A stretch of DNA of 64,000 bases, from the NCBI GenBank assembly GCA_019659055.1, contig JAIFWV010000002.1:26047-90046 (forward strand), in the 5' to 3' direction. Positions 1 to 64,000 of the stretch are shown piece by piece. The translations under genes and the position numbers were made by a program. Origin of the DNA: Candidatus Doudnabacteria bacterium (GTDB lineage: Bacteria; Patescibacteriota; Doudnabacteria; UBA920; O2-02-FULL-48-8). The number at the start of each line of letters is the position of its first letter. The first letter of the stretch is position 1. The notes beneath the pieces are model-generated. The model had not been told where the DNA came from. It saw nothing but the letters and a program-made list of their open reading frames with translations, and ran no database searches.

Positions 1-446
1 GCAATAAGTTCTACGTTGTGGATGTTGGATCCAACTGGAATATTTTTGAGCATCATGCGGTTACCCGGCTTGATGTCGGCGCGTTCGGAGGTCATGAGGA
101 TTTCGCCCACTTTGATCCCGTCGGGTGCCAAAATATATCGCTTCTCCCCGTCTTTGTAGGCCAAAAGCGAGATGAAGGCTGATCGTCCTGGATCGTATTC
201 CATAGTTTGGACCTTGGCTGGGATGTTCATCTTGTCGCGCTTGAAATCTACAGAACGAGATTTGAGTCTGTGTCCGCCGCCGCGATGCCGGACTGTGATT
301 TTGCCTTGATTGTTGCGGCCGGCAGTGGTCTTATAAGACTTCAACAAACCGCGAGGGGTAGCCACGCGCTTGGAAAGAACCGAGTAATCGGTGACGGAGT
401 GGATTCTTCGTCCAGGTGAGGTTGGTTTGTAAATCTTGATAGCCAT
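1..446 (-). CDS. rplB: 50S ribosomal protein L2, N-terminal part (gene continues beyond window start)
   Basis: minus-strand translation from ATG(446) reads MAIKIYKPTSPGRR... and later MEYDPGRSAFISLLAYKDGEKRYIL, typical L2; no stop before coordinate 1; follows rplW as in S10 operon. Confidence 0.9.
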   Translation of the reverse strand, partial: MAIKIYKPTSPGRRIHSVTDYSVLSKRVATPRGLLKSYKTTAGRNNQGKITVRHRGGGHRLKSRSVDFKRDKMNIPAKVQTMEYDPGRSAFISLLAYKDGEKRYILAPDGIKVGEILMTSERADIKPGNRMMLKNIPVGSNIHNVELI

Positions 447-448
447 AA

Positions 449-895
449 TTAGATTCCTTCGGCCAGGCCGCTGATCTTCTCGCCGGCCTTAAGGGTAACA
501 TAAGCCTTCTTCCAGTTGCTGGTCTTGCCTGCGATTTTACCTGATCTGCGGGTCTTGCCTTTGATATTCATAATATTTACATCGGCAACATGCACGTCGT
601 AGACTTTTTCGATCGCCTTCTTGACTTCCAACTTATTGGTTGATTTCGAAACGCGGAAGACATAGCGTCCTGAGGCGGACAGTAAATTAGATTTTTCTGA
701 CAAATGATAGTTACGCAAAATGTCGTGGGCGCGGCCGGTGTCCTCTTTCAAAACAACCTGTTTCTTCTCAGAGGCTTCGACTGCAGGCTCTTGGACCATA
801 TCTAAGACATTCTCATCTTTCTGAGTCTTCTTTGAGGCCTTAGGCTTCTTGGCCTCGTCCTCTTTTTTGCCTTTGATGCGGTCTAAAATACTCAT
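449..895 (-). CDS. rplW: 50S ribosomal protein L23 with Lys-rich N-terminal extension
   Basis: C-terminal ~95 aa (YHLSEKS..YVFRVSKSTNKLEVKKAIEKVYDVHV..) match L23; ORF track starts at 943 but the first 48 nt overlap a repeated non-coding intercistronic element, so start at MSILDRI (895) preferred. Confidence 0.8.
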   Translation of the reverse strand: MSILDRIKGKKEDEAKKPKASKKTQKDENVLDMVQEPAVEASEKKQVVLKEDTGRAHDILRNYHLSEKSNLLSASGRYVFRVSKSTNKLEVKKAIEKVYDVHVADVNIMNIKGKTRRSGKIAGKTSNWKKAYVTLKAGEKISGLAEGI

Positions 896-953
896 AAATT
901 CGTGTATCTTGAATCGTGTAGCGTGAGGCGTTTCATGCTTCACGCTTCATGTT
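896..953 (-). repeat. conserved ~60-nt intercistronic element (rplD|rplW)
   Basis: minus strand TAAAACATGAAGCGTGAAGCATGAAACGCCTCACGCTACACGATTCAAGATACACGA.. aligns nearly position-for-position with 9899-9961. Confidence 0.6.
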
Positions 954-1595
954 TTAAGTCTTTAAGTAAGTCTTTTCAATTATATCTAAAGCGTCTTTCA
1001 TGATTATCGAATCGTATTTGAGCAAGTCCAAAATGTTGAGCTGGTTGGCCAAGATCACCTTGGCGTTGGACAGATTGCGTCCGGCGCGTTCGACTTCCCT
1101 GTTTGCAGTCGGGATAACCAATAAAAATTTCTTGCCCAATCCGGCGCGGTCGGCAACTCTGGTGAGCATACCGGACAATTCCTTGGATTTAGCGACGTTT
1201 TCCAATTTATCAACTATGACCAATTTCTTGTCTCGGATTTTATCGGACAAAACGGTAAACAATGCTTTGCGAAAAGCCGAGCGGTTCATCTTGAGCGACC
1301 AATCAACTTCGTTGCGCGGACCAAATGTGATGCCGCCATGGCGCCACAATGGTGAGCGGAAGGAGCCGGCGCGAGCGCGGCCCGTGCCTTTTTGCTTCCA
1401 TGGCTTCTTACCAGTACCTGCGACTTCGCCGCGGGTCTTGGTATGAGCAATAGAACGACGGGCATTGTTTCTCTGGGTGCGCACAGCGGCCCAAACCAGA
1501 TTTGCATCCAATTCTTCCAAACCAAAAATCTTTGGATTCAAATCCAGATCGGAAACTTTTTCGCCAGATTGATTATAAACTGCGGCTTTGTTCAT
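954..1595 (-). CDS. rplD: 50S ribosomal protein L4
   Basis: 213-aa translation with L4 motifs (GTGRARAGS.RSPLWRHGG, KFLLVIP); start ATG overlaps upstream stop (ATGA). Confidence 0.9.
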   Translation of the reverse strand: MNKAAVYNQSGEKVSDLDLNPKIFGLEELDANLVWAAVRTQRNNARRSIAHTKTRGEVAGTGKKPWKQKGTGRARAGSFRSPLWRHGGITFGPRNEVDWSLKMNRSAFRKALFTVLSDKIRDKKLVIVDKLENVAKSKELSGMLTRVADRAGLGKKFLLVIPTANREVERAGRNLSNAKVILANQLNILDLLKYDSIIMKDALDIIEKTYLKT

Positions 1596-2272
1596 AATTT
1601 CTCAAACTGCTTCATTAATTCCGGGTAGTCGGTAAAGATTCCATCGACTCCCAGTTTCCTCATTCGTTCGTACTCGTGCCTATCGTTGACTGTCCAAACC
1701 AAAACTTTTTTTGCCAAAAGTCTCAGGATGAGCATCGTGGCGTAAGAGACATATGTGCTCTGCGGATTTACAGAATAGAGTTTGTCTTTACGAGTCAGAA
1801 AACTAATTATAGTTCGGAGGCTCCATTCGCCTTTGGCGAATATGAGACCCAATTGGACGTTTCCGTCCAAAGTTCTGAACTTCTTCAATACTCCCGGATA
1901 AAACGAGGAGATCAGAACCTTGTGCGGAAAACTTTTTAATTTGGCAAAGACTTGTTCTTCGATGCCATGAACCTTGATCTCGATATTGAGATCGGTATGG
2001 ATCACTGCCAAAACTTCGTCGAGAGTCGGGATTTCGCGGCCGTGTTCGGCGCTGACCCGTTTGATTTCGGACAATACCGTGTCGCGAATCAATCGCGGAT
2101 CACCGAACAATCTCAGCATATCGTGATCGTGGACAACCACGAGTTCGCCGTCTGCCGACTTGCGAACATCGAGTTCCAACATATCGGCACCCATGCTCTC
2201 TGCTTTTTGAAAAGAACGGATTGTGTTCTCCGGTTCGGTACCCGAAGCGCCCCTGTGCGCTATAATCTGCAT
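1592..2272 (-). CDS. glycerophosphodiester phosphodiesterase (GDPD/UgpQ family)
   Basis: 226 aa; N-terminal IAHRGASG..PENT and ELDV..DGELVVVHD motifs typical of GDPD; lies between rplC and rplD with TAAATG and ATGA junctions. Confidence 0.8.
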   Translation of the reverse strand: MQIIAHRGASGTEPENTIRSFQKAESMGADMLELDVRKSADGELVVVHDHDMLRLFGDPRLIRDTVLSEIKRVSAEHGREIPTLDEVLAVIHTDLNIEIKVHGIEEQVFAKLKSFPHKVLISSFYPGVLKKFRTLDGNVQLGLIFAKGEWSLRTIISFLTRKDKLYSVNPQSTYVSYATMLILRLLAKKVLVWTVNDRHEYERMRKLGVDGIFTDYPELMKQFEKL

Positions 2273-2893
2273 TTACTTGATGACTAACTGGACCTTAACT
2301 ATGCCGCCGGGAGCTCCCGGGACTGCCCCTTTGACCGCAATCAGATTCCGCTTGGCGTCGATTTCGATGACTTCCAAGTTTTTCACAGTGCGGACGCCGG
2401 CCATGTGCCCGGCCATGCGCAAACCCTTGCGCACGTGCTGAGGAAACCGGCCGCCGATAGCCCCCACTGCTCGCGGGTGGTCATGGCCATGGGTTGCTGG
2501 TGCGCCGTGGAAACCATGCCGCTTGATAGGTCCGGCAAATCCCCGGCCCTTCATCTCGCCCGTGACTTTGACCATGTCGCCGACTGCAAACATATCGACT
2601 TTGATCTCTTGGCCGCGGCTAAATTTGGAAGCGTCTTCAACTCGGAATTCTATAAGTTTGGCGAAATTGCCCAATTCTTTGGTATGGCCGGCCAGAGATT
2701 TGGTGGCTTTCTTCCGGCGCCCAAAACCGACTTGCACTGCCTGATATTTATCTTTATCCGTAGTCCGGACTTGAGTAATCTTGTTCGGAGCAGCCTTGAG
2801 AATTGTAACAGGAATAACCTTACCATCCTTGGTAAAGATTTGGGACATATGCAATTTTTCAGCGATGATAAACTTGGACATAAGGGTAACCAT
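2273..2893 (-). CDS. rplC: 50S ribosomal protein L3
   Basis: 206 aa; HMSQIFTKDGKVIPVTIL matches L3 N-terminus (GMTQIF...), C-terminal KGKGFAG..HG motif; alternative ATG at 2881. Confidence 0.9.
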   Translation of the reverse strand: MVTLMSKFIIAEKLHMSQIFTKDGKVIPVTILKAAPNKITQVRTTDKDKYQAVQVGFGRRKKATKSLAGHTKELGNFAKLIEFRVEDASKFSRGQEIKVDMFAVGDMVKVTGEMKGRGFAGPIKRHGFHGAPATHGHDHPRAVGAIGGRFPQHVRKGLRMAGHMAGVRTVKNLEVIEIDAKRNLIAVKGAVPGAPGGIVKVQLVIK

Positions 2894-3018
2894 CGCGAGC
2901 GACGTGTTACTAAGAATTTATCTTAGCCGTCGCGTGGCGATCTTTTTTAATAGTTTGCTTCGTCGGTCACAATGCTAACGCTGTGTTTGACCTCCTCGCA
3001 ATGGGCATATTTAAGCTT

Positions 3019-3066
3019 TAAAAAAACCGTTCATGATCCCGAATTATTCAGAAGCCTGAACGGTTC
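3019..3066 (-). terminator. terminator-like hairpin between rpsJ and rplC
   Basis: minus strand: AACCGTTCA...TGAACGGTT 9-bp stem followed by TTTTTTTAAAGC, 50 nt after rpsJ stop. Confidence 0.5.
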
Positions 3067-3118
3067 TTCTAGATTGGCGATTTCCGGGAGGATCTATCCA
3101 ACCTGTATTAAATTGTGG

Positions 3119-3442
3119 TTACATCTTAATTTCAATATCAACCCCAGCAGGGAGATTGAGATTGCTCAGCGCGTCTATGGTTTTGGGTGTTGGGGAGGCA
3201 ATGTCGATTAATCGCTTATGGATGCGCATCTCGAATTGTTCTCGGGCATTTTTGTGCACGAAAGTCGAACGATTGACGGTATATTTGGACTTTTCGGTAG
3301 GCAAAGGGACTGGGCCGATAACCTCAGCACCAGTTCGTTTGGCCGTCTCCACAATCGAGCGGGCAGATTGATCAATAAGCTTATGGTCATAAGCTCTGAT
3401 TTTGATGCGGATTCTAGCTGAATCTATCTTTTCGGCAGGCAT
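3119..3442 (-). CDS. rpsJ: 30S ribosomal protein S10
   Basis: 107 aa; [39 protein letters not shown] is canonical S10. Confidence 0.92.
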
Positions 3443-3498
3443 TGAGATTTTAAAGGATAAGTTATAACGGATGTTTCCCGACTTGGGGCAACTGGTTT

Positions 3499-3527
3499 AA
3501 AATACACTATTTTTGGCAGTTTGTCAA
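3499..3527 (-). promoter_or_regulatory. sigma70-type promoter for rpsJ (TTGACA-17-TATTTT)
   Basis: minus strand reads TTGACAAACTGCCAAAAATAGTGTATTTT about 55 nt upstream of rpsJ ATG. Confidence 0.6.
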
Positions 3528-3558
3528 CTCCGGGGTTTGGGCGGCAAAGACCCAAAGG

Positions 3559-3586
3559 ACTACCCCGAGACCGGGGTAGTCCTAAG
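3559..3586 (-). terminator. rho-independent terminator downstream of tuf
   Basis: minus strand: GGACTACCCCG-GTC-TCGGGGTAGTCC hairpin followed by TTTGGGTCTTT. Confidence 0.7.
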
Positions 3587-3590
3587 TGGC

Positions 3591-4790
3591 TTATTTGGTG
3601 ATTTTGAGTACTACACCGGCACCGACTGTGTGTCCGCCTTCGCGGATAGCAAAGCGCTGTTTTTCTTCCAATGCAACCGGGGAAATCAGCTTAACTTTGA
3701 TAGAAACTGTATCGCCTGGCATGACCATTTCCTGGCCGGCTGGCAATTCAACTTCGCCTGTAACGTCTGTGGTTCGGATGTAGAATTGAGGCTTGTAGCC
3801 CTTGAAGAACGGAGTGTGTCGTCCGCCTTCTTCCTTGTTGAGGACATAGACTTCAGCGTCAAATTCGGTATGAGGAGTAACTGAGCCTGGCTTGCAGAGT
3901 ACTTGTCCGCGCTCGACTTCGTCCTTCTTGGTTCCTCGCAAAAGCACACCCGCATTGTCGCCTGCTCGGCCTTCGTCGAGTTGCTTGTTGAACATTTCGA
4001 TACCAGTGACTACGGTCTTGGCGGTTGGGCGCAAACCCATGATTTCGACTTCATCGGAAACTTTGACAATACCGCGCTCGATACGGCCAGTAACAACTGT
4101 GCCGCGGCCTTCTATGGAGAAGATGTCTTCGATAGCCATAAGGAATGGCTTGTCGATGTCGCGCACTGGTTCTGGGATTTGAGCATCCAAAGTTTCGAGA
4201 AGTTTAACAATGGAATCAACACCGGCCTGGTCGCCCTGAATCGCTTTGAGAGCGCTTCCGCGGACGATGGCAGTAGTTTTGCCGTCGAAACCGTATTTGG
4301 TGAGCAGGTCGCGGACTTCTTCTTCGACGAGGTCGAGAAGTTCCTGGTCTTCCACCATATCTACCTTGTTGAGGAAGACGACGATTGCTGGCACGCCAAC
4401 TTGCTTAGCCAAGAGGATGTGTTCGCGGGTCTGAGGCATTGGGCCGTCGACTGCGTTCACAACCAAAATTGCACCGTCCATCTGGGCGGCACCGGTGATC
4501 ATGTTTTTGACATAATCAGCGTGGCCCGGACAGTCGACGTGTGCGTAGTGTCTGTTTGGGGTTTCGTATTCGACGTGTGAGGTCGAGATGGTCAAGATCT
4601 TAGTTGGATCTCGGCGACCTTGTGATTCTGACGCCTTGGCGACTTCATCGTAAGGGACGAACTTTTTGGTCCAGCCCTTATCGAAGGAGACTTTGGTCAA
4701 AGCGGCAGTGAGAGTGGTTTTGCCGTGGTCGACGTGGCCGATTGTACCCACGTTGACGTGCGGCTTGGAACGTTCAAATTTGTCTGCCAT
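3591..4790 (-). CDS. tuf: elongation factor Tu
   Basis: [22 protein letters not shown] GTPase motifs; start taken at [15 protein letters not shown] (4790) rather than track 4808. Confidence 0.95.
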
Positions 4791-5050
4791 TTGTATAGCC
4801 TTTCGCAATTTTTAAGTGGTATCCAGTCAGTCCCGAGCCTTAACCGAAAGCCCTATCGACCAGGCTTTTAGCCAAGTTCAGGATGACGCCAATCTTAAAA
4901 AACGCTTAAAATTAATTTTAATGCCATAAGATTATAAAGGATTTGTGAGGCTTTGTAAAGGGTCAGAAGCCTTGTGGATAAGTGGCCAAAAACCAGCCAT
5001 TTCAACGGCTCACACCCCGTGTGAGCCGTTGAACCAAACTGCACCTATCA

Positions 5051-5079
5051 TTGACTTAGCAAAGAAATTCTGCTAAAAT
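5051..5079 (+). promoter_or_regulatory. sigma70-type promoter (TTGACT-17-TAAAAT) for gmk-like transcript
   Basis: TTGACTtagcaaagaaattctgcTAAAAT; about 250 nt upstream of the gmk ATG. Confidence 0.55.
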
Positions 5080-5085
5080 GTCTTC

Positions 5086-5328
5086 GATTCCTGATCCGCT
5101 CTCACGGACCGAGGAAGGGGGCTTTCTAACTACCGGGTGAAGCTACGAGACAGGGGGTATCGTAGCCGGATCTGGTTTTGGCACCAATGGTTGGTGTAGT
5201 TGGAAGTCTATAACCCCCTTCATTCTTTTCATGAGAATAAGGGTGTGAATCAGCCGTCTACTTCGATTAGTGACGGTCTTTTTTATGCCAATTTTGGTCC
5301 TCCCGACACTCGGACTACAGGTGCTTAA
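5086..5328 (+). ncRNA. long structured 5' leader ending in terminator-like hairpin (candidate riboswitch/attenuator, class unidentified)
   Basis: nested complementary segments (GGGGGTAT../..ATAACCCCC, ACCAATGG/TTGGT) and CCGTC..GACGG hairpin followed by TCTTTTTTAT at 5254-5290, between promoter and ATG 5329. Confidence 0.3.
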
Positions 5329-5912
5329 ATGCAATTTTTTTGCTATAAATACCTTACGGCAAAAACAAAACATTTGGTCTTTGGATTCGTGGGAGACTCC
5401 GGGTCTGGCAAATCCACTCTCATGATCGAACTTCTCAATTTCTTCCCGCATCTTGAGATAATCAAATCCACTTCCACCAGAGCGCGGCGCGACGACACTG
5501 ACGATTTGTTCTACAAGCTGGTCGGTATGGATTATATGGACAATCCCGAAAACCAGAAGAATTTCCTCAATCACGAAATCTATGCGGGCAATCATTACGT
5601 CTACGAGCGCTCTATCCTCGACCAGGTTCTGCGCTCACATTGCGGCATGTTTGCCATCATCGAATCCGCTGTGCCAAAAATCCAGAAAGCAGGATACGAT
5701 GTACGACTCATCAAAGTCGTCCCAATTGTGACTGGGATTTGGATCGGACTCGAGAGCGCCAGAGCGAAGACCAGCTTCGCGCCACGCAAGGCGGATTGGT
5801 TTTTGATCTCGTTATCGAAAACTCATTTCGGCCCGGCGGATTGGAACAATCAGTCGAGACTGCCGCAAAATTCATTCAGGACCAAATCCACGGGCACCAC
5901 CCCGGGAATTGA
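5329..5912 (+). pseudogene. gmk: guanylate kinase (gmk-like) with apparent +1/-1 frameshift near nt 5725-5745
   Basis: frame 1 gives P-loop GDSGSGKST and STSTRARR (TTRxPR motif); alignment to Gmk continues in another frame (track ORF 5640..5912: LDRTRERQSEDQLRATQGG..FDLVIEN..); frame-1 tail after the shift is low-complexity. Confidence 0.6.
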
Positions 5913-5960
5913 CAGAACCCCCCAGAACAGGTATAAATAGGAATCATTAACGGAGGATTC

Positions 5961-6227
5961 ATGAGTATCTTGGATCGACTCTTTGATTTTTTCCATCGTA
6001 CCGAGGACACCCGGGCCACTCCTGTCTTGGAATACGTGGCTCCTCCCCGCGAAGTCACCAAGTACCATCTGCACGACCACGAGTTCGAGGGTCTGGTCGA
6101 TCACTACTTGGCAGACGAGTACTACATCGACGTGGAGCGGGCGAAGCTCCACCTCAAAGACTGCAAGGAATGCACCGACGTTTTCTGCGGTTTCTGGAAT
6201 CGCATGAGACGGCAGAAGGTCGCCTAA
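5961..6227 (+). CDS. hypothetical small His/Cys-containing protein (88 aa)
   Basis: SD GGAGGA 7 nt before ATG; His-rich HLHDHEFEGLVDH and C-terminal CKECTDVFC; stop overlaps next start (TAATG). Confidence 0.55.
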   Translation: MSILDRLFDFFHRTEDTRATPVLEYVAPPREVTKYHLHDHEFEGLVDHYLADEYYIDVERAKLHLKDCKECTDVFCGFWNRMRRQKVA

Positions 6228-6502
6228 TGTCTCGCTACAGAGGACTAGGACGAGCTCGAACCCGGGCCAACCGGGGCGCGCGCGAGAGCGCAGACATACG
6301 GTTACTAGAGGAAGAATACCTGAGACTCCATCCCGAGATCCGGGGGTTCGAGGACAGAATCTGCTTAATAGCCCCGAACTGCCCTGATTTTGATCGCAGA
6401 CTCCCGTTCAGAATTCCGTACTGCGATCCCCATGTGCGTGAGTGCGAAAAATGCCAGGAAAAAATGGCAGCATCCGGATTCCCATATCCAAAGGAGCGTT
6501 AA
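6227..6502 (+). CDS. hypothetical Cys-rich small protein (91 aa, zinc-ribbon-like)
   Basis: ATG overlaps upstream stop (TAATG); Cys pattern C..NC...C..HVREC..EKC; basic Arg-rich N-terminus. Confidence 0.5.
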   Translation: MSRYRGLGRARTRANRGARESADIRLLEEEYLRLHPEIRGFEDRICLIAPNCPDFDRRLPFRIPYCDPHVRECEKCQEKMAASGFPYPKER

Positions 6503-6741
6503 TGCCAGTCACAAAACTTGCTTCGGCGGTAAACGCGATCACCATCCCAGCCGATGACCTGGTTCAGACGGTCAGTGAGCACGAGAGACTGGGCGAGCGC
6601 ATAATCGCTACAGTCCCAGGAGGACTTCAACTCAAAAGGACCGGAAGCGGGCGCAATAGCGTGATCGAAGTCATCCCGACTTCTTTCACCCTCATTCTCG
6701 GGCAAGAGAGACACCGCGACTACCGAAACGGTGAATCCTAA
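6502..6741 (+). CDS. hypothetical protein (80 aa)
   Basis: perfect AAGGAG 6 nt upstream, TAATG coupling to previous ORF; followed by terminator. Confidence 0.5.
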   Translation: MPVTKLASAVNAITIPADDLVQTVSEHERLGERIIATVPGGLQLKRTGSGRNSVIEVIPTSFTLILGQERHRDYRNGES

Positions 6742-6751
6742 TCGCTATCGC

Positions 6752-6786
6752 GGCGTGGACGTACATACGTCCCGCCGCTTTTTTTA
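6752..6786 (+). terminator. rho-independent terminator
   Basis: GGCGTGGACGT-ACAT-ACGTCCCGCC hairpin then TTTTTTTAT. Confidence 0.65.
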
Positions 6787-6854
6787 TTAATTGCTTGCGC
6801 TCGCTAGCATTATTTTTATTTGTTAAAATATTTTCAAACCCTACGGAGGCCCTA

Positions 6855-7076
6855 ATGGATTTTCAGGAGAAATCCGTCAGCTTTCATCAGTTCACTGCAG
6901 ACGTGGACAAGCTGAGAATTTTGATGATGTGCTATCGGACTTGCGAACAACCCAAAAACACCAACCCTGACACTGACGAGGTCGTAAACGCTTACAATCA
7001 TATGTTTGGGCATGGCGGACGATGCCAAGAATGCTTCCCCTATGCCGTCAAGCTACTCAGTCTCCTGGAAAATTAA
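6855..7076 (+). CDS. hypothetical zinc-ribbon-like small protein (73 aa)
   Basis: SD GGAGG 5 nt before ATG; CYRTC ... CQEC Cys pairs. Confidence 0.5.
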   Translation: MDFQEKSVSFHQFTADVDKLRILMMCYRTCEQPKNTNPDTDEVVNAYNHMFGHGGRCQECFPYAVKLLSLLEN

Positions 7077-7077
7077 A

Positions 7078-7112
7078 AACGGCGCGCCTCCTTTTTTGAA
7101 GGCCGCCGTTTT
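7078..7112. terminator. bidirectional terminator (small ORF on plus strand; fusA on minus strand)
   Basis: AACGGCGCGCC-loop-GGCCGCCGTT hairpin flanked by A-run upstream and TTTCGTTTTCC downstream. Confidence 0.6.
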
Positions 7113-7239
7113 CGTTTTCCAATTATTTATTTAGCGAGGCATTTGTAAAAGCAACCCGCGGAGGACGACGGTCCGAGCGCGTAGGCCGAAATTTTAGCAA
7201 AAATTTACGGCCGGTGCTTTTACAAATATGCCGAGCGCC

Positions 7240-9372
7240 TTATTGTCCGACTTGTCCCACGCGGACTTTGCCAGATTCGCCGATAATTTTCTCGGCCACA
7301 TTTCTTGGCACTTCCTCGTATTTGAGAAACTCCATAGTGTAGGAAGCCTGTCCCTGGGACATGGATCGGATTTGGGTGGCGTAGCCAAACATTTCCGCCA
7401 GCGGGACTTCTGCGTCAATTATTTTGAGGTTGCCGCGATCGGTCATTTCAAGGATTTTGCCGCGCTTGGCGTTGAGGTCGCCGATGACATCGCCCATGGC
7501 TGATTCCGGGGTCGTGACCTCGACTTTCATAATCGGTTCGAGAATGATTGGGTTGGCTTTTTTCACGGCGGACTGGAAAGCCATGGATCCGGCAATTTTG
7601 AAAGCGATTTCAGAAGAGTCAACCTCGTGGTAACTGCCATCGTAGAGCGTGGTTTTGACGTTGAGCACTGGGAATCCGGCAATAACGCCGCGATCCTCTG
7701 CTTCCGCAATACCTTTTTCTATCGGTTTGATATATTCCTTGGGTACGGTGCCGCCAACGATTTCATTTATAAATTCATTGCCTTTCTCTGGATCATCCTG
7801 CGGTTCGATTCGTATCCAGACGTGACCATACTGACCCTTACCGCCGGTCTGGCGGATGTATTTGCCTTCGGCATCAGCTTTACCGCGAATAGTTTCTTTG
7901 TAAGCAACTTGGGGTTTACCAACATTGGCCTCGACTTTGAATTCGCGCTTCATGCGGTCAACCAAAATTTCCAAGTGCAGTTCGCCCATACCCGCAATCA
8001 AAGTTTGCTGGACTTCTTCGTCAGTGCTGACTCGGAAAGTCGGATCCTCTTCTGCGAGTTTTTGCAAAGCCAAACCCATCTTTTCTTGATCGGCTTTGGT
8101 CTTTGGTTCGATAGCAACCGAAATAACCGGTTCTGGGAATTTGATCTTCTCAAGCATTACAGGGAAATCGACATCACAAAGCGTATCGCCAGTGAAGGTA
8201 TCTTTCGGCCCGACCAGGGCCGCGATATCGCCGGAATGAACTTCCTTAACCTCTTCGCGGGAATCGGCATGCAATCGGACCAAGCGGCCAACACGTTCTT
8301 TGTTTCCGGAACGGGCGTTTAGAATATATGAACCGGCTTGAAGGACTCCTGTGTAAACTCGGAAGAACGCCAATTTGCCGACAAAGGGGTCAGTTGCGAT
8401 TTTGAATGCCAAGGCTACAAACTTGTCGCTATCGTTTGGAGTCAGTAAAATTTCTTCTTGAGTCTTGGTATTGATAGCCTTAATCGGGGGCTTATCTAAC
8501 GGTGAGGGCAGGTAGTTCACTACCGCATCCAAGAGCGAAGTCACGATAAGTCCGCGTCCATCTCCGCCGAGGACTGGGAAAAACTTTCCCGACAAGGTCG
8601 AGGTTCGGATAGCTTTTATCAACTCCTGGTCGCTGATTTCCTCGCCGGCCAAATATTTTTCCATGAGAGCATCATCTGATTCGACAACTTTTTCTATGAG
8701 CTTCAACCGGTACTCGCGCGCTTTCTCAAGCATGTCGGCTGGGACTTCGCCTTCGGTAAAGGTCTTGTCCTTGTGCTCCTTGTATGTATAGGATTTCATC
8801 TTCACCAAATCGACAATGCCGTTGATGTCTTTTTCAAACCCAATCGGTAGTTGGATCGGGAAGGCGTTGGGCGACAAGCGCTTGTGAATCGCATCCAAAG
8901 ATTTATAAAAATCGCCGCCAGTCTGGTTGATCTTGTTTATAAAGCACATGCGGGGTACTGCGTATTTGTCGGCTTGGCGCCAGACGGTCTCGGACTGAGG
9001 TTCTACACCCATCTTACCGTCGAAGACCACGACTGCGCCGTCGAGCACGCGTAAAGATCGCTCGACTTCGACTGTGAAGTCCACGTGTCCGGGGGTGTCG
9101 ATGATGTTGATGCGGTGAGTGTCGGGAGATTTACCGCCAGATTGCAGTGTCCGCGACCAAAAGCTGGTGGTGGCCGCCGCGGTAATCGTGATGCCGCGTT
9201 CGCGTTCCTGCTCCATCCAGTCCATGGCAGTGTTGCCTTCGTGGACTTCGCCAATCTTGTGGATCTTGCCGGTATAAAACAAAATCGACTCGGTAGTGGT
9301 GGTCTTACCGGCATCGATGTGGGCAATAATCCCGATGTTTCTGGTTTGTTCTAGGCTGTATTCTCTAGGCAT
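7240..9372 (-). CDS. fusA: elongation factor G
   Basis: 710 aa; [21 protein letters not shown] motifs and full EF-G domain order. Confidence 0.95.
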
Positions 9373-9394
9373 TTAAAAAATTTTCAGTTGTAAA

Positions 9395-9898
9395 TTATCT
9401 TCGCTGGAATCGGGCAAAGTGGGCAAAAGCTTTATTGGCTTCGGCCATGCGGTGCACGTCTTCGCGCTTCTTGATAGCCGCACCCTGCTTGTTGAAGGCT
9501 TCCATAAGTTCGGTGGCCAGTTTTTGGGCCATGGGTTTGCCTTTTTTGCCGCGGGCGGCGTCGATAATCCATTTCATGCCGAGCGCGGTCTTCCGCGGCT
9601 CTTGCACTTCCATAGGCACTTGGTAGTTGGCACCGCCAATACGGCGGCCTTTGACTTCCAGAATCGGACAGACATTGCGTACTGCCTGCTCAAAAATCAT
9701 TTTGCCATCGGTTTTGACCCCGTCCTTGGCTGGCATTTCTTTTTCGATAATATCCAAAGCGCCATAGACGACTTTATTGGCAATAGTTTTCTTGCCGCGT
9801 TCCATGACGTAGTTTATAAACTTCGACAGCTTGACGCTGTTATACTTGTGGTCCGGATCCACCGGATGCTTCTTGTATGATCGTGCTTTTCGTGGCAT
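9395..9898 (-). CDS. rpsG: 30S ribosomal protein S7
   Basis: MPRKARSYKKHPVDPDHKYNS... canonical S7; track N-terminal 15 aa overlap the repeated intercistronic element so start at 9898 preferred. Confidence 0.88.
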   Translation of the reverse strand: MPRKARSYKKHPVDPDHKYNSVKLSKFINYVMERGKKTIANKVVYGALDIIEKEMPAKDGVKTDGKMIFEQAVRNVCPILEVKGRRIGGANYQVPMEVQEPRKTALGMKWIIDAARGKKGKPMAQKLATELMEAFNKQGAAIKKREDVHRMAEANKAFAHFARFQRR

Positions 9899-9961
9899 AT
9901 ATTTGGTCGTGATTCTTGAAACGTGGATCGTGAATCGCTTCACGTCTCACGCTTCACGTTT
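9899..9961 (-). repeat. conserved ~60-nt intercistronic element (rpsL|rpsG)
   Basis: minus strand ATAAAACGTGAAGCGTGAGACGTGAAGCGATTCACGATCCACGTTTCAAGAATCACGA.. Confidence 0.6.
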
Positions 9962-10374
9962 TATGGTCTCTTGGCTCCGTATTTAGATCGGGACCGCTTG
10001 CGGCCTTCGACGCCGCCGGCATCGAGCTTGCCGCGGACTATGTGATAGCGCATACCGGCCAAATCTTTGACGCGGCCGCCGCGAATCATGACCACCGAGT
10101 GCTCCTGTAAGTTGTGGCCGATGCCCGGGATATAGGCGTTGACTTCCATACCATTGCTCAGGCGGACCCGGGCAAATTTGCGGATAGCTGAGTTTGGTTT
10201 TCTCGGAGTCATGGTCGAGACTTTGATGCAGACCCCGCGCTTAAATGGGGATCCTTTGCGGATGGTATAGGTTTCTCCCTTAAGCGAATTGTAAACGCGC
10301 TCAAGTGCCGGAGACTTGGATTTATAAAATGACTTGGTTCGTCCTTTGCGGACTAATTGGTTGATTGTAGGCAT
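9961..10374 (-). CDS. rpsL: 30S ribosomal protein S12 (with a short internal insertion)
   Basis: [12 protein letters not shown]...PKKPNSA(I)[21 protein letters not shown] canonical S12. Confidence 0.92.
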
Positions 10375-10449
10375 GTGCGAAATTAAAACGGCAGATCTTG
10401 CCGTTGCAACTCAAACGGACTTAAATCTATTAAATATTTGTACCTGCAG

Positions 10450-10478
10450 ATAATAACAGGTTTTTTGCCTCCCGTCAA
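10450..10478 (-). promoter_or_regulatory. promoter for rpsL-rpsG-fusA (TTGACG-17-TATTAT)
   Basis: minus strand reads TTGACGggaggcaaaaaacctgtTATTAT about 75 nt upstream of rpsL ATG; 5' UTR then contains AACGGCAAGATCTGCCGTT hairpin plus TTTAATTT immediately before the ATG. Confidence 0.55.
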
Positions 10479-10502
10479 CCCTGTTTCCAATCCTCACTTC
10501 TA

Positions 10503-10531
10503 TTGACAAAATCACCAAAATGTTATATATT
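10503..10531 (+). promoter_or_regulatory. consensus sigma70 promoter (TTGACA-17-TATATT)
   Basis: TTGACAaaatcaccaaaatgttaTATATT, divergent from rpsL promoter. Confidence 0.6.
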
Positions 10532-10571
10532 TGTGAGTCGCAACGGAATTCTTTACAGTGGGAGGCTTAAG

Positions 10572-10793
10572 ATGCCAAAGAAGCAAAAGACCCTTCAGCA
10601 CAGTTTTCAAGTAAGATTCAGCGAAAAAACCATGGCGCAAATCATGGAACTCCAGGAGCATTACGGGGCGATTACAATCGCTGAAACAATCCGCCGTGCA
10701 GTCGAAGAACGTCACAAAGTAATGGAAAAGCAAACAAAAGGATTCTCAGTGTTCGGAAAGAGGGACTCCGAAACAATTGAATTCCTTCTCTAA
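10572..10793 (+). CDS. ribbon-helix-helix (CopG/Arc-like) DNA-binding protein, 73 aa
   Basis: SD GGGAGG; sequence ..FQVRFSEKTMAQIMELQEHYGAITIAETIRRAVEE.. fits the RHH beta-alpha-alpha pattern. Confidence 0.55.
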   Translation: MPKKQKTLQHSFQVRFSEKTMAQIMELQEHYGAITIAETIRRAVEERHKVMEKQTKGFSVFGKRDSETIEFLL

Positions 10794-10803
10794 CGGAGGG
10801 TTT

Positions 10804-11103
10804 ATGGGTGCCAAGAAAGGTTTGCTAAGTGGCAATAAATTTAATGGCAGGCATACTACAGTAATAGACGCTGCCATTCCGATGGTAATAGCGGCAAGCA
10901 AGCGGCCGGAAGTTACAAAGATCGTACTGAGCATCATCCGGCAAATTGGCCCAGGGCCGCAGAACCTAAAATTCAAACCAATACCAGCGGGACTTCAGAT
11001 GACCATCCGGAGTACCAACGCCAAGCAGGAATTTTATCTCTACACCTCAAGCCCCGACCTTACCAAGAAGGAATTGGAAAAAGCGTGGGCAAAGGAGGCC
11101 TAA
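10804..11103 (+). CDS. hypothetical protein (99 aa)
   Basis: SD GGAGGG 5 nt before ATG; followed by strong terminator. Confidence 0.5.
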   Translation: MGAKKGLLSGNKFNGRHTTVIDAAIPMVIAASKRPEVTKIVLSIIRQIGPGPQNLKFKPIPAGLQMTIRSTNAKQEFYLYTSSPDLTKKELEKAWAKEA

Positions 11104-11141
11104 CGGCAGATTCGCAGCAAATTGCGAAACTGCCTTTTTTA
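11104..11141 (+). terminator. rho-independent terminator
   Basis: GGCAGATTCGCAGCAAATTGCGAAACTGCC extended hairpin then TTTTTTA. Confidence 0.7.
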
Positions 11142-11172
11142 TTTGCTAAAAATCACCCAAATGGCCTAAGTC

Positions 11173-11201
11173 TTGACAAAATTGCCAAAAAGGAGTATAA
11201 T
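11173..11201 (+). promoter_or_regulatory. perfect consensus sigma70 promoter (TTGACA-17-TATAAT)
   Basis: TTGACAaaattgccaaaaaggagTATAAT. Confidence 0.65.
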
Positions 11202-11277
11202 TACTAGTTACGATCAAAACGGTTGTAACGCTTTAGAGTACAGCAAAGCCCACATATTTTGGGGCAAGGAGGACAGC

Positions 11278-11913
11278 ATGTCGTACATTGCAAACGTGTT
11301 CGGTGACCTGGACGATCAGAACAAGTACACCGACGACCTGTTGGCACAACTGCTTGCGCAACTCTTCGAGAAGCCGGCGGCGTGTGTCGATCAGGACGAC
11401 CGCTGCTCTTCCAAGCCCTTGAGCGACTCCGACACGAGCATCACGCTCGATTGCGGCAAGATCGTCAAGCGCTGCAGCTACCACACGAAGGTGTTGTCGG
11501 TGCTCGAGACGGAAGTCCGCACCGTCTTCGCGGGTGTCGCTGTCAAAGCCATCCGCGAAGTCCAGAACGCGCGGGCGGCTGAGAAGGCCCGGATCGCGGC
11601 CGAGAAGAAGCTCTTCCGCGACGAGATCCGCAAGCACCTGGCGCGCAGCGTCGGTGTCACGGTGGAAATCGTAACCGAGGAGGACGTGACCGCGAAGATC
11701 GCGGCGATGACCGAGGACCAGAAGTACAAGCTCCTCGACATCGTGCTCAAGCGCGACCAGCCGGCGAAACCCGTCGTCAATGCGACGACGAAGCCCGGCC
11801 AGAAAAACCAGAAGCCCGCGAGCCCGCGGCCGACCCTGGTTCACACCAATCGACCCATGGGTGACGTCGCGCACCCCGGCGATCTCCGCCTCACTCAGGC
11901 CGCGAATCGCTAA
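11278..11913 (+). CDS. hypothetical protein (211 aa), G+C-rich
   Basis: SD AAGGAGG 7 nt before ATG (track ORF starts earlier at 11173); Ala/Lys-rich helical central region; flanked by promoter and terminators. Confidence 0.55.
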   Translation: MSYIANVFGDLDDQNKYTDDLLAQLLAQLFEKPAACVDQDDRCSSKPLSDSDTSITLDCGKIVKRCSYHTKVLSVLETEVRTVFAGVAVKAIREVQNARAAEKARIAAEKKLFRDEIRKHLARSVGVTVEIVTEEDVTAKIAAMTEDQKYKLLDIVLKRDQPAKPVVNATTKPGQKNQKPASPRPTLVHTNRPMGDVAHPGDLRLTQAANR

Positions 11914-11990
11914 CCGCAACCCACCGTCAGGGCAAATGACGAGGTGGCGAAGGTACCAGTTACCTTCGCCATTTTTTTATTCCAAAAAGA

Positions 11991-12027
11991 AAAGGGCGGG
12001 TAGTTTTAGAACTACCTCGCCCTATTT
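11991..12027. terminator. bidirectional terminator
   Basis: GGGCGGGTAGTT-TTAG-AACTACCTCGCCC hairpin with T-runs on both sides; also GGCGAAGGTA..TACCTTCGCC hairpin at 11945-11978. Confidence 0.6.
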
Positions 12028-12357
12028 TTAATGCCGATTGAGTCGGTCGCGGCGGTCTGCTCGAAACTGTTCGAGCTTGTCGTGCAGTTCGCGCCGGCTT
12101 TCGGGGTCCGGAACACTTCCAGCCAAGAGCAGATCAATAGTCTGGAGCAAACCGTCAATCTGACTCCGGCGTACGACGTCTTTGAGGGCTGTCGAACTCC
12201 CCTCTTTGAGGCCAATCAGCAAATCGCGAAAGTCTTCGAACAACTCCTTCACCGAATCAATGGCTTCGCCGCGCTCCAAAACTTTGGCACAGCGATAAGC
12301 CGCTCGCTTTTGGAGGTAAAGCTGGCGCTTAAGCTCCACAATCTGTTCATTGACCAT
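12028..12357 (-). CDS. hypothetical helical protein (109 aa)
   Basis: SD AAGGAGGTGAG directly before ATG; no recognisable family. Confidence 0.5.
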   Translation of the reverse strand: MVNEQIVELKRQLYLQKRAAYRCAKVLERGEAIDSVKELFEDFRDLLIGLKEGSSTALKDVVRRSQIDGLLQTIDLLLAGSVPDPESRRELHDKLEQFRADRRDRLNRH

Positions 12358-12383
12358 CTCACCTCCTTGAGTTTGGTTTCGTT

Positions 12384-13019
12384 TTAGAGCTGAAAATCTG
12401 TTCCCAACAAAAATTTAACACATGCAGAGACGAGTGGCAAGAGGATAGACGAAAAAAGTCCGGTGAACAGGAATAAAAAAATCAAAATAAACCCAAAGCG
12501 CTCAAGTTCCAGGATCCAGTACATAAGACCGCGGTCCACAAACCCGAGCGCACTGGCCAAAACTTTGGATCCGTCCAAAGGCGGGATCGGTATGAGGTTA
12601 AAAATTCCCAAAATGAGGTTGAGGAGGATGATTTGAAATACCAGTGCTTGCCCTTGTTCGGAGATTCCGGGGAAAAACCGAAACACCAGGCTTGCCGCTC
12701 CGGCCAAAAGGAAATTAGTAGCCGGTCCGGCCAACGCCACGAGTATCATGTCGCGCCGGAAATTCCTAAGGTTCTGGTAATTTACAGGCACGGGCTTGGC
12801 CGCGCCAAATATAAACGGCGAACCGACCAGATACAAGATTGCAGGCAGGAGAATCGACCCAAACGGATCGATATGCGGGATCGGGTTGAGAGTGAGACGG
12901 CCCGAATACCTTGCCGTAGGATCACCGAGCCAATCGGCAACTAACCCGTGCGCCACTTCGTGGAAAATCACGGAAAACAGCAGGATGAAGATAAAAAATA
13001 TGACGCTAAATGGATCCAT
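12384..13019 (-). CDS. site-2 protease family (peptidase M50) membrane metalloprotease
   Basis: HEVAH zinc motif in first TM region, NLIPIPPLDG motif, multiple TM segments. Confidence 0.8.
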   Translation of the reverse strand: MDPFSVIFFIFILLFSVIFHEVAHGLVADWLGDPTARYSGRLTLNPIPHIDPFGSILLPAILYLVGSPFIFGAAKPVPVNYQNLRNFRRDMILVALAGPATNFLLAGAASLVFRFFPGISEQGQALVFQIILLNLILGIFNLIPIPPLDGSKVLASALGFVDRGLMYWILELERFGFILIFLFLFTGLFSSILLPLVSACVKFLLGTDFQL

Positions 13020-13110
13020 GGGATAGAATTATGAATTTCGAATTATGAATTATGCTTATATTACATAGCCATAATTCCTGATTCCAGATTCCTAATTCGG
13101 ACCCAAGGCA

Positions 13111-13139
13111 TTGACCAAAGCCTGTCCGTATGCTAAACT
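13111..13139 (+). promoter_or_regulatory. promoter for rpmB (TTGACC-17-TAAACT)
   Basis: TTGACCaaagcctgtccgtatgcTAAACT 27 nt upstream of rpmB ATG. Confidence 0.5.
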
Positions 13140-13165
13140 CTTTGGGTACCTTAATTGTAACACAT

Positions 13166-13351
13166 ATGAGAAAATGTACGATCTGCGGCAAAGGCTATAT
13201 GAATGCCATGAGACGATCACACTCGATGCGGGCGACGAAAGTCAAACTTTATCCCAATTTGCAATGGCTTAAGACCGAGCATGGCCGGATAAAAGCCTGT
13301 ACCAAGTGCATCAAGACTCAAGCCAAACGGTTAGCCGCTGTTACCGCATAA
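13166..13351 (+). CDS. rpmB: 50S ribosomal protein L28
   Basis: MRKCTICGKGYMNAMRRSHSMRATKVKLYPNLQ... matches L28 (C.ICGK..GN..SH..TKR..PNL), second Cys pair CTKC; followed by perfect hairpin terminator AAACCTCTTCA-GGAA-TGAAGAGGTTT at 13351-13388. Confidence 0.8.
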   Translation: MRKCTICGKGYMNAMRRSHSMRATKVKLYPNLQWLKTEHGRIKACTKCIKTQAKRLAAVTA

Positions 13352-13398
13352 AAAACCTCTTCAGGAATGAAGAGGTTTTTAAATTTCCGATTTACAAT

Positions 13399-14073
13399 TT
13401 ATTTTGTTACTGCAAATGTGTCTTGCCAGGCTTTTTGGCCTTCTTGATCGGCAAAGAGCGCATACTGGCCGATGCTAAAGAAGAAATATTTGTCGGGGTG
13501 ACTCTTGTCCATCCAGAAATAGCTGGCGCCGTTGCTGGCTGAATAAACCGGCGGGCATTTATCGGCGTTTTGCCAGAAAGGCGCGTTGGGATCGGTACTT
13601 TTGGGATATGCGATCACAGCGACTTCCTGATTCTCGGGGATGACCGGCGCGTCGGCGTCATAGCTTTTGTAATAATCAGCCAAAGTCAAAGGATAGCAAT
13701 CCTTGACTGAATAATTGGCCAGGAATTTCTTTTGGATTGATGCAATGAGAGTATCTTTCGGATCTTTGGTAAAACCCTGTACCCATTGCCCTTGTTCCAT
13801 AGGGTTTGCGGTATAGTAAACATAAATCTTGTCCCCGGCCTCTTTGGCGTCGGTGTCAGTTTTCCCGTCGCCATCCTGATCGGCGCTGTATGTAAACTTC
13901 ACTCCCAAGCTGTCTGAAGTAAAGGTTTTGACCGTGTCTTGATTATTATTGGAGTTGCCAGTGTTGGTTTGGGTGGTCCCCTGATCTTTAGGTTTAATCT
14001 TCACATACGGCAAGAGAAAATAACCTATTGCCAGCAGTACGACTACAAAAATGATCGTTTTGAGGGTTGTCAT
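13399..14073 (-). CDS. hypothetical membrane-anchored/secreted protein (224 aa)
   Basis: N-terminal TM helix, then Gln/Thr/Asn-rich linker and Asp-rich region; no family recognised. Confidence 0.55.
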   Translation of the reverse strand: MTTLKTIIFVVVLLAIGYFLLPYVKIKPKDQGTTQTNTGNSNNNQDTVKTFTSDSLGVKFTYSADQDGDGKTDTDAKEAGDKIYVYYTANPMEQGQWVQGFTKDPKDTLIASIQKKFLANYSVKDCYPLTLADYYKSYDADAPVIPENQEVAVIAYPKSTDPNAPFWQNADKCPPVYSASNGASYFWMDKSHPDKYFFFSIGQYALFADQEGQKAWQDTFAVTK

Positions 14074-14105
14074 TCGAGGAAAAATTAATAGTTAACCTGA
14101 TCTTA

Positions 14106-17100
14106 TCAGAATAACGCCGGCTTGCCTAGACTTGCCACCACCGAGACATAACGGTCCTCGTTGAGGATCTCAGACAGGGAATGCGCGGGCATTGCTCCAT
14201 TGAACAGATACCCTTGCGCGCGATTGCACATATTTTCCCGCAAAAACGCCAGCTGATTTTTGGATTCCACTCCTTCGGCTGTTATTTCCATGTTGAGACT
14301 GCGCCCGAGCGTGATAATTGATTTCGCAATTGCCGAATTTTGCATATCCATGGGGATACCCTTCATGAAAGTTCTCTCGATTTTGAGCATATCCACCGGA
14401 AAATGTTTGATGTAGCGCAAAGACGAATACCCGGTCGAAAAATCATCGAGGCAGAATCTGACTCCCCGTTCGCGCAAGGCATTCATGATGCTTGTAATAT
14501 TGTCTTCATTTTCGGCCAGGATTGATTCTGTAAGTTCGAGTTCCAGAAAACGAGCGTCAAATTTGGATTCTTCGATAGCGCCGATGAGGACATTCTCAAA
14601 ATTCTTCTGCTTGAATTGCCGGGCCGAAAGATTGATAGCCATAATCATTTTGTAGCCGGCATCGTGCCACATCTTCCCCTGCTTCAAGGCTTCTTTGAGT
14701 ATCCATTCGCCAATGGGTTCTATGAGTCCGTTGGCTTCTGCCAATGGGATAAACCGGTCAGGCAAAATCAGCGTCATATCCGGCCTCTGCCAACGGATAA
14801 GCTCTTCTGTCCCAACTATTTTACCTGTGGCGACATCTACTTGCGGCTGGTAAAACAGCACGAACTCCTGGTTTTCCAGAGCGTGTCGAAGCTTGGAATC
14901 CAGAGTTAGCCGTTCGTAGGCCGCCGAATTCATTGTGGTCGTATAGAACTGATAGGTATTGCGGCCGTATTCCTTGGCGCGATAAAGTGCGGCCTCGGCA
15001 TTTCTGAGCAGACTCGAGGCCTCTCTGCCGTCGTATGGATAAAGGCTGATACCAATACTCGGGCTGATAAACAGCTCGTGCTGGTCAAGGTAAAACGCGG
15101 GCCGGAAATCCTCCAAAATTTTATTGGCAAGCTTAGCCGCTTCTTCTTCGGTCTGGATATCGGCCATAAGGATTGCAAATTCATCACCGCCAAGCCGAGC
15201 TAAGACATAATCTTCTTTGACACAGCTGCGTACGCGCAAAGCGACTTCCTGAATCAGGCGATCGCCCAAAGCATGACCCAGAGATTCGTTTATTTGCTTA
15301 AATCGATCGAGATCGAGGAGCATAATTCCCAAATTCTGACCGTTGGCTTCGGCATCCGAAATAGCTTGCGCGAACCGTTCATTGAGGTAAGTCCGATTGG
15401 GCAGATCCGTGAGAGTGTCGTGATGGTACTGATACTGCAGGTTTTCTTCCGCGAGCCGGCGTTCGGTGATATCGCGAAAGTTTACAACCATGGCCCGAAT
15501 ACTCGGGTGGTGCAAAAGATTTGTACCTACTCCCTCAATCCAGCGATAGTTGCCATTGGCATGGCGGCAGCGGTATTGTGCGGTAATCGTCTGGTCCGGC
15601 TTGCGCAAGCTCGTGGCCAGAAGCTCGGCCACCAGCGGGGCGTCGTCGGGGTGCACTATATTTCTAATATTTACTCCGTGCATTTCTTCCGATGTGTATC
15701 CAAGCATACGCTGGACCGGCATGGTCGCAAATGTCAGGACACCGTTGGCATCGAGGAGTGCCACGCCGTCTGAGGTGTTATCGATAATAGCGCGGTACCG
15801 CTCTTCGCTGACCTGAAGTTTCTGTTCCATGAATTTACGCTCACGGATCTCTATCTGAGCTTCCCGATAGAGTAAGGCGTTGTCGATGGCCATGCCGGCG
15901 CGTCGGCCGAGCTCTTCGAAGAATTTAAGATCCTTCTCCTCATAGCGCTTGTTGGACTCTGCCCAGATCAAGGACATGACCCCGAAGACTTTATCGCGTG
16001 CGACCAAAGGCACCATAAGTGCGGACTTAATACCGAGCTTGGACGTGAGTTCATAATGCTCCGGATCGCGCGAACTGGCGCGGAGCATGTCGTCGGTAAT
16101 CTCCTTATAGATTTCAGCTTTTCCGGTGGTGATGATTTTCCAGGTCCCACGCTCCGGATCTTTGTGATTCGGATACTTTCTTGCCAATTCCACAGCAAAT
16201 TTTATTTTTTCCGGGTCCACGTGTTCTACTGCGACTTGCTTTGTGTTTTCGCCGTCAGGAGTGAGAATTTCGATTCCGCACCAATCGGCAAATTTGGGGA
16301 CGGCTAATTTCGCCACTCGCGCCAGTGTTGTCTCAAAATCCAAAGACGATGATAATAATTTCGTAGCTTCGGATAAAAACACGACCCCTTCGTCGGCTTG
16401 TTTGGATTTCGTAATGTCGCGAGCCACGGCCGAGGCACCCACGACTTTGCCGGAATTATTTTTTATTGGCGAGACCGCCACGGATATGTCCAAAATCCGT
16501 CCGTCTTTGGTTTTCCTTTTGGTCTCATAGTGATTAACACCCCTGCCGAGTCGGATCTGCGCCAAAAGCATTCTGGTGTCATCCGGAAAGCCTTCCGGAA
16601 CCAAGACTGAAACATTCTTGCCGAGAATTTCTTGTTCGGTATAGCCATATATCCTTACCGCTCCTTTATTCCAGCTCGTGATGTTGCCTTCTAGATCTTT
16701 GCCCATGATCGCGTCCTCAGACGATTCAACTATAGCTACAAGTTTGAGATTGGCCTCGAGGGCGGTTTTTTGAGGAGTGATGTCGCGCAGATACACAGCA
16801 AGGCCGTCTTTGGCGGGGTACACTGAGGATTCTATCCACTTCGGCATATTTCCCGGTTCAGAAAATTTTTCTTCGTAACGCAGGGATTTATTTTCCAACA
16901 AGGCTTCCTGCAGTTTGGAATAGGTCGCGGTCTGCATTGCGTTTGGAAATTCCTGAAAAATATTTTTTCCCAGAAGCTCGCTCCGGTTCCGCTGTAACAA
17001 CTGTTCGGCTTGGCGGTTGACGTATGTAAAGTTCCAATCTTTATCCAACGCAAAAAAGCCGTCAGTAATACTTTCGAGAATATGCTGGTTCCGGCGATTG

Positions 17101-17600
17101 ATTTTTTCGTATTCAGACTGTATATTTCTCTGCGCTGTGATATCTCGAAAAATACTCACAGCAAATCGGACCTTGCCCTCGCTGTCCCTGATGGGGCGAG
17201 CTTTGATTTCTGACCAAAACTCTGATCCCGTTTGCCGATTTCTGGAAAGTACAATCTTACTCGGTACCTCGAGCCCGTCCAGAGCAGATCTGGCTGGCAG
17301 GTCATTGAAGCTCACCGGGTTCCCGTTCTCATCAAAAATCTCAAACTTGTTTATGGCGTCGGAAACTAAATGATTTATAATCTCGGATTTATTATTGAAA
17401 TCCATAAGGGCGACCGCTGCGGCATTGGCAAAAACCACCCGGCGGCTTTCATCCTGAACGATTACGCCGTCGGCAATAGCCTGAAAAATTTCTTCTAAGT
17501 TTTGTTTCGCGTCGAGTTGCCCGAAAAGCCGCCCTAAAGTTACATCCGAATTTTGCTGATTAGTGTCTGAAATCATACGATAAACCTTCATTGTGGCCAC
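14106..17600 (-). CDS. multi-domain signalling protein: PAS/GAF sensor domains + GGDEF diguanylate cyclase + EAL phosphodiesterase
   Basis: 1164 aa; several PAS-like repeats, GAF-like segment, RLGGDEFAIL (GGDEF), EELIRWQ and downstream EAL-domain conserved blocks. Confidence 0.85.
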   Translation of the reverse strand: MATMKVYRMISDTNQQNSDVTLGRLFGQLDAKQNLEEIFQAIADGVIVQDESRRVVFANAAAVALMDFNNKSEIINHLVSDAINKFEIFDENGNPVSFNDLPARSALDGLEVPSKIVLSRNRQTGSEFWSEIKARPIRDSEGKVRFAVSIFRDITAQRNIQSEYEKINRRNQHILESITDGFFALDKDWNFTYVNRQAEQLLQRNRSELLGKNIFQEFPNAMQTATYSKLQEALLENKSLRYEEKFSEPGNMPKWIESSVYPAKDGLAVYLRDITPQKTALEANLKLVAIVESSEDAIMGKDLEGNITSWNKGAVRIYGYTEQEILGKNVSVLVPEGFPDDTRMLLAQIRLGRGVNHYETKRKTKDGRILDISVAVSPIKNNSGKVVGASAVARDITKSKQADEGVVFLSEATKLLSSSLDFETTLARVAKLAVPKFADWCGIEILTPDGENTKQVAVEHVDPEKIKFAVELARKYPNHKDPERGTWKIITTGKAEIYKEITDDMLRASSRDPEHYELTSKLGIKSALMVPLVARDKVFGVMSLIWAESNKRYEEKDLKFFEELGRRAGMAIDNALLYREAQIEIRERKFMEQKLQVSEERYRAIIDNTSDGVALLDANGVLTFATMPVQRMLGYTSEEMHGVNIRNIVHPDDAPLVAELLATSLRKPDQTITAQYRCRHANGNYRWIEGVGTNLLHHPSIRAMVVNFRDITERRLAEENLQYQYHHDTLTDLPNRTYLNERFAQAISDAEANGQNLGIMLLDLDRFKQINESLGHALGDRLIQEVALRVRSCVKEDYVLARLGGDEFAILMADIQTEEEAAKLANKILEDFRPAFYLDQHELFISPSIGISLYPYDGREASSLLRNAEAALYRAKEYGRNTYQFYTTTMNSAAYERLTLDSKLRHALENQEFVLFYQPQVDVATGKIVGTEELIRWQRPDMTLILPDRFIPLAEANGLIEPIGEWILKEALKQGKMWHDAGYKMIMAINLSARQFKQKNFENVLIGAIEESKFDARFLELELTESILAENEDNITSIMNALRERGVRFCLDDFSTGYSSLRYIKHFPVDMLKIERTFMKGIPMDMQNSAIAKSIITLGRSLNMEITAEGVESKNQLAFLRENMCNRAQGYLFNGAMPAHSLSEILNEDRYVSVVASLGKPALF

Positions 17601-17805
17601 AAAAAAATACGCCCAGCGTATTTACACTACTTTTAAGTATTTAGCAGTCGATTTATCTTGTGTTTCCTCATATCTTAGTTATTCTACCCCAATAGAGAAT
17701 TTTTTATCGAGCTCTACATGCACAAAAAATACTGGTATAACAACCACTTTATCGTATAAAGATCCAAATATTATTGCTTACGCTGAATTGTCTGTATAAA
17801 ACTAT

Positions 17806-18195
17806 TTAGTTTAACTGCGATGTGCAATGCGGACAGCGGGAAGCTTTGATAGGGATAAGAGTATGGCAAAATGCGCACTCTTTCTCACTTATGTCCGCCT
17901 CGGGCTTGCGGCGGAATCGGTTCATTTGTTTGACTACCAAAAAAATTGCGAAGGCGATAATCAAAAAGTTGATTATGCTATTGATAAACGCGCCGTAAGC
18001 CAACACTGCTCCGGAGGGAAAAGTCCACTTCAGGTTTGAGAAATCGATATTGCCCAAGATAAGTCCAAATGGCGGCAGGATAATGTCATGGACAAGCGAA
18101 TTAACTACTGCACCAAAAGCGGCGCCAATAATGACGCCGATTGCTAAGTCTATGGCATTGCCTTTGATGGCAAATTCTTTGAACTCCTTAAACAT
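17806..18195 (-). CDS. mscL: large-conductance mechanosensitive channel
   Basis: [39 protein letters not shown] canonical MscL. Confidence 0.88.
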
Positions 18196-18205
18196 CACTA
18201 AAGCA

Positions 18206-18892
18206 TTATAGAGTAAACTTGAATGTCGCCAGGATATCGGCGGAGGCGCCGGTCTTGTGAGTGATTTTGTAAGTCCCCCCGTTTTTGGAAATAAGTAAGA
18301 TCGATGTCCCTGACTTCAAAATAATTTCGCGCGCATCGTATCCGTTGAATTTAACATCTTGGGCGGAGGTGATATTGCCGTCTTCGGCGGATCCGATTTG
18401 TCCCCGGACCGAAGTTATGGCTTTGCTTACAAATTCAATAGTAACCGTTTCACCGGAATTATCTGCACCCGTAGATGCATCGTGAATAACTACGATCTTG
18501 CTCTTGTCGAAATCCCCAGTGGCTTCGTAACTCGGCGGGTACATAACGCTGAAGCTGGTACTGGTATAAGTTTTCCAAGTGTTGGCGTCCTGGCTCGGGC
18601 TTTGCTCTTGGGCTTTATGAATCACTGCCGGTGACCAACGAGCGTCATCGAAAACCATAAAGTCGCGCAGGCCATACACTGGCCAGTAGTAAACCGCAGC
18701 CCCGGCAATGGCCACTGCCAAAAGCAGGAGCAGAAATCCCGAAACATGAAACCGGCTGGGACGTTCGGTCTTGAGATTCATTTGTGGCATTATTCTTTCC
18801 GGTTTTCTAATTTCGGGTTCTGGCGCAAGCATTGGTTCTTCAACCGGTTCTAACGCTTGAGGTTGGATGTTGTTTATTTTCTTTCTTGGCAT
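18206..18892 (-). CDS. hypothetical membrane-anchored protein (228 aa)
   Basis: Pro/Glu-rich N-terminus, single TM helix, extracytoplasmic domain. Confidence 0.5.
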
Positions 18893-19007
18893 GGTTTTGT
18901 TTTAAATGTGTAGGTTAATCATAGCGCTATTAATTAATTTTGGCAATTCCGGCAGAAAAAAACCCGGTACAGCGCTCAAGAGCACTGCCGGGTTTGAGAT
19001 TTCGAGA

Positions 19008-19421
19008 CTACGAGGAAAGGAGACGATATCTGAGGAACACCACATGTTGAGATCCTCGCTGCATTTCAGATCGGCTAAACCTTTCGCCGTCCTGCAGTCT
19101 GCGCCTCCTTGGAAGTTTGGAGAACTGAGCCACGATCATGCCTCCGATTTCCTCATCGCTCGGAGGATTGTCGGGATCATAGAGGGGTATCATGAGCGAG
19201 TATTCGCTCCTGAGAATCCTCTGGACTTCGTGCTGGTCATTACGAATAACACTGAGAAGCCGATCGCCAGACGATAGAATTTGCACCTCCTGGACTGGGA
19301 TTTCGGATGGAGTACCCAAGTTGAACTTTTTTTGGAGCTCACCTGCATCCGAAGTGTTGCATCCGACGAGCATCAGCTGTTTAGGGCCGAGTCCGGTCCT
19401 CTGTCTTTTCGTTGTCAGCAC
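19008..19421 (-). CDS. hypothetical protein (track ORF; start is GTG at 19421, first ATG at 19373)
   Basis: ORF only; overlaps the next ORF in another frame, possible frameshifted single gene. Confidence 0.3.
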   Translation of the reverse strand: MLTTKRQRTGLGPKQLMLVGCNTSDAGELQKKFNLGTPSEIPVQEVQILSSGDRLLSVIRNDQHEVQRILRSEYSLMIPLYDPDNPPSDEEIGGMIVAQFSKLPRRRRLQDGERFSRSEMQRGSQHVVFLRYRLLSS

Positions 19422-19575
19422 TTTTCCCCTCCTCGGGCAATATCGTCCGGTAAGACTTCGCCTCTCCTTGCAAAAAAAGTTGGATGTTGTCTCCTGGATA
19501 GAGTGCCATCAACTCTTGGATCTTCTCGGACGGGATGGATCCCGCGAAAGGATGACAATATTTTACAAGTCCCAT
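19381..19575 (-). CDS. hypothetical small protein (64 aa)
   Basis: SD GAGGAGG directly upstream of ATG at 19575. Confidence 0.4.
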   Translation of the reverse strand: MGLVKYCHPFAGSIPSEKIQELMALYPGDNIQLFLQGEAKSYRTILPEEGKSADNEKTEDRTRP

Positions 19576-19669
19576 ATTCCTCCTCTTACGACTCCTAAGC
19601 TTATACTATATAAGAGCGTTTGTAAACCCTTGATGAATTAACAGTAAGCAACTATAATAATTCGGTCGG

Positions 19670-19743
19670 CGGGGTGTAGTATACCGGTAGTACGCGCCCA
19701 TGGGGTGGGTGTAGACAGGGTTCAATTCCCTGCACCCCGACCA
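19670..19743 (+). tRNA. tRNA-Pro (anticodon GGG)
   Basis: manual fold: acceptor CGGGGTG/CACCCCG (C1:G72), D-stem GTAT/GTAC, anticodon stem CGCCC/GGGTG with loop AUGGGGU (U33, GGG, G37), T-arm CAGGG-TTCAATT-CCCTG, discriminator A, encoded CCA. Confidence 0.8.
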
Positions 19744-20002
19744 AATAACGCTCGCATTGATTGTAAATCTACCGGCCGTAAATTTCTGGTGAAATTTCGG
19801 CCTACTCGCTCGGACCAGTCGTCCTGCGCGGGTTAGATTTACAACAAAGCTCGCTAATTTAATATTATTGTAATAAATAATTTAGAAAAAATCATCACTA
19901 TTTTGTGGTGATTTTTTCTTTGCAAAAAAAAGAGGCTCAAGACCTGCACGTATACCGTGCTAGATCGTGAGCCCCGCTTCTGGCCGAGGTGACCAGAGAT
20001 TG

Positions 20003-20185
20003 CTAACTTCCAAGAGGTGGCGCATCCATCCAGTAGTCTCCGACGTATTTCTTGCGCGGCGGCTTTTCCTGGATCGATCCGGGAGAGTTGATTTCCTCGG
20101 TCCGATACGCGAGCTGGTTTCCATCGCGAACCTTGCTACACTGCCGAATCGGAGGATCGTCGCTCTTCTTGTCAGTCTCGTCCAT
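20003..20185 (-). CDS. hypothetical small protein (60 aa), G+C-rich islet
   Basis: SD AAAGGAG 6 nt before ATG at 20185. Confidence 0.4.
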   Translation of the reverse strand: MDETDKKSDDPPIRQCSKVRDGNQLAYRTEEINSPGSIQEKPPRKKYVGDYWMDAPPLGS

Positions 20186-20386
20186 ACACACTCCTTTGGT
20201 GGAAACGTTGTCAGTCGTCGTCGAATGATTCTCCGCGACGGGGGTCGTCCTCACGCAACAGATTGGGATGAATGCGGCATGGCTTGCTGAAAGCGGAGAT
20301 ATCGGTCCTCGCAGACCGGCGGGTCGGTTTCGCCTCAGCCGATCGATGATCCGGAGGTGGTGAGTCTTTTTCTCTCATACTGCTCC

Positions 20387-20644
20387 TTAATCGTCATGAG
20401 GATGACGAAATCCTTCCGGGGGGCTTCGGCGCTGTCTCTTCGGTTTGGGTTCGCCGTCGCGCCGCCGTTTGAGATGTTCGATCCGCAAGCTATAGACCCG
20501 GACGACATCGTCCTGGCCGAGCTTGCCGGCTCGCAAGATTTTCCTCGCCAGCCGTTCGATCTGCGGCTGAATACCGCGGACGGTGTTCAATGACGGCCTG
20601 CGGCGGCCATCTGATTCGAGCGTATGCGCTGACCAGCAGCTCAT
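20387..20644 (-). CDS. hypothetical small basic protein (85 aa), G+C-rich islet
   Basis: SD AAAGGAGA 8 nt before ATG; Arg/Lys-rich, possible nucleic-acid binding. Confidence 0.45.
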   Translation of the reverse strand: MSCWSAHTLESDGRRRPSLNTVRGIQPQIERLARKILRAGKLGQDDVVRVYSLRIEHLKRRRDGEPKPKRQRRSPPEGFRHPHDD

Positions 20645-20646
20645 CC

Positions 20647-20946
20647 TTAGATCTCCTTTTGCGGGATTATCCGAACCAGATCAAACTTGCAGTCCTCGTC
20701 GTCTACCAGCAGCGGTTCGTACCGGAAGAATTCTCCTTGCAGGTACAGTTGCGTATGACCTCCTGGGTCTGAGGCCAGGATGAGGATTTCACCCGGCCGG
20801 CAAAAACGGTTCAGTTCAGTGTGGCAGGTGTAGTTGAGCCCTCTGTTTGATTTGCGTATGCCGTCTGCGGCAATCGCAAGCTGTCGCGAGCGCGTTTCGT
20901 TCTCGTTTGCCGTCTGGCGCGCTAGTCGATCTTGTCGGACAACCAT
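20647..20946 (-). CDS. hypothetical protein (99 aa), G+C-rich islet
   Basis: SD AAGGAGG 8 nt before ATG at 20946 (track ORF begins at TTG 20988). Confidence 0.45.
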   Translation of the reverse strand: MVVRQDRLARQTANENETRSRQLAIAADGIRKSNRGLNYTCHTELNRFCRPGEILILASDPGGHTQLYLQGEFFRYEPLLVDDEDCKFDLVRIIPQKEI

Positions 20947-21294
20947 TGCAGAATCCTCCTTGGACTCGTTTCGAATTTGTAGGTTCAAATTTTGTAAGAC
21001 AAAAATTTATCTCACAGAGTTTGGACCACAAGCGATAAAAAATCCGACCAGGTGGTCGGTTCATCATAGTTTTCGCTTTAAGCTTGGCAATTAGCGTTTT
21101 CTATATGAACCGACATGCACGGGGACGTAATCAAACTTAACCATGCCCAAAATAATTTGGGTGAGTCGAGTCAATGCGTTGTGCAGAAGGTTTTTCATAT
21201 AGTTATCAACAAACCTAGTATAAGTTTAACAATAATAATGCTCTGCGTCAAATGAAAAGACCAAGAACTTGAGTGTTCCTGGTCTTTTTAGCTC

Positions 21295-21492
21295 TCAGAG
21301 CCAAAGCGATTCCGATTTGGGTAGTTGCGCCAACCCGGTCTTGTTTGCAGAAACCGTACCGGCGCTGGGACACCTGGTTTCGTTCATCTGCTCGGCGCTC
21401 TCGTGAACGTCGCCGCAAGCCAGACATTTACGCTTGCCGCTGTCTCCAACCTTGATACTTCCCTTGAGCGTACCACAACTTTGAGCAACCAT
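21295..21492 (-). CDS. hypothetical zinc-ribbon-like small protein (65 aa)
   Basis: SD AAGGAGG 4 nt before ATG; CGTLKG...CLACGDVHE...C; terminator-like hairpin at 21256-21290. Confidence 0.45.
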   Translation of the reverse strand: MVAQSCGTLKGSIKVGDSGKRKCLACGDVHESAEQMNETRCPSAGTVSANKTGLAQLPKSESLWL

Positions 21493-21662
21493 GACTCCTC
21501 CTTAATTCTGACACTTCGTTTCGACTTCCAAGACATGGCAGAAATTTTGTCTCTGACAAGTCATGCAAAGCCAGTAGCGGCCGATCTTTACGCAATTTTT
21601 ATGTGGGCCGATTTCGATGATCCGAATCTCATCTCGTGTCTTCAATCTCCTCCTCCTCTTAA

Positions 21663-21854
21663 TTATTCTTTGTAAGCTTGAACCGCAAGATTGGCTGACC
21701 TTTGAGCATTCTTATCGGACAACCCGACTGATCGCTCGTGGTTGTAGAGCAGCAACCACAAGTCTTTCTTTTTCCCGGACAAGTAATTAGGCGGCCAAGT
21801 TCGGCTCTCACTGACCGAGTTGTTCATTACTCGGAGCGTTGCTAAATCCCACAT
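21663..21854 (-). CDS. hypothetical small protein (63 aa)
   Basis: SD AAGGAGG 6 nt before ATG. Confidence 0.4.
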   Translation of the reverse strand: MWDLATLRVMNNSVSESRTWPPNYLSGKKKDLWLLLYNHERSVGLSDKNAQRSANLAVQAYKE

Positions 21855-21989
21855 CCATGTCCTCCTTACCAGCCGTTTCCGAGATAAATGTTCACCGGCA
21901 GACGATCCGGGTTAAATCGAATTAGATTGTAATCGCCGTACTGACCCTTGCCGAGTTTGTGTATGAGTTTCATCAGATCTCTGGCTAAA

Positions 21990-22109
21990 TTACGGGCGCC
22001 AAAGATCCTCCTGGGCCACGAAATCCAAAAACTCTTCGCAATCGGCGTATTGGGGCGGGCCACACCTTGAACTTGCCATAATCCTAAAAAACGTTAGACG
22101 GTAATGCAT
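21990..22109 (-). CDS. hypothetical micro-protein (39 aa)
   Basis: perfect SD AAGGAGG + 4 nt + ATG at 22109; not in ORF track because <60 aa; overlaps track ORF 21866..22063 (GTG start) in another frame. Confidence 0.3.
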   Translation of the reverse strand: MHYRLTFFRIMASSRCGPPQYADCEEFLDFVAQEDLWRP

Positions 22110-22282
22110 AGTTCCTCCTTGTAAACAAAAACACCGGCCGCAATGGTCGGTGTGAAGTTTCAATTTCAAATGAAAACTTACCCGGCCAGTGCGTCGGTAT
22201 AAAAGTAAAACCAGAATGAATTAGCCGAATGAATTTTCATAGTATAGTAATTATACACCCAAGTGCTGTCGCTTGTCAAAAA

Positions 22283-23167
22283 TTATTCCAATTTATGGAC
22301 CTTGTCCATGAATGCATCCAATTCTTCTTTGCTGAAAAATTCAATCATGATTTTGCCGGACTCACCCGTTTTCTGGACTTTGACCTTGGTTCCCAATTTC
22401 CCGCGGAGTTCGTTCTCTATAGCCATTGTTTCCGGATCACTGGAAGTCTTCGGGGCTTTGATCATTTTGGGCCTCTGCATGATTTCGCGGGCTTTTTCTT
22501 CTACTTGCCGGACTGTAAGCATATCGGAAACCACCAACTCAAACAGTGCCAGCTGTTTTTCCATTCCGACCACTCCCAGGATTGCCCGGCCGTGCCCTTC
22601 GGAGATAATTCCTTCGGCTATCGCCCTCTGGATTTTGAGCGGCAGGTTGAGCAAACGCAAAGTGTTGGCGACTGTCGTACGGTTTTTCCCCATTTTCTGC
22701 GCCACTTGCTCTTGCGTCATACTATATGCCTCCATGAGCTGTTTGTATGCCGTCGCCTCTTCGATCGGGTCGAGATTGTGTCTCTGAATGTTCTCAATCA
22801 GCGCTAGCTCCAGCTGGAGCTGTTCGGTCATGGCATCGCGCACGATTGCGGGGACTTTCGCAAGGCCTGCAATCTTAGACGCCCGCAAGCGGCGCTCCCC
22901 GACTATCAATTGATAATTACCATCTCCCGTCGGGATGACCACGAGGGGCTGGAGGATACCGTGTTGCTTGATCGAAGTCGCCAGTTCATCAAGATTTTCC
23001 TCGCGGAAAATCTTACGCGGTTGCCACGGATTAGGTTTGATGAGGTTTATGTCGATTTCGGTAAAATGCTCGGGCAAAAGCGCCACCGGCGTCCCCGGCG
23101 GGTCAGTAACCGGCAAGCTTGCCGAAAGTTCATTTGAAAGTATTGATTGTGGGGTGTTTTCTTCCAT
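22283..23167 (-). CDS. parB: ParB/Spo0J-family partition protein (orphan, no adjacent parA)
   Basis: 294 aa; ParB N-terminal box (GILQPLVV..GDGNYQLIVGERRLRASKIAG) and HTH (TQEQVAQKMGKNRTTVANTLRLL). Confidence 0.85.
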   Translation of the reverse strand: MEENTPQSILSNELSASLPVTDPPGTPVALLPEHFTEIDINLIKPNPWQPRKIFREENLDELATSIKQHGILQPLVVIPTGDGNYQLIVGERRLRASKIAGLAKVPAIVRDAMTEQLQLELALIENIQRHNLDPIEEATAYKQLMEAYSMTQEQVAQKMGKNRTTVANTLRLLNLPLKIQRAIAEGIISEGHGRAILGVVGMEKQLALFELVVSDMLTVRQVEEKAREIMQRPKMIKAPKTSSDPETMAIENELRGKLGTKVKVQKTGESGKIMIEFFSKEELDAFMDKVHKLE

Positions 23168-23190
23168 CAGGATTCCTTATAACGATTATA

Positions 23191-23934
23191 TCACGTCGGC
23201 TTCAAAAGCGAATAAATCTTATCCTCAAGTTTGTAGAATTCAGGAGACCTTAGGTTTCTGGGTCGAGGCAGAGTGTTATTTATAATCTTAAGCACGTGCC
23301 CCGGCCGTCCGGATAAAACTGCAATCCGATCGGACAGCTCCAATGCTTCCTGAATGATATGTGAGACCATAATGATGGTAAGCTTGCGTTTATGCCATAT
23401 CTCAAGTAATTCCCGGCGGAGGGTTTCCGCGCTGAAGTAATCGAGCTCCGAGAACGGTTCGTCCAAAAACAAAATTTTGGGATCTGTGGCCATGGCCCGG
23501 GCAATTCCCACGCGCTGGCGCATACCTCCCGAAAGTTCGTGCGGAAAAGATTCCGAAAATTTCTGCAAACCAAACTGCTCGAGTTCCCGCCGAACTACTT
23601 CCTTGCGTTCGGCTTCGGGAATATTGCGGCCAATCAATCCGAGCTCGATATTCTCATAAACTGTCAGCCAAGGCAGAAGCGCAAACTGTTGGAAGACAAA
23701 GCCAAGATCAGACGGATTAATACTCGGCAAGGTGTAGACTTGCCCTTCGAAATCCGTATCCAATCCCGAGAGGGCACGCAAAATCGTCGACTTGCCTGAA
23801 CCAGAAGGGCCGACAATTACAAAAAACTCGCCTTCAGTAATGGACAGGTCGATGTTCTCGAGCGCCAAAAGATGCTTCCCTGGAGCCTCTTGGTAAAATT
23901 TAGTCAGATTGGTTGTTTTGATTATGGGTTTCAT
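23191..23934 (-). CDS. ABC transporter ATP-binding protein (NitT/TauT-like)
   Basis: Walker A GPSGSGKST, signature LSGGMRQR, Walker B ILFLDEP. Confidence 0.88.
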   Translation of the reverse strand: MKPIIKTTNLTKFYQEAPGKHLLALENIDLSITEGEFFVIVGPSGSGKSTILRALSGLDTDFEGQVYTLPSINPSDLGFVFQQFALLPWLTVYENIELGLIGRNIPEAERKEVVRRELEQFGLQKFSESFPHELSGGMRQRVGIARAMATDPKILFLDEPFSELDYFSAETLRRELLEIWHKRKLTIIMVSHIIQEALELSDRIAVLSGRPGHVLKIINNTLPRPRNLRSPEFYKLEDKIYSLLKPT

Positions 23935-24639
23935 TTATTCCTCGAGCATGACATGACTCTTCTCAAGCAAAGGCGTCCAAATAATTTTATTTATAGAAAA
24001 CACGATCAAGAGCAGGCCGAGAATACCAAAAAAAGTGATCGTTGGATGTGTGCTGAATCTTTGAAAAAAAGTTCCCAACCCCGGTTTGACGTTCACGATA
24101 ATTTCTGTGGCGATCAGGGCCTCCCAGCCTTCGCCGAGGCTTATAATCGATCCGGTGATCAAACCCGGTACGGTTACTGGCCAGAGAAAATATCGAAAAT
24201 AATTCCATCCGGATAATCTCGACATCTCAGCCGCTTCCACCCAATCTTTGCGTACGAGCTTCAAGGATGAGATGACATTGAAACAAATCGGCCAGACGAT
24301 AGTGATCGTGAGAAAAAAAATGACGGTAAAATTCGTAGCCCCCCAATAATAAGCAGCAAACGGGACTGCGGCAAAAATCGGAAAGCTCTGCAGGACATCA
24401 AAAAGCGGCAAGGCCACATGAGAACGGGAACCCCGATAAAACAACGCCGCTAAACACCAGCCCAACGCGGCGGCAAGAATGTATGCGGCCAAAAGCCGGA
24501 AAATCGAGATGAAAACATCATAGAATAGCTCCCCTGTGGCAATCTTTACGACTTTAGAGAAAAATAGCAAAAATAAAAAAGGCAGAGCGACAATTAAGAT
24601 CGTAGCCACCAAATGTGCCCGGCTCCGGTAAATTTTCAT
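23935..24639 (-). CDS. ABC transporter permease (NitT/TauT-like)
   Basis: multi-TM permease abutting ATPase gene; track N-terminus (to 24729) is read-through of the tRNA fragment, start at MKIYRS (24639) preferred. Confidence 0.75.
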   Translation of the reverse strand: MKIYRSRAHLVATILIVALPFLFLLFFSKVVKIATGELFYDVFISIFRLLAAYILAAALGWCLAALFYRGSRSHVALPLFDVLQSFPIFAAVPFAAYYWGATNFTVIFFLTITIVWPICFNVISSLKLVRKDWVEAAEMSRLSGWNYFRYFLWPVTVPGLITGSIISLGEGWEALIATEIIVNVKPGLGTFFQRFSTHPTITFFGILGLLLIVFSINKIIWTPLLEKSHVMLEE

Positions 24640-24683
24640 TCGATTTCGGTTTCTATGATTTTGCATTTTTTGTCCCGTACAAA

Positions 24684-24747
24684 TGGTGCCGCTGGTCGGA
24701 ATCGAACCGACATGGCCGTAAGGCCACACGATTTTGAGTCGTGCGTG
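24684..24747 (-). pseudogene. partial duplicate of tRNA-Leu(CAA): 3' 64 nt only (anticodon arm to CCA), no matching 5' half
   Basis: 64-nt segment identical to the corresponding part of the full tRNA-Leu 88 nt away; upstream sequence cannot pair as acceptor stem. Confidence 0.6.
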
Positions 24748-24771
24748 CCCCGCACCAGCAATCTATACAAA

Positions 24772-24858
24772 TGGTGCCGCTGGTCGGAATCGAACCGACA
24801 TGGCCGTAAGGCCACACGATTTTGAGTCGTGCGTGTCTGCCAGTTCCACCACAGCGGC
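24772..24858 (-). tRNA. tRNA-Leu (anticodon CAA), type II with long variable arm
   Basis: acceptor GCCGCTG/CAGCGGC, anticodon stem CACGA/TCGTG with loop CUCAAAA, variable arm TGGCCTTACGGCCAT, T-arm GTCGG-TTCGATT-CCGAC, A73, encoded CCA. Confidence 0.8.
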
Positions 24859-24868
24859 CCCATTTGAA

Positions 24869-24960
24869 TACATTGTATTTGCGGTGCGGGGTAAATCTGC
24901 CAGCCTGCCCCGTAGTGAAGCTTTGCTTCTACTACCAGGGTTCCACTTACCGCGGCCCCA
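24869..24960. other. unexplained structured non-coding segment adjacent to tRNA-Leu (long imperfect hairpins; not foldable as tRNA)
   Basis: GTAGTGAAGC-TTT-GCTTCTACTAC hairpin, CGGGG..CCCCG pairing, GGGGCCGCGG palindrome; 9-bp GGTGCGGGG inverted copy of sequence at 24748-24756. Confidence 0.3.
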
Positions 24961-24980
24961 TCTGTAAACGACAACCTATT

Positions 24981-25487
24981 CTAACTCGAAATGGGTTTTT
25001 TGAAAAGGCCGCGCAAAGCGGCGGCAATGACCGCGGCGATGATAACACTGGCCGCAATATCAATAGGAAAATGTACGCCGACATATACCCGCGCCAGCGA
25101 GCCCAATGACGCCAGGATTATAAACGGCCAAAAATATTTTGTGCCGTAGAATGCAAACGCAAAACTAAAATAAATTACTGTATGACCGGAGGGAAAAGAC
25201 ATGCCATGCTCATTGTCTGCTAAGAGCTGATGAATATTGGCCACGATTTCATAGGGTCTGGGATGATTTACGATCCTTTTGATGACCTCCACGATAAAAA
25301 GACGGGAAACCGCAGCGGCCAATACCGCCAAATAAACATGGGTTCTAAGTCGCTTATCCAGCCACAAGGCCACAATGATAATGGCAAAAACATATAAAAA
25401 TTTCTCAGCAAAAAAGACTCCCAATGTATCGAAGAATTGGGATCGGCCGGCTAATCCATTGATTGCAAGAAAAATTTGTTGGTTCAT
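24981..25487 (-). CDS. PAP2-family phosphatase (undecaprenyl-diphosphatase-like)
   Basis: KRIVNHPRP, SFPSGH, GVHFPIDIAAS = PAP2 motifs; track start 25499 is GTG, ATG at 25487. Confidence 0.75.
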   Translation of the reverse strand: MNQQIFLAINGLAGRSQFFDTLGVFFAEKFLYVFAIIIVALWLDKRLRTHVYLAVLAAAVSRLFIVEVIKRIVNHPRPYEIVANIHQLLADNEHGMSFPSGHTVIYFSFAFAFYGTKYFWPFIILASLGSLARVYVGVHFPIDIAASVIIAAVIAAALRGLFKKPISS

Positions 25488-25494
25488 ATACGGA

Positions 25495-25566
25495 ACCACT
25501 TCGAGCGATTAGCGAGAAGTCTAGGTGTTAAATACCGAGATCTCTCACGTTCGTTCGAGATGGGCT
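25495..25566. repeat. 72-nt conserved intergenic element, copy 1 (ends 8 nt upstream of PAP2 ATG)
   Basis: ~93% identical to 32179-32248; contains GAGATCTC palindrome and terminal complementary arms CCACTTCGAG / TTCGAGATGG. Confidence 0.7.
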
Positions 25567-25571
25567 TAATG

Positions 25572-26807
25572 CTATAGACCAGGTGCTGGGAAATTCTTAG
25601 CAAATCTCTTGACCTCGTCTTTCACTTGCAATGCTATTGAGTGATCAGTAATCACAGCGGCAATCCACGAGGCGATCTTGCTCATTTCTTTTTCTTTCAT
25701 GCCGCGGCTCGTGACTGCGGCTGTCCCTAACCGCAGACCAGAAGGATCCATGGGCGACCGCTTATCAAAAGGAATCATATTGCGATTAAGTACGATCCCG
25801 GCCGATTCCAAAAGATTCTGAGCATCTTTGCCGCCAATATTTTTGTTGGTCAGATCCATCAGGATCAGATGGTTATCGGTCCCGTCGGAAACGAGTCGGA
25901 ACCCAAAATCCTGCAGGCTTCTGGCTAAGGCGCGGCTGTTTTTGACGATTTGTTCTGCATATTTGCGGAAACCGGCACTGCGCGCCTCCTTCATGGCGAC
26001 TGCAATTCCAGCAATAGCATTTTCATGAGGACCGCCCTGCATGCCAGGGAACACGGCCTTATCAATAGAGGTTGCAAATTTATCTTTGCACATGATTATG
26101 CCGGCGCGCGGACCGCGGAGCGTTTTATGGGTAGTCGTAGTTACGACATCGAAAAACGGAATTGGCGACTGATGGACGCCAGCCGCAACCAATCCCGCGA
26201 TATGGGAAATATCCGCCATCGAAATGGCATTGACCTTCTCGGCTATCTCGTGAAATTTTTTGAAATCAATTTCACGCGGGTAGGCTGTGAACCCGGATAG
26301 AATTAAACGCGGACGAGTCCGGTCTGCAAGCTTTAGGATCTCAACGTAGTCCAAGCGTTCAGTTTTGGGATTGACGCCATAATGAACAAAGTTATATTGC
26401 TTTCCCGAAAAATTAACTTTGGAACCATGCGTAAGGTGCCCACCATGAGCCAAATCCAAAGCTAGAATCGTATCTCCAGGATTGAGCAGGCCCGCATAAA
26501 CTTCCAAGTTCATAGGACTGCCCGAGTACGGCTGGACATTTACATGCCAATCGATAGGTAATTCAAAGCCTTCTTTTACACGTTCAATTGCCAGACGCTC
26601 GACATCGTCGATAACTTCGTTGCCGGCATAATATCTTTTGCCCGGGTAGCCTTCGGCGTATTTGTTATTGAGCACCGACCCGAGGGCTTCCAGGACTTCA
26701 TCCGAAACATAATTTTCCGAAGCGATCAATTCCAAAACTTCGGATTGCCTTTTCCGTTCTCTTTGGATGAGATCATAAACTTGTGGATCAGACTTTTTTA
26801 AACCCAT
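25572..26807 (-). CDS. glyA: serine hydroxymethyltransferase
   Basis: 411 aa; GSPMNLEVYAGL, HGGHLTHG, TTTTHKTLRGPR(AG) PLP-Lys motif. Confidence 0.93.
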   Translation of the reverse strand: MGLKKSDPQVYDLIQRERKRQSEVLELIASENYVSDEVLEALGSVLNNKYAEGYPGKRYYAGNEVIDDVERLAIERVKEGFELPIDWHVNVQPYSGSPMNLEVYAGLLNPGDTILALDLAHGGHLTHGSKVNFSGKQYNFVHYGVNPKTERLDYVEILKLADRTRPRLILSGFTAYPREIDFKKFHEIAEKVNAISMADISHIAGLVAAGVHQSPIPFFDVVTTTTHKTLRGPRAGIIMCKDKFATSIDKAVFPGMQGGPHENAIAGIAVAMKEARSAGFRKYAEQIVKNSRALARSLQDFGFRLVSDGTDNHLILMDLTNKNIGGKDAQNLLESAGIVLNRNMIPFDKRSPMDPSGLRLGTAAVTSRGMKEKEMSKIASWIAAVITDHSIALQVKDEVKRFAKNFPAPGL

Positions 26808-27978
26808 TGGCTTTTATCTTAGTGGTTAGTAAAGCGTAAAAAAGCGTGAGGACTCCTGCAAACACGAACACTAAATAAATATTATGCGTCAATTTGAGAA
26901 TGATAATAGAGGCTAAAGCCGTAACGATTTTACCCATCGATAAACTAAATTCGACAAAAGTCGAATAGACCAAGGTGAACGCTTTATCTCTTTGCCTGGC
27001 CGTCTCGAAAGTTAGGCTCACCAGAGGTATATTGATCAGGCCCTTGCCGATCTTGGTCATAGTGTCAAAAATCAGAACAGACACTGCGTTGATTGCCGTA
27101 AACCGGAAAAACCAGGTCAGGGCATAAAAAAATGAAACTTCGCCGGTGAGCTTGCTCTTATCCGTATGATCGGCGAGCCTGCCTATGTACAACATTAGCA
27201 CGCAGGCAACCAGACTGGCAAATGTCGTAATCAACCCGACTCCGAAGAGTTGGCCTAAGATAATATACATCAGAACCGGCCATAAACTCATGAGCATCAG
27301 ATCTTCGGCATACCCAAAGTAACCAAAAAAATTCCGGGGATTTTGGGTAACAAAATACAAGAGCTGGCGTACGCGAAAGCTTCCGCTAAATTTGACTTCG
27401 CTGGTAAAAAATAGTGGGATCGAAGAGAGAATCATCATCGTCCCCGCGGCAAGGAACAAATAATAAAATCCGAAACTCTGGGAAATAATTCCACCCAAGA
27501 ACGGTCCGACTATATAAGCCAAATCAACTAAAACCATAATCATCCCCACTTGCCGGCCACGTTCACTGCGATTACTGGCAAGCGAAGTCAAAGTATTGAA
27601 CGCGGGCCAGAGAAAAGATTTTTGGATCGCAAATAAGATTGGGGTTGCGATAAACAACCATGGGTGATTACCAATCAGGAATAATCCAATCCAGTACAAA
27701 AGGTAAAAACAATTTCCCAAAAGGATTGAATGCTTGAGTCCGAAGCGATGAGCAAATTTTGCCCCAAGCATCATGAGCACGCAGTACCAGCAATAGACCT
27801 GAACATAAAACCACATGAGTGAGACAAGATTGAACCCTAGATGGTAAAGATAAATTGGTTCAAAGATGTACGCCAGCGATAACCCAAAACCATTGAGCAT
27901 GGTAAACCAGTAGATCTGTTTGACCTCGCGGTTGGGTTTATATGAAAAATAGTGCGGGTGCGGAATTGAAAAAAACAT
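26788..27978 (-). CDS. MFS-type transporter
   Basis: 12 predicted TM segments, MFS-like loop motif (G.D..GR) not verified. Confidence 0.6.
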   Translation of the reverse strand: MFFSIPHPHYFSYKPNREVKQIYWFTMLNGFGLSLAYIFEPIYLYHLGFNLVSLMWFYVQVYCWYCVLMMLGAKFAHRFGLKHSILLGNCFYLLYWIGLFLIGNHPWLFIATPILFAIQKSFLWPAFNTLTSLASNRSERGRQVGMIMVLVDLAYIVGPFLGGIISQSFGFYYLFLAAGTMMILSSIPLFFTSEVKFSGSFRVRQLLYFVTQNPRNFFGYFGYAEDLMLMSLWPVLMYIILGQLFGVGLITTFASLVACVLMLYIGRLADHTDKSKLTGEVSFFYALTWFFRFTAINAVSVLIFDTMTKIGKGLINIPLVSLTFETARQRDKAFTLVYSTFVEFSLSMGKIVTALASIIILKLTHNIYLVFVFAGVLTLFYALLTTKIKANGFKKV

Positions 27979-27981
27979 TTA

Positions 27982-28593
27982 TTAGAGCGCTTTTTTTATT
28001 TCTTTTTCGCTAATGGGTCCTTCTCTTAATATTTTAACACGATTATTGACAATAGCCACTATTGTCGAAGGCGCAACCCTTTTGAGTTTGCCCCCGTCCA
28101 AATAAAAATCTGGTTTGAGTTTATATTTAGCAAACTGTTTTTTGACTTCTGAAACTGAATATGTGGTGGATTGGCCGCTGACATTTGCCGAAGTCGTGGT
28201 AATGGGCTTGCCTAAGGCCTCGCATAGTATTTGTGCCGGTGGATGATTGGGGTATCGGATCCCAATCGTTTTCGTACCTGCCGAAAGCATTTTCCAAGAT
28301 GCTCCGCGGGCTTTGAGCGGGACTATGATTGTCAGCGGCCCTGGCCAAAATTTGTTGATCAGTTTCAGCACGGCACGATTCAGACTGTAATACGGTACAG
28401 TAAGTAAGTCTGTACTCGGGACTATTACATGAGTAGGCTTTTTGAAATCGCGTCCTTTAAGCGTATAGAGTTTTTTTACCGCGGCTAGATTGGTCGCGTC
28501 CACGGCCAAACCATAAGCGGTGTCGGTGGGATAAACCACGACACCGCCTGCTTTGAGAACTTTGATTGCTTGTTCTATTGAAGAGATCCTCAT
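27982..28593 (-). CDS. tsaC: L-threonylcarbamoyladenylate synthase (TsaC/YrdC family)
   Basis: VYPTDTAYGLAVDA, GPLTII..., KPITTTSANVSG motifs of YrdC/Sua5. Confidence 0.82.
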   Translation of the reverse strand: MRISSIEQAIKVLKAGGVVVYPTDTAYGLAVDATNLAAVKKLYTLKGRDFKKPTHVIVPSTDLLTVPYYSLNRAVLKLINKFWPGPLTIIVPLKARGASWKMLSAGTKTIGIRYPNHPPAQILCEALGKPITTTSANVSGQSTTYSVSEVKKQFAKYKLKPDFYLDGGKLKRVAPSTIVAIVNNRVKILREGPISEKEIKKAL

Positions 28594-30965
28594 TCTTTGA
28601 CTACAAAATTTACAAGCCTATCGGGTACGAACACAACTTTCATTATTTTCTTATTTGCCAAATCAAGCTTGGCAAACAGCTCTGAGGAATCAATCAAGTT
28701 CTTGGTTTGCTTTTCGGATAATCCGGCATCAGCTTCAATCATCCCTCTTTTCTTGCCGTTGATCGAGATTACTATCTCAACTTTATCATCACGGGCAAGA
28801 CTTTCGTCGAACTCCGGCCATTTCTCCAAGTGGATAGATTCTTTGTGCCCAAGCTTTTGCCAGAGCTCTTCGGTAAGATGCGGAGCAAACGGGGCCAAGA
28901 GTTTCAAAAAACTTTCCCAGTCAGACTGACTCAAATTCTTATTCTCGTTTAAGAATTCCATGAATGCCGCTACTGCCGTATTGAATTTAAAATTCTCAAT
29001 GTCGGAGGTGATTCTTTTTATAAGTTTGTGGATATTTTTATTACTTGAGGCAAACTCACCCGCTTCAGAGAACCTGATTACTTTTTCGAGGAATCTGGAT
29101 AACCCGACCATCCCTTGGGTACTCCAGGGTTTCGCATCTTCAAGCGGACCCATGAACATTTCGTACATGCGGAATACATCCGCTCCATATTGTTCGATGA
29201 TTTCATCAGGGTTTACGACATTGCCGCGCGATTTACTCATTTTTTCTCCATCTGGTCCTAAAATAAGTCCTTGATTACGGAGCTGCTTAAATGGTTCATT
29301 AAAGCTGATATACTCCAACTTATTTAAAACCTTAGTAAAAAACCGCGCGTAGAGTAAATGCAAAACCGCGTGCTCAGCGCCGCCAACATAAGTATCAACC
29401 GGTAACCATTTCTGCATTTGTTCTTTGGATGCGAATTCTTCCAAATTATTTGGATCGGTAAACCTAAAGAAGTACCAAGACGAATCCACAAAGGTATCCA
29501 TCGTATCCGAATCCCTGCGGGCGGGTTCGTTGCACTTGGGACACTTTACATCGTGAAATGATTTGGACCTTGTTAATGGCGACTCACCTGTTGGCAGAAA
29601 ATCAACATCGGTGGGTAGCTTTACAGGCAAATCTTGTTCTGGTACTGATTGCATACCACATTTGTCACAATAAATTATAGGGATGGGTGACCCCCAATAC
29701 CTTTGTCGCGAGACAAGCCAATCTCTGAGTTTATATTGAATTTTTTCCGTCCCGAATCTCTCGGCCATCTCCGACCGAGCTGTGGAAGAACTCTCACCAG
29801 TAAAGTCACCAGAATTAATAAGCATCCCTTCGCCTTCATAACAATCATCGATTTCGTGATCAGGTTTTATAACTTTAACAATTCCTAAATCGTATTTTTT
29901 GGCAAAAACATAATCGCGCTCATCATGAGCAGGCACAGCCATAATTGCGCCGGTGCCGTAACTACCCAAAACATAGTCAGCAATCCAAACTGCTATTTTT
30001 TCTTTTGTTGCCGGATTGATAGCATGTATTTTGGTATCAACACCGGTTTTATCTTTGGTCTCTGCAATCCGGACGAGTTCCGTCTTCTTAGACGCCTGAC
30101 TAATGTATGCCACAACCTCCTGTGGCGCGCGCCAACCGACATCTATCCATTTCTGAGCCAATTCAGGAGAGATCACCAAAAAAGTGGCTCCGAATATCGT
30201 ATCAGGCCTGGTAGTAAATACTTCTACAAAATGTTTGGCATCTTCTTGACCTGGAATATCTGTCAGAGAAAATTCTATTAGAGCCCCTTCGGACCGGCCA
30301 ATCCAATTTCGTTGCATTTGCTTGATTGGTTCCGGCCAATCGAGTGTATCGAGACTCGTAAGTAAATCTTCAGTAAAATCAGTGATCTTAAAAAACCATT
30401 GCGATAAAAGTTTTTGCTCAACCACGGTCCCACATCTCTCGCAAGCACCGTTTACCACTTGTTCATTTGCCAGAACAGTTTGATCTTTGGGACACCAGTT
30501 CACTGAAGCTTCTTTCTTATATGCGAGGCCGTTCTTATATAGCAATAAGAATAACCACTGAGTCCATTTATAATAATCTGGGCTCGAAGTATTTACTTCT
30601 CGTTCCCAGTCATATGAAAAACCAAAAGATTTAATTTGGTTCCGGAAACGCTCAATATATTTAGGAGTAGTCTCCCAAGGAGGATTCCCAGTTTTGATAG
30701 CAAAATTCTCAGTCGGCAAACCAAAAGCATCCCAACCTAGAGGATGGAGTACGTCGTAACCTCTCATTCTGTTCATCCGAGATAAGATATCTGTTGCTGT
30801 GTATCCTTCCGGGTGGCCAACATGAAGACCGGATCCAGAAATATATGGGAACATATCCAAAATATATCTCTTCTTTGCAGGGTCAGGATTCTTGGGAGTC
30901 TTGTATATTTTTTCCTGCTCCCATTTCTCCTGCCACTTTTTTTCTATCTCTTTATGATCGTACAT
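28590..30965 (-). CDS. leuS: leucyl-tRNA synthetase
   Basis: HVGHPEGY (HIGH), class I LeuRS architecture incl. CP1 editing region and KMSKS (KMSKSRGN); start at MYDHKEIEKKW. Confidence 0.93.
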   Translation of the reverse strand: MYDHKEIEKKWQEKWEQEKIYKTPKNPDPAKKRYILDMFPYISGSGLHVGHPEGYTATDILSRMNRMRGYDVLHPLGWDAFGLPTENFAIKTGNPPWETTPKYIERFRNQIKSFGFSYDWEREVNTSSPDYYKWTQWLFLLLYKNGLAYKKEASVNWCPKDQTVLANEQVVNGACERCGTVVEQKLLSQWFFKITDFTEDLLTSLDTLDWPEPIKQMQRNWIGRSEGALIEFSLTDIPGQEDAKHFVEVFTTRPDTIFGATFLVISPELAQKWIDVGWRAPQEVVAYISQASKKTELVRIAETKDKTGVDTKIHAINPATKEKIAVWIADYVLGSYGTGAIMAVPAHDERDYVFAKKYDLGIVKVIKPDHEIDDCYEGEGMLINSGDFTGESSSTARSEMAERFGTEKIQYKLRDWLVSRQRYWGSPIPIIYCDKCGMQSVPEQDLPVKLPTDVDFLPTGESPLTRSKSFHDVKCPKCNEPARRDSDTMDTFVDSSWYFFRFTDPNNLEEFASKEQMQKWLPVDTYVGGAEHAVLHLLYARFFTKVLNKLEYISFNEPFKQLRNQGLILGPDGEKMSKSRGNVVNPDEIIEQYGADVFRMYEMFMGPLEDAKPWSTQGMVGLSRFLEKVIRFSEAGEFASSNKNIHKLIKRITSDIENFKFNTAVAAFMEFLNENKNLSQSDWESFLKLLAPFAPHLTEELWQKLGHKESIHLEKWPEFDESLARDDKVEIVISINGKKRGMIEADAGLSEKQTKNLIDSSELFAKLDLANKKIMKVVFVPDRLVNFVVKE

Positions 30966-31020
30966 TTTGCTTATATGCGTATTTAAGATTATTATGTAAT
31001 CAACTGCCAAGGAGGGTCAA

Positions 31021-31395
31021 ATGCCTGTTCTGCCCATTCCCGAGAAACTCGACAACTTTCGCGACCTTCTCAGCACTGCCATTTTTCACAGCTATCAGGC
31101 TGCCGCTTCCGGGAAACTTGCGGCTCCCGCATTTTCGCGAATTGTACCGATTGTCACATCAGATCCAGTTGCGTACGAGATCCATTCTTACGAAGATGCT
31201 CCCTATGCGGAGTTCATCTGGAGTCTCTGGTTTCTCATAGCCTCAGACCATGAAGTCTTCGGACAGCTTCAGGCGATGCGTTCGGATCTACAGCAACAGA
31301 ATTTCCGTGTCTGGGTCGGCATAGGCGTTTCGCCAAATATTTTCTCTGAAGCCGATTTCGGTCTTCTCCAAGGATCCGGGATAATGCAGATCTAA
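31021..31395 (+). CDS. hypothetical protein (124 aa)
   Basis: strong SD AAGGAGGG 5 nt before ATG; lone plus-strand gene between leuS and tatD. Confidence 0.5.
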   Translation: MPVLPIPEKLDNFRDLLSTAIFHSYQAAASGKLAAPAFSRIVPIVTSDPVAYEIHSYEDAPYAEFIWSLWFLIASDHEVFGQLQAMRSDLQQQNFRVWVGIGVSPNIFSEADFGLLQGSGIMQI

Positions 31396-32171
31396 GTCCT
31401 CAAGCCAGTGCTTGGGGACTTTTCTAATTGGTAGATCCGGCAAGCATTGGTAAAGGTCAGGTCTGAAACTTCTTCAAGGCTTACTTCTCTGATTTCGGCA
31501 ATCCGCTCGGCGACCCGCTTCACATTTGCAGGCTCGTTGCGCTTGCCGCGGTTGGGCGAGAGAAACGGCGCATCCGTTTCTATGAGTATTCTATCAGACG
31601 GCAGATTCTTTGCCACTTCGGCCAGTCTACCAGTTTTATCGAAAATCAGGATGGCATTCAGGGCAATATAGTATCCCAGGTCCAAAAACTTTTTCGCGGT
31701 GTCCCCAGAATCAGTAAACGAATGGATGATCGCCTGTCCCGTATATTCGGCTTGCAAAATTTCTATCAAATCATGGTAAGCGTCTCGGCAATGAATCACA
31801 AGCGGTAACCCTAGCTTTTGCGCAAAATGAATTTGCTTGATAAATTCGGCTTTTTGCTTATTGATCCCTGCTTCCTCTTTTTGGTGATAATAGTCCAATC
31901 CGCACTCCCCAATTGCTACGACTTTATCTGTGATCAGAGCAGAGTAAATCTCTTCATCGAAATGTTCTTTGCTGTCTGTGGGATGCTGACCGACAGTGGC
32001 ATACACTCCATCTTTAAATTTCGAAGCCAGTTCAACTGCGGATTTGGATGATTTATAGTCGCAACCGACGTTGGTCATCCAAAGCCCTTGGTCTTGTGCG
32101 TCTTTGAGGATTTGCTCCCGGTCAGGATCAAATTCGGGAAAGTTTACGTGTGTGTGAGTATCAAATAGCAT
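31392..32171 (-). CDS. tatD: TatD-family metal-dependent deoxyribonuclease/hydrolase
   Basis: LFDTHTHV, IGECGLDY, conserved His/Asp/Glu ligands of TatD. Confidence 0.85.
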   Translation of the reverse strand: MLFDTHTHVNFPEFDPDREQILKDAQDQGLWMTNVGCDYKSSKSAVELASKFKDGVYATVGQHPTDSKEHFDEEIYSALITDKVVAIGECGLDYYHQKEEAGINKQKAEFIKQIHFAQKLGLPLVIHCRDAYHDLIEILQAEYTGQAIIHSFTDSGDTAKKFLDLGYYIALNAILIFDKTGRLAEVAKNLPSDRILIETDAPFLSPNRGKRNEPANVKRVAERIAEIREVSLEEVSDLTFTNACRIYQLEKSPSTGLRT

Positions 32172-32178
32172 TATAGTG

Positions 32179-32248
32179 ACCACTTCGAGCGATTAGCGAG
32201 AAGTCTGGGTGTTATTACCGAGATCTCTCACGTCCGTTCGAGATGGGG
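32179..32248. repeat. 72-nt conserved intergenic element, copy 2 (ends 8 nt upstream of tatD ATG)
   Basis: see copy 1; identical placement relative to start codon. Confidence 0.7.
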
Positions 32249-33685
32249 TTATTCAATTTTCTGAAACAATGGTTCGGGTTTCTTGATGTCGCCGGATTCA
32301 ATAATCTTTCGGATTTTGTTGGCAGTATCCGGCATCACGGGTGCAAGCTTCCCCGCAATATCATAAAGCAACCCAGTAAGGTTTAAGAGCAGCTCCTTCA
32401 CTTTTTCAGGTTCAGTCTTTACCAATTCCCATGGTTTGGCCTTATCAATCAACTGATTGGCCCAGGCAATTTCTTCCCAGATTTTCACCAGGCCTTCAGA
32501 AAAATTGAGAGTACTAAATGCATCCCAGGCTGCCGATAGATCTTTGGGTGAAACCGCAAAGTCGGCAACATCACCATCAAGATATTTTTCGATCATATTA
32601 GTTGTGCGCGAGAAAAGATTGCCGAGACCATTGGCCAAATCGCCGTTGTAGCGGATCTTGAGTTTTTCTTCCGAGACATCGCCGTCTTGGCCAAACGGCA
32701 CTTCCCGCAATAGAAAATACCGGACCGCGTCGGCGCCGTATTTGGCCACCCAATCGTTGGGATCGATAACGTTACCGATAGTCTTGCTGATTTTTTGGCC
32801 GCCAATGGTAAAAAATCCATGCGCAAAAATCGCGTGCGGTAATGGTAAATCCACGGCCAGCAACAACGCCGGCCAAATTATGCAATGAAATTTGATAATG
32901 TCTTTGGCCATGACCTGAATATCGGCCGGCCAGTAGTTGCGGAACTTTTCTTCGTCTTCTCCAAAACCAATTATCGAACAGTAATTAAACAATGCTTCGA
33001 CCCAGACGTAAACGGTTTGTTCCGGATCCCACGGCAAAGGGATTCCCCATTTGACGTTTGGCCTGGAAATAGCAATATCTTCCAAACCTTGTTTGATAAA
33101 CGACAACACTTCGTTTTGTCTCGTGTACGGCCGAATCCGGAATTCATCCGTCTCAATCCGTTCTTTGAGTATGTCGCCGTATTCCGAGAGTTTAAAGAAC
33201 CAATTTTTTTCCTTGATTAATTCAGGCTTGGTCTTATGATCCGGGCACACGCCGTCCACTAAATCTGATTCTTTGATAAATGCCTCGTGACCTACGCAAT
33301 AGAGTCCTTCGTATTCGCCTTCGTAAATCTTCCCCGAATCTTTGAGCATGGTGAGAAATTTCGCCACGGCTTGCTTGTGCCGCGGCTCTGTGGTGCGGAT
33401 AAAGTCATCTGAGCTGATATCGAGCTGGTCCCAAGCAAAAGAGAATTTAGCGGAGATTTCATCAACAAATTCTTGCGGGGTCTGTTTGGCTTTCTCCGCG
33501 GCTTGGGCGATTTTTGCCCCATGCTCGTCGGTCCCTGTTTGGAAAAACACATCCTCGCCCAAAAGCCGATGCAGGCGGGCCACCACATCTGCGGCAATGG
33601 TCGTATAAGCATGACCAATATGCGGTTTATCGTTTACATAATAAATCGGGGTGGTGATATAAAATTTTTGACGAACTGTGTCCAT
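32249..33685 (-). CDS. metG: methionyl-tRNA synthetase (short form)
   Basis: PIYYVNDKPHIGHAYTT (HIGH), KISKTIGN (KMSKS-like), MetRS anticodon-binding region. Confidence 0.92.
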   Translation of the reverse strand: MDTVRQKFYITTPIYYVNDKPHIGHAYTTIAADVVARLHRLLGEDVFFQTGTDEHGAKIAQAAEKAKQTPQEFVDEISAKFSFAWDQLDISSDDFIRTTEPRHKQAVAKFLTMLKDSGKIYEGEYEGLYCVGHEAFIKESDLVDGVCPDHKTKPELIKEKNWFFKLSEYGDILKERIETDEFRIRPYTRQNEVLSFIKQGLEDIAISRPNVKWGIPLPWDPEQTVYVWVEALFNYCSIIGFGEDEEKFRNYWPADIQVMAKDIIKFHCIIWPALLLAVDLPLPHAIFAHGFFTIGGQKISKTIGNVIDPNDWVAKYGADAVRYFLLREVPFGQDGDVSEEKLKIRYNGDLANGLGNLFSRTTNMIEKYLDGDVADFAVSPKDLSAAWDAFSTLNFSEGLVKIWEEIAWANQLIDKAKPWELVKTEPEKVKELLLNLTGLLYDIAGKLAPVMPDTANKIRKIIESGDIKKPEPLFQKIE

Positions 33686-33699
33686 AGCTTTATAGATTC

Positions 33700-33790
33700 G
33701 TCTTCTACAAAATTACGAAATTTTACGAACATACGAACGAGTAGCCTTTTCGTATTTTCGTACTTTTTTCGTAGTTCGTAGTTATTAAAA
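33700..33790. promoter_or_regulatory. array of TACGAA (x3) and inverted TTCGTA (x4) hexamers in metG / 33890 divergent region
   Basis: ..ATTACGAAATTTTACGAACATACGAACG.. then ..TTTTCGTATTTTCGTACTTTTTTCGTAGTTCGTAG.. Confidence 0.4.
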
Positions 33791-33889
33791 AAGCCCTTTC
33801 GGCTTGGGTATTATACCACAAGCGGGAACTTTTGGCTTTATTCATTAATTTGCTATACTGGGTATGCAGAAGCCCGTTAGGAGGACCGT

Positions 33890-34168
33890 ATGCACTCAGT
33901 TTGGATCGAGCACAAGGGCAATCAAATTTATCTCAAGAGCTCAGACGACTTCGAGCTCAGCCAGGTAGGGGCTATAACCGAAGCCGAATCCTCGATCGAC
34001 GGTGATGTCGCAGTGGTGTCATTCCCCCACGGCCACGAAACCCAGGCTGCCACTTTCTTCCGGCGGCTTGTAGAAAGATTCCGAAGGCAGGGATTTGAGG
34101 TCAATCGCGGCGTCTATATCTCGCCTTACATCATCACCGACGACGGTCTCTACATGACTGTCCAGTAG
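33890..34168 (+). CDS. hypothetical protein (92 aa)
   Basis: SD AGGAGG 6 nt before ATG; terminator AACCGGACTC..GAGTCCGGT + T-run at 34188-34235. Confidence 0.5.
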   Translation: MHSVWIEHKGNQIYLKSSDDFELSQVGAITEAESSIDGDVAVVSFPHGHETQAATFFRRLVERFRRQGFEVNRGVYISPYIITDDGLYMTVQ

Positions 34169-34237
34169 ATCAGAGCTTCGCAAACAAAACCGGACTCATT
34201 CCGCAAGGAAAGAGTCCGGTATTTTATTTTTATAAAT

Positions 34238-35242
34238 TTAAGTGTACTGCTCTAAGACGTCATTTACAAATACAGAAACTCCAGACGCGATTGGGACCGC
34301 AATCAGGGCGCCGACAATTCCTCCCAGCGTGCCTCCGACAAGAATCGCCAGGATAATCATGACGGGATTTAGTCCGACACTCTTGCTCATGATGATCGGT
34401 ACCAAAACGTGGCCTTCCAATTCCTGCACGACTATAAAAAATATAACCGCGGCTAGAGCCAACCCTGGGCTTTGCAAAAATGCAAAAAATGCAGTGATGC
34501 CGCCGGCGATAAACGGACCAATATACGGGATGATCTCAAGCACACCGGCAATAAGCGCCAGGACCAGAGCGTAATCAACTTTGAGTATAGTCAAGCCTAC
34601 ATAGACGACGCCAAAGACTACAACTGACAAAATCAGCTGACCCAAAAGCCAGTAGCCCATCTTGCGCTGAATTTTGGTGACGAGGTTCATGACGTAAGCC
34701 TGGTGTTTGTAGGGCGAGAGATGCCGGATGAAATTTTTCATACCGTTCTCTTCCGCGGTCAGGTAGAACGAAATGACTAATACTGTAATAAACGAGACTA
34801 CGCCGGTGGCGACACCTTTGGTGGTTTGGAAAATATTCCCCGCAAGGCCCGATCGGAAGTGCTCAACTGTATTCGTAACACTCTTATCGATCCCGAAACG
34901 CGCCAGAGCATCTTTGTAGGGGCCAATTTTTTCTTGGAAATGAGACACGAAATTGTTTGACTGCAAGGATTGGAATTGATCAATCATAGTCGGGACCAGG
35001 AGGAATCCGACCAAAGCGATGAGACCCAGGAAAAGCACATAAACCAAAAGTACGCTTATCCCCCGCGGAATGCGGTATTTGCGGAAAAAATCTGCGACCG
35101 GGTCCATGGCAGCCGAAACTATGATGGCAATGACGAACAGCAGGACGATTTCCCGGATGGCAAATAAAAACCACACCAAAAGCGCGATAAACAGGATTTT
35201 GAGTATGGTAATCGAAGAGATATTTATAGTGTTGTGATCCAT
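34238..35242 (-). CDS. AI-2E family transporter (PerM/YhhT-like permease)
   Basis: 334 aa, 8 TM segments with the AI-2E layout and conserved C-terminal GxxAxxP-rich region. Confidence 0.7.
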   Translation of the reverse strand: MDHNTINISSITILKILFIALLVWFLFAIREIVLLFVIAIIVSAAMDPVADFFRKYRIPRGISVLLVYVLFLGLIALVGFLLVPTMIDQFQSLQSNNFVSHFQEKIGPYKDALARFGIDKSVTNTVEHFRSGLAGNIFQTTKGVATGVVSFITVLVISFYLTAEENGMKNFIRHLSPYKHQAYVMNLVTKIQRKMGYWLLGQLILSVVVFGVVYVGLTILKVDYALVLALIAGVLEIIPYIGPFIAGGITAFFAFLQSPGLALAAVIFFIVVQELEGHVLVPIIMSKSVGLNPVMIILAILVGGTLGGIVGALIAVPIASGVSVFVNDVLEQYT

Positions 35243-35553
35243 AGCTAAATTCTAAAGAATTGCTAGCGAATAAGCAATAGCTTAGAAGCTGGGAAGCTGG
35301 AATCTAGAATCTAGGAATAAACCAGGCTGCGGCCTGGTTTTGGTTTTCCCGACACTCGGAAAAATTTTGTCGGAATTTCAATCGAGCATATGTCCCATTG
35401 CGAGGAGTCCCGCCTACCACAAAAAAATTAATAGCCGGGGTGGGACGACGCGGCAATCTTTTTTAAGAGAGCTCGCCACGCGGCCTACTAGATTTAAGCT
35501 TAAGCAAACGGCCGCTCGCGATGGACAGATATATTCAGGATGACGGCGCATGG

Positions 35554-35580
35554 AACACCCGACACCCCGTCCCGGGTGTT
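35554..35580. repeat. 27-nt hairpin repeat AACACCCG-R-GACGGGGT-S-TCGGGTGTT (copy, reverse orientation)
   Basis: identical (as reverse complement) to 55131-55157; just downstream of nfo stop. Confidence 0.6.
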
Positions 35581-35591
35581 CAAGGATAGCC

Positions 35592-36434
35592 TTATCCCCG
35601 AAGCTTCTTTAGAATAGCAATATTTTTGGGATCGTCTTGGGGGTCATCCTTGGGTGTTTCGAGGATCCAGTCCATCTTGCCCAAAACTTTGTGGGCGGCC
35701 ATGGCCTTAAATCCCTCTAACCCAATCTTCCCCTGCCCGATATTTTCGTGGCGATCGAGATGTTTGCCGTATTCGGCTTTGGAATCATTGGCGTGCATCA
35801 CCACGAGCCGGTCCAATCCTATAACCTTGTCGAATTTCTTCATCATTGCATCCACACCTTTTTTGGTCCGGAGATCGTAACAAGATTGGAACGCGTGGCA
35901 AGAGTCCATGCAGACGCCAATGTCATATTTTTTCAGTCGCTTGTCGTCCAAAATCCATGCCAGCTCTTCGAAAGTATCACCCACGACGCGTCCAGCGCCT
36001 GCGGAAATCTCAAGCAGGAGCTGAGTGCTGCCTTTGTATCCATCCATAACTTTGGCGATAGCCTTAACCTCGCGTTCAATACCCTCCTCGTCTGTGAGTT
36101 CACCAAAACTTCCGAGGTGGGTCATGAGCGCCTTACATCCGAGCAACGAACCGCGTTCAAGCTCTTCGCGGATCACGGAAATCGAGCCGTAATAAATATT
36201 GCCCTTCACCGAAGCAAAGTTTATAAAATAAGGAGCATGGATATAGAAGGTATCAAACCCGTGTTTGTCCATCTCTTCGCGGAATTTCTTCTGGGTTTCC
36301 GGTGTAATTGGCTGGACCGGTCCGCCATGAGGCGACCGCGAAAAAATCTGGAAGACCTCGGCGCCGACCTTGGCGGCATTGCCCGGTGCATTCCAGATTC
36401 CCTTGGCTATTGAAACATGTGTACCTATTCGCAT
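35592..36434 (-). CDS. nfo: endonuclease IV (AP endonuclease family 2)
   Basis: 280 aa; HAPYFINFAS, (L)MTHLGS, ILETP..D motifs of Nfo. Confidence 0.85.
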   Translation of the reverse strand: MRIGTHVSIAKGIWNAPGNAAKVGAEVFQIFSRSPHGGPVQPITPETQKKFREEMDKHGFDTFYIHAPYFINFASVKGNIYYGSISVIREELERGSLLGCKALMTHLGSFGELTDEEGIEREVKAIAKVMDGYKGSTQLLLEISAGAGRVVGDTFEELAWILDDKRLKKYDIGVCMDSCHAFQSCYDLRTKKGVDAMMKKFDKVIGLDRLVVMHANDSKAEYGKHLDRHENIGQGKIGLEGFKAMAAHKVLGKMDWILETPKDDPQDDPKNIAILKKLRG

Positions 36435-36462
36435 ATACTTAGTCTATCAAATTGGAGGACAA

Positions 36463-36729
36463 ATGAGTATCAAGTACCGATACCCGATCTATTTCTGGTC
36501 AGTCATCCTCGGAGCCGTGATGTTCTTTGTATGCCTGGCATACCCGAGGAGATTCGTTGTAACCCTCATGGTTATCGATTGGATAGTCATCGTGCTTGCT
36601 GCAATTTTCGAGCGGGACCATACTCCTCAGTTCGTGAAGGGTCACCCGGAAATCTTTCAACACGATGCGGCGTACTACATGGCCAATCCGCCAAAATTTC
36701 CCAAACTCGAAAAACCAGATGCAAAGTAG
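36463..36729 (+). CDS. small membrane protein (88 aa)
   Basis: SD GGAGG; two TM helices; terminator AACCGCGGCTGT-GTAAA-CAGCTCGCGGTT at 36738-36768. Confidence 0.5.
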   Translation: MSIKYRYPIYFWSVILGAVMFFVCLAYPRRFVVTLMVIDWIVIVLAAIFERDHTPQFVKGHPEIFQHDAAYYMANPPKFPKLEKPDAK

Positions 36730-36768
36730 TTCAAAAACCGCGGCTGTGTAAACAGCTCGCGGTTTTTT

Positions 36769-37314
36769 CTATATTTCAAATTCGATTAGTTTGGCGTTGG
36801 TGGTGGGAATATAGCCTTCCTTGTTTTGGGGCTTGAGCGCATGCATAACTTTCATAGTGCCGCCGTGGGTAACCACCAGAAGCTTTTTGTCCTTGTAATT
36901 TTTCTCAACGTCGTCAAAAAATTTGTTTACTCGCTGGCGGACCTGTTCTATACTCTCGCCACCGTAGGGTGAAAAATCAAAATCCAAATTTTTCTCAAAA
37001 GTGCTCAAGGACAAATTATACTTGGCCACAGTATCCTTCCAAAGCATGCCCGATAATTCGCCTCCATCGCGCTCGATGAGCTCCCTTTTTATTTCTACCG
37101 GGATGTTGAGCTTTTTGGAAATGATTTGTGCAGTCTCAAAAGCGCGTTTGAGCGGCGAACATAAAATCAGGTTGAAATCGGGCGACAAATGCAACGCCAA
37201 TTTCTCTACCTGCTGGACTCCGGTCTCATTTAAACTCTCATCGATTTTTTGACCCATATAGCGGTGCTCGATATTTGAGTCTGTCTCACCATGTCTGACT
37301 ATGGTTATTTTCAT
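36769..37314 (-). CDS. histidine phosphatase family protein (phosphoglycerate-mutase-like)
   Basis: N-terminal IVRHGETD..N catalytic motif, later THGG. Confidence 0.75.
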   Translation of the reverse strand: MKITIVRHGETDSNIEHRYMGQKIDESLNETGVQQVEKLALHLSPDFNLILCSPLKRAFETAQIISKKLNIPVEIKRELIERDGGELSGMLWKDTVAKYNLSLSTFEKNLDFDFSPYGGESIEQVRQRVNKFFDDVEKNYKDKKLLVVTHGGTMKVMHALKPQNKEGYIPTTNAKLIEFEI

Positions 37315-38585
37315 ATCTTCAGTTTCTTTTCGAAAACTTTTTTATCTGTGAATGGTCCGACGAGCGCCAGGTTCAGGCATTCGGTGCGGATGATTTGGCT
37401 GGCTACGCGGGAGACATCTTCGAGCGTGACTTTTTCGAATTCCTCAAATGTCTGCTTGATCGTCCGCACCCGGCCCATAAACGCTTCCTGCCCCAAGTAC
37501 CATTCGAGTTTGTCGTGCGGGTCTTCCATGGCCAAAGCAATTTTGCCTTTGATGTATTCCTTGGCTTTGGATAATTCGGCTTTGCTGATACCCTGAGTTT
37601 TAACTTTGCGCAATTCTTCCAAAATTATATCCAGTGCCTGATTAACATTCTGGATTTTGAGTCCGGCCGAAACGGCAAAATTGCCGGCATCAAGATAATT
37701 ATTAAATGACGTGCTGACATAATAAGCCAACCCTAGGCGTTCGCGGATACGCAAAAACAGCCGCGAGCTCATACCGCCGCCGAGCACTGCAGACATAAGC
37801 CTCAAGGCTTGATTGTTTTTGTTGCGGTAGGCATAGCCCTGGAAGCCGAGCATCATGTAGGCCTGCTCAGTCTGTTTGGTCTGAATGCTCACCCGCGACG
37901 ATTTCTGATTGATATTTATAGCTGCATACGTTCCGTGTTTTCGATTGGCAAGCTTGCCCCAGTTTTTCTCAACCAAACTCTCGAGTTTGCCTTGGTCAAA
38001 GTGCCCCGCCACAGCGATGATAGTATTGCTCGGGGTATAATATTTTTCGCGATAAGCGAGAATGTCTTTACGCGAAATTCTCTGGATGACTTCCGCGGTA
38101 CCCGGGATATCGCGTCCGAGCGGCTGGTTGGGCCAGAGTGTTTCCTCAAACAAGGCATCCACTGAAAACTGCGGATTGTCCTTGTACATATTTATCTCTT
38201 CGATAATCACGCCCCGCTCGCGGTTGATTTCTTTTTCGGCAAACAGCGGATTCTGGACCATGTCTGTAAGCACGCCAAAAACCAGATCCAAATGCTCATA
38301 CGCGGCCCGGATGTAATATTGCGTATGCTCTTTGCCTGTATTGGCATTGAATTCACCGCCGATAGAGTCTACGACCTCTGACAATTTTTTGGCTGTCGGA
38401 AATTTTTTGGAACCCTTGAAATGCAGGTGTTCCAAAAAATGCGACACGCCCGCCAGACGTTCTTCTTCGTAGCGCGATCCAGCTTTCACAAAAATTGACA
38501 TGGTCACAGACGCCGCGGTATCAATCGGCACCAGAAGCAGAGTCAGACCGTTTGGTAGAACTTTTTTAGTATATAACGATTGCAT
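37311..38585 (-). CDS. M16-family zinc peptidase (insulinase-like)
   Basis: HFLEHLHFKG inverted zinc-binding HxxEH motif, downstream Glu; 424 aa. Confidence 0.82.
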   Translation of the reverse strand: MQSLYTKKVLPNGLTLLLVPIDTAASVTMSIFVKAGSRYEEERLAGVSHFLEHLHFKGSKKFPTAKKLSEVVDSIGGEFNANTGKEHTQYYIRAAYEHLDLVFGVLTDMVQNPLFAEKEINRERGVIIEEINMYKDNPQFSVDALFEETLWPNQPLGRDIPGTAEVIQRISRKDILAYREKYYTPSNTIIAVAGHFDQGKLESLVEKNWGKLANRKHGTYAAININQKSSRVSIQTKQTEQAYMMLGFQGYAYRNKNNQALRLMSAVLGGGMSSRLFLRIRERLGLAYYVSTSFNNYLDAGNFAVSAGLKIQNVNQALDIILEELRKVKTQGISKAELSKAKEYIKGKIALAMEDPHDKLEWYLGQEAFMGRVRTIKQTFEEFEKVTLEDVSRVASQIIRTECLNLALVGPFTDKKVFEKKLKI

Positions 38586-38588
38586 ACT

Positions 38589-39923
38589 TTAGCAGTTCAG
38601 ATTTTCTTTAAAATAATTCACTAATTCAGAAATTTTAACCCGATCTTGTTTCATAGTGTCGCGGTCGCGCACGGTCACGGATTTATCATTGGCGGTCTCA
38701 AAATCGACAGTGATGCAATACGGCGTACCGATTTCGTCCTGGCGCCGGTAGCGCTTGCCGATTGAACCACTTGTATGATACTCAAGCATCCAGTGTTTGG
38801 AAAGCATTGACCGAATTTCTATTGCCGGCCCTGTGAGTTCTTCCTTTTTGGACAAAGGCAGAATCGCGATTTTGATTGGAGCTATTTCTTTGGGCAGACG
38901 CAATGTAACCTCGGTCTCGTGAACCGCATCGTCCTTGCCGGAACGCGCTTCGGTCTCGGTATAGCAAGAAAGCAATACTGCCAAAACTGTCCGATCAACT
39001 CCCCAGGTCGGTTCGATAACATGGGGTAAATATTCTTCGTTCGTTATTGGATCCCGGTACTTCATATTCTTGCCTGACATCTTTTCATGATTACTCAGAT
39101 CAAAGTCAGTCCGATAAGCAAGACCGTACAATTCTTTCTGTCCAAATGGATAATCAAATTCGATATCGATTGTTCTTTTTGAATAAAAGGCTCTATCCTC
39201 CTCACTGATTTCAACCTCATGGATTTTCTTTCTATCGATTCCCACTCGATCCAACCAAATGCGCATTTGATCAAGCCATATATCAAAATGCTTTTCCCAG
39301 CCGTCGGACGGATTTATGAAGTACTCAATCTCCATCTGTTCGAATTCTCGCAGGCGGAAAATAAAATTTCCCGGAGTAATTTCGTTGCGGAAAGCCTTCC
39401 CTATCTGGGCAACACCAAATGGCACTCTCATGCTAGAGCTTTCGACAATTTGCTTAAAATCAACGAACATTGCCTGCGCCGTTTCTGGACGTAGATATGC
39501 GATATTTGCTTTTTCTTCTGCTGGACCCAAAAAAGTTTTAAGCATTAAATTAAATTGCTTGGCTTCGGTGAATACGGTACCACCACAAACAGGACATTCA
39601 TCTGGTTTTTGATCTTCCCTGTATCTTGTGTGGCATTTCTTGCACTCAACCAATGGGTCGTTGAAAGTTGTGAGATGCGTAGAAGCTTCCCAAACTTTGG
39701 GATTCATAAGCAAAGCGGCATCGAGGCCCACCATATCAAATCGCTCCTGTACAAACATTTTCCACCAGAGTTTCTTGATATTATTCTTGAGCTCGACTCC
39801 AAGCGGGCCGTAGTCCCAAGAGTTGGCGAGGCCGCCATAGATTTCGGAGCCCGGAAAAATAAAACCCCGCCTTTTGCTGAGCGAGATAACTTTATCCATG
39901 AGATCAAATTTTGATTCTTGCAT
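38589..39923 (-). CDS. glyQS: glycyl-tRNA synthetase (alpha2 dimeric type)
   Basis: class II motifs, insertion with CKKCHTRYRED..C zinc knuckle, anticodon-binding C-terminal domain; start at MQESKFDL preferred. Confidence 0.88.
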   Translation of the reverse strand: MQESKFDLMDKVISLSKRRGFIFPGSEIYGGLANSWDYGPLGVELKNNIKKLWWKMFVQERFDMVGLDAALLMNPKVWEASTHLTTFNDPLVECKKCHTRYREDQKPDECPVCGGTVFTEAKQFNLMLKTFLGPAEEKANIAYLRPETAQAMFVDFKQIVESSSMRVPFGVAQIGKAFRNEITPGNFIFRLREFEQMEIEYFINPSDGWEKHFDIWLDQMRIWLDRVGIDRKKIHEVEISEEDRAFYSKRTIDIEFDYPFGQKELYGLAYRTDFDLSNHEKMSGKNMKYRDPITNEEYLPHVIEPTWGVDRTVLAVLLSCYTETEARSGKDDAVHETEVTLRLPKEIAPIKIAILPLSKKEELTGPAIEIRSMLSKHWMLEYHTSGSIGKRYRRQDEIGTPYCITVDFETANDKSVTVRDRDTMKQDRVKISELVNYFKENLNC

Positions 39924-40056
39924 GTATTTTAATTGATGGCGCTGGATGCCTGGGATTAGCCCCACGCTGGCTGCGTCACCCCTTTCTTTAATCTAAGATT
40001 ATCACAAACCGGGAAATAAAAAAAGCCGCTCCCATCCATCCTCAAGATGGGAGCGG

Positions 40057-40410
40057 CTATAGATCTGCGATGAGCATTTTGTACCCATCGATTACGCTAT
40101 CGCATAACTCAAGCATCGCGATGATTCCCGAACTAGTCAGCTTGCCCATGACCTGCGTCTGCTTGGGTGAGACGATCCAGCAAGCTCTGCCCGCAGCCTT
40201 CTGGATATCCCTCTGAGAGAAAGCAATCTGACCAAGACCCTTGGTATCCATGTGGGTCACGCCCGTGAGGTCGATGAGAATCAGCCGTTTGTCTTCAGCG
40301 GGAAGACTTTGGACAACCTGTTCGAGCTCATCGCCCGTCGAGCTATCCAAACGACCGCTGACCGTTAGACTATAGACGCCGTTTAGCCGTTCTGAACCTA
40401 TTTTCAGCAT
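40057..40410 (-). CDS. STAS-domain protein (anti-sigma-factor antagonist-like)
   Basis: 117 aa; SpoIIAA-like pattern with conserved Ser/Thr region (LTGVTHMDTKGLG). Confidence 0.6.
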   Translation of the reverse strand: MLKIGSERLNGVYSLTVSGRLDSSTGDELEQVVQSLPAEDKRLILIDLTGVTHMDTKGLGQIAFSQRDIQKAAGRACWIVSPKQTQVMGKLTSSGIIAMLELCDSVIDGYKMLIADL

Positions 40411-40453
40411 GGCGTCCTCCTTATCTGCATACTATACCTAAAAACCAGGCGTT

Positions 40454-41614
40454 TCAAGCCTGGTTTTTGGTCTGATCTCTGTATGTTTTCTGGAGGGTGC
40501 CAAACGATCCGGACTCAATCGATTGCCGAACTCGGACCATGAGGTTTAGATAAAAACGCAGATTATGCATTGTCGCCAGGCGTATCCCGAGCGGCTCTTT
40601 GGATGCAAACAAATGACGCAGGTAGGCGCGGGTAAAATTGGCACAGCAGTAGCAGTTGCAGGTGTTATCAAGCGGCGTGAAGTCTTCTTTGAATTTTTCG
40701 TTATCAATATTTACAGTGACATAGCCTTTGCCTTCACCCGGCTTAAGATTTATATATAGTTTCCCATGACGCGCCTCACGGGTAGGGATGACACAGTCAA
40801 AGCTATCACAGCCAAGTGCTACGGCACCGACAATCTGTGCCGGTGTACCCACCCCTAACAAATGTTTGGGCGCGTCTTCCGGCAAATAAGACTGAGCATA
40901 AGATACACCTTCATACATCTTGTCTTCCGGCTCGCCCACGGCTACGCCGCCAATGGCAAACCCCGGAAAGCCCAAGCTTGAGATTTCTTCTGCCGACTGC
41001 TGACGCAATTTTTTGTAAGTTGATCCTTGGATGATTCCCCAAAGCATCTGCCCGGGGTTCACGGAAGAACCCGCGAGCTTGTTGTGTTCGAGTGCGGCGC
41101 GTTTGGCCCACATGGTCGTACGATCCACTGTATCTTTGACTTGCTGTGCCGTCGCCGGGAATCCCGGAAACTCATCCAGTACCAAAGCAATGTCTGATCC
41201 CAAGTTGAGCTGGATTTGGACTGAGGATTCGGGCGTGAGCGTGTGGGTACTGCCGTCGATATCCGATTGGAACGTAACGCCAAGGTCTGAGACTTTCACC
41301 ATCTTGGCCAAAGAAAAAACCTGGAAGCCGCCCGAATCCGTGAAGATGCTTCCCTTCCAATTCATAAACTTGTGCAAGCCGCCGGCTTTGGCGATGAGAG
41401 CATCGCTCGGCCTCTGCCAAAGATGGTAAGTATTGGCCAGAATCATCTCGGCGCCCCAGAACCGGAGCTCTTCGGCCGCTATGGATTTGATAGCGCCCTT
41501 GGTCCCAATAGGCAAAAACACCGGCGTATGGACATCTCCATGTGCGGTTTTTATAATCCCGGTCCGAGCCTTGGACTCCGGATCCTTTTTTATAATTTGA
41601 AAAATATCGGACAT
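40454..41614 (-). CDS. tgt: queuine tRNA-ribosyltransferase
   Basis: FLPIGTKG, NTYHLWQRP, DCVIPTR, zinc site CxCxxC...H (CNCYCC..H). Confidence 0.9.
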   Translation of the reverse strand: MSDIFQIIKKDPESKARTGIIKTAHGDVHTPVFLPIGTKGAIKSIAAEELRFWGAEMILANTYHLWQRPSDALIAKAGGLHKFMNWKGSIFTDSGGFQVFSLAKMVKVSDLGVTFQSDIDGSTHTLTPESSVQIQLNLGSDIALVLDEFPGFPATAQQVKDTVDRTTMWAKRAALEHNKLAGSSVNPGQMLWGIIQGSTYKKLRQQSAEEISSLGFPGFAIGGVAVGEPEDKMYEGVSYAQSYLPEDAPKHLLGVGTPAQIVGAVALGCDSFDCVIPTREARHGKLYINLKPGEGKGYVTVNIDNEKFKEDFTPLDNTCNCYCCANFTRAYLRHLFASKEPLGIRLATMHNLRFYLNLMVRVRQSIESGSFGTLQKTYRDQTKNQA

Positions 41615-41744
41615 AATTTGTTCTGTGACTTGTTTGGCATCAAAAAAGTAGCTAAAAAGAAATAGATCCTGAAACAAGTTCAGGATGACTTACTGATGAG
41701 TATAGCTTAGCAAATTTGCAGATCTTATGCTAATATGACGCAGT

Positions 41745-44087
41745 ATGAAAAATGAAAACTCTCCTACAATCCTAGCGGTTTTTGGCGCAACCGGCGATCT
41801 CGTATCGCGCAAACTTTTGCCGGCCATCTATCATCTTTACCGAAACAAACAGCTCCCGAACAAATTTAAAGTCATAGGTGTTGCCCGCCGTCCGTTTTCC
41901 GACGACGAATTTCGCAAGCTTATGAAAAAAGCGCTGGTGGCCAAAATCCGCCGGCCCGAGAAACTCGACGAATTTCTCAAACTCTTCAGCTATCATCAGG
42001 GCCAGTTTGATCAAGACGCAACATACACCTCGCTGAAAAAAGTATTAAATGCTCAGGATACCAAATGGAAAACTCGGGCCAATAAACTTTTTTACCTGGC
42101 CACACCCCCTAATTTCTATGATAATCTCCTACACAAACTTGCCGGCACGGGACTAGCCAAGCAAACCGGAAAAACCTGGGCGCGGATCATTGTCGAGAAA
42201 CCTTTTGGCAAAGACCTAGACCACGCCGAACATCTCGATGTGCTTTTGGGCAAACTATTCGACGAATCGCAAGTCTATCGCATCGACCATTACCTGGCCA
42301 AAGAAGTTTTGCAAAACATCATGGCGTTTCGGTTTGCCAACAATCTTCTGGAAGACGTCTGGAACCGCAAGTACGTGGAAAAGATTGAAATCAAACTCCT
42401 GGAAGAAATCGATGTCGAAGGCCGCGGGGAATTCTATGACGGCGTGGGCGCTCTGCTCGATGTCGGCCAAAACCACCTCCTCCAGGAATTGGCGCTCGTG
42501 ACCATGGATAAACCCGAAAGTTTCCGCACGGTCGATATCCATGCCCGCCGCGCCGAAATCCTGAAAAATCTGCGGCTCATGAATGCTGAGACTGTAAAGA
42601 GTGATACTATGCGCGCACAATACACAGGTTACACGCGGGAACCAGGGGTGGCCCGAAATTCCAACACGGAAACTTATTTCAAGCTTGAGACTTATATCGA
42701 CAACCCTCGCTGGCAAGATGTCCCGATCTACCTGGAAGCGGGAAAAAAATTCCCGGCCAACGAAAAATCAGTCACGGTGACATTCAAGCATCCCGAGCCA
42801 TGCTTGTGCCCACCCGGTGTACATTACCAAAACCGAGTTATCTTCCGCATCCAGCCCACCCCGGGAATCGAAATCGAATTTTGGAGCAAGAAACCCAACT
42901 CCTCGGGCATGGAACTCGAGAAACGCCTTTTGCACTTCAACTACGAATCCGACCCAAGCACGAGATATTTGGCCGAATACGCCAAGCTCATCTCCGACAG
43001 TCTCGCCGGAGATCAGACTTTGTTTGTCTCAAGCCGCGAAGCGATTTCATCGTGGAGATTTATAGACCCGATCGTTAAGGCGTGGAAAGCCAAACTCACT
43101 CCGTTACTCACGTATAAAAAAGATTTTAAAATCCTGTCCGAATTTGATCGACGAATCCGGCCTCAGCGGCCATTTACGAAATTGGCCATGGTCGGCTTGG
43201 GTAAGATGGGCAAGAGCCTCTCGCTGCAACTTTTGGAAAAAGGATTTTCGCTTGTAGCGGCCAATACTCATTCCAAAGACGCGGTGAGCGAACTCTCGCG
43301 CCACTCAAACTTCCACGCTTACCCAACCGACCAGCAAATGCTGGCCAGTCTCCCTAAGCCCCGGCTGGTCTGGCTCATGGTCCCGCACGCGCAAGTCGAT
43401 GAAGTTTTATTTGGCAAAGACGGGTTGGCCAAAATCCTCGACCGCGGCGATATCGTCATCGACTCGGGGAATTCATATTTCAAAGACACTATACGCCGGG
43501 GACGCCTGCTTACGCGCCGCGGCATCGAATTTATGGACCTCGGCTTTTCTGGTGGACCGGGAGGCGCGCGCCGCGGCGGCTGTCTCATGATCGGCGGCAA
43601 AAAATCTCTCTACCAAAAACTCGAGCATGTCTTTGCGAGTATGGCGGCTGACGGCGCCTATAATTATTTCGGCAAGATCGGCGCCGGCCATTTCGTGAAG
43701 ATGGTCCACAACGGCATCGAATACGGCATGATGCAATCGCTGGCGGAAGGCTTTGGCATCCTCAAAGCGTCTCCGTTTCGCCTCAATCTCATCGACGTTG
43801 CGGATATCTATAACCACGGCAGTGTTATAGAGTCGCGGCTCGTGGGCTGGCTTAAGGATGGATTTGAGATGCGCGGCCAAAACCTTAAGGGCATTACCGG
43901 GGTGGTGGGCTACACCGGCGAAGGCGAATGGACTGCCAAGACTGCCAAACAGCTCCGCGTGCCGGCCAAAATTATCGAAGAATCATTTCTCTTCCGGGTG
44001 AAATCAAAAAAGACACAAAGTTTCGTGAGTAAACTTGTGTCATCTATGCGCGAACAATTCGGAGGCCACAGTGTGCGCTCGGTTTGA
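41745..44087 (+). CDS. zwf: bifunctional fusion: glucose-6-phosphate dehydrogenase (N-terminal ~480 aa) + 6-phosphogluconate dehydrogenase, short NAD(P)-binding form (C-terminal ~290 aa)
   Basis: single 780-aa ORF; G6PD motifs VFGATGDL, RIDHYLAKE, EKPFG; after WRFIDPIVKAW a ~30-aa linker then 6PGDH motifs MVGLGKMG, GxAGxGHFVKMVHNGIEYGMMQ. Confidence 0.8.
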   Translation: MKNENSPTILAVFGATGDLVSRKLLPAIYHLYRNKQLPNKFKVIGVARRPFSDDEFRKLMKKALVAKIRRPEKLDEFLKLFSYHQGQFDQDATYTSLKKVLNAQDTKWKTRANKLFYLATPPNFYDNLLHKLAGTGLAKQTGKTWARIIVEKPFGKDLDHAEHLDVLLGKLFDESQVYRIDHYLAKEVLQNIMAFRFANNLLEDVWNRKYVEKIEIKLLEEIDVEGRGEFYDGVGALLDVGQNHLLQELALVTMDKPESFRTVDIHARRAEILKNLRLMNAETVKSDTMRAQYTGYTREPGVARNSNTETYFKLETYIDNPRWQDVPIYLEAGKKFPANEKSVTVTFKHPEPCLCPPGVHYQNRVIFRIQPTPGIEIEFWSKKPNSSGMELEKRLLHFNYESDPSTRYLAEYAKLISDSLAGDQTLFVSSREAISSWRFIDPIVKAWKAKLTPLLTYKKDFKILSEFDRRIRPQRPFTKLAMVGLGKMGKSLSLQLLEKGFSLVAANTHSKDAVSELSRHSNFHAYPTDQQMLASLPKPRLVWLMVPHAQVDEVLFGKDGLAKILDRGDIVIDSGNSYFKDTIRRGRLLTRRGIEFMDLGFSGGPGGARRGGCLMIGGKKSLYQKLEHVFASMAADGAYNYFGKIGAGHFVKMVHNGIEYGMMQSLAEGFGILKASPFRLNLIDVADIYNHGSVIESRLVGWLKDGFEMRGQNLKGITGVVGYTGEGEWTAKTAKQLRVPAKIIEESFLFRVKSKKTQSFVSKLVSSMREQFGGHSVRSV

Positions 44088-44104
44088 TTGCAAAATTAAA
44101 TGAG

Positions 44105-44371
44105 TTATTTCTGCAGCTGTTGGGCTTTTGTTTGAGCCGAGCGATAATTTACCCCCGTCCCGGAATCTAAATTTGCCTCGCCTTGAAGCGTGGCGTTATA
44201 TTCGTTTTGTTGTTCTGCGGCGTCTTTGGCGGCCTGGATCTGATCCTGGCCCTGCTCAATTTGGTTTTGCTTATTGCCGTCCCGTCCGACATAAAACGCG
44301 CCATAAACAATTACAGCAATAATAGCTAGAGTAATAATGAACCCTATAATCCCAAATCCGTTTTTATTCAT
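44105..44371 (-). CDS. small membrane protein (88 aa)
   Basis: N-terminal TM helix, Gln-rich tail. Confidence 0.45.
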   Translation of the reverse strand: MNKNGFGIIGFIITLAIIAVIVYGAFYVGRDGNKQNQIEQGQDQIQAAKDAAEQQNEYNATLQGEANLDSGTGVNYRSAQTKAQQLQK

Positions 44372-44472
44372 GCATACATTTTATACTCTTCAAAAATTTC
44401 TGGCAAAAAAAGAAGGCCCAGTCCGACGTTAGTCAGAACCGAGCCCTTGTCCCGTTCACCAGATTGGTTGGG

Positions 44473-45183
44473 CTACAGCCTTTCGAGAGCTTCCTCGAAG
44501 CGATCGCGAGGCGCATCGTAATTTTTTAATTTTCTGCGCTTGCCCATAAAGAAAGCAATGCAGACAAACGATACGGCGAGCGCAAAATCGAATGCCGTGT
44601 CGCCGTTGCCGAACACGGCTCGAGCAAGACCCCAAACGACCTTCCCGCCATCCAAGACAAAAATCGGAAGGATGTTCAATTTGCCGAGCCGGTAATTCAT
44701 GTACGCCACGAATTGAATCGTGTTCTCGGTCACCGATTCGTCGAGCAGTGACACCACACCCATCGCAATGAGTGAAATGGCAAAGTTCGTAAACGGTCCA
44801 GCCAGGGACACGGCGATCATCGCTAGTGGTCTCCCCTGAACGTAGGCGTCAGGCAAACTCACGTAAGCACCCCACCACGAGATGCCGGCACCAGTGATCT
44901 GGTAGTTGAAGTAGTACGCTGTGATCGCGTGTCCGATTTCGTGGGCAGCGATGGAAATCACCATGAGTACCGCGCCAACCAGCGAACCCGTCACCAGCGC
45001 CGAAGTGCTGCAGTTGAGTTTTCGGCGCAGGGAATAAAGCTGGCGGTGGATATACGAATGGGCGCTCATCGTAAGCAGCACTGCCATCGCCACGGTCCAG
45101 AAGCTGATGTACACCGGGATTCCAAACACCTGCGTCCCGTACCCAAACGATGCGAGAACTTCTCCCATCTGCATGAGATTCAT
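44473..45183 (-). CDS. second peptidase-M50/site-2-protease-like membrane metalloprotease (G+C-rich, SD-bearing)
   Basis: AAHEIGHAITA HExxH in TM helix, NILPIFVLDGGKV motif; SD TAGGAGGAG before ATG. Confidence 0.7.
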   Translation of the reverse strand: MNLMQMGEVLASFGYGTQVFGIPVYISFWTVAMAVLLTMSAHSYIHRQLYSLRRKLNCSTSALVTGSLVGAVLMVISIAAHEIGHAITAYYFNYQITGAGISWWGAYVSLPDAYVQGRPLAMIAVSLAGPFTNFAISLIAMGVVSLLDESVTENTIQFVAYMNYRLGKLNILPIFVLDGGKVVWGLARAVFGNGDTAFDFALAVSFVCIAFFMGKRRKLKNYDAPRDRFEEALERL

Positions 45184-45431
45184 TTACTTCTCCTCCTAAA
45201 CAGCCTCCGAACCTTTCAGAGACTCATTTAAACCAACAATGATTATTATGGGCTTAAAAAGAAATGGGTTAAGCAATTTTTCATGTATTCAGAATAGATT
45301 ACCAATGGTTAATTATACTCCTTTTTCGGGATTTTGTCAATACTTACGCTCCTTGGGCAAAAAAAACAGGACCGCACCTAGTATGGGCGGTCCTTCCTAA
45401 ATATCTTCGGGGCTGTAAAACCCCAGAAGGT

Positions 45432-46022
45432 CTACTGAATGAACTTTTTGCCGATCGAAGCGTTGGGTACGATTCCGCGGTCTACGAGCTGCTTGGCAGC
45501 ACGCGGACTTTGTGTCCGTAGCCATTTCTCGTACAACCGAAGCAGATCCGTGCTCGTGGTTACTCCCGTGCGTTCACTGATGTCCGCAAGGACGTCTGTA
45601 TAACAAACGAACTTGCGGGAGAGTTCTGCAAAAACATCTGAAAACGCATCGACCTCGTGCCGACTCAACGAACCATAGGCATACTCGCCCATGGAAACGT
45701 AGTAGTCCACGTCTATAGACCTACGCCTCAAACTGTCCGAGAAGAAGCCTGAGACAAACAGCGAAAAATCACCGAGACTGCGGAGCAGTGCTCTTTGCTC
45801 GGGCCCGTTGCTGTTGATGGCAGTGGTAAGCCGTACAGCCAGAGGAAGATTGTGTCCGGCGTACGGGCCGGAAGCGTCCGGCCGCACGAAAGCGCAAAGC
45901 AAATTCACCAGGTAATACCCCGTAAACTCGCTGGCACTCACATGCTGGCGAGCAAGAGCGCTTTCCACCAAGTCCTTGAAGTACTCGGCGGGTGCCTGAT
46001 TACGAATAGGAATCAGATCCAT
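45432..46022 (-). CDS. hypothetical protein (197 aa), G+C-rich
   Basis: SD AGGAGG 6 nt before ATG at 46022; preceded by TTGACA-17-TACGAT and ArsR-site palindrome; terminator AGGACCGC..GCGGTCCT + T8 at 45375-45410. Confidence 0.5.
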   Translation of the reverse strand: MDLIPIRNQAPAEYFKDLVESALARQHVSASEFTGYYLVNLLCAFVRPDASGPYAGHNLPLAVRLTTAINSNGPEQRALLRSLGDFSLFVSGFFSDSLRRRSIDVDYYVSMGEYAYGSLSRHEVDAFSDVFAELSRKFVCYTDVLADISERTGVTTSTDLLRLYEKWLRTQSPRAAKQLVDRGIVPNASIGKKFIQ

Positions 46023-46094
46023 GCTTTTCCTCCTGGAAAACATTGTTGACCGAATCGTAGCAATATAAAAATATGGTGTCAAAAACCTTATAGG

Positions 46095-46112
46095 CTAATT
46101 CGTGCGAATTAG
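46095..46112. promoter_or_regulatory. 18-bp palindrome CTAATTCGTGCGAATTAG (copy 1), putative ArsR-like operator upstream of 45432..46022
   Basis: perfect 8-bp arms; three copies in window, all in promoter regions flanking the ArsR gene or nearby operon. Confidence 0.5.
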
Positions 46113-46366
46113 ACCAATGTCAGACAGTGCTTTATGGCTGGGTGAAGGGCGTTCAAACAATAAAAAACAGACAAACCCCTCTGGTCGCGATCGATAATTT
46201 CTGAAGTACGCAATACAGCAAGATGCCTGGATGTGGCTCGGAAAGACAGGTGCAAATACGCAGCAATGTCGGTGACGCTTGCCTCTCTGTGCTGTTTGAG
46301 ATATTTGATTATCAAAAGCCTCCTCCTGTTTGCCAGTGCCTTATATATTTTCTCCAAATCTTTCAT
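46109..46366 (-). CDS. ArsR/SmtB-family HTH transcriptional regulator
   Basis: 85 aa; LANRRRLLIIKYL..ASVTDIAAYLHLSFRATSRHLAVLRTSEII winged-HTH of ArsR family; no CVC metal motif. Confidence 0.75.
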   Translation of the reverse strand: MKDLEKIYKALANRRRLLIIKYLKQHREASVTDIAAYLHLSFRATSRHLAVLRTSEIIDRDQRGLSVFYCLNALHPAIKHCLTLV

Positions 46367-46368
46367 AG

Positions 46369-46386
46369 GCTAATTCGTGCGAATAA
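46369..46386. promoter_or_regulatory. palindrome copy 2 (CTAATTCGTGCGAATAAG, 1 mismatch) abutting ArsR-like gene start: putative autoregulatory operator
   Basis: starts 3 nt after the ArsR ATG on the opposite strand. Confidence 0.5.
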
Positions 46387-46398
46387 GTCTTAGACTAT

Positions 46399-48528
46399 CT
46401 ATAAAGCGCCGATCTCGAGAGTCTTGTCATGTTTGTTGGCGCGTACAAGATCTTTGAGATTCAATCCCATTGAGCGGAAAATATTCATATTGAGAATCGG
46501 GAAGCGCTTACCTTGGCTTATGAGCGAAACAGTCTGCCCATCCTGGACTATGCTCCCGTCTGGATGCGCCCGATCAATGCTGTCAATTACTGCGCCAGTG
46601 TCGACGATGGTTAGATCATTTTTTACTAAATTAGAAAACTTATATCCCAAACCAAGGAAAACCTTGTCAGATACAAATCCATATTTTTTGGCTTTGTACA
46701 CCAGGTACACGGTGCGGCCATCATTTGAATCCAAGACCAACGATCCATCCTGGAAAGTATTTGCCCCGAGAACCTTACCTGGATTTTCTGTCACAGGCAA
46801 GATAGTTACTGCTGGCGAACCGCCGCCGCCGGAAGGCGCTGGAGTTGGTTCTGGATCGGGTTTGGGAGCTGGAACTATATGTTCAGGATTCTCGGGAGTG
46901 AATAATTGGTCAACGCTCCCGTCCCCATCATAATCGGCAGCCATTTCGGTCAGGCCATCGGCCAGAATTATAGATCCCTGGAATTTTTCGGTCACCGGAA
47001 TATTTTCATAAATTTGAAAAAGCTGGGCATCTGATCCGCTCACATCATATTCTTTAAAAGTAAAATTACCTTCTCCTGTGCCTTGCAGTTTAACGGTATA
47101 TGTTTGGCCTTGATCCTGTGGGACGTACACATATTTATGGTCACCAAAAATTTCCATATCCGATCCAGGAATACCGTTCTCGACGCTCCCATTCTCTGCT
47201 AGACCTGTCCGATGTCCCTCGGCATCCGTTACCTCGATATTGACAGGACTAAGTATGTGCCACCACTTACCTTTCAAATCACAGACTTTTTGATTCTCAT
47301 TAAAAGCATCCTCGTCGAGCACGGCATTGCCGGTATCCAGTTGGCTCCCAGAAATGAGGTTTACTATATGCTGGCGGATGCCATCTGCGGACAAAAGCTG
47401 GCCGTGGCTGGTTTTGAGCGCCCAATATAAATGATTGGCTGGCACAATAATGCCGCCGGAGCTATCTGTCGGTACAGTGCCGTCCCCGGTGATCAATTTG
47501 GGAAAATCAAAAGCCGGTTCAGAAAATTTACTAATCGTTTCTGTAATACCACCCAATGTGGCCGTAGCACAGCCATTGATCGTGTACAGGTCAGCATATG
47601 TTTTGTAGGGTACCGAAAAAGAATCGAGAGTCCCATGGTAAACTTCACTGGCGGCCAACGCTTTGTCATTAATCAAATTTAGTTTTTTAAATTCAGCAAT
47701 TGCCTGGTCATAAGTTGGCTGGCTATCCACTTCCTCAGGTGTACTCGCAAGCGGGTTATGGATCTTGAGAAATGATCCCTCGTAATAATTCCGGGTTGGT
47801 GCAAGATCGTAAAGAACCGGCATATTCTGGGCCAGCTTTTTCATTTCCTTGGGATTTAATCCCGGCACATCGAAATTATCGCCCTCGATAATGACTTTGT
47901 AGGCTTTGGGTGCTCCCGAGTTGGGAACTCCAACCATAACCGTCTTTCCCAGTTTGCTATTGAGTTTATTTGTATATAGGTATTGCTTTACTAGAAGACC
48001 TCCGGTGGAGTGAGCGACGATATTTACCTTGCCAGCCGCCTTGCCACTTTCGGTCTGAGTAAGAATGTAATCTATCTGGCCTTGGAAAGCATTGAGATTT
48101 ACCAAATTACCTTCGGCATCCACACCCGAAATCCCATATCTCCAATCATATGGAAACGTAAATAGATCTTGACCCTCTAGATATCCCTGCTTCACAAACT
48201 CATTTATAAGACCATCAGTGTAATCAAGACCGTGTCCAAGGAATGTTGTTTTTCTAATTACTTCGCTTGTTAAGATATCGTTGTCGGTAGGTTGAAGATC
48301 TTCACTAAACGACAATGGATCCATAAAACTATCGGGTAAAATAGTCATTTTGGAGTTAGCCCAGAGCAGGTCATCTCCTTTTTTTAAGTTTGTTCCTAGA
48401 ACACCCGGTACAATTAAGACTGGAGTTTTTAAACTGGTCATTGACCCTTGAGCTCGCGGGTACCAAAAAGGAGCTATCAAAAATATTATAATTCCAATCG
48501 TAAGAGATTTAAACCCAGTCAAAAACAT
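46399..48528 (-). CDS. secreted alpha/beta-hydrolase (lipase/esterase-like, GxSxG = AHSTGG) with large C-terminal beta-rich extension
   Basis: 709 aa; N-terminal signal/TM, VAHSTGGLLVKQYL nucleophile elbow, Pro/Gly-rich linker PTPAPSGGGGSP then extra domain. Confidence 0.65.
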   Translation of the reverse strand: MFLTGFKSLTIGIIIFLIAPFWYPRAQGSMTSLKTPVLIVPGVLGTNLKKGDDLLWANSKMTILPDSFMDPLSFSEDLQPTDNDILTSEVIRKTTFLGHGLDYTDGLINEFVKQGYLEGQDLFTFPYDWRYGISGVDAEGNLVNLNAFQGQIDYILTQTESGKAAGKVNIVAHSTGGLLVKQYLYTNKLNSKLGKTVMVGVPNSGAPKAYKVIIEGDNFDVPGLNPKEMKKLAQNMPVLYDLAPTRNYYEGSFLKIHNPLASTPEEVDSQPTYDQAIAEFKKLNLINDKALAASEVYHGTLDSFSVPYKTYADLYTINGCATATLGGITETISKFSEPAFDFPKLITGDGTVPTDSSGGIIVPANHLYWALKTSHGQLLSADGIRQHIVNLISGSQLDTGNAVLDEDAFNENQKVCDLKGKWWHILSPVNIEVTDAEGHRTGLAENGSVENGIPGSDMEIFGDHKYVYVPQDQGQTYTVKLQGTGEGNFTFKEYDVSGSDAQLFQIYENIPVTEKFQGSIILADGLTEMAADYDGDGSVDQLFTPENPEHIVPAPKPDPEPTPAPSGGGGSPAVTILPVTENPGKVLGANTFQDGSLVLDSNDGRTVYLVYKAKKYGFVSDKVFLGLGYKFSNLVKNDLTIVDTGAVIDSIDRAHPDGSIVQDGQTVSLISQGKRFPILNMNIFRSMGLNLKDLVRANKHDKTLEIGAL

Positions 48529-48532
48529 AAAT

Positions 48533-48829
48533 TTAGAGAATAAAATCGGCGCGAACCCATGAATAAGCTAAATAAAAGTATATTGATAACAAAATGATCA
48601 GAAATAAAGAAAGTGCTTGCCAAAAATATCTAATTTTTATATTTTCGGAATTACGAGATCCAAAGAAAATAAGCGCGCTGAAAATTATAGCGACTATAAT
48701 CAACCCAAGTTTAATAGCATTTCCATAGCCCGAAATTCCGGCACCTGCATGAGGGTAAACGTAGTTATATACCGGTATCAGCGCGAGTGCTAAAACAGCG
48801 ATAAGCATCAAGTATAAATTCTTTTTCAT
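48533..48829 (-). CDS. small membrane protein (98 aa)
   Basis: three TM helices; promoter TTGACAAACGTAAGCAAT..TATTTT upstream. Confidence 0.5.
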   Translation of the reverse strand: MKKNLYLMLIAVLALALIPVYNYVYPHAGAGISGYGNAIKLGLIIVAIIFSALIFFGSRNSENIKIRYFWQALSLFLIILLSIYFYLAYSWVRADFIL

Positions 48830-48924
48830 ATTTGTATTTTAATTAATTGCAAAATATACCTATTGCTTACGTTTGTCAAACTTTCAAGAAATTTAAAAAA
48901 ATAGCCTTGACTATTATCGTAAGG

Positions 48925-49254
48925 CTAGCCGATGCGGTTTCTAATTGCTATAGCCATATAAATTAACAATAGACAATTGAAGCTTAATAAAAAAATAAAC
49001 CAACGGAACCACTTTACTCCAACGAAGTAAGCTTTCATATTATTTGCAATAAAGATCAGCCCAATCAGCTGGATGACCAAAACCACAAACGTCATCAAAA
49101 TATGCCCACTATCAGTAATTCGATTGACCCTTAACAAATTATGGTTTGGATTTAGTAACTGATAATCATAACTTGAAACAGGGCCCCAGATAAGCTCGGG
49201 TATCAAAAACATCGCTAAGCCTATTGCAAACCAGATCTTTTGTTTTGTTGTCAT
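48925..49254 (-). CDS. small membrane protein (109 aa)
   Basis: three TM helices; ArsR-site palindrome copy 3 and TTGACAAGCCTGAGCAAT motif upstream. Confidence 0.5.
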   Translation of the reverse strand: MTTKQKIWFAIGLAMFLIPELIWGPVSSYDYQLLNPNHNLLRVNRITDSGHILMTFVVLVIQLIGLIFIANNMKAYFVGVKWFRWFIFLLSFNCLLLIYMAIAIRNRIG

Positions 49255-49321
49255 ACGTTAATTTAATTGATTATAAAGTAATAGCGATTGCTCAGGCTTG
49301 TCAAATTTTTAGTCTTATAGG

Positions 49322-49339
49322 CTAATTCGTGCGAATTAG
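49322..49339. promoter_or_regulatory. palindrome copy 3 (extended AGGCTAATTCGTGCGAATTAGCCT)
   Basis: 11-bp arms; upstream of -35 of the 48925..49254 promoter. Confidence 0.5.
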
Positions 49340-49363
49340 CCTCAGATTAAGCGCGGGTAGTTT

Positions 49364-49849
49364 TTAGAAAAGTTTTATCAAGAAGTATATGAACATAGTG
49401 GTGCCGATGAGGAGTTTGAACAACGAACCTATGACCAGGCCGAGCATGGAGGCCCATGCGACTTTGAGCGCATGTTCCCTGGAGGCGTTGTTCAGAATCT
49501 CCCCGATGTAGGCTCCCACAAACGGTCCAAACAATATCCCGAGCGGGCCGAGAAAAAATATTCCGGCGAATCCTCCAATGGTAGCCCCAAGTATTCCAAA
49601 TCGCGAGGCCTTGCCGCCGCCAGCGGCCATAATAGCTGGTGCAAACAGATCCACAAGCATCGTAAGCCCGATGAGAATTCCAAATACCACAAGACCCCAA
49701 ACGCCCACATAGGCAAAATGCGTGTACCAAGCAAAGAGCAGGAGCCCCAGCCACGCCACAGGCAATCCGGGAAGGAGCGGCAACACGGCCCCGAGAGTGC
49801 CCATGATTATGAGAAAACCAGAGATTAGATTGATAGCAAGGTTATTCAT
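49364..49849 (-). CDS. DUF456-like membrane protein
   Basis: 161 aa, four TM helices, Gly-rich GxxxG packing motifs. Confidence 0.5.
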   Translation of the reverse strand: MNNLAINLISGFLIIMGTLGAVLPLLPGLPVAWLGLLLFAWYTHFAYVGVWGLVVFGILIGLTMLVDLFAPAIMAAGGGKASRFGILGATIGGFAGIFFLGPLGILFGPFVGAYIGEILNNASREHALKVAWASMLGLVIGSLFKLLIGTTMFIYFLIKLF

Positions 49850-49914
49850 AAGTTTAGTTTAGCAATAAAAAAAGGCGAGTGCATAGTAACACTCGCCCTA
49901 GTACTTGCCGACAC

Positions 49915-50397
49915 CTAGAAGTAGACGGAACCGATGAGGATCGCGATGGTCACCATGAGGCGGCCAGCTGTGACCAGGACTCCCTGAGGAGCCTGTGTCT
50001 TGATGGGATCGGAGATGTCTTCGTCTTCGGGAGGAATCTCGACCACCTGCCGCGAGATGAAAGCCATGAACCATGAGCGATCCTCGTTGTTGAGGCGATC
50101 CCACTCGATCCAGCACAGACGCACGCTTTCGCTCTTGATCATGAGCATCTCGGCTATGTGCGGCTGAATCTTTCTAGCCACAAGGATATCTCGGATTTCC
50201 TGAGCCCGGATGGGCCGCTGGGCTGCTGCGTACGCTGCGACCAACATGAGACATCCATCGTCCTCATCTGAATGCGCGTTGTTATTGATCCACTGCCCCA
50301 CCAGGATCCGGTCTCCGCGCGACACGATGCCCTCGTACACGGAGCGACGCAATTCCGGCGGAATCTCTTGCGTGAATGTGCGCAACAAGTTCTGCAT
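49915..50397 (-). CDS. hypothetical protein with C-terminal TM helix (160 aa), G+C-rich
   Basis: SD CAGGAGG 4 nt before ATG at 50397 (track start 50439 unsupported by SD). Confidence 0.45.
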   Translation of the reverse strand: MQNLLRTFTQEIPPELRRSVYEGIVSRGDRILVGQWINNNAHSDEDDGCLMLVAAYAAAQRPIRAQEIRDILVARKIQPHIAEMLMIKSESVRLCWIEWDRLNNEDRSWFMAFISRQVVEIPPEDEDISDPIKTQAPQGVLVTAGRLMVTIAILIGSVYF

Positions 50398-50459
50398 TTG
50401 TCCTCCTGACCGAGTTGTCGAATAGAGCAAGCATACCAATTGCCGCAGGCGAGGTCAAA

Positions 50460-50987
50460 TCACCGAAACGAGTAGTTCCTGAGTTCGTTTTTGATTTCTC
50501 GATAGTTTGGGATTGTTTCCGCGACCAATGCCCAAAATTTCTTTGAGTGATTGAATTCCTTGAGATGACAAAGCTCGTGGACGATGATGTAGTCGGCCTG
50601 CACCAGCGGCAGTTCGACTATTTTGTGGTTGAAATTGAGATTCTTACGAGCCGAACAACTCCCCCACAAACTCTTGTGATTTTTGATGCTGACCTTGCCG
50701 TGAGTCAACCCATAGTGCTGATTATAATATTCGATACGGGACTTCACGAACGCCAAAGCTTCTGCCAGCGTCTTACTTCGCACCGGCCCCAGAGGCTGGA
50801 CTTCGCGGTTTTTATAATACTCCAATTTTTTCTGGATCCAAGCAGACTTACGGTCCACAAAATCTTGCGCCGCAGACCGGGGAGCCCGCACTGGTTTGGT
50901 CACCACCACTCGCCCATCCGGGTATAACGTAATCCGGATATGCCGAGCTTTGGTGCTTTGTTTTATTTCATATCGGATTGAAGACAT
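50460..50987 (-). CDS. YgjP-like metal-dependent hydrolase (DUF45/WLM-like, HExxH)
   Basis: IVHELCHLKEFNHSKKFW zinc motif near C-terminus, typical YgjP length. Confidence 0.7.
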   Translation of the reverse strand: MSSIRYEIKQSTKARHIRITLYPDGRVVVTKPVRAPRSAAQDFVDRKSAWIQKKLEYYKNREVQPLGPVRSKTLAEALAFVKSRIEYYNQHYGLTHGKVSIKNHKSLWGSCSARKNLNFNHKIVELPLVQADYIIVHELCHLKEFNHSKKFWALVAETIPNYREIKNELRNYSFR

Positions 50988-51268
50988 TATTTGATAAATG
51001 CCAAACCCACGGCCACGCAGTGTTGGCAGAAATAATTTTTCTTGGAGGTGCAGGTGCATTTCCAGCGCAAGCCCTTGGGTGTGGATTCCAGATGCACAGT
51101 GCGTTTCTCATGGTGTCCTTGCTTCACCTGAGCAATATGGTTGTATGTGTTTGATTTCACAAGCGTAAACTCCCCGTCCTTGGCAATCCCTTTGCCATAG
51201 CGAAAGTTGGATCTGGTCGCCAGATCCTCCAAGGCGTCTTCGGAAATATATTCTCTAAGCGGCTTCAT
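50987..51268 (-). CDS. SWIM zinc-finger protein (93 aa)
   Basis: WKCTCTSKKNYFCQHCVA = CxCx(n)CxH SWIM signature. Confidence 0.6.
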   Translation of the reverse strand: MKPLREYISEDALEDLATRSNFRYGKGIAKDGEFTLVKSNTYNHIAQVKQGHHEKRTVHLESTPKGLRWKCTCTSKKNYFCQHCVAVGLAFIK

Positions 51269-52280
51269 TTGAGGCGTCTCTATTCTCGTTATCCAGTTCA
51301 GCTTGGTATTGTTTTTGTTGCGCTCTTTTTACGGTATCCACGTGTTGTTGGACCCTCTTCCAGAGTTCGGGATTTATTTCATTTATATCCATGCTCTCCA
51401 TGAGTCCCACCATTACCATTTGATTATATTCTTCGTTTACTTTGAAAAGCCCTTCCAACATGCTCTTGCCCAGTACTTCAGCGGCAAGTTCACGGAAATC
51501 TTCATTTGCTAAATTCTCCCCTTCTAATTTACCTCGAATTATAGCACCCCAGACTGTATCTCTCGATACTCCGGTTTCGTGTACAATCTTCTCTATTAAA
51601 GCTTCTACAAAAAACACAGGTATTTGATAAGGGCGGTTATTGGCGGGATCAAAATATCTTTTTATTTCGTTGCCGTTCTCAAATTCGGGATGAGATTTAA
51701 GGTAATCCCGGGTGACTTCCCGGGCCAGCAATTCTGTCACCCCTTCATCAAAAAGTGCGAATGCTCTGTCTCGTCTCTCCTCATCATTTGTTCTTTCAAA
51801 AGTTTCCAGACCATATCCCGCTTGTCTGAATAACATTCCGAATTCTTCGCCATTATCATATTCCAGAAATCCTTGGCAATTGAATTTAGAAACTGCGTGG
51901 ACCTCCTCGTGTATGAGAGTTTCTAAAAAAAACAATTTTTCGGAAACTCCATTATCCTTCCCATATGCTTCAATGACTTCTGGATTTAGGGTGATCATAT
52001 TTTGCATCATCATATATGTACCACCATCCTCCAGGTCACGAGAAGAAAAAATAATATCATCAGCGAACACCATATTTATACTCTCTGGCGCGACGTCTGT
52101 CTTTTTCAAAAGGCTGATAAAAGATGATTTTAGAGATTCAAAATCAACATCCCCAAGATAGCCCTCGAATTCCGGAGAGGATTCATGTAATTCTTTATAT
52201 TCAGGATTACCCTTCTGTATCCCTTGGTCTACTCCTTCCTCAAGCTCACCATTTAAACTGAAAAATTCTCTGCTTTTCAT
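51255..52280 (-). CDS. hypothetical HExxH-motif protein (putative metalloprotease-like, 341 aa)
   Basis: TLIHEEVHAVS motif; acidic, A+T-rich gene. Confidence 0.45.
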   Translation of the reverse strand: MKSREFFSLNGELEEGVDQGIQKGNPEYKELHESSPEFEGYLGDVDFESLKSSFISLLKKTDVAPESINMVFADDIIFSSRDLEDGGTYMMMQNMITLNPEVIEAYGKDNGVSEKLFFLETLIHEEVHAVSKFNCQGFLEYDNGEEFGMLFRQAGYGLETFERTNDEERRDRAFALFDEGVTELLAREVTRDYLKSHPEFENGNEIKRYFDPANNRPYQIPVFFVEALIEKIVHETGVSRDTVWGAIIRGKLEGENLANEDFRELAAEVLGKSMLEGLFKVNEEYNQMVMVGLMESMDINEINPELWKRVQQHVDTVKRAQQKQYQAELDNENRDASNEAA

Positions 52281-52292
52281 GGGTGGATTATA

Positions 52293-52571
52293 TCATTTTT
52301 TAATTAGTTTCAATTTTTCTGTCCGCGGAAGTTGTTTGATCCGATACTCTTCCCTGGAGGCATTGGCGCGGTTGCGGAATCTGCTCGAGAAGATCAGTCT
52401 CACCGGCCGGCGGGCGGAAGTATATCTGGCCCCAAGCTTGGACGAATTATGCTCGGCAATCCTGCGAGTAAGATCAGTGGTGATCCCCGTATAGAGTGTC
52501 CCGTCCTTACACTTGAGCATATAAACATAGTACATATAGTAAGTATAACAAAAAGGCCTGACTGTTTGCAC
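52293..52571 (-). CDS. GIY-YIG nuclease-family small protein (UPF0213/YhbQ-like)
   Basis: YVYMLKCKDGTLYTGITTDLTRRIAEHN = GIY-YIG core; true start may be the internal Met (MYYVYML). Confidence 0.7.
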   Translation of the reverse strand: MQTVRPFCYTYYMYYVYMLKCKDGTLYTGITTDLTRRIAEHNSSKLGARYTSARRPVRLIFSSRFRNRANASREEYRIKQLPRTEKLKLIKK

Positions 52572-52593
52572 AGCAGGTCGTTGGGACAGTTTA

Positions 52594-53187
52594 CTAATCT
52601 AGTTTATCGGCGAAGACAACGAGCCTCTGCGTATAACTCTGGGCGGATTTATCCCAAATACCTTGGCAGGTAATCAGGTTCAAATGCGCTATGCCATCCG
52701 CCGAAGTAAATATTTCTGTAGCGTCTGCATCCGGCGCATAAATCCGGGATTCCCTCACCGCAAATGTGACGACTCCGCCTTGTCCGTCGTGGACCCGAAT
52801 CTGGTCGCCAGGTTTGAGATTATGTAAATTGGCAAACACGGCTGTGGTATTATTTTCTCCATCGACATGGCCGTCGATGACTGCACTACCAATTTCCCCT
52901 GGTCGCGGCCCCAAGCTATACCACGCGGTATCGTCTTGGTCGGCAGGTACATCCATGGACCCGTTTGGTAATATCCCTACTCGTTCGACTGCCGCATCCA
53001 CGCCGATGCTTGGAATGACAATTCGCGCTGGAGCAAGAAATTTCTCTTTGGCCGCGGCATCACTCCATGAGTAGTTAGTGGTAAACTTGATCTTGATGTT
53101 TGGCAAAAACAGCCAGCCGGTTACGGCAATTGCCGCAACCAAAAACCCAAATACTATCAAGCGGGTCTGCAAAAGTCTATTTCTCAC
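52594..53187 (-). CDS. sortase-family transpeptidase
   Basis: N-terminal TM anchor, catalytic His region (IDGHVDG), TLxTC active-site motif (LNLITCQG), conserved Arg downstream. Confidence 0.75.
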   Translation of the reverse strand: MRNRLLQTRLIVFGFLVAAIAVTGWLFLPNIKIKFTTNYSWSDAAAKEKFLAPARIVIPSIGVDAAVERVGILPNGSMDVPADQDDTAWYSLGPRPGEIGSAVIDGHVDGENNTTAVFANLHNLKPGDQIRVHDGQGGVVTFAVRESRIYAPDADATEIFTSADGIAHLNLITCQGIWDKSAQSYTQRLVVFADKLD

Positions 53188-54085
53188 TCGGTACTAGTTT
53201 GCGTGTTTTTATAAGGGCAAAGAGGATGATCGCACCCGTAATTGCAAGCATAGGCAATTGCCATGGGAGTGTGACAACTTGTGTCCCCAATCCTGTGCTG
53301 GGCAAAGTCGGGACCGGTGTAACTGCAGGACTTACTGGGGCCGGTGTAGGCGTTGGAGTTGGAGTTGGTGACGGGGTCGGAGTCACAGCTACCGCACATG
53401 TCGGCCGATTGATGGTATTGGTATCCAGAGTTACCGCGCCGTTGCGGGCCAGTAGTCGGCCGTTGATAAGCGCACCGTTTGTGGCGGTAACGGAAGTCAG
53501 AGCCAAGACACTGCCGGAAAAATTCGAATTAGTACCAAGGGTCGCGGACGAACCGACCTGCCAGAAAACATTGCAGGCTTGCGCGCCATTCACCAGATTT
53601 ACGGAACTCCCGGAAGCTGTGGTCAGAGACGACCCGGACTGGAATACGAATACCGAGTTTGGATTGCCTTGTCCATCCAAAGTCAGAGCGCCGGTAAGTC
53701 CAAGCGACGAAGCAGAATTATATACGCCCGAAACCAGAGTTTGTCCACCCAGATCTCCGGAAACCGTGACAGTGACCGATTGGCCAGCGGCGGCGTTGTA
53801 GGCAGTCGAAAGATCAACTTCGGCTTGAGCAGCGGCGCTATCGGTAATGTGCTGTGTACCGTTAATAGTGCCTGGTGGGAATCCCGTCACCGAAGTTCCT
53901 GGAGACAAACCCAAGTCACCATTTACGATAGTCGAACCTGTGTTTGTGATTGTCGTGGCCCCAAGAACGGCAAAGCTATTGCTCGATCCAAGGTTCAGCG
54001 CCGTGGCGGCCATAGCCTGTCCGGTATTGCCGAATGCAAACGTAAATGCAACCAAAACCATCAAAACCTTGATCATCTTTTTCAT
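53177..54085 (-). CDS. LPXTG-anchored surface protein with ice-binding-like (DUF3494) beta-solenoid domain
   Basis: signal peptide, SNSFAVLGATTITNTG..DLGLSPG..TGFPPG and NVFWQVGSSATLG signature of DUF3494, PT-repeat linker, LPSTG + TM + basic tail; overlaps sortase gene by 11 nt. Confidence 0.7.
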   Translation of the reverse strand: MKKMIKVLMVLVAFTFAFGNTGQAMAATALNLGSSNSFAVLGATTITNTGSTIVNGDLGLSPGTSVTGFPPGTINGTQHITDSAAAQAEVDLSTAYNAAAGQSVTVTVSGDLGGQTLVSGVYNSASSLGLTGALTLDGQGNPNSVFVFQSGSSLTTASGSSVNLVNGAQACNVFWQVGSSATLGTNSNFSGSVLALTSVTATNGALINGRLLARNGAVTLDTNTINRPTCAVAVTPTPSPTPTPTPTPAPVSPAVTPVPTLPSTGLGTQVVTLPWQLPMLAITGAIILFALIKTRKLVPSEK

Positions 54086-54313
54086 ATCCATGCTTTTCTT
54101 TCGTTAATATGCTCTATAAAAAGCAAAAAACCGGACAATTCCGGTCAAAACATAGAATGGGTTCTTGAATGGATTTGGAAGCAGTTTGCTAAATGTATAT
54201 TCATTATACTCCTAGTCGCGATTAAAAGCAAATCGATTAGGTGATCCCAATGGATGAGAGTATAATGAATACAGTCAAAGGTCTAGGAAATGTATTAAAT
54301 AAGGAAAATTTTT

Positions 54314-54670
54314 ATGGATGCAAGTAATTCACCTAGCACCAAACCGCTGTATCGCGGCACCCAAATCGTGTGGTATGTCGTCGGGATCCTCGAAGCGCTC
54401 CTGGCTTTCCGCTTTGTGCTCAAACTTCTGGGCGCCAACCCAAACGCCGGATTCTCGAGCTTTATCTACTCCGTGAGCAAACCGTTTGCCGCGCCGTTTC
54501 TCAACGTCTTCAAAATAAGCAAAGTCGAAGGCAGTGTCCTCGAATGGACAACCCTGCTGGCGATGATTGTTTATTGGCTCATAGCGTTTGCCATTGCCAA
54601 GATGTTTGTCATGGGCAAAACCGTCTCCACCCCTGAAGCCGCAGTCAAACTCGACGACCAGGCCAAATAA
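54314..54670 (+). CDS. YggT-like small membrane protein
   Basis: 118 aa, two TM helices, LLAFRFVLKLLG motif reminiscent of YggT family. Confidence 0.45.
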   Translation: MDASNSPSTKPLYRGTQIVWYVVGILEALLAFRFVLKLLGANPNAGFSSFIYSVSKPFAAPFLNVFKISKVEGSVLEWTTLLAMIVYWLIAFAIAKMFVMGKTVSTPEAAVKLDDQAK

Positions 54671-54759
54671 CTTTTCGTACAACTGTACGCAACAAAAAAA
54701 GCCCCTGCCACTTACGGCTGGGCTTTTTTTCTCTGCCCCTGACCCCTGGGCGCTGACCC

Positions 54760-55062
54760 CTATTCTATTATCTGATAAATTTCTCGTCGGCCTTCTACAT
54801 ACCAATCATTGTAGTTGGCCATTTCTTTCATAACTTCTTCGTCCATGTTTGGGTCTGGTTTCCCTGCCTTATAATCCTTCATGGTCTGCTCCCAGGCAGC
54901 CAGACTCTCTACTTCGGTCTCGATGACGACTGTGTGGTAAGGCCCAACCATATCGGTCATCACCCGCGCAGATTTATCGGACTTAAATGCTTTCTTCATG
55001 AGCTTGGCCATCTTGCCGGCATTCCCCGGCTTGGCCCTAAAAATTTCCCTAACTATGTACAT
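54760..55062 (-). CDS. hypothetical protein (100 aa)
   Basis: promoter TTGACAAGCCTTAGCAAT-..TAGTTT and SD-like ACAGGAG upstream. Confidence 0.45.
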   Translation of the reverse strand: MYIVREIFRAKPGNAGKMAKLMKKAFKSDKSARVMTDMVGPYHTVVIETEVESLAAWEQTMKDYKAGKPDPNMDEEVMKEMANYNDWYVEGRREIYQIIE

Positions 55063-55130
55063 ATATTTTCTCCTGTTAATTTAACTTTAAACTAGACCCA
55101 TTGCTAAGGCTTGTCAATTAGGCAAAATTA

Positions 55131-55157
55131 AACACCCGGGACGGGGTGTCGGGTGTT
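55131..55157. repeat. 27-nt hairpin repeat copy
   Basis: between methyltransferase stop and 54760..55062 promoter. Confidence 0.6.
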
Positions 55158-55175
55158 CCTTCTTAGGAAATATAG

Positions 55176-55796
55176 TTATTTTTCGGCAACTCCCCAAATA
55201 TGAGGCCAAGGTAACAAAAAAAGTTTTTCTTTACCCTCTGTGATCGAAACATTCTTGAATCCTGTGGCTTGTATATATTTCGCGGTTTCGCGATTTATAT
55301 TGCAATTTCCAGCATACAGCCTATGAAAAGGATTCGCGGCATTCTGATATAAACGTAACAGGCTCCCTCGAGGTGCGGCTACGTGCTCTATAAATAAATA
55401 TCGACCCCCGGGTTTGAGCACTCGGAATATCTCTGCCAGCACTTTCTTTTGATCTAATACTGAACAAAGCACAAAAGTGGCAATAACAGCATCGCAGCTA
55501 TCCGATTCCAAGGGCAATTGTTCTGCCTGGCTATTTTTTATTTCGATGTTCGTAAGACCTTGCCTCTGTGCTTCTTTGATTAGTTCCTGATTGATAACCT
55601 CGTTTGGCTCGATACCAATCCAGTGTATTTCTTTTGGAAAATATTTAAAGTTCGTCCCAGCACCGGGACCGATCTCCAATACCTTACCAGACAATTGCGA
55701 AAAATATTTCTGCTTGAAACCCAAACTACGAGCGTCTTCTTCCTCGTCTTTCCACTTTTTTTGCAATCGGGAATAGAAATTCTTGTATATGCTCAA
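55176..55796 (-). CDS. class I SAM-dependent methyltransferase
   Basis: VLEIGPGAGTNFKYF motif I, downstream acidic motif II (VIATFVLCSV), post-I motif. Confidence 0.75.
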   Translation of the reverse strand: MSIYKNFYSRLQKKWKDEEEDARSLGFKQKYFSQLSGKVLEIGPGAGTNFKYFPKEIHWIGIEPNEVINQELIKEAQRQGLTNIEIKNSQAEQLPLESDSCDAVIATFVLCSVLDQKKVLAEIFRVLKPGGRYLFIEHVAAPRGSLLRLYQNAANPFHRLYAGNCNINRETAKYIQATGFKNVSITEGKEKLFLLPWPHIWGVAEK

Positions 55797-55797
55797 G

Positions 55798-56124
55798 CTA
55801 AACCTTCTTGTAGATTACACTTTGGCCTGTCTTACCTATCTGCACGAGCTTGCTGCGCTTTTCCAATTCATCCAAATAACTCTCAGCGCTCGTATTAGAC
55901 ACATGTAGCAGATGCTCTACTTTGTCGTTGGTAATCTCTTCCCCGGGATTAAAAATCGCCAGGATCTGGTCCATGTGTTTCTGCCGCTCCTCTGCCCGAC
56001 GTTCATTGAGCTCATTGAATTCCTGTTTCTTCTCGAGCCTCACCTGCCCACCCTTCCGCCCAATCACAAATCCAACAACCCCTCCGACCACAAACCCTAT
56101 AAACATATAAATTAACGTGTTCAT
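55798..56124 (-). CDS. hypothetical membrane-anchored protein with possible winged-helix C-terminus
   Basis: N-terminal TM (IGFVVGGVVGFVIG), charged coiled region, C-terminal wHTH-like segment. Confidence 0.4.
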   Translation of the reverse strand: MNTLIYMFIGFVVGGVVGFVIGRKGGQVRLEKKQEFNELNERRAEERQKHMDQILAIFNPGEEITNDKVEHLLHVSNTSAESYLDELEKRSKLVQIGKTGQSVIYKKV

Positions 56125-56280
56125 ATTTTTTTAAAAAATAGCGGCTGGTGCCGCGTGTTTCCAATATAAAACTAAAAATTACCCCTGTCAAATCCTTTCA
56201 GGATTTCGGAATTACGCAACCACTTGACGACTTTAATTTTTTAACCTGTATGAAAGAATCCTCAGAAGTGGTTAGTTCCT

Positions 56281-58743
56281 TTATTTAAGCAATTCATATC
56301 GGAAAAGTTTAGGCTGTATTGCAGTTTCATAATATTTGGCTACTGTTGTCCTTAAACCAATTATTGCCGTATTTAACTGAGGATTATCGTAAATTATTTC
56401 ATCGTTTTCATTTTTATGATATGTATTAAGTTCGGTATCAATTTGGTAAGTACCATATTTATATTCTGGGTTATATCCTTTTGTTCTTTTAGCTTTCTTT
56501 AGAACATCTTTAAACAAGTATAATAATTCCTCTTCTTCTTTTGTGAGTTTATAAGCTTTCAAATAGTTACTCGCTATCGTTGAGCTATCAAAACAGAGTT
56601 CGTTCCTATAAAATCTCCCATCGCTCCCATGAAAGCTTCGACAATGATTACGTCGACTTAAACAGGTGAATATAAAACAGCTTTTCAGAAAATCCTTATC
56701 CTTCAGGTAACGATCTTTTCCATCAGCGGTAGTAAAAAATAAATCACGTTCAAACCAATTTTTTTGTGGATAAAGTTTGGCGGCAAAAAGCGGCAATTTA
56801 TCTATGAAATTGTCAGTGCGTAAATAGAAGCCATTTTTTCTAGCATTTAATGTTGTCCTCACCAATGCTTGCTTTGGAGCTCCCAATGTATAGCCAACCA
56901 AATATTCGTACCCTAGAATATTTTCATTGAATACTTTTTCAGTACTTGTTGCCCCCGTTCTCTCTGCTTCATTTCCACTACTATCACAGTAGATACCATC
57001 TAGGCTGTCATCATTGAATTTCCGCTTATCAAAGTAAAACTCGTTGAAAGTGGTGTGAACTTTTTTCACCAAGATATCTTTTACAAATAAGGTACGATCA
57101 TCTTCTTGTTGCGGAGTATTTTTCGTGTCTATGTCAAAAGCTTTAAGCGACAGCTCTTCTTTACTTTCTGGCAAATTTTGCCACAAAATACAACTAATTG
57201 CAGACTTAGAAGCATGGAAATGTTCTCGATTAAATAAAAACCCTTCTATAAATTGATGTTCCCCCAGGCCGTGTGATTTCCAATATTTTATCGGGGAGAA
57301 AAGAATGAAAGCATCATGGGGTTTTGTCAAATAATATTTCCAACCAGACCAGATAAATAAATTGGCAATATCCTTAGACGGGATCATGCCTTTTATTTTC
57401 GAAGTAAAAAACTTTTTAAATTCGTTCGCAATAAAACTATCTTTTTTAACATCTCGAGTTAAGCCTTCCAGTCTAACCTTATCAGCACTCGTATCACTAT
57501 ATGGTGGATTTTCATATAAAATAATATTTGTCTTTGGATCTTTGATATACCTTAAAAGTGTTGCGATACTGTCACTGTATTCTGAAGTCATTCCTAGTGA
57601 CTTTTGGCCTGTGACAAATTCTAAACTGAGTGCATCGCCTCCTTCCACCAAAGCTTTTCTACTGCTAACTTCTTGTGGTGGTGGAATAATTAGTTTGACT
57701 CGATCTCCAATTCTTTCATTCAAAACTACCCACTCTTTCAATTCATAAGTATTTACTATTGTATGGGATAACTCATTATCAAAAATGTAGTCGCGTATTT
57801 TTATTGTTGTCTCGTATTTCTTTATTTCCTTAAGAGTGATTTCGTTTATTTTCTTACTTGCCCTTCCAAGAATAATATCAATACCAATACCTGTACTAGA
57901 AATGTACTCTTTCTGAAAGCTTTCATCGATATATTTACTAAGCTCACCAATTGTGATATCGTCTACTTTTTTATCAGTCAGAAACTCTTCTAGATTTCCG
58001 GTTCCTGCACAACGATCAAGAATTATATAATCATGGCCTGTGGGTATCCTTTTAATAGCTTTTCGAACTAATCCCGTAGCTTTGAGACAATATGCAGGTG
58101 GAGTATAAAAAGCTCCAAGTTCTTTTTTATGTTGCTTATCATTAAGCAAGTCCATAATATATTTAAAATCTGGCTCATCTCCTTTCCATGGATATATAAA
58201 ATGTACGAAATGCTTAGGCTCACGGAATTCCTTAAACAGTTTAATTTTGCTGGCATCCGGATTTTCGCGATAAAATCTGTTAGCCCAGCCAACAACGTCG
58301 AATACATCAATGTGAACTTTCGTATAATCTTCTCTCTCTAAAATTTCTGTAATTCTTCTTAGCCCTAATAATTTACTGTAATCAATCTTTTCGGGTTGAA
58401 TTTTAGTGTTAAATTCAGTATTATTTCTGCTAGCTGCCCCAGCGTATATTTTTTCTATATCTTTTAAAAAGTCACCTGAACTAAAAAGGTAAGCATTCTC
58501 CTCATTTAGCGCGACCAACAATATTTGAGCTGGGATAGGATCACCCTTTATTCTGCGGTGACTTAAATATTTGATGGCTTGAAGCAGGACTCTATTAATA
58601 TCTGGTATAGTTAATTTAAACTCAAAAAGAGTACCTTTATATACACCATCGGTATTATTTGTAAGCTCGATATCGGTACTAATTTTCAAATCAGTAAAAA
58701 ATCTGACTTGGCCTTCACGTTCTGATAAGAATTTATTACTCAT
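56281..58743 (-). CDS. MmeI-like Type IIL/IIG restriction-modification enzyme (N-terminal PD-ExK nuclease + gamma-class N6-adenine DNA methyltransferase + C-terminal target-recognition region)
   Basis: 820 aa in A+T-rich DNA; D-x8-EFK near N-terminus; motif X GAFYTPPAY, motif I ILDRCAGTGN, motif IV ENPPYSD in gamma-class order. Confidence 0.65.
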   Translation of the reverse strand: MSNKFLSEREGQVRFFTDLKISTDIELTNNTDGVYKGTLFEFKLTIPDINRVLLQAIKYLSHRRIKGDPIPAQILLVALNEENAYLFSSGDFLKDIEKIYAGAASRNNTEFNTKIQPEKIDYSKLLGLRRITEILEREDYTKVHIDVFDVVGWANRFYRENPDASKIKLFKEFREPKHFVHFIYPWKGDEPDFKYIMDLLNDKQHKKELGAFYTPPAYCLKATGLVRKAIKRIPTGHDYIILDRCAGTGNLEEFLTDKKVDDITIGELSKYIDESFQKEYISSTGIGIDIILGRASKKINEITLKEIKKYETTIKIRDYIFDNELSHTIVNTYELKEWVVLNERIGDRVKLIIPPPQEVSSRKALVEGGDALSLEFVTGQKSLGMTSEYSDSIATLLRYIKDPKTNIILYENPPYSDTSADKVRLEGLTRDVKKDSFIANEFKKFFTSKIKGMIPSKDIANLFIWSGWKYYLTKPHDAFILFSPIKYWKSHGLGEHQFIEGFLFNREHFHASKSAISCILWQNLPESKEELSLKAFDIDTKNTPQQEDDRTLFVKDILVKKVHTTFNEFYFDKRKFNDDSLDGIYCDSSGNEAERTGATSTEKVFNENILGYEYLVGYTLGAPKQALVRTTLNARKNGFYLRTDNFIDKLPLFAAKLYPQKNWFERDLFFTTADGKDRYLKDKDFLKSCFIFTCLSRRNHCRSFHGSDGRFYRNELCFDSSTIASNYLKAYKLTKEEEELLYLFKDVLKKAKRTKGYNPEYKYGTYQIDTELNTYHKNENDEIIYDNPQLNTAIIGLRTTVAKYYETAIQPKLFRYELLK

Positions 58744-58900
58744 AGGATCTCATATTATTTAAAAGATATTCGGTATCCTAAGCATACCAAAAAGCCGCCT
58801 TTTTGGCGACTTCAGTGATTACGTAATAAAAAAGTACCTCAATTATTACACAGCTTGCTTCAAAAAGCAAAAAGTTCGTACTCCCTCTCAATGAACCAAA

Positions 58901-59362
58901 TTAAGCTTTATTTTTAGCTTCTTGGATAATAATATTTACTAAGTCATTCAGTAATATATATCCGTAAATAAAATTTAATAAAACTATTCCTGAGAATGGT
59001 AGTATATAATAATTTGATAATAATAATTCATTGCTTAATGTCTGTTTTATAAAAAAATTAATTAATAATAAATACAAAACAGTTATTAATATCAAATCAA
59101 GACCAAATTTAAACCTTTTCATCAAAGTGTGGAGTAAAGTCAGGCTTGGATTCTTGTTATCAATAGTTTTATACAGGTCAGATACATATTTTGACGTTAC
59201 AAAAATCGCTAGACTGGTAATATAAAACCCAAAAACAATCGAAAGAAAGATTATTACATTATCAACCACCTCTGTGTGTAACTTCATACCGCCATAAGTC
59301 CAGTATTGTAACAAACACATTATTAATAAAAATAGAACTACATAGATTTTCTTTTTATTCAT
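58901..59362 (-). CDS. hypothetical 4-TM membrane protein (153 aa), A+T-rich
   Basis: four hydrophobic helices; start overlaps upstream gene stop by 8 nt. Confidence 0.5.
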   Translation of the reverse strand: MNKKKIYVVLFLLIMCLLQYWTYGGMKLHTEVVDNVIIFLSIVFGFYITSLAIFVTSKYVSDLYKTIDNKNPSLTLLHTLMKRFKFGLDLILITVLYLLLINFFIKQTLSNELLLSNYYILPFSGIVLLNFIYGYILLNDLVNIIIQEAKNKA

Positions 59363-60167
59363 GAATTTTTTTGATTAATTCGGAGACCAATTCTTTATTA
59401 ATAAATTTTCCATTCTTTCTATTCATTGGTGCCAGCAATGTTATTTTACTAATTACTTCCTGAGTATTGAAAATGCTTTCAAAATCCTCTGAGGTGCGAC
59501 CTATCACCGTAATATTTTTATATTCTGTTTTATTTTTTATAATATCTTTCACTTTTTCATATAATTGTTTTCCGATCTTCTTCTTGTTTTTATAAACCAA
59601 CTTAATAATAGCCTCTGTCGCACCAAATCCAAAAATATCTTCCCTTAGTCTTGCAGGCAACCCTATGCTAGCGGAATTCAGTAAATCCGGTTCTACCGTA
59701 AAGCATATTTCTTTTATAGATTCTATCTTATCAATAAATTCGCGTTGAGCTATCAGAGGCTTGACGGCAATTTCCTTTTTTATTTTATCCTCAAGCCAGT
59801 TTATAAGAAAGCCCTTTTTTCTGAGATCTGAAATATAAATTCTAGAGGTCAGTAAGTCGACGAGCACATAAAATTGCTCATTTAATTCAACCTTGTCAAT
59901 TGATCTGGGATTGAGGCTCTCTTTGAGCTTAGAATCAATAACTTTCTCAGAATAAGGAAACTTATTACCTTCCTCAAAACAAAGTGCAATAAACCGTTCT
60001 GGAATATACTCCTTTTCAATTTTTTTAATATTGAGAAGATCTTCTCCGATTGTTTGCTTTTCAAAATTGGCTTCGTCGATAGCGGCAAAGTTAGCCAATT
60101 CGGGCTTTTTGCCACCGATTATTAGTTGAAAAATGGAAAATTGTATCTCTTTTAGATGCTTCTTCAT
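59355..60167 (-). CDS. hypothetical protein (270 aa), A+T-rich, no recognisable domain
   Basis: long ORF in ~30% GC DNA, Lys/Glu/Ile-rich; preceded by hairpin AAAGACGGC..GCCGTCTTT. Confidence 0.5.
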   Translation of the reverse strand: MKKHLKEIQFSIFQLIIGGKKPELANFAAIDEANFEKQTIGEDLLNIKKIEKEYIPERFIALCFEEGNKFPYSEKVIDSKLKESLNPRSIDKVELNEQFYVLVDLLTSRIYISDLRKKGFLINWLEDKIKKEIAVKPLIAQREFIDKIESIKEICFTVEPDLLNSASIGLPARLREDIFGFGATEAIIKLVYKNKKKIGKQLYEKVKDIIKNKTEYKNITVIGRTSEDFESIFNTQEVISKITLLAPMNRKNGKFINKELVSELIKKIHE

Positions 60168-60323
60168 GCCGTATTCTTAATAAAAAGACGGCAAAGAGCC
60201 GTCTTTTGTTTGATTCTATTATAAGACTCTAACAATAGCTTTGCAAGACCTTAGGATAAAATGATCTGCGGGTACAGCCATGGTCTATCAATAGGCAAAG
60301 ACACTTACGCCGCCTTTCTTAAT

Positions 60324-60554
60324 CTAACCTCGGGGAGGGTATGGGTCTTTCCCATAGGTCCACTCTGCCCTATACTGGCCATTTTGCCCTTGTATAAGGA
60401 TCTGTGAGAGTGCGCCTGCTGGAAATCGAGCCACATGTTGCTTAGCCAATTTTATGGCTTCGGCTTGCGTGGAGGTGATTTGCTCATAATTGCAATGTTC
60501 ACACCTAACTTTCCACTGAAAGCCATGTGAAAGAACATAGATCTTATTCCTCAT
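60324..60554 (-). CDS. DUF2188-family small protein
   Basis: 76 aa; HGFQWKV...TQAEAIKLAK...DPYPPRG C-terminal signature typical of DUF2188. Confidence 0.55.
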   Translation of the reverse strand: MRNKIYVLSHGFQWKVRCEHCNYEQITSTQAEAIKLAKQHVARFPAGALSQILIQGQNGQYRAEWTYGKDPYPPRG

Positions 60555-60834
60555 TGATTCGAATTTTCCGTCTTGTAGTCAGCCGACTCTGATTTATTCA
60601 AATTTAGTCTGGGTTTCGTACTCAGTAGATCTGCAGAATCTGTACCTCCACCGCAAATTTCCTTCTGAACTCCGTCCAAAATATTTGAAAAAGACATTAA
60701 TGACGCAAAAAGCGGCCCTGTTGGCCGCCTAACAAAAACAGTATGCGCCTCTCAAAAAAGGCTGTCAAATATTTCCGTAAGTGTTTGATGTTTTAAAAAA
60801 CAGGGTCTCAGAAGTTCTGAAACCCGAGTTTATA

Positions 60835-61092
60835 CTACCCGGTAAAGATTCCTTTCCCGGTTAAGATGGTGTGAATCGCCATCTCCAAGTTCACTGGCTC
60901 TGGCCAATGCTTCACGGGGTTGAGGCTGTGCCGCAGATGCACCACCAACATTCCGAGAGCAATGTCCTCACCTACGAGCGTCGCTGCCCTCCGGAACCCT
61001 TCCTCACCGTCGGTCGTGATGATCTTGGCCGCCCGCTGTATTTTGGAAAACTCCACTATGCCCTCCTTGATGATGACTTGTGAGTGTAACAA
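60835..61092 (-). CDS. hypothetical protein (85 aa)
   Basis: ORF with terminator hairpin GGTCTCAGAA..TTCTGAAACC + T6 at 60790-60825. Confidence 0.4.
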   Translation of the reverse strand: MLHSQVIIKEGIVEFSKIQRAAKIITTDGEEGFRRAATLVGEDIALGMLVVHLRHSLNPVKHWPEPVNLEMAIHTILTGKGIFTG

Positions 61093-61109
61093 ACTCGGGA
61101 GGGAACGTC

Positions 61110-61136
61110 AACACCCGAGACGGGGTCTCGGGTGTT
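61110..61136. repeat. 27-nt hairpin repeat copy (perfect 11-bp stem AACACCCGAGA/TCTCGGGTGTT)
   Basis: downstream of 61198 gene stop, followed by A-rich run. Confidence 0.6.
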
Positions 61137-61197
61137 AAAAATAAAAAAAGGCTGGGTGAGTTCCGTAAAGAACTACACCCAAGCCTTGTGCTTCGAT

Positions 61198-62763
61198 TTA
61201 CCAGCCGAAAGCGTGACGGTACCCGACTGACACGCTCTGTCTGAACCCTCGTGAGGTATTGGATTGCCCGACCACCGGCACCGAAGCGCTCCACCCGAGG
61301 TAAGCGCCTTTGTACCCAGCTTCGGCCGTATAGAACCCAACCATAGTGATCCCGTGCCCGAGCCCGAACGGATTGTTGTCCGTGCCGAGCGCGAACCGGT
61401 GCGCCAGTCGCAGGTCTTTCCCCAAGCCCGCCGAATGGTTGAACCCGGTTGCGAGCTTGAGTATGGTACCGACTGGGGGACTTGAGCCGTTGGTGCGGAA
61501 ATAATGCAACAACGTCGCACCCAATGGCAATTTACGTTTGCCGAGCTTCACCGAGCCCGATTTGGATCCTCCGAACTGGATGACGTCCCCGCCACGAATG
61601 AAAAATTTCGTGAGAGAAAAGTTCCAACCCGATCTGGCCCACCCAACCCCGAGATCTGACTCCATGTTGAATCCCAAACCAAACGAGTTCCAGGAATCCA
61701 CATAGAAATCACCCGCGGACGTCAAGCGCGTGTACCTCGCAAGCACCCGAGGTGCCGGCTTGGGCGCGAAGATCTCGCCTACTGCCATGCCATGGTACTT
61801 GTTCACACCCTCGAATGAAAGCGCAAACGAGTTCTTCGGCTTTTCCGGCGCATCGGACACCGACTGGTTTACAATCAGCGTATGTTCGCTGTCGCGCTTC
61901 TTCTGGTTGTCAGCCTTGCCGGACTGAGCCAACGCCATGTTGGGCACAGCCACGGTAAAGAAGAACGACACGGCCATGGCCACCTGGCGCATGAACAACC
62001 GGGCCAGTTCCTTGAATCCTTTAGGTGAAGGGAATCGCCAGAACATCACCGGCCAGCATGCGACCGCAAAGATTGCCTGGAGCGCAAACATGGCTCTGGG
62101 ACCGAAACCACGCAGCTGCGAAGGATCGATTTCTAATGCCAAAATGCCTGCCCAGAACATCATCGCGGCGCCAAGCATGGTCCAAAGGTACATCTGGCCC
62201 AAGAACAATGCCAGCGGAGCAAAGTCCCAATGCCAGACTTGCGGTTCGAAACTCTCGTACTCCCGAAGCTGTGGATCTGCTGCAGCCAGCTTTTCGTACT
62301 CCTGCTTCAGGCTGGGGCTATTCCAGTATGACCCTTCTTCGAAGTACCTCGTCAGCTCGACTTTGGCGTTCTGGATCTTCCTGAGCGCTGCCTTCGAGTC
62401 GTTGCGAGGAGTTGGCGGACCGCCAATGCCAGGCTTATCCAAGTATTGACCCTTGTTGACCGGCTCCCAATCCATGGCAACCGATTTCTCAAGCAGGGTC
62501 AGTTGGCGCATATGCTCTAGATGCTTCTGCGCCGTGTACGGAAACGATGGACCCATGGGGCCGCCGGAACTGCCCAGCTTTTTGGCCTCGCCCATGATGA
62601 TGTCGACTTGCGAGTCGGCGTAAGACGGCGCGATCGATGACATGATTCGGGAGTCCCTGGCCAACCAATGAGTCTTGTCCATGATGGCGCGGCTGGGAAT
62701 CAGCAACGCAAACATGGCGGCATACAGGACGTACGCCGTGACAGAGTAAACCTTCTTCTTCAT
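61198..62763 (-). CDS. hypothetical secreted/outer-membrane-like protein (signal peptide, internal TM-like stretch, C-terminal beta-rich domain ending ...RHAFGW)
   Basis: SD AAGGAGG before ATG at 62763 (MKKKVYS.. signal peptide); G+C-rich; aromatic C-terminal residue pattern like OMP barrels. Confidence 0.5.
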   Translation of the reverse strand: MKKKVYSVTAYVLYAAMFALLIPSRAIMDKTHWLARDSRIMSSIAPSYADSQVDIIMGEAKKLGSSGGPMGPSFPYTAQKHLEHMRQLTLLEKSVAMDWEPVNKGQYLDKPGIGGPPTPRNDSKAALRKIQNAKVELTRYFEEGSYWNSPSLKQEYEKLAAADPQLREYESFEPQVWHWDFAPLALFLGQMYLWTMLGAAMMFWAGILALEIDPSQLRGFGPRAMFALQAIFAVACWPVMFWRFPSPKGFKELARLFMRQVAMAVSFFFTVAVPNMALAQSGKADNQKKRDSEHTLIVNQSVSDAPEKPKNSFALSFEGVNKYHGMAVGEIFAPKPAPRVLARYTRLTSAGDFYVDSWNSFGLGFNMESDLGVGWARSGWNFSLTKFFIRGGDVIQFGGSKSGSVKLGKRKLPLGATLLHYFRTNGSSPPVGTILKLATGFNHSAGLGKDLRLAHRFALGTDNNPFGLGHGITMVGFYTAEAGYKGAYLGWSASVPVVGQSNTSRGFRQSVSVGYRHAFGW

Positions 62764-62918
62764 AACTTTCTGCCTCCTTGATTTTCGCGAATGTACGCAA
62801 CCGAAACTGAACTGCAAAGTATAACAAATTGCTGACGTTTCGTCAACCCGGTTAGCCCTCGGCTTATTTCCTACACGCTCTCACCTTTTATGTTAAACTG
62901 AATGCAAAGGGAGGAAGC

Positions 62919-63158
62919 ATGGAAAAAATATATGACTTGGTACTCTTCTGTCCCAACTGTCGTAAGTGTTTCAATCCGGGAGAAGTGGGAATGTCTCTGG
63001 CGGAAGATGTCTGCATGACGGGCAATTGCCCGAGTTGCGACACGTCCGTCTTTTCCCAAACGACAATCAAAAAACTCAAGGAGGATATCCAGGTTTACGT
63101 AAACGAACAGACGAAAAAACAACTCAGGTTGGTTGCAGTAAACGGCAGAGCGGTGTAG
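62919..63158 (+). CDS. zinc-ribbon small protein (79 aa)
   Basis: CPNCRKC ... CPSCDTS two CxxC pairs; SD GGGAGG. Confidence 0.5.
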   Translation: MEKIYDLVLFCPNCRKCFNPGEVGMSLAEDVCMTGNCPSCDTSVFSQTTIKKLKEDIQVYVNEQTKKQLRLVAVNGRAV

Positions 63159-63304
63159 CTATGCAGAGAACAAACTAAAACGCCTCATCTCCAAACGGAA
63201 TGAGGCGTTTCTATTTCTAACTATTTAGTGTCGGGCAAACCAGGAAGTAGAAATTTTTTGTTATTTTGTATGCAAAATAACAATCGGCGAAGCCGAAAAA
63301 ATTT

Positions 63305-64000
63305 TCACTTCCTGGCAAAGTGCCGGCCGCCGTTGTCGCGGCGCGGACCACCGTGTCCGCCGCCATCTCGTGGTGGGCGCGGGCGGTCATCGATAGTGCC
63401 GCCCTCTGGACGAGGGAGGAGAATTTTGTGCGAAAGGTTGATCCGGCCCATGTGGTCGATCTCGACAACTTTGACTTCGAGCTCGTCGCCGATTTTGACG
63501 ACGTCTTCAACTTTGCCGACGTGAGTCCAGGCCAGTTCCGAGACATGGCAGAGACCGTCTTTACCGCCGGCTAGTTCCACAAACGCGCCAAAGTCCATGA
63601 TCCGGACAACTTTGCCTTTGAAGACTTCGCCGACTTTGATGTCGCGAGTGAGATTATGGATGATCTCGAGCGCCTTCTTCATGCCTTCGGCGTTGTTGCT
63701 GGCGACCATCACCAGTCCCGAATCTTCAATATCGATCTTCACACCGGTGTCGGCAATGATTTTGTTGATAATCTTACCGCCCGAACCAATGACGTCGCGG
63801 ATTTTATCCGGATTGATCTGCATGGTTTCAATGCGGGGTGCCAGAGGTGACATTTCGGGCCGCGGGGCGGAAATAGTTTTCTTCATGACGTCGAGGATGT
63901 GCATACGTCCTTCGCGGGCTTGCGTGAGAGCTTGCTCGAGAATTTCGACAGTGAGGCCGCGGGTTTTGTTGTCCATCTGCAGGGCGGTAATTCCCTTTTC
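63305..64000 (-). CDS. pnp: polynucleotide phosphorylase, C-terminal KH + S1 domains (gene continues beyond window end)
   Basis: KH motif [13 protein letters not shown]1 domain [30 protein letters not shown], Arg/Gly-rich tail; ORF open at 64000. Confidence 0.85.

Follow-up and report, generated by a model that had tools for sequence, protein, structure and literature searches.

As described in a study of Gammaproteobacteria (PMC6735719), multigene insertions separate the concatenated rpoBC-str-S10-spc operons of these bacteria. Set against that account, the break described here in Doudnabacteria falls within the str operon, between fusA and tuf. We analyzed this locus in a 64,000-nt stretch (the window) of a metagenome-assembled genome of Candidatus Doudnabacteria, and compared it with relatives represented by metagenome contigs.

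Layout of the fusA-tuf interval

The genes on the minus strand follow the order rpsL, rpsG, fusA, gap, tuf, rpsJ, rplC, with these coordinates around the gap:

9961-10374, minus strand, rpsL
9395-9943, minus strand, rpsG
7240-9372, minus strand, fusA (EF-G), convergent with the cassette
3591-4790, minus strand, tuf (EF-Tu), with ATG 4790-4788, not the upstream TTG 4808, as the true start

The protein start encoded from ATG 4790, ATGGCAGACAAA, lines up with the MADK/MAEK starts of the relatives, and the spacer therefore spans 4791-7239. This gene order bears out the original prediction of an antisense, plus-strand cassette of 2.4 kb splitting fusA from tuf, both of which are intact in the window. 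The whole interval cannot be assigned to the insertion, as had been proposed, since about 190 nt at its beginning (4791-4981) constitute the promoter and 5'UTR of tuf on the opposite strand. The suggested antisense transcription into tuf has the wrong direction. With the cassette oriented away from tuf and towards fusA, read-through would be antisense to fusA. We consider it reasonably likely that the interval combines three components of different age, namely the tuf control region, an old accessory cassette, and a genome-specific insertion, together with the kinase decay and the readings of small ORFs given below.

Control region of tuf

4931-4959, minus strand, tuf promoter TTTACA-17-TATAAT with 11/12 matches, kept in relatives
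4826-4887, minus strand, long conserved and covarying hairpin in the tuf 5'UTR
4973-4981, minus strand, DnaA-box-like TTATCCACA between the divergent tuf and cassette promoters

Because the cassette cuts tuf off from fusA, tuf needs a control region of its own, which would consist of the promoter, the covarying 5'UTR hairpin and the conserved TTATCCACA box. In the alignment of the hairpin from nine lineages (24 pairs), 92.6% of cells are paired, a value that falls to about 53% when the alignment is slid by one column. Compensatory changes occur in six pairs, the covariation score was reached by none of 500 shuffles, and the invariant G.U pairs are valid on the tuf-sense strand only. A search of Rfam gave no match to this hairpin, a candidate cis-regulatory RNA of the operon beginning tuf-rpsJ-rplC. 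The DnaA-box-like sequence is exact in the window and in L001, L009, L012, L005, and L007; the L018 fragment ends in CACA, and L017 has TTATCAACA.

Cassette in related lineages

A cassette was found in all 12 related lineages fetched (L001, L004, L007, L009, L012, L014, L015, L017, L018, L019, L020, and L021), sampled only from contigs found via the kinase, family B or the tuf leader, and its position was scored as between tuf and fusA or beside whichever of the two the contig reaches. Given its presence in the same spacer in each of them, we conclude from this sequence comparison that the cassette is an old accessory feature specific to one Doudnabacteria clade and not a private insertion. 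It would be transcribed divergently from tuf, from a conserved TGCTATAAAT promoter. Thus the split between fusA and tuf proposed for this genome is present but not private to it. Conservation in relatives together with annotated functions had been named beforehand as the outcome opposing the prediction; the conservation is indeed clade-wide, and the small proteins are without annotated function.

Kinase gene and its promoter

5340-5350, plus strand, ancestral cassette promoter with extended -10 TTGCTATAAAT, inside the annotated ORF in the window
5356-5912, plus strand, guanylate-kinase-like gene, annotated as a 203-aa ORF at 5329-5940 (KW788_00930)

The proposed frameshifted gmk gene was confirmed, both as a guanylate-kinase-like gene and as a frameshifted one, by comparison with 11 unbroken homologues of 180-214 aa, with which the frame-corrected window kinase aligns end to end. 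Loss of one nucleotide in the Pro codon 5722-5724 moves the C-terminal ~60 aa to the -1 frame: the N-terminal 132 aa are encoded in the frame of 5329 and the C-terminal part in the frame ending at 5912, with no slippery site at the deletion. In addition, the orthologous start is ACG (5356-5358) where the ancestral codon is ATG. From the changed start and the deletion we infer that the window kinase is probably a pseudogene. In the relatives the kinase ATG lies only 6-7 nt past the conserved promoter, which suggests a leaderless kinase mRNA; the window retains this promoter.

The kinase was found in seven of the 12 related lineages fetched (46-69% identical), and none was seen in the related cassettes L015, L017, L018, and L021, so that it appears dispensable. 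PDB guanylate kinases match the profile of the family with E-values from 1e-14 to 1e-9, and the best library match is PHROG 1815, a phage guanylate kinase (2.9e-11). TIGR03263 gives the family only 42-65 bits versus a cutoff of 160, and the window ORF scores 21.6 bits versus a Pfam gathering score of 25.2. The kinase would then be decaying in this genome, and in many relatives would be the first gene of the cassette, encoding a divergent guanylate-kinase-like NMP kinase.

Small ORFs and terminators

5961-6227, plus strand, sORF2, 88 aa, family A, with H48...H64-x3-C68-x2-C71 common to both known members
6227-6502, plus strand, sORF3, 91 aa, family B, with an Arg-rich N-terminus and a helical body
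6502-6741, plus strand, sORF4, 79 aa, without Cys, with a TAATG overlap with sORF3 and an AAGGAG Shine-Dalgarno sequence
6750-6785, plus strand, intrinsic terminator (-23 kcal/mol, z = -4.6, then T7) ending the kinase-sORF2-4 unit
6855-7076, plus strand, sORF5, 73 aa, family C, starting MDFQE..., with C-x3-C and H-x3-H-x3-C-x2-C
7075-7118, both strands, bidirectional intrinsic terminator of A-run, hairpin and T-run (-20.4 kcal/mol plus, -25.2 minus)
7142-7226, minus strand, Y-shaped structured repeat of 85 nt directly 3' of fusA
19761-19864, plus strand, second copy of the Y-shaped repeat directly 3' of tRNA-Pro

As predicted, there are four small ORFs, two of whose junctions are TAATG stop/start overlaps and all of which have Shine-Dalgarno sequences of the GGAGG/AAGGAG type. 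Their Cys/His-rich character was also upheld, with H-x3-C-x2-C present in sORF2, sORF3, and sORF5. These are three of the seven occurrences of the motif among six-frame ORFs of at least 50 aa in the window, where 0.95 would be expected from composition.

Family A is known from two lineages, the sole homologue of sORF2 being that of L009/L011 (37.5% identical), and the AF2 model of sORF2 is poor (pLDDT 60). Family B comprises 10 representatives among 1.84 billion proteins and is found in eight lineages including the window; every genomic context examined was a fusA-tuf spacer. Its invariant residues are C52, P60, H69, C73, and C76. The AF2 model of sORF3 (pLDDT 77) has four helices, with the motif spanning a helix-helix junction, and structure comparison with this model gave no significant neighbour. 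The simplest reading of the C...H-x3-C-x2-C set of family B is a zinc site with a structural or sensory role. sORF4, an orphan for which homologues were sought and none found anywhere, is predicted from the TAATG overlap to be translationally coupled to sORF3. Family C occurs in three lineages, with homologues of sORF5 in the L014 and L020 cassettes; being downstream of the first terminator, sORF5 is probably a separate transcription unit.

A joint role of the small proteins and the kinase, as had been suggested, has become less plausible, since family B also occurs in cassettes with no kinase seen (L015, L020, and L021) and the kinase is broken here. Our best guess is that they are small zinc-dependent regulators, binding protein or RNA, whose targets are the promoters or leader of the neighbouring translation genes. 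In the cassette a changing set of small proteins would follow the kinase, with family B as its most constant member and sORF5 as a second short unit. In the window the conserved residues and Shine-Dalgarno sequences of these ORFs are preserved, and transcription from the retained promoter, terminating at 6750-6785, would still be possible.

Both predicted terminators were found, although a consensus scan listed neither of them. The last is bidirectional, but it is separated from the fusA stop, with which it had been described as shared, by the Y-shaped repeat. The two copies of this repeat are 83% identical, with z about -5.4 on either strand, and in the outer stem they differ at three positions per arm with complementarity fully kept.

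Structured insertion upstream of the cassette

About 4982-5300, plus strand, window-specific structured insertion of ~320 bp
5001-5033, within the insertion, 15-bp perfect hairpin
5051-5079, plus strand, promoter-like TTGACT-17-TGCTAAAAT (TAAAAT), with 10/12 matches and TG
5114-5221, within the insertion, multi-helix fold closed by GAAGGGGG/CCCCCTTC
5252-5284, plus strand, weak terminator-like hairpin (-13 kcal/mol) and T6, about 40 nt before ATG 5329

The promoter at 5051 and the long structured leader had been proposed to control the cassette. Contrary to this, the insertion is absent from all orthologous loci of relatives that were compared, and the native promoter lies downstream of it, at 5340-5350. 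A promoter scan of the region yielded eight promoter-like sites versus 2.3 expected in shuffles. Region 5086-5292 has a folding energy of -76.7 kcal/mol (z = -3.2), and its reverse strand has z = -3.8. No second copy was detected in the window or in 21 fetched loci, and no match in phage records. The Rfam scan proposed for the leader gave no match to any family, even when hits to the short stretch were accepted up to E = 10. L009 carries a different, unrelated 155-nt repeat in this position between the divergent promoters. Rather than a conserved riboswitch, the insertion would be a genome-specific element of ~320 bp between divergent promoters, consisting of inert palindromic DNA or else encoding a private transcript of ~200 nt, and its promoter-like and terminator-like signals would be incidental.

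Alternative explanations

A ligand-sensing attenuator or riboswitch formed by the 5051 promoter and the 5086-5328 leader, controlling a functional kinase/small-protein operon, would account for the good promoter-like match, the stable fold and the hairpin placed shortly before ATG 5329, which is in the kinase frame with a weak AGGTG Shine-Dalgarno sequence. It is nevertheless highly improbable, given the empty Rfam search, the lack of the element in every orthologous locus, the equally good folding of the reverse strand, the ancestral promoter kept downstream of ATG 5329 with ACG at the orthologous start, and the frameshift in the gene to be controlled. An independent small-RNA gene of ~200 nt at 5051-5288, with its own promoter and terminator and lying by chance between the tuf and cassette promoters, fares somewhat better but is still unlikely: promoter-like and terminator-like signals bracket the fold, and the window and L009 both hold inserted, mutually unrelated structured elements at one site, yet the strand symmetry of folding, the weak terminator hairpin, and the empty searches of the window, fetched loci, phage records and Rfam speak against it. 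We also doubt, to a similar degree, that an assembly or consensus error produced the frameshift and that an intact, functional kinase is made in vivo, starting at ATG 5329 or a non-AUG codon. Residues are well conserved on both sides of the shift, neither frame segment holds a stop codon, metagenome assemblies contain indel errors (tuf or fusA is fragmented in L004, L005, and L012), and transcripts from 5051 that pass the hairpin at 5252-5284 could yield the full kinase from the in-frame ATG. Against this, two independent lesions occur in a 560-nt gene with intact neighbours, the deletion is outside any long homopolymer (CCCAAT), and the kinase appears dispensable. Moreover, leaderless mRNAs rely heavily on a 5' AUG for initiation.

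As for the cassette, its recent acquisition as mobile or phage-derived DNA (a genomic islet) could be suggested by the weak PHROG match, the inverted orientation in L007 and the gene content differing among lineages, all three of which would also fit repeated acquisition, and by the MITE-like repeats in the spacer. We regard it as quite improbable, because the position is the same in the window and 12 lineages with flanking fusA/tuf DNA only 75-79% identical where measured (L014, L017, and L018), and the deep divergence of the kinase is consistent with long residence beside diverged host genes. Furthermore, no integrase, transposase or flanking repeats were found, the GC content (0.44-0.58) resembles that of neighbouring DNA, there is no close relative among viral contigs, the leader insertion has no phage match, and PADLOC gave no hit. 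An old clade-specific cassette remains the preferred reading. Its H-x3-C-x2-C proteins might also be ZAS/zf-HC2 zinc anti-sigma factors, sequestering a sigma factor in response to redox state or metals. The upstream fourth ligand in all three proteins and the helix-helix junction in the family B model point in this direction, and a protein of 92 aa encoded in the L018 cassette scores above the Pfam gathering cutoff for zf-HC2 (32.8 versus 22.2 bits). However, zf-HC2 matched none of the window proteins or family B members, even with E-values up to 10, an hhalign comparison with the L018 protein recovers the motif only (1-15% probability), and the cassette yielded no sigma factor gene; a phmmer search of the 64-kb window with two ECF sigma queries also found none. 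On this evidence the anti-sigma function is distinctly unlikely.

Comparison with known systems

The insertion resembles attenuating riboswitch leaders in having, ahead of an ORF, a helix-closed multi-stem fold and then a hairpin with a U-run. It differs from them in lacking a family match, conservation and strand asymmetry, and in lying upstream of the conserved native promoter of the kinase gene.

The small proteins share with the ZAS/zf-HC2 proteins (RsrA, ChrR, RslA; PF13490) the H-x3-C-x2-C motif with a Cys/His ligand 16-18 residues upstream and a small, helical, soluble nature, and a true zf-HC2 protein occurs in the same cassette of L018. Unlike them, they have no HMM, profile-profile or fold match and no adjacent sigma factor gene was found; their motif is near the C-terminus, not in an N-terminal anti-sigma domain.

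In common with guanylate kinase (Gmk; PF00625, TIGR03263), the cassette kinase has the P-loop GxSGxGKS/T, the GMP-phosphate motif S-T-x-T-R...R...Y, GN-x-Y and the Arg residues of the LID region, and PDB guanylate kinases are its best structural-sequence relatives (E 8.5e-14). In contrast to Gmk, it is far below the TIGR03263 equivalog cutoff, apparently dispensable, and broken in the window. In the alignment with E. coli Gmk, the Glu of 'FLEH' is changed to N/S/T and the Thr of 'YGT' to Tyr. Both are residues that we take to be guanine contacts, and with both replaced the substrate specificity may differ from that of Gmk.

Finally, the locus is similar to the Gammaproteobacteria insertions, as PMC6735719 presents them, in that accessory genes interrupt a series of translation genes whose order is otherwise strongly conserved, and the genes downstream gained a promoter of their own. 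It differs in that the Doudnabacteria insert is antisense and small (0.8-2.8 kb), and in that an entire CPR clade keeps its position but not its content.

Location and conservation of the cassette between fusA and tuf

On the minus strand the gene order is rpsL, rpsG, fusA (7240-9372), a gap, tuf, rpsJ, rplC, a glycerophosphodiester phosphodiesterase gene, and rplD, and the gap is filled by the antisense cassette that the original prediction had described as parting fusA from tuf. This observation is confirmed. Alignment with relatives (conserved MADKF) places the tuf start at ATG 4790 and not at TTG 4808, the mechanical ORF call, and therefore the fusA-tuf spacer spans 4791-7239, 18 nt more than proposed before. 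Its GC content (0.44-0.58) is not unusual, and scans of the interval for tRNA and tmRNA found none. The gene layout was also as predicted, with a P-loop ORF followed by four small ORFs that all have good Shine-Dalgarno sequences, TAATG overlaps at two junctions between them, and two strong terminators (6750-6785 and 7075-7118). The ORF at 5329-5940 (203 aa), which covers the kinase gene, is identical to NCBI protein KW788_00930 from a Candidatus Doudnabacteria CPR MAG. No literature on this locus was found.

Features of the fusA-tuf spacer (window coordinates)
Within 4791-4981, minus: tuf promoter TTTACA-17-TATAAT
4826-4887, minus: tuf leader hairpin in the tuf 5'UTR, 62 nt, 24 pairs
4973-4981, tuf-sense strand: DnaA-box-like TTATCCACA, exact in 6 of 9 aligned lineages
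5356-5912, plus: Gmk-like kinase gene
5961-6227, plus: sORF2 (family A), with H48 as upstream ligand and H64-C68-C71 as H-x3-C-x2-C
6227-6502, plus: sORF3 (family B), with C52 and H69-C73-C76, invariant in 10 sequences
6502-6741, plus: sORF4, an orphan
6855-7076, plus: sORF5 (family C), with HGGRCQEC

The neighborhood has peculiarities of its own. The glycerophosphodiester phosphodiesterase gene (1592-2272, minus; PF03009, 1e-41) lies co-directionally between rplC and rplD, and this insertion is present in every relative whose contig extends there. The region upstream of rpsL (10400-17600) does not contain rpoB and rpoC; it is occupied by several small plus-strand ORFs that lack family assignments (10503-12387), the gene of an M50 peptidase (12384-13019), what is likely the bL28 gene (about 13160-13348, recognized by eye and from annotation in relatives), and the gene of a 1164-aa PAS/GAF/GGDEF/EAL protein (14106-17600).

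Relatives were gathered by means of the kinase, the family B protein, and the tuf-leader DNA pattern, which together yielded 12 further lineages. The cassette had been described as an insertion, and comparison of fusA-tuf spacing in relatives had been suggested as a check; all 12 lineages hold a cassette in this same spacer, with varying content. Its length is 0.8-2.8 kb in the lineages where both ends are seen, and it is antisense to fusA and tuf in all of them except L007. Since the flanking fusA and tuf DNA is only 75-79% identical (measured in lineages L014, L017, and L018), the arrangement is old and not private to the window. A scan of metagenomes that used the tuf promoter and leader as anchor gave only two loci. 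The kinase cassette of L007 (7199-10002; ENA ERZ1823576 HuN_farmland_Scaff3198419) runs as a whole in the direction of fusA and tuf, and an additional 219-aa ORF, to which no family was assigned, is located upstream of the kinase.

The kinase gene was observed in the window and in seven further lineages (L001, L004, L007, L009, L012, L014, and L019). The sequenced parts of L015, L017, L018, L020, and L021 show no kinase gene, where the L020 contig may begin downstream of it. A jackhmmer search with all cassette ORFs assigned family B to eight lineages, family C to three, family A to two, and sORF4 to none. The locus is a clade-conserved, fast-evolving accessory cassette. In the window it contains a Gmk-like gene that is probably decaying, mini-proteins with zinc motifs from three narrow families, and a single orphan ORF. 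Hallmarks of a mobile element (IS, MITE, or prophage islet) were looked for as well: no integrase or transposase gene was found, there are no convincing terminal inverted or direct repeats around 4982-5300, and none bound the whole cassette; a search for multiple copies found a second one only for the 85-nt element at 7142-7226 that is described below.

The structured segment in front of the kinase gene

The cassette had been predicted to start with a sigma-70-like promoter, TTGACT-17-TAAAAT, and a structured leader. The promoter sequence is indeed there (5051-5079), but it falls within a segment found only in the window, and the conserved promoter is at 5340-5350. The leader likewise folds stably, with -76.7 kcal/mol for 5086-5292 (z = -3.2), and it ends, ahead of the ORF, in a terminator hairpin followed by T6 (5252-5278, -13.2 kcal/mol, z = -3.5). 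The reverse strand is as stable (z = -3.8), and the leader is absent at all orthologous loci: in the tuf-kinase intergenic alignment the conserved parts are 4809-4981 and the last 35 nt or so before the promoter, and approximately 4982-5300 is missing everywhere except in the window. The proposed Rfam scan, a cmscan with Rfam 15, returned only noise both for 3000-11000 (E up to 1) and for the leader itself, 4980-5345 (E up to 10). No further copy of the segment or sequence similar to it was detected in the window or the fetched loci, and it has no match in phage genomes. At exactly the same insertion site, L009 has an unrelated 155-nt structured repeat (7790-7965). A second, 82% identical copy of that repeat is next to fusA in L001 (2007-2161), so that it occupies two different places in the cassettes of two lineages.

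Because the segment is confined to the window and single-copy, lacks Rfam and phage matches, folds symmetrically on both strands, and has an unrelated repeat as its counterpart in L009, we read it as lineage-specific structured DNA that was inserted between two promoters diverging from each other. A private transcript of about 200 nt may arise from it; the segment is not the conserved control element of the cassette. The interpretation first given to the locus is partly supported. What seemed to be a gmk operon under riboswitch control is a probably decaying gene preceded by a private insertion, and a false lead is removed.

The Gmk-like kinase and its probable decay

The relationship of the kinase family to guanylate kinases is clear, yet the family is divergent. 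The window ORF scores below the gathering threshold of PF00625 (21.6 vs 25.2 bits), and its intact relatives score below the cutoff of TIGR03263 (42-65 vs 160 bits); precomputed Pfam annotation does list PF00625 for these relatives, and Gmk chains from PDB match the family with E-values down to 8.5e-14. The best PHROG for the kinase is 1815. Invariant positions in the family alignment (A1) are G22, S24-K28, S47, T48, T50, R51, R54, Y62, N88, and Y90, and the P-loop and the GMP-phosphate-binding residues (S/T-T-R, R, Y, GN-x-Y) align with the corresponding motifs of PDB 1z6g and 1s96. The column opposite the Glu of E. coli 'FLEH' (FLE/FIE motif) is filled by Asn, Ser, or Thr in 12 of 12 family members. 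This Glu is, as we assume, the acidic residue that recognizes guanine by direct contact, and given its replacement the substrate may be a compound other than GMP. A scan of GTDB genomes with the kinase alignment gave, among the matches listed, only a 24%-identical protein from Daviesbacteria, and the generic P-loop pattern dominated; the same pattern filled the matches listed in a scan of IMG/VR.

In the relatives a conserved TTGCTATAAAT is followed 6-7 nt later by the kinase ATG, without a Shine-Dalgarno sequence, a signature that suggests a leaderless kinase mRNA. The window retains this TTGCTATAAAT promoter at 5340-5350, a stretch of the annotated ORF that is translated as 'FCYK', and the orthologous start codon (5356-5358) has become ACG. 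The predicted gmk frameshift is real: a 1-nt deletion in the Pro codon at 5722-5724 breaks the frame, and once the frame is corrected the protein can be aligned over its full length with 11 homologs that are unbroken. Programmed -1 frameshifting was rejected, since GTC GTC CCA ATT, the sequence at the shift, contains no slippery heptamer (X XXY YYZ); all homologs are single-frame. An assembly error is a possible source of the frameshift. The coincidence of two lesions in one gene, its intact neighbors, and the related cassettes in which no kinase is seen make it most likely that the gene is a pseudogene in the window, an assignment we hold with good confidence.

Control region of tuf and a repeat downstream of fusA

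The TTATCCACA box, a perfect DnaA-box-like sequence, lies in the interval separating the divergent promoters, immediately upstream of the -35 element of tuf. Among the other lineages, L017 has TTATCAACA at this site, and the L018 fragment ends there in CACA. The tuf leader hairpin was aligned in nine lineages (the window, L001, L005, L007, L009, L012, L015, L017, and L018). Its predicted pairs are 92.6% complementary, vs about 53% when the partners are slid by one column; compensatory changes occur at six pairs, and the observed covariation score was reached by none of 500 shuffles. No Rfam family corresponds to the hairpin. The conserved tuf-proximal block resembles AGCCAAG..CAG.AUGACGC and was considered as a plus-strand 4.5S/SRP RNA; this was discarded for want of an Rfam SRP match and since the invariant G.U pairs of the hairpin fit the tuf-sense strand only. 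The hairpin is a reasonable candidate for a regulatory leader of the tuf-S10 operon; one candidate cis-regulatory RNA is defined in it.

Directly 3' of fusA lies an 85-nt Y-shaped element with a three-way junction (7142-7226). Its second copy (19761-19864) immediately follows tRNA-Pro, and both copies are oriented alike with respect to the gene that precedes them. They are about 85-100 nt long and 83% identical (z about -5.4), and the arms of the outer stem differ between them at three positions each with complementarity fully kept. The element has no T-run and no Rfam match.

Small zinc-motif proteins

The prediction that the small ORFs are rich in Cys and His holds for sORF2, sORF3, and sORF5, which share the pattern H-x3-C-x2-C. 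In all six-frame ORFs of the window this pattern occurs seven times, vs 0.95 expected, and three of the seven occurrences are in these ORFs; the others are in the bL28 gene and a large aminoacyl-tRNA synthetase-like ORF (both by eye) and in two doubtful frames. In family B, C52, P60, H69, C73, and C76 are invariant and the N-terminus is Arg-rich. The AF2 model of this family (pLDDT 77) consists of four helices, and the motif is placed where helices join; the structural model of sORF2 was too poor for use. Only ten family B members turned up when 1.84 billion representatives were scanned in full with HMMER, and every member with readable context lies in a fusA-tuf spacer.

Searches of the small ORFs against Pfam, PHROG, and PADLOC gave nothing, and a profile search recovered already known sequences only. 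The four ORFs as one concatenated query matched none of 5.8 billion proteins, a search too stringent for proteins this short because of its word index and E-value scaling. Probably sORF2, sORF3, and sORF5 encode small proteins that bind zinc and form new, very narrow families. That they bind a regulatory target is a guess.

Discussion

One could imagine the fusA-tuf spacer as a dedicated regulatory hub, although we regard this as quite improbable. The family B protein, which has an Arg-rich N-terminus similar to an RNA-binding arginine-rich motif as well as a CHCC zinc module, and which was found in this spacer only, would act by binding; its target would be either the adjacent covarying hairpin in the tuf 5'UTR or the divergent promoters with the conserved TTATCCACA box. 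Such binding would tune the expression of EF-Tu and the S10 operon to metal, redox, or guanine-nucleotide state, with the Gmk-like kinase as an optional metabolic partner. Apart from this scheme, if our reading of the locus as an old cassette is right, even the most conserved bacterial gene string, rpsL-rpsG-fusA-tuf-S10, can in CPR bacteria be a stable host to small-protein genes in a fast-evolving antisense cassette, and tuf, parted from fusA by it, has consequently gained a promoter of its own along with a structured leader that is conserved. Three uncharacterized families of small proteins are defined; wherever the context of family B was examined, it was this one locus.

PHROG and PADLOC searches matched the locus to no known defense, mobile, or regulatory system; in particular, PADLOC gave no defense-model match: the kinase drew only unspecific P-loop similarities (E at or above 3e-4), and the small ORFs drew none. 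PF13490 matched neither the small ORFs of the window nor any family B member (E up to 10), hhalign comparison with a true zf-HC2 protein gave probabilities of 1-15%, and no match to the anti-sigma-domain fold was found. No cassette contains a sigma factor gene, and phmmer with approximate RpoE and SigR queries, a weak test, found nothing in the window (E up to 1). In L018, a cassette without a seen kinase encodes a 92-aa zf-HC2 protein (3637-3915, minus; Pfam 32.8 bits vs a gathering score of 22.2). The small proteins do resemble the zf-HC2/ZAS anti-sigma domains in their ligand pattern: the hallmark H-x3-C-x2-C together with an upstream Cys or His ligand is found also in sORF2 and sORF3, and the motif itself in sORF5.

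Follow-up and report, generated by a model that had tools for sequence, protein, structure and literature searches.

Bacterial guanylate kinase (Gmk), as represented by the E. coli enzyme (PDB 1s96/2an9), possesses a GxxGxGKS/T P-loop and an S-x-T-T-R..R NMP-binding motif, both of which are shared by the clade of proteins described here. Conserved tyrosine residues, an arginine-rich LID and a C-terminal helix are likewise present in the bacterial enzyme and in this clade, whereas the residues presumed to contact guanine differ, and the copy found in the window, i.e., the whole stretch of 64,000 nucleotides of Candidatus Doudnabacteria DNA that was analyzed, is moreover frameshifted. Two further kinds of described systems resemble this locus. 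At the programmed -1 sites of dnaX and of IS3-family transposases, two open frames overlap and the downstream part lies in the -1 frame, as is the case in the window; however, the window locus lacks both a slippery heptamer and a stimulatory structure, and its shift is not conserved among orthologs. Frameshift "pseudogenes" that arise as assembly artefacts likewise show a single indel in a well-conserved gene with the downstream frame preserved (Cooley & Wright 2024, PMC11017572), and low coverage, which may also apply to the draft genome studied here, is reported to inflate the number of such spurious pseudogenes (PMC11017572). In contrast to those cases, the homopolymer at the shift site is short and no similar lesion is present elsewhere in it, and artefact status is here a candidate reading. 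No literature linking Doudnabacteria with guanylate kinase was found.

Localization of the frame break

The frame-1 ORF at 5329..5940 (+ strand) encodes 203 amino acids and equals the deposited "hypothetical protein KW788_00930", the gene of which is located on a contig of 93.8 kb. An AGGTG sequence at 5319..5323 (+), located 5 nt before the ATG at 5329, is a putative Shine-Dalgarno motif. The ORF reads MQFF...GDSGSGKST...KSTSTRARR...DVRLIKVVP, followed by 71 codons without similarity to anything. Its 5' part (codons 1-132, frame 1, 5329..5724, +), which was matched by the ortholog HMM as well as by PF00625 and TIGR03263, encodes the P-loop GDSGSGKST, the NMP-binding motif KSTSTRARR and the ..LIKVVP strand. 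A second ORF, 5640..5912, lies in the -1 frame relative to the first and encodes ..PNCDWDLDRTRERQSEDQLRATQGGLVFDLVIENSFRPGGLEQSVETAAKFIQDQIHGHHPGN. This frame carries the 3' part of the gene (codons 133-194, 5724..5912, +), recognized by the same HMM, which encodes NCDWDLDRTRER...FDLVIENSFRPGGLEQSVE...HHPGN and terminates at a natural TGA stop (5910-5912); it comprises the LID helix with its conserved arginines, the last core beta-strand and the C-terminal helix. The remainder of the 203-aa ORF (5725..5940, +; 71 codons and a TAG) is an out-of-frame read-through tail unrelated to the family, and the profile match stops at residue 132.

For this analysis, an HMM was trained on 11 intact orthologs alone, leaving out the window sequence to avoid circularity, and was scored against the 833 six-frame ORFs of the 64-kb window. 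The frame-1 ORF matched profile positions 3-123 (221 bits, E 3.3e-67), and the stop-to-stop ORF in the frame of 5640..5912 matched positions 123-182 (62.7 bits, E 1.6e-18), far above what chance would give, the two matches meeting at one proline, Pro132 (CCA, 5722-5724). No further match beyond a P-loop was obtained with this HMM among all six-frame ORFs of the window. Past Pro132, the frame-1 tail is 7% identical to the orthologs, compared with 45% for the tail in the other frame.

Alignment at the DNA level revealed a single 1-nt gap in the window sequence within 5719..5729 (+), where the window reads GTCGT-CCCAATTGTGACTGG and the orthologous sequence ATCCCCGATCGTGACTGG; the net loss is exactly one base. 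Three orthologs read (A/G)T(C/T)CC(C/G)GA(T/C)CG(T/C)GA(C/T)TGG at the junction, and between the codons of Pro132 and Asp135 there are 5 nt (ATTGT) in the window versus 6 in the orthologs. The run of C at 5721-5723 is C3 in the window and C4 in two orthologs, and the missing base would most parsimoniously be one C of this run (C4 to C3). When one C was added, a 194-aa ORF was obtained that ends where the orthologs end (HHPGN-stop; compare DHHAGN-stop and DHHPRT-stop). In this assembly the gene is thus one base short within 5719-5729, most simply by one C of CCCC, so that translation from the ATG at 5329 leaves the true frame after Pro132 and reads 71 unrelated codons, while the real C-terminal third persists intact in the other frame up to its natural stop at 5910-5912.

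These results agree with a sequence-only reading of the same DNA, which had claimed that a guanylate kinase gene is broken by one single-nucleotide frameshift: the HMM match is split at one position and the DNA alignment contains one 1-nt gap. Its two supporting claims, namely that frame 1 from 5329 carries the P-loop, the STSTRARR motif and Gmk homology up to ..DVRLIKVVP, and that the alignment resumes in the frame of 5640..5912, correspond to the HMM matches at positions 3-123 and 123-182, respectively. The switch had been placed at 5725-5745, an interval that overlaps ours at its low end but had to be refined slightly upstream, to 5719-5729. The statement that the original frame degenerates into low-complexity sequence held in so far as the tail is non-homologous, though it is not strictly low-complexity. 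As for the homopolymer context that the reading had proposed to inspect, the site contains the C3 run at 5721-5723 but no homopolymer of at least 4 nt. Taking the sequence as given, we are nearly certain that the frameshift is real and that a conserved Gmk-family gene lacks one base here, with no programmed recoding involved. The lesion is an ordinary one, and nothing points to a new mechanism.

Assignment to the Gmk family

The restored 194-aa protein scored 29.8 bits against PF00625 (profile 8-144 of 182) and thus passed the gathering threshold of 25.2 bits, whereas the deposited frame-1 ORF alone, with 21.6 bits, remained below it. The sequence GDSGSGKST (residues 22-30) conforms to the P-loop pattern GxxGxGK[ST], residues G22, S24-K28 and T30 being invariant in the clade. 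Against TIGR03263, the equivalog cut-off of which is 160.45 bits, the restored protein reached 37.9 bits and the frame-1 ORF 34 bits. TIGR03263 was matched by all 12 clade members, the best E being 8.5e-18, which is far weaker than a 160-bit score. Since the low score is common to the whole intact clade, it is not a property of the frameshifted copy. By sequence criteria, the gene is a member of a divergent Gmk-family clade from uncultured bacteria and not a canonical Gmk equivalog. The sequence-only reading, which had taken it for canonical gmk, was therefore not upheld on this point (34-38 bits versus 160.45), and its premise that gmk is essential is consequently not established for the window gene.

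When the clade profile was compared with solved structures, guanylate kinases ranked first (1z6g, E 8.5e-14; E. coli 1s96, E 3e-12); the matches to solved Gmk chains ranged from E 8.5e-14 to 1e-8, with 14-21% identity to the solved Gmks. When 1.84 billion cluster representatives were searched exhaustively with HMMER, 32 sequences were returned at E<=1e-30 and 210 at E<=1e-10, mostly 170-190 aa in length and derived from metagenomes; the names and taxa of the more distant family members were uninformative. We take the guanine contacts of yeast Gmk to be E69, S80 and D100, as in the yeast Gmk-GMP structure. According to the HMMER alignment to E. coli Gmk, the equivalent positions in the clade are N/S/T, Y92 and E112. 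Since these presumed guanine-contact positions differ, the substrate of the clade is only presumptive.

Orthologs and genomic position

Searching the protein collection with the two parts joined yielded 11 intact relatives of 180-214 aa (46-69% identity), most of which are named guanylate kinase by JGI. Query coverage was 90-97% in these relatives, compared with 68% for the deposited 203-aa protein. In a multiple alignment, all 11 relatives are single ORFs across the junction, with the consensus LIKVIPDRDWxLxR...FDLxxxNSFKPGGLExSV. Three proteins with truncated profile matches (P0076, P0086 and P0100) were considered as cases of a recurrent shift and rejected, none of them being shifted at this site on inspection; P0086 does terminate in an unusual C-terminal stretch, for which a shift close to the end of the protein may be responsible.

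The Gmk-like gene of the window lies on the + strand between tuf (3591..4808, -) and fusA (7240..9372, -). Two of the intact orthologs (P0003 and P0008) occupy the same place: they too lie on the + strand, are flanked by tuf and fusA and have small unannotated ORFs after them, and the surrounding rpsL-rpsG-fusA / tuf-rpsJ-rplC... cluster is otherwise standard. Because it occupies the same position as its intact orthologs, the window gene is a positional ortholog and not a stray copy, and that none of the 11 orthologs is broken at this syntenic position indicates purifying selection.

The gap between tuf and fusA (4809-7239) consists of about 2.4 kb of opposite-strand genes, comprising the Gmk-like gene and several small ORFs. 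Those at 5961-6227, 6170-6502, 6442-6741 and 6795-7076 gave no Pfam match, and some of the small ORFs contain CxxC-type cysteine pairs. The arrangement of the gap and part of the small-ORF sequence are kept in related Doudnabacteria (contigs L001, L003 and L004). In JGI contigs L004 (5400-7900) and L005 (6200-7300) of a relative, tuf is broken into two or three pieces, and L004 has rplC and rpsJ split as well; L004 and L005 appear indel-rich, unlike the window. An exact DNA pattern spanning the shift site gave 0 matches in metagenome contigs, and the collections searched contained no independent assembly of the same population. Searches for related loci in genome and metagenome contigs returned one distant Daviesbacteria Gmk or nothing, P-loop matches being dominant.

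Predicted structure and consequences of the shift

The restored 194-aa protein was modeled using AlphaFold (AF2) with a pLDDT of 75.7 and a pTM of 0.71. In a Foldseek search of the PDB with this model, the top 27 matches were all guanylate kinases (E 3e-9, TM 0.52-0.60), and the model aligned to guanylate kinase structures over about 190 columns, i.e., over its full length, so the protein is predicted to adopt the Gmk fold. In the model, the out-of-frame part forms the LID helix (residues 139-153), the last core strand (161-166, FDLVIEN) and the C-terminal helix (171-188). The LID helix contains the clade-invariant residues R140, R144, D148 and R151. The three arginines among them and the helix 171-188 are out of frame with the core and are joined to it only after one base is added. 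The deposited 203-aa product, lacking the LID helix, the last core strand and the C-terminal helix, should be inactive; this prediction is made because the missing parts matter in nucleoside-monophosphate kinases generally.

Conservation of the downstream frame

The identity of the window tail to the orthologs (45%) falls within the range seen among the intact orthologs over the same columns (38-52%), and the same holds for the ratio of tail to head identity, 0.68 in the window gene versus 0.59-0.80 in intact orthologs. At 18 tail columns agreed on by at least 10 of the other 11 sequences, the window gene deviates twice (R134C and A147E); most intact orthologs show 0-3 such unique deviations, and the most divergent of them, P0012, shows 6 at 21 columns. 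The window gene keeps every tail residue that is invariant among the orthologs, its 62 tail codons are free of stops, and the frame still closes at the natural stop. Immediately beside the gap, two residues (D133N and R134C) depart non-conservatively from the ortholog consensus, which counts against an assembly error. The downstream frame is thus as conserved as in intact orthologs, which means that the lesion either arose very recently or does not exist in the organism.

Possible origins of the frameshift

Besides an assembly or sequencing indel, the sequence-only reading had listed programmed frameshifting and a decaying second copy among the possible explanations, and neither of these two withstood the analysis. 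In programmed recoding, a -1 ribosomal frameshift or transcriptional slippage would produce the 194-aa kinase, possibly along with the 203-aa product. It is true that neither frame is closed at the junction, that a -1 shift would have the right direction and that the frame-1 read-through of 71 codons is unusually long: when the shifted frame of the window's long ORFs was sampled, 4.6% of the positions had an open run of at least 71 codons. We regard this length as a mild coincidence, and it is probably because the read-through stays open for 71 codons that the ORF was annotated as a normal protein. However, no X XXY YYZ heptamer is present anywhere in 5650-5760, the sole homopolymer of at least 4 nt in that interval is an A5 located about 50 nt upstream, and the C CCA ATT at the shift site permits P-site re-pairing only. 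The region 5716-5815 folds no better than its shuffles (MFE z -0.62; 47 of 200 shuffles equal or better) and gave no Rfam match even at E up to 1. Furthermore, the gene is unshifted at this site in all 11 orthologs and in every more distant family member inspected, and the corresponding shifted frame of the orthologs runs into a stop after 28-29 codons. Recoding can therefore hardly be credited. A slightly less improbable, though still very unlikely, explanation is that the gene is an old, decaying and redundant second copy of gmk. In its favour, the score lies far under the Gmk equivalog cut-off, and a canonical gmk could thus exist elsewhere in the genome. This low TIGR03263 score belongs, however, to the whole intact clade, and the window gene is the positional ortholog of intact genes. 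A decaying pseudogene was to be recognized by several lesions or by relaxed constraint downstream; on this basis it was rejected, there being one lesion and a tail without excess divergence, within the intact range.

There remain an error and a genuine mutation. The chance that the missing base is an indel introduced by assembly or consensus calling in this metagenome-assembled genome is, in our judgment, about even, and the organism would then make a normal 194-aa kinase. The argument is that the gene is conserved and under selection and its tail untouched; the position of the gap in a short homopolymer also favours such an error. As to the kind of data that may be involved, a study of soil CPR bacteria that included curated Doudnabacteria MAGs relied on Illumina HiSeq 150 PE reads assembled with IDBA-UD at about 10-20x coverage, one Doudnabacteria genome having 47.7% GC and 12.9x coverage (PMC8407418). 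The GC content over most of the window is 45-52%. Alternatively, a genuine and very recent 1-nt deletion in the population or in its dominant strain may have inactivated the Gmk-like kinase, a possibility that we take seriously while placing it somewhat below an even chance. It is consistent with the window being otherwise cleanly assembled: among 30 other ORFs of the window that were checked against Pfam, 23 had a match, nearly all of them full-length (SHMT, LeuRS, MetRS, TGT, G6PD-6PGDH, M16 peptidase, TatD and L23 among them), and no sign of disruption was seen in any of the 30. A scan for frame changes (3-periodic Markov model with Viterbi segmentation) indicated no other frameshift in the window, the same-strand frame changes being normal gene boundaries upon inspection by hand and with Pfam, although the method was too insensitive, as it missed the Gmk-like gene as coding; per-frame coding scores agree weakly with the frame switch of this gene. 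The overlapping ORFs 6170..6502 and 6442..6741 were considered as a second frameshift and rejected, as the closest relative's contig has the same two-frame arrangement. With no other broken gene in the window, the assembly is not error-prone in general. Short-read assemblies rarely miscall homopolymers of 3-4 nt, and a run of this length is thus an untypical site for a short-read error. R134C and A147E, which radically alter columns that the other orthologs conserve, also speak for a genuine deletion, as does the common lack of nucleotide synthesis among CPR bacteria, which depend on partners (PMC8407418). On the other side, the lesion is single; the start codon, the Shine-Dalgarno-like motif, the downstream frame, the invariant residues and the natural stop are all in place; the tail is no more diverged than in the intact orthologs, every one of which (11/11) is unbroken at the same syntenic position; and the window holds no second Gmk-like ORF.

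Implications

Irrespective of its origin, the finding calls for an annotation correction: KW788_00930 is a frameshifted Gmk-family gene, the last 71 residues of which do not represent genuine protein sequence. A metabolic reconstruction of the MAG would miss the Gmk-like kinase. If the deletion were confirmed in the reads, it would show, on a small scale, a CPR bacterium in the course of losing a gene. A genuine deletion would mean that the cell depends on another kinase or on guanine nucleotides obtained from its host or community, and such dependence would fit the reductive lifestyle of CPR bacteria. We consider it improbable that the deletion is both real and fixed and that the Gmk-like kinase is in addition the organism's only enzyme of the guanylate kinase family. 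Under these circumstances, a free-standing CPR cell would just have lost the GMP-to-GDP step and would take GDP or GTP from its host or community, i.e., reductive evolution would have been caught in the act at a nearly universal bacterial function.

Other features of the window

Between tRNA-Pro (19670-19743) and a parB-like gene lies a region of about 2.5 kb (19745-22230) in which no frame holds an ORF exceeding 116 aa, and an Rfam search of it returned nothing significant apart from the tRNA. Its first 200 nt include a long and very stable hairpin (about 19750-19855) as well as one resembling a terminator (19884-19919), with an MFE z of about -7.2 on either strand. The region could be a structured RNA that has escaped recognition, or else a remnant, decayed or mobile.

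In the S10 ribosomal-protein cluster, a GDPD (glycerophosphodiester phosphodiesterase) gene at 1592-2272 (-) lies between the presumed rplC and rplD, a position that it also occupies in related contigs; relatives have, in addition, an unannotated ORF of 218-349 aa between rplB and rpsS. The ORF at 14106-17600 (-) encodes a large c-di-GMP signalling protein of 1164 aa with multiple PAS domains together with GAF, GGDEF and EAL domains, a protein that would not be expected in a small CPR-type genome. At 41745-44087 (+), a single 780-aa ORF fuses glucose-6-phosphate dehydrogenase (G6PD_N, G6PD_C) to a 6-phosphogluconate-dehydrogenase-type module (NAD_binding_2 and 6PGD). Finally, at 52594-54091 (-), a sortase gene is located directly downstream of the gene for an ice-binding-like (PF11999) surface protein, the two overlapping by 11 nt.

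Follow-up and report, generated by a model that had tools for sequence, protein, structure and literature searches.

Genomic islands and integrative elements linked to tRNA genes have a tRNA neighbour, a variable gene content and locally unusual composition and translation signals, and all of these are present in a block of tiny genes around a tRNA-Pro gene of the Doudnabacteria, a lineage of tiny-celled bacteria known only from environmental DNA. Other described systems concern short leader ORFs. In the aromatic leader-peptide attenuators of E. coli (pheL-pheA, trpL-trpEDCBA) and C. glutamicum (aroR-aroF, whose leader peptide AroR includes the residues Phe-Tyr-Phe; PMC11802643), a short ORF with a run of aromatic codons lies directly 5' of the operon's intrinsic terminator, the transcript has four segments of which the first resembles the third and the second the fourth, and the stop codon stands beside the second. 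Mycobacteria use leaderless sensory short ORFs; in their poly-Cys 'ribulon' the ORF is the first cistron of the operon, and pausing of ribosomes at tandem codons of the sensed amino acid remodels the downstream RNA (10.1101/834739). Finally, the DUF1874/AcrIII-1/Crn2 ring nucleases (SIRV1 gp29, STIV B116, AFV3-109, THSA-485A), widespread in archaeal viruses, plasmids, phages and prophages, have a histidine described as absolutely conserved (10.1101/778746).

Position of the locus in Doudnabacteria

The block occupies 19008-22109 of a 64-kb window (the whole stretch of DNA that was analysed) and takes in both flanks of the tRNA-Pro gene (Table 1). On the evidence of sequence comparison, its place is between the chromosomal parB and mscL genes of a Doudnabacteria (Patescibacteria) lineage, and recent integration is rejected. 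Ten related Doudnabacteria loci, with ParB proteins 57-89% identical to that of the window, were compared; the backbone was kept in all, and 10/10 had the order …sua5-MFS-glyA-…-parB upstream of parB. In seven loci, those that are long enough and have the gene (L019 is without it), mscL lies 3' of the variable region. Backbone synteny is kept in L001, L009, L011, L013, L017, L018 and L019, and partly in L015 and L016. From parB to mscL the small-gene families of the relatives are homologous and succeed one another as H, G, F, D/C, tRNA-Pro, B, A, and family X also recurs in conserved order downstream of parB together with H, G, F, C/D, B and A (in L009 and L014 homologues of X, 45-48% identical, occupy the same place). 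The small-ORF regions of the relatives are also led by Shine-Dalgarno (SD) sequences and have a G+C content 2-9 points above that of their own locus. Gene content differs greatly between relatives, a GIY-YIG gene or a 23S-IVP-family gene adjoins the tRNA in relatives, and the orientation of tRNA-Pro relative to parB differs among them, the gene having flipped repeatedly.

Table 1. Features of the locus and its edges, by position in the window.
Feature	Position	Strand	Remarks
parB (294 aa)	22283..23167	-	chromosomal ParB/Spo0J type; upstream edge of locus
Leader promoter	22250..22279	-	TTGACA-18-TATAAT; sigma-70 consensus, 12/12 matches; begins 4 nt after parB stop
Leader ORF (20 codons, leaderless)	22178..22240	-	MKIHSANSFWFYFYTDALAG; ATG 9 nt after -10 box; aromatic codons 22199-22216
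Attenuator-like RNA	22123..22201	-	segments R1-R4
R1	about 22193-22198	-	ACCGAC
R2	22182-22187	-	GGCCGG
R3	22145-22154	-	CACACCGACC; terminator 5' arm, contains CCGACC
R4	22123-22139	-	GGCCGGTGT and T-run
Operon 1	21295..22109	-	K, J, I, H; all SD-led
K (39 aa)	21990-22109	-	SD-led
J (63 aa)	21663-21854	-	SD-led
I (47 aa)	21502-21645	-	SD-led; TTG start; 5 Cys
H (65 aa)	21295-21492	-	SD-led; Cys-rich, 4 Cys
Operon 1 intrinsic terminator	21250..21288	-	bidirectional-looking; 14-nt arms, 93% complementary; T-run; inverted repeat 21255-21288
Mini-gene G unit	21091..21251	-	promoter and ORF
G promoter	21223-21251	-	TTGACG-17-TAAACT
G ORF (35 aa)	21091-21198	-	no SD
G intrinsic terminator	21037..21061	-	stem 21044-21059 and T-run
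Palindrome upstream of F	20994..21015	-	GTGAGATAAATTTTTGTCTTAC; candidate operator
Operon 2	20003..20946	-	F, E, D, C; G+C-rich, SD-led, tightly coupled
F (99 aa)	20647-20946	-	
E (85 aa)	20387-20644	-	basic, net +10
D (55 aa)	20211-20378	-	acidic tail
C (60 aa)	20003-20185	-	
Bidirectional terminator hairpin	19886..19917		common to operon 2 and tRNA-Pro unit; arms 93% complementary; conserved in L011
Structured repeat (105 nt)	19750..19854	+	Y-shaped; directly 3' of tRNA-Pro; -45.3 kcal/mol, z = -5.55
tRNA-Pro(GGG) unit	19630..19743	+	gene 19670-19743; promoter TTGATG-17-TATAAT 19630-19658
Operon 3	19008..19575	-	B and A
B (64 aa)	19381-19575	-	SD-led
A (121 aa from ATG 19373)	19008-19373	-	probable start, 5 nt after B stop; alternative GTG 19421 with SD
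Intrinsic terminator after A	18956..18995	-	inverted repeat; T-run
Gene X (228 aa)	18206..18892	-	no SD; one predicted membrane helix; conserved downstream neighbour

The original prediction was of foreign DNA integrated at tRNA-Pro, with the tRNA as the edge of the block, and comparison with related genomes had been proposed as a check on it. That comparison found homologous small-gene families kept at the same site, and the SD-led genes B and A lie on the other side of the tRNA, so that neither a recent integration nor the edge stands. The original prediction also offered a cassette of small regulators, and the block may well be one. A recent integrative or satellite-like island would account for the adjoining tRNA, for the contrast in SD sequences with the housekeeping genes and for a G+C content of 0.567 at 20.0-20.95 kb. 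However, it is extremely improbable, and we reject it, because the same families occupy the same site in related Doudnabacteria down to 57-70% ParB identity. Unlike tRNA-linked islands, the block has genes on both sides of the tRNA and keeps homologous families clade-wide at its site; G+C is normal outside one operon, and the 64-kb window encodes no integrase and contains no partial tRNA-Pro repeat or att-like repeat, an absence already reported in the original prediction.

An older arrival carries more weight, but is still rather unlikely. A phage or plasmid module would have entered near tRNA-Pro before the clade diverged, bringing small genes of an early or anti-defence type, among them one for an AcrIII-1-like ring nuclease, and would since have become fixed while still turning over. 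This fits the DUF1874 fold of protein A (see below), which is typical of viral proteins, the small, tightly packed and strongly-expressed-looking genes without known families, several of whose products are Cys-rich or acidic-tailed, and also the GIY-YIG or 23S-IVP-family genes beside the tRNA in relatives, the repeated inversion of the tRNA and the locally raised G+C. Against it, no structural or replication gene of a mobile element accompanies the missing integrase and att repeat, the block has no similarity to 50,697 phage and 72,556 plasmid records, the small-protein families were found only at their present chromosomal position and in one clade, the A family does not conserve the catalytic histidine of AcrIII-1, and the SD and GC3 signature is also that of other lineage-specific genes in the window. 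On balance we favour the reading that the apparent foreign insert beside tRNA-Pro is a vertically inherited, clade-specific and fast-evolving cluster of small-protein genes, lying at the same place in related Doudnabacteria and composed of five transcription units, one of them a leader unit that is probably attenuated.

The parB gene at its upstream edge had been described as an orphan, and this was borne out: its product has the Pfam domains ParB_N, HTH_ParB and ParB_C, and the 64-kb window has no gene for a deviant Walker-A ParA. The protein is 100% identical to one from an NCBI Candidatus Doudnabacteria MAG. It resembles chromosomal ParB/Spo0J in its three-domain architecture, in its score against TIGR00180 (194 bits; cutoff 58) and in its conserved housekeeping synteny, but differs in having no adjacent parA and no canonical parS in 64 kb (up to 3 mismatches allowed). 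As parB is without an adjacent parA across the whole clade, the absence is no feature of an island.

Translation signals, composition and small genes

Minus-strand SD-led ORFs number 10 in 3.1 kb, whereas the rest of the window would lead one to expect 1.22 (Poisson 7e-7). Eight of them (K, J, I, H, F, E, D and C) form the predicted string of ORFs of 39-99 aa with near-perfect SD sequences, their start codons lying 3-9 nt after AAGGAG(G) or GAGGAGG; the other two are B and A. As had also been predicted, tuf, fusA, rpsG, glyA, leuS and metG have no SD of at least 4 nt, and about 45/57 backbone ORFs of at least 100 aa are without one. However, AGGAGG also precedes about ten other genes of the window, of which 7/10 are without a Pfam match and several show an elevated GC3. 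The proposed contrast thus holds in so far as strong SDs occur in an SD-poor genome, but not as a property unique to the block. Strong SDs mark lineage-specific genes throughout this genome and, judged from their distribution, are a class feature and no sign of recent import. The G+C enrichment proposed for 19.7-22.3 kb was likewise found in part, being limited to 20.0-20.95 kb: the F-E-D-C operon has a value of 0.567 compared with 0.469 for the window (98.6th percentile), but the remainder of the block lies at 0.39-0.51. Part of the excess in this operon sits in codon positions 1 and 2, and codon usage shows no clear break (GC3 of 0.55-0.67, compared with about 0.53 for the backbone).

Homologues of H follow the leader in L014, L015, L011 and others, those of F are present in L014, L017, P0129 and P0133, and C and D also occur in L009. 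The G protein has 86% amino acid identity to its L009 counterpart (of the codon changes, 4 are synonymous and 5 non-synonymous) and is 71% identical to P0131; L015 has it too, and L013 and L014 gave weaker matches. No homologues of K, J, I or E were found among the searched sequences, and only the SD, the start codon and the operon context mark them as putative coding regions. This, together with the lack of a detectable homologue for B and most of D and the overlapping ORFs in other frames of the G+C-rich stretch, could suggest that many of the small ORFs arose by chance in intergenic or RNA-coding DNA. We consider that improbable: the excess of SD, start codon and ORF combinations lies on one strand with stop-start coupling, homologues of A, F, G and H, 31-86% identical, were called as genes in independent metagenomes, and the relatives share the SD-led architecture. 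The Cys-pair and basic proteins that had been anticipated are present in H, I and E (Table 1); several of the small proteins are Cys-rich or have acidic tails, and any role for them we can only infer. Six proteins scanned (A, B, E, F, H and X228) had no match to toxin-antitoxin or defence families, and a structure model of F (pLDDT 85) had no fold match.

Both hairpins with T-runs that had been predicted as terminators, one after operon 1 and one after G, were found. Mini-gene G would thus be a separate transcription unit with its own promoter and terminator, and the F-E-D-C operon probably forms a third. The conserved palindrome ahead of the latter is possibly an operator: among 20 loci GTGAGA-N8-11-TCTCAC was seen nowhere but in L014 and L017, there upstream of the F-family gene.

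The leader unit after parB

The first unit would run from the consensus promoter after parB through a leaderless 20-codon ORF and an intrinsic terminator into the K-J-I-H operon; its transcription start was taken solely from the promoter match. Equivalent promoters are present in all relatives, and 11/11 loci have the promoter, a start codon 6-11 nt past the -10 box, the aromatic motif, R1-R4 and an SD-abutting terminator. The centre of the ORF reads F-W-F-Y-F-Y. The ORF is conserved in 11/11 loci, with the peptide motif N-x-FWFYF kept under synonymous variation (TTC/TTT and TAC/TAT), and all indels before the aromatic motif are multiples of 3. The nucleotides 3' of the motif are conserved even where the frame differs (L014, L016 and L018, where the position of the stop differs too), as expected for RNA structure. 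The terminator, which stops 2 nt short of the SD of K, is 91% paired across loci and its covariation exceeds 497/500 shuffles; the 144-nt leader transcript (22105-22248), containing the attenuator-like RNA, folds with z = -2.95.

This arrangement looks like ribosome-mediated transcription attenuation of operon 1. A ribosome stalled at the Phe, Trp and Tyr codons would cover R1 and leave R2 free to pair with R3, so that RNA polymerase reads through, whereas a ribosome at the stop codon beside R2 would cover R2 and the R3:R4 terminator would form. If so, an aromatic-rich leader peptide would switch the first operon of the locus. As in the aromatic attenuators, R1 resembles R3 and R2 resembles R4. 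The differences are that the ORF is leaderless, that Phe, Trp and Tyr codons are mixed, that the host is a Patescibacterium, that the controlled genes encode small Cys-rich proteins with no link to aromatic amino acids and not biosynthetic enzymes or tRNA synthetases, and that the putative antiterminator is weak. R2:R3 is 75% paired, compared with 19-53% when slid, and this pairing is not above the column-shuffle control, so that the antiterminator is without statistical support; its duplex energies are no better than those of shuffled upstream sequence (mean z -0.5), and most loci have a central C·A mismatch. In shortened transcripts the 5' arm of the terminator pairs with upstream sequence in 9/11 loci, and in 8/11 its partner is R2, at the end of the leader ORF; in the window and L009 the predicted fold instead has the 5' end paired to the stop region. 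The terminator loop covaries with bases 5' of R2 (GTGG/CCAC, ACGG/CCGT and GATGG/CCATC). The leaderless first cistron and tandem codons recall the 'ribulon', but the sensed codons differ, and here the ORF is separated from the SD by an intrinsic terminator with a T-run, an arrangement that points to control of transcription.

It is also possible, with a lower probability than attenuation, that the 20-codon ORF is a micro-protein gene in its own right, its motif kept for the function of the peptide, or that a small RNA is transcribed here, ending at a terminator of its own, K-H being expressed through leaky termination. The synonymous variation within the conserved motif agrees with this, as do the constancy of the ORF-terminator unit while the downstream genes vary among relatives, the non-significant covariation of the antiterminator and the existence of G as a comparable stand-alone mini-gene. 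However, an SD-led gene follows the terminator T-run in 11/11 loci, within about 0-15 nt in most and 25-33 nt in L011 and L001, leaving scant room for a separate promoter; moreover, the C-terminal part of the ORF is kept as nucleotides and not as amino acids, and the likeness between segments is that of classical attenuators.

Protein A and the tRNA-Pro unit

The B-A pair would form the fifth unit. Protein A, which probably starts at ATG 19373, is always paired with the small upstream gene B. Its structure model (pLDDT 71, built from 5 sequences) folds like the DUF1874/AcrIII-1/Crn2 ring nucleases, with Foldseek matches to THSA-485A DUF1874 and STIV B116; A may bind a nucleotide-like ligand. 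The link is by fold only: there is no significant sequence or profile similarity, Pfam gave no match and hhalign gave a probability of 0.17. In contrast to that family, the catalytic histidine of AcrIII-1 is present in 2/8 members of the A family, the loop has an insertion of 4-6 residues, and neither a virus nor a type III CRISPR context was observed.

The tRNA-Pro(GGG) gene, predicted from manual folding, was recovered by ARAGORN and by the Rfam tRNA model under permissive filters (49.8 bits; missed at the default gathering threshold), with C1:G72, A73 and a CCA readable in the sequence. It would constitute the fourth unit, on the opposite strand, with a promoter of its own and, 3' of the gene, a structured element. 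This element has no Rfam family match and is not at the corresponding position in L011. A second copy lies at 7124-7225 (minus strand), 3' of fusA. As in REP- and MITE-like intergenic repeats, both copies are closed by a long stem and stand just 3' of a same-strand gene, but only two copies are known and six compensatory pair changes, with no pair broken, keep the Y-shaped fold. The element therefore fits better with a functional RNA than with decaying inverted-repeat ends.

The small-gene block beside parB

The original prediction described a tRNA-Pro followed by a G+C-rich string of small minus-strand genes, each led by a Shine-Dalgarno (SD) sequence, and read the string as possibly foreign DNA. 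The observation itself was largely right. The tRNA-Pro(GGG) was called by ARAGORN and matched Rfam RF00005 with 49.8 bits when permissive filters were used, although a default Rfam run missed it. The minus strand was read, and a scan was made for ORFs of 30 aa or more whose start codon lies 3-10 nt beyond a strong SD hexamer; together these gave ten consecutive genes in the block (see the table). Elsewhere in the window 24 such combinations of SD, start and ORF occurred in 60.9 kb, giving an expectation of 1.2 for the block and a Poisson probability of 7e-7 for ten or more. Both terminators that had been named between the genes were also recovered. The G+C enrichment claimed for 19.7-22.3 kb held for one unit: the F-E-D-C operon (20003-20946) has a G+C content of 0.567 compared with 0.469 for the window (98.6th percentile, +1.9 sd), whereas the other units lie at 0.39-0.51. 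GC3 was modestly higher in the small genes (0.51-0.67) than in the backbone (about 0.53), with parB at 0.60, and in E and D the G+C excess falls partly in codon positions 1 and 2 and so reflects amino-acid content.

Features of the small-gene block and of other parts of the window, with window coordinates
Feature	Coordinates	Strand	Remarks
parB	22283-23167	-	
K	21990-22109	-	SD-led; operon K-J-I-H
J	21663-21854	-	SD-led; operon K-J-I-H
I	21502-21645	-	SD-led; operon K-J-I-H
H	21295-21492	-	SD-led; operon K-J-I-H; Cys-rich small protein
G	21091-21198	-	separate mini-gene; 35 codons, without SD
F	20647-20946	-	SD-led; operon F-E-D-C
E	20387-20644	-	SD-led; operon F-E-D-C
D	20211-20378	-	SD-led; operon F-E-D-C
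C	20003-20185	-	SD-led; operon F-E-D-C
105-nt element	19750-19854	+	between tRNA-Pro and shared terminator
tRNA-Pro(GGG)	19670-19743	+	
B	19381-19575	-	SD-led; operon B-A
A	19008-19421	-	SD-led; operon B-A; probable start ATG 19373
gene X	18206-18892	-	
second copy of 105-nt element	7124-7225	-	just 3' of fusA
tRNA-Leu(CAA)	24772-24858	-	ARAGORN
tuf	3591-4808		
fusA	7240-9372		

As had been claimed, the housekeeping genes of the window lack an SD: this was the case for about 45 of the 57 ORFs of at least 100 aa, including tuf, fusA, rpsG, glyA, leuS and metG, and is consistent with the detection of an anti-SD motif in only 48% of Parcubacteria (PMC9297842). However, AGGAGG also precedes about ten other genes of the window, seven of the ten without a Pfam family and several with high GC3, the remaining three being of STAS, M50 and ArsR type. 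Thus, the strong SD is not specific to the block but marks a class made up of lineage-specific genes. Genes with a perfect AGGAGG (11278-11913 +, 31021-31395 +, 40057-40410 -, 44473-45183 -, 49915-50397 - and 61198-62763 -) are mostly Pfam-less or accessory, several having a GC3 of 0.67-0.80, and the genome seems to use two classes of translation-initiation signal.

The window ParB matches a protein from a Candidatus Doudnabacteria MAG at 100% identity, and it was compared with ten related loci whose ParB proteins are 57-89% identical (L009, L016, L013, L011, L017, L001, L018, L015, L019 and the partial L014); no contig with the exact window ParB was recovered, and a scan of metagenome contigs with ParB returned distant loci only (40-48% identity). 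The backbone leuS-sua5-MFS-glyA-(PAP2)-tRNA-Leu-…-parB is kept in all ten loci, with mscL following after a variable stretch in the seven that extend to this gene and possess it (L019 does not). Tblastn of a concatenate of the eleven small proteins against phages and plasmids found nothing, nor did a word-indexed search of 5.8 billion proteins. The sole search to find relatives was an exhaustive HMMER search, which returned homologues for four families (A, 31-44% identity; F, about 35%; H, about 50%; G, 71%), and the contigs that carry them are parB loci from the same clade. Combining tblastn and blastp across the loci with lists of SD-led ORFs showed the genes recurring in one order, parB - leader - (H-type Cys-rich gene) - G - (F) - (D, C) - tRNA-Pro - B - A - (X) - mscL, in which the D/C-type genes encode small, acidic-tailed or charged proteins. 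Families H, G, F, C/D, B and A were found at the same site in L009, L011 and L013-L017, and K, J, I and E have so far been seen in the window alone. In the relatives, the regions with small ORFs are SD-led too, and lie 2-9 G+C points above their own locus.

This conservation of the families in place contradicts the suggestion that the block is foreign DNA acquired at this site. In agreement with the original prediction, no integrase or recombinase ORF was found within 17.5-25 kb, where Pfam and PHROGs searches of the small ORFs were empty (nine of them giving only sub-threshold noise), and a blastn-short search with the tRNA-Pro against the whole window gave no repeat longer than 11 nt. The block also extends on both sides of the tRNA, which is therefore not a border. 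A recent tRNA-linked island is unsupported, and descent of the locus from an ancient mobile element seems doubtful to us. The locus beside parB is best described as an inherited, rapidly evolving small-protein locus. This removes a false island call. In this SD-poor genome, strong SDs together with raised G+C distinguish genes that are lineage-specific and do not testify to horizontal transfer in the recent past, which is a useful caution for the use of composition-based island finders on CPR genomes.

The parB gene had been described as an orphan, and this too was borne out: the KGG[VTSIAC]GK[ST] motif occurs in no frame of the window. The protein has N-terminal, HTH and C-terminal dimerisation domains (TIGR00180, 194 bits). 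In the relatives the gene upstream of parB encodes an ABC ATPase (L009-L013, L016) or is another non-ParA gene (L017-L019), and as parA adjoins parB in none of the ten loci, the 'orphan' state is a clade trait of a chromosomal-type ParB. A search of the 64 kb for parS as TGTTTCACGTGAAACA, allowing up to 3 mismatches, gave no match; a divergent parS is possible.

Within the block, K, J, I and H have no Pfam or PHROGs family (nor H an NCBIfam family), and the small proteins scanned gave no significant match to toxin, antitoxin or defence families in Pfam, PHROGs, PADLOC or NCBIfam, the last two scans covering A, B, F, H and G or E. Mini-gene G has its own promoter (TTGACG-17-TAAACT) and its own terminator, and is 86% identical to its L009 homologue. 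In L014 and L017 the F-family gene is preceded by a palindrome, GTGAGA-N8-11-TCTCAC, and in the window a version with one mismatch occupies this position; no other occurrence was found across 20 loci, and it may be an operator. A further possible ORF of 35 codons (21866-21973, minus strand; MKLIHKLGKGQYGDYNLIRFNPDRLPVNIYLGNGW) lies between K and J without a clear SD; its stop codon overlaps the SD of J, and it forms part of a longer GTG-started ORF (21866-22063) that overlaps K in another frame. In our judgement, the most interesting parts of the locus are the leaderless aromatic leader ORF with its terminator, the B-A pair and the unstable neighbourhood of the tRNA-Pro.

The leader ORF and candidate attenuator

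A perfect promoter (TTGACA-18-TATAAT) begins 4 nt beyond the parB stop codon and is followed by a 20-codon leader ORF, MKIHSANSFWFYFYTDALAG, whose ATG (22240) lies 9 nt past the -10 box. A promoter is present in 11/11 loci, with the start codon 6-11 nt past the -10 box, so that the mRNA is leaderless or nearly so. In all eleven, 7-9 variable codons precede the motif (F/Y/V)-W-(F/Y)-(Y/I/F/S)-(F/L/Y); the ORF has 18-23 codons with F-W-F-Y-F(-Y) in ten loci, and the motif is shortened to Y-W-F in the eleventh, L019. The leader RNA also carries four segments in every locus: R1 (ACCGAC), R2 (GGCCGG or GGTCGG) and the R3:R4 hairpin (CCGACC…GGTCGG) with its T-run, beyond which the SD of the first small gene follows after about 0-15 nt in most loci and 25-33 nt in L011 and L001. 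Indels ahead of the motif come in multiples of three, and TTC and TTT, like TAC and TAT, replace each other, a pattern that, judged from the sequences, argues for translation. The nucleotides after the motif are conserved despite a differing frame or stop in L014, L016 and L018, which argues for RNA structure.

The R3:R4 hairpin has a folding energy of -9 to -15.6 kcal/mol and is followed by a T-run in 11/11 loci. In a nine-locus alignment (A1), 91% of its cells were paired and covariation exceeded that of 497 of 500 shuffles. That an intrinsic terminator separates the leader ORF from the first structural gene is thus well supported. For the candidate antiterminator, R2:R3, the results were mixed. 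The two segments paired in the minimum-energy folds of 8/11 transcripts truncated before R4, and the bases 5' of R2 change in step with the terminator loop (GTGG/CCAC, ACGG/CCGT, GATGG/CCATC and GTGTGG/CCGCAC). In a MAFFT alignment 75% of the R2:R3 cells paired, compared with 19-53% when slid, and three pairs were changed on both sides; the pairing was not above column shuffles, and the duplex energies were no better than with shuffled upstream sequence (mean z -0.5).

The geometry of the leader fits the classical attenuation model, in which a ribosome that stalls at the aromatic codons would mask R1 but not R2, and one that reaches the stop codon would mask R2; the stop codon and R2 adjoin in most loci. 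Ribosome-mediated attenuation is a reading that we are about equally ready to accept and to doubt. The competing reading is that of a stand-alone unit, encoding a micro-protein or an sRNA, whose terminator leaks. K, J, I and H gave no family match that would place them in the metabolism of a sensed amino acid. A T-box or riboswitch was rejected, as the leader matches no Rfam family and the conserved in-frame ORF better explains the conservation; nor does Rfam hold a family for the 105-nt element discussed below. Weak Rfam matches to RsaJ, anti-hemB and mascRNA were also discarded, being far below the gathering scores. The closest precedents for the leader are pheL, trpL, the AroR leader peptide of C. 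glutamicum, which contains Phe-Tyr-Phe (PMC11802643), and the leaderless sensory short ORFs of mycobacteria (10.1101/834739). A limited literature search found no report of a leader-peptide attenuator over non-metabolic small proteins in Patescibacteria. If real, the attenuator would be such a case, and would offer a testable handle on nutrient sensing by these uncultured episymbionts. In two of the related loci an element of about 60 nt, 81% identical between them (L013 10901-10962 and L019 9915-9976), lies between the parB stop and the leader promoter; it begins with the hairpin CCACCTTTTG…CAAAAGGTGG and is absent from the window.

Proteins A, B and F

Homologues of A start at a Met encoded 5 nt past the B stop codon, and B and A are coupled. 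The predicted model of A has the DUF1874 fold. At the sequence level, however, the A family had no Pfam match at E up to 10, hhalign against DUF1874 gave a probability of 0.1-0.17 (not significant), profiles of the A and F families matched nothing among PDB sequences, and the A-family profile found its own members only. The weak alignment of A with DUF1874 is collinear, with the window protein's His48 opposite the catalytic His and IVAQF..LP…DGE against LIVAQL..RLPEG. In SIRV1 gp29 this residue, His47, is described as absolutely conserved (10.1101/778746). By the same weak alignment, the equivalent position, at a helix start, is His in only 2/8 members of the A family (the window protein and its homologue P0125), the other six having Y, A, Q, A, K and Q. 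Given a fold without sequence membership and a His in two of eight members, A is not called a ring nuclease; it is described as a protein of DUF1874-like fold, possibly ligand-binding. The model of F (pLDDT 85) had no fold match. Small-protein genes of this kind are mostly uncharacterised in the phylum, and new biology may be sought in the families described here, above all in the DUF1874-like A, which is invariably partnered by B.

The tRNA-Pro neighbourhood and other features of the window

The tRNA-Pro has its own promoter and is 94-99% identical in those relatives that have one. It is oriented opposite to parB in the window, L011 and L015, and the same way in L001, L009, L013, L014 and L018; these states are interleaved on the ParB tree, so that at least three flips are needed. 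In L001, B is inverted along with the tRNA, and elsewhere genes of the 23S-IVP family (L009) or GIY-YIG type (L015) lie beside it. No inverted repeats that would explain the flips were found bracketing the tRNA, the only one detected being the 11-bp stem of the adjoining 105-nt element. This element folds into a Y shape (-45.3 kcal/mol, z = -5.55). Its two copies in the window are 83% identical, with six base pairs changed on both sides and none broken, and each is located just 3' of a gene on the same strand. The element is absent at the equivalent position in L011 and was not found in the related loci searched. Together, the RNA-like element, supported by compensatory changes, and the repeatedly flipped tRNA-Pro are concrete and cheap leads.

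A wider reading, which we regard as quite improbable when taken as a whole, would join these parts. In a lineage of host-dependent Patescibacteria that are auxotrophic for amino acids, the leaderless aromatic-codon leader peptide would be a starvation sensor that switches on a rapidly evolving battery of tiny proteins, some of them Cys-rich, and the neighbouring operon would encode a catalytically diverged DUF1874-like nucleotide-binding protein. The locus would then be a host-interaction or anti-defence module domesticated next to parB, and the tRNA-Pro, the recurrent inversions and the structured 3' RNA would be part of a recombination-prone regulatory hub.

Several other features of the window were observed. 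The 3' 64 nt of the tRNA-Leu (positions 24-87) are repeated exactly at 24684-24747, 24 nt downstream, and the repeat takes in a further 7 nt of flank (TTTGTA[T/C]); its appearance suggests an att-type scar, a tandem duplication or an artefact of assembly. Relative to its neighbours, the tRNA-Leu has switched strand in L001 and a further related locus, L002. The tuf and fusA genes, which are usually adjacent, are separated here by about 2.4 kb (4810-7240, G+C 0.53) containing a P-loop ORF (5329-5940) and several small plus-strand ORFs, two of which are SD-led (5961-6227 and 6502-6741), and the gap may represent another cluster of small genes or a genuine insertion into the str operon. By composition, a better candidate for foreign DNA than the small-gene block is an A+T-rich stretch at 56000-60200, with a G+C content of 0.30-0.35 compared with 0.47 for the window and ORFs (56281-58743, 58901-59362 and 59355-60167) with a GC3 of 0.26-0.32. 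Finally, downstream of mscL a large PAS/GAF/GGDEF/EAL protein (14106-17600, minus strand) has 1164 aa in the window and 1157, 848, 716 and 606 aa in relatives, and appears to have gained or lost sensor domains.
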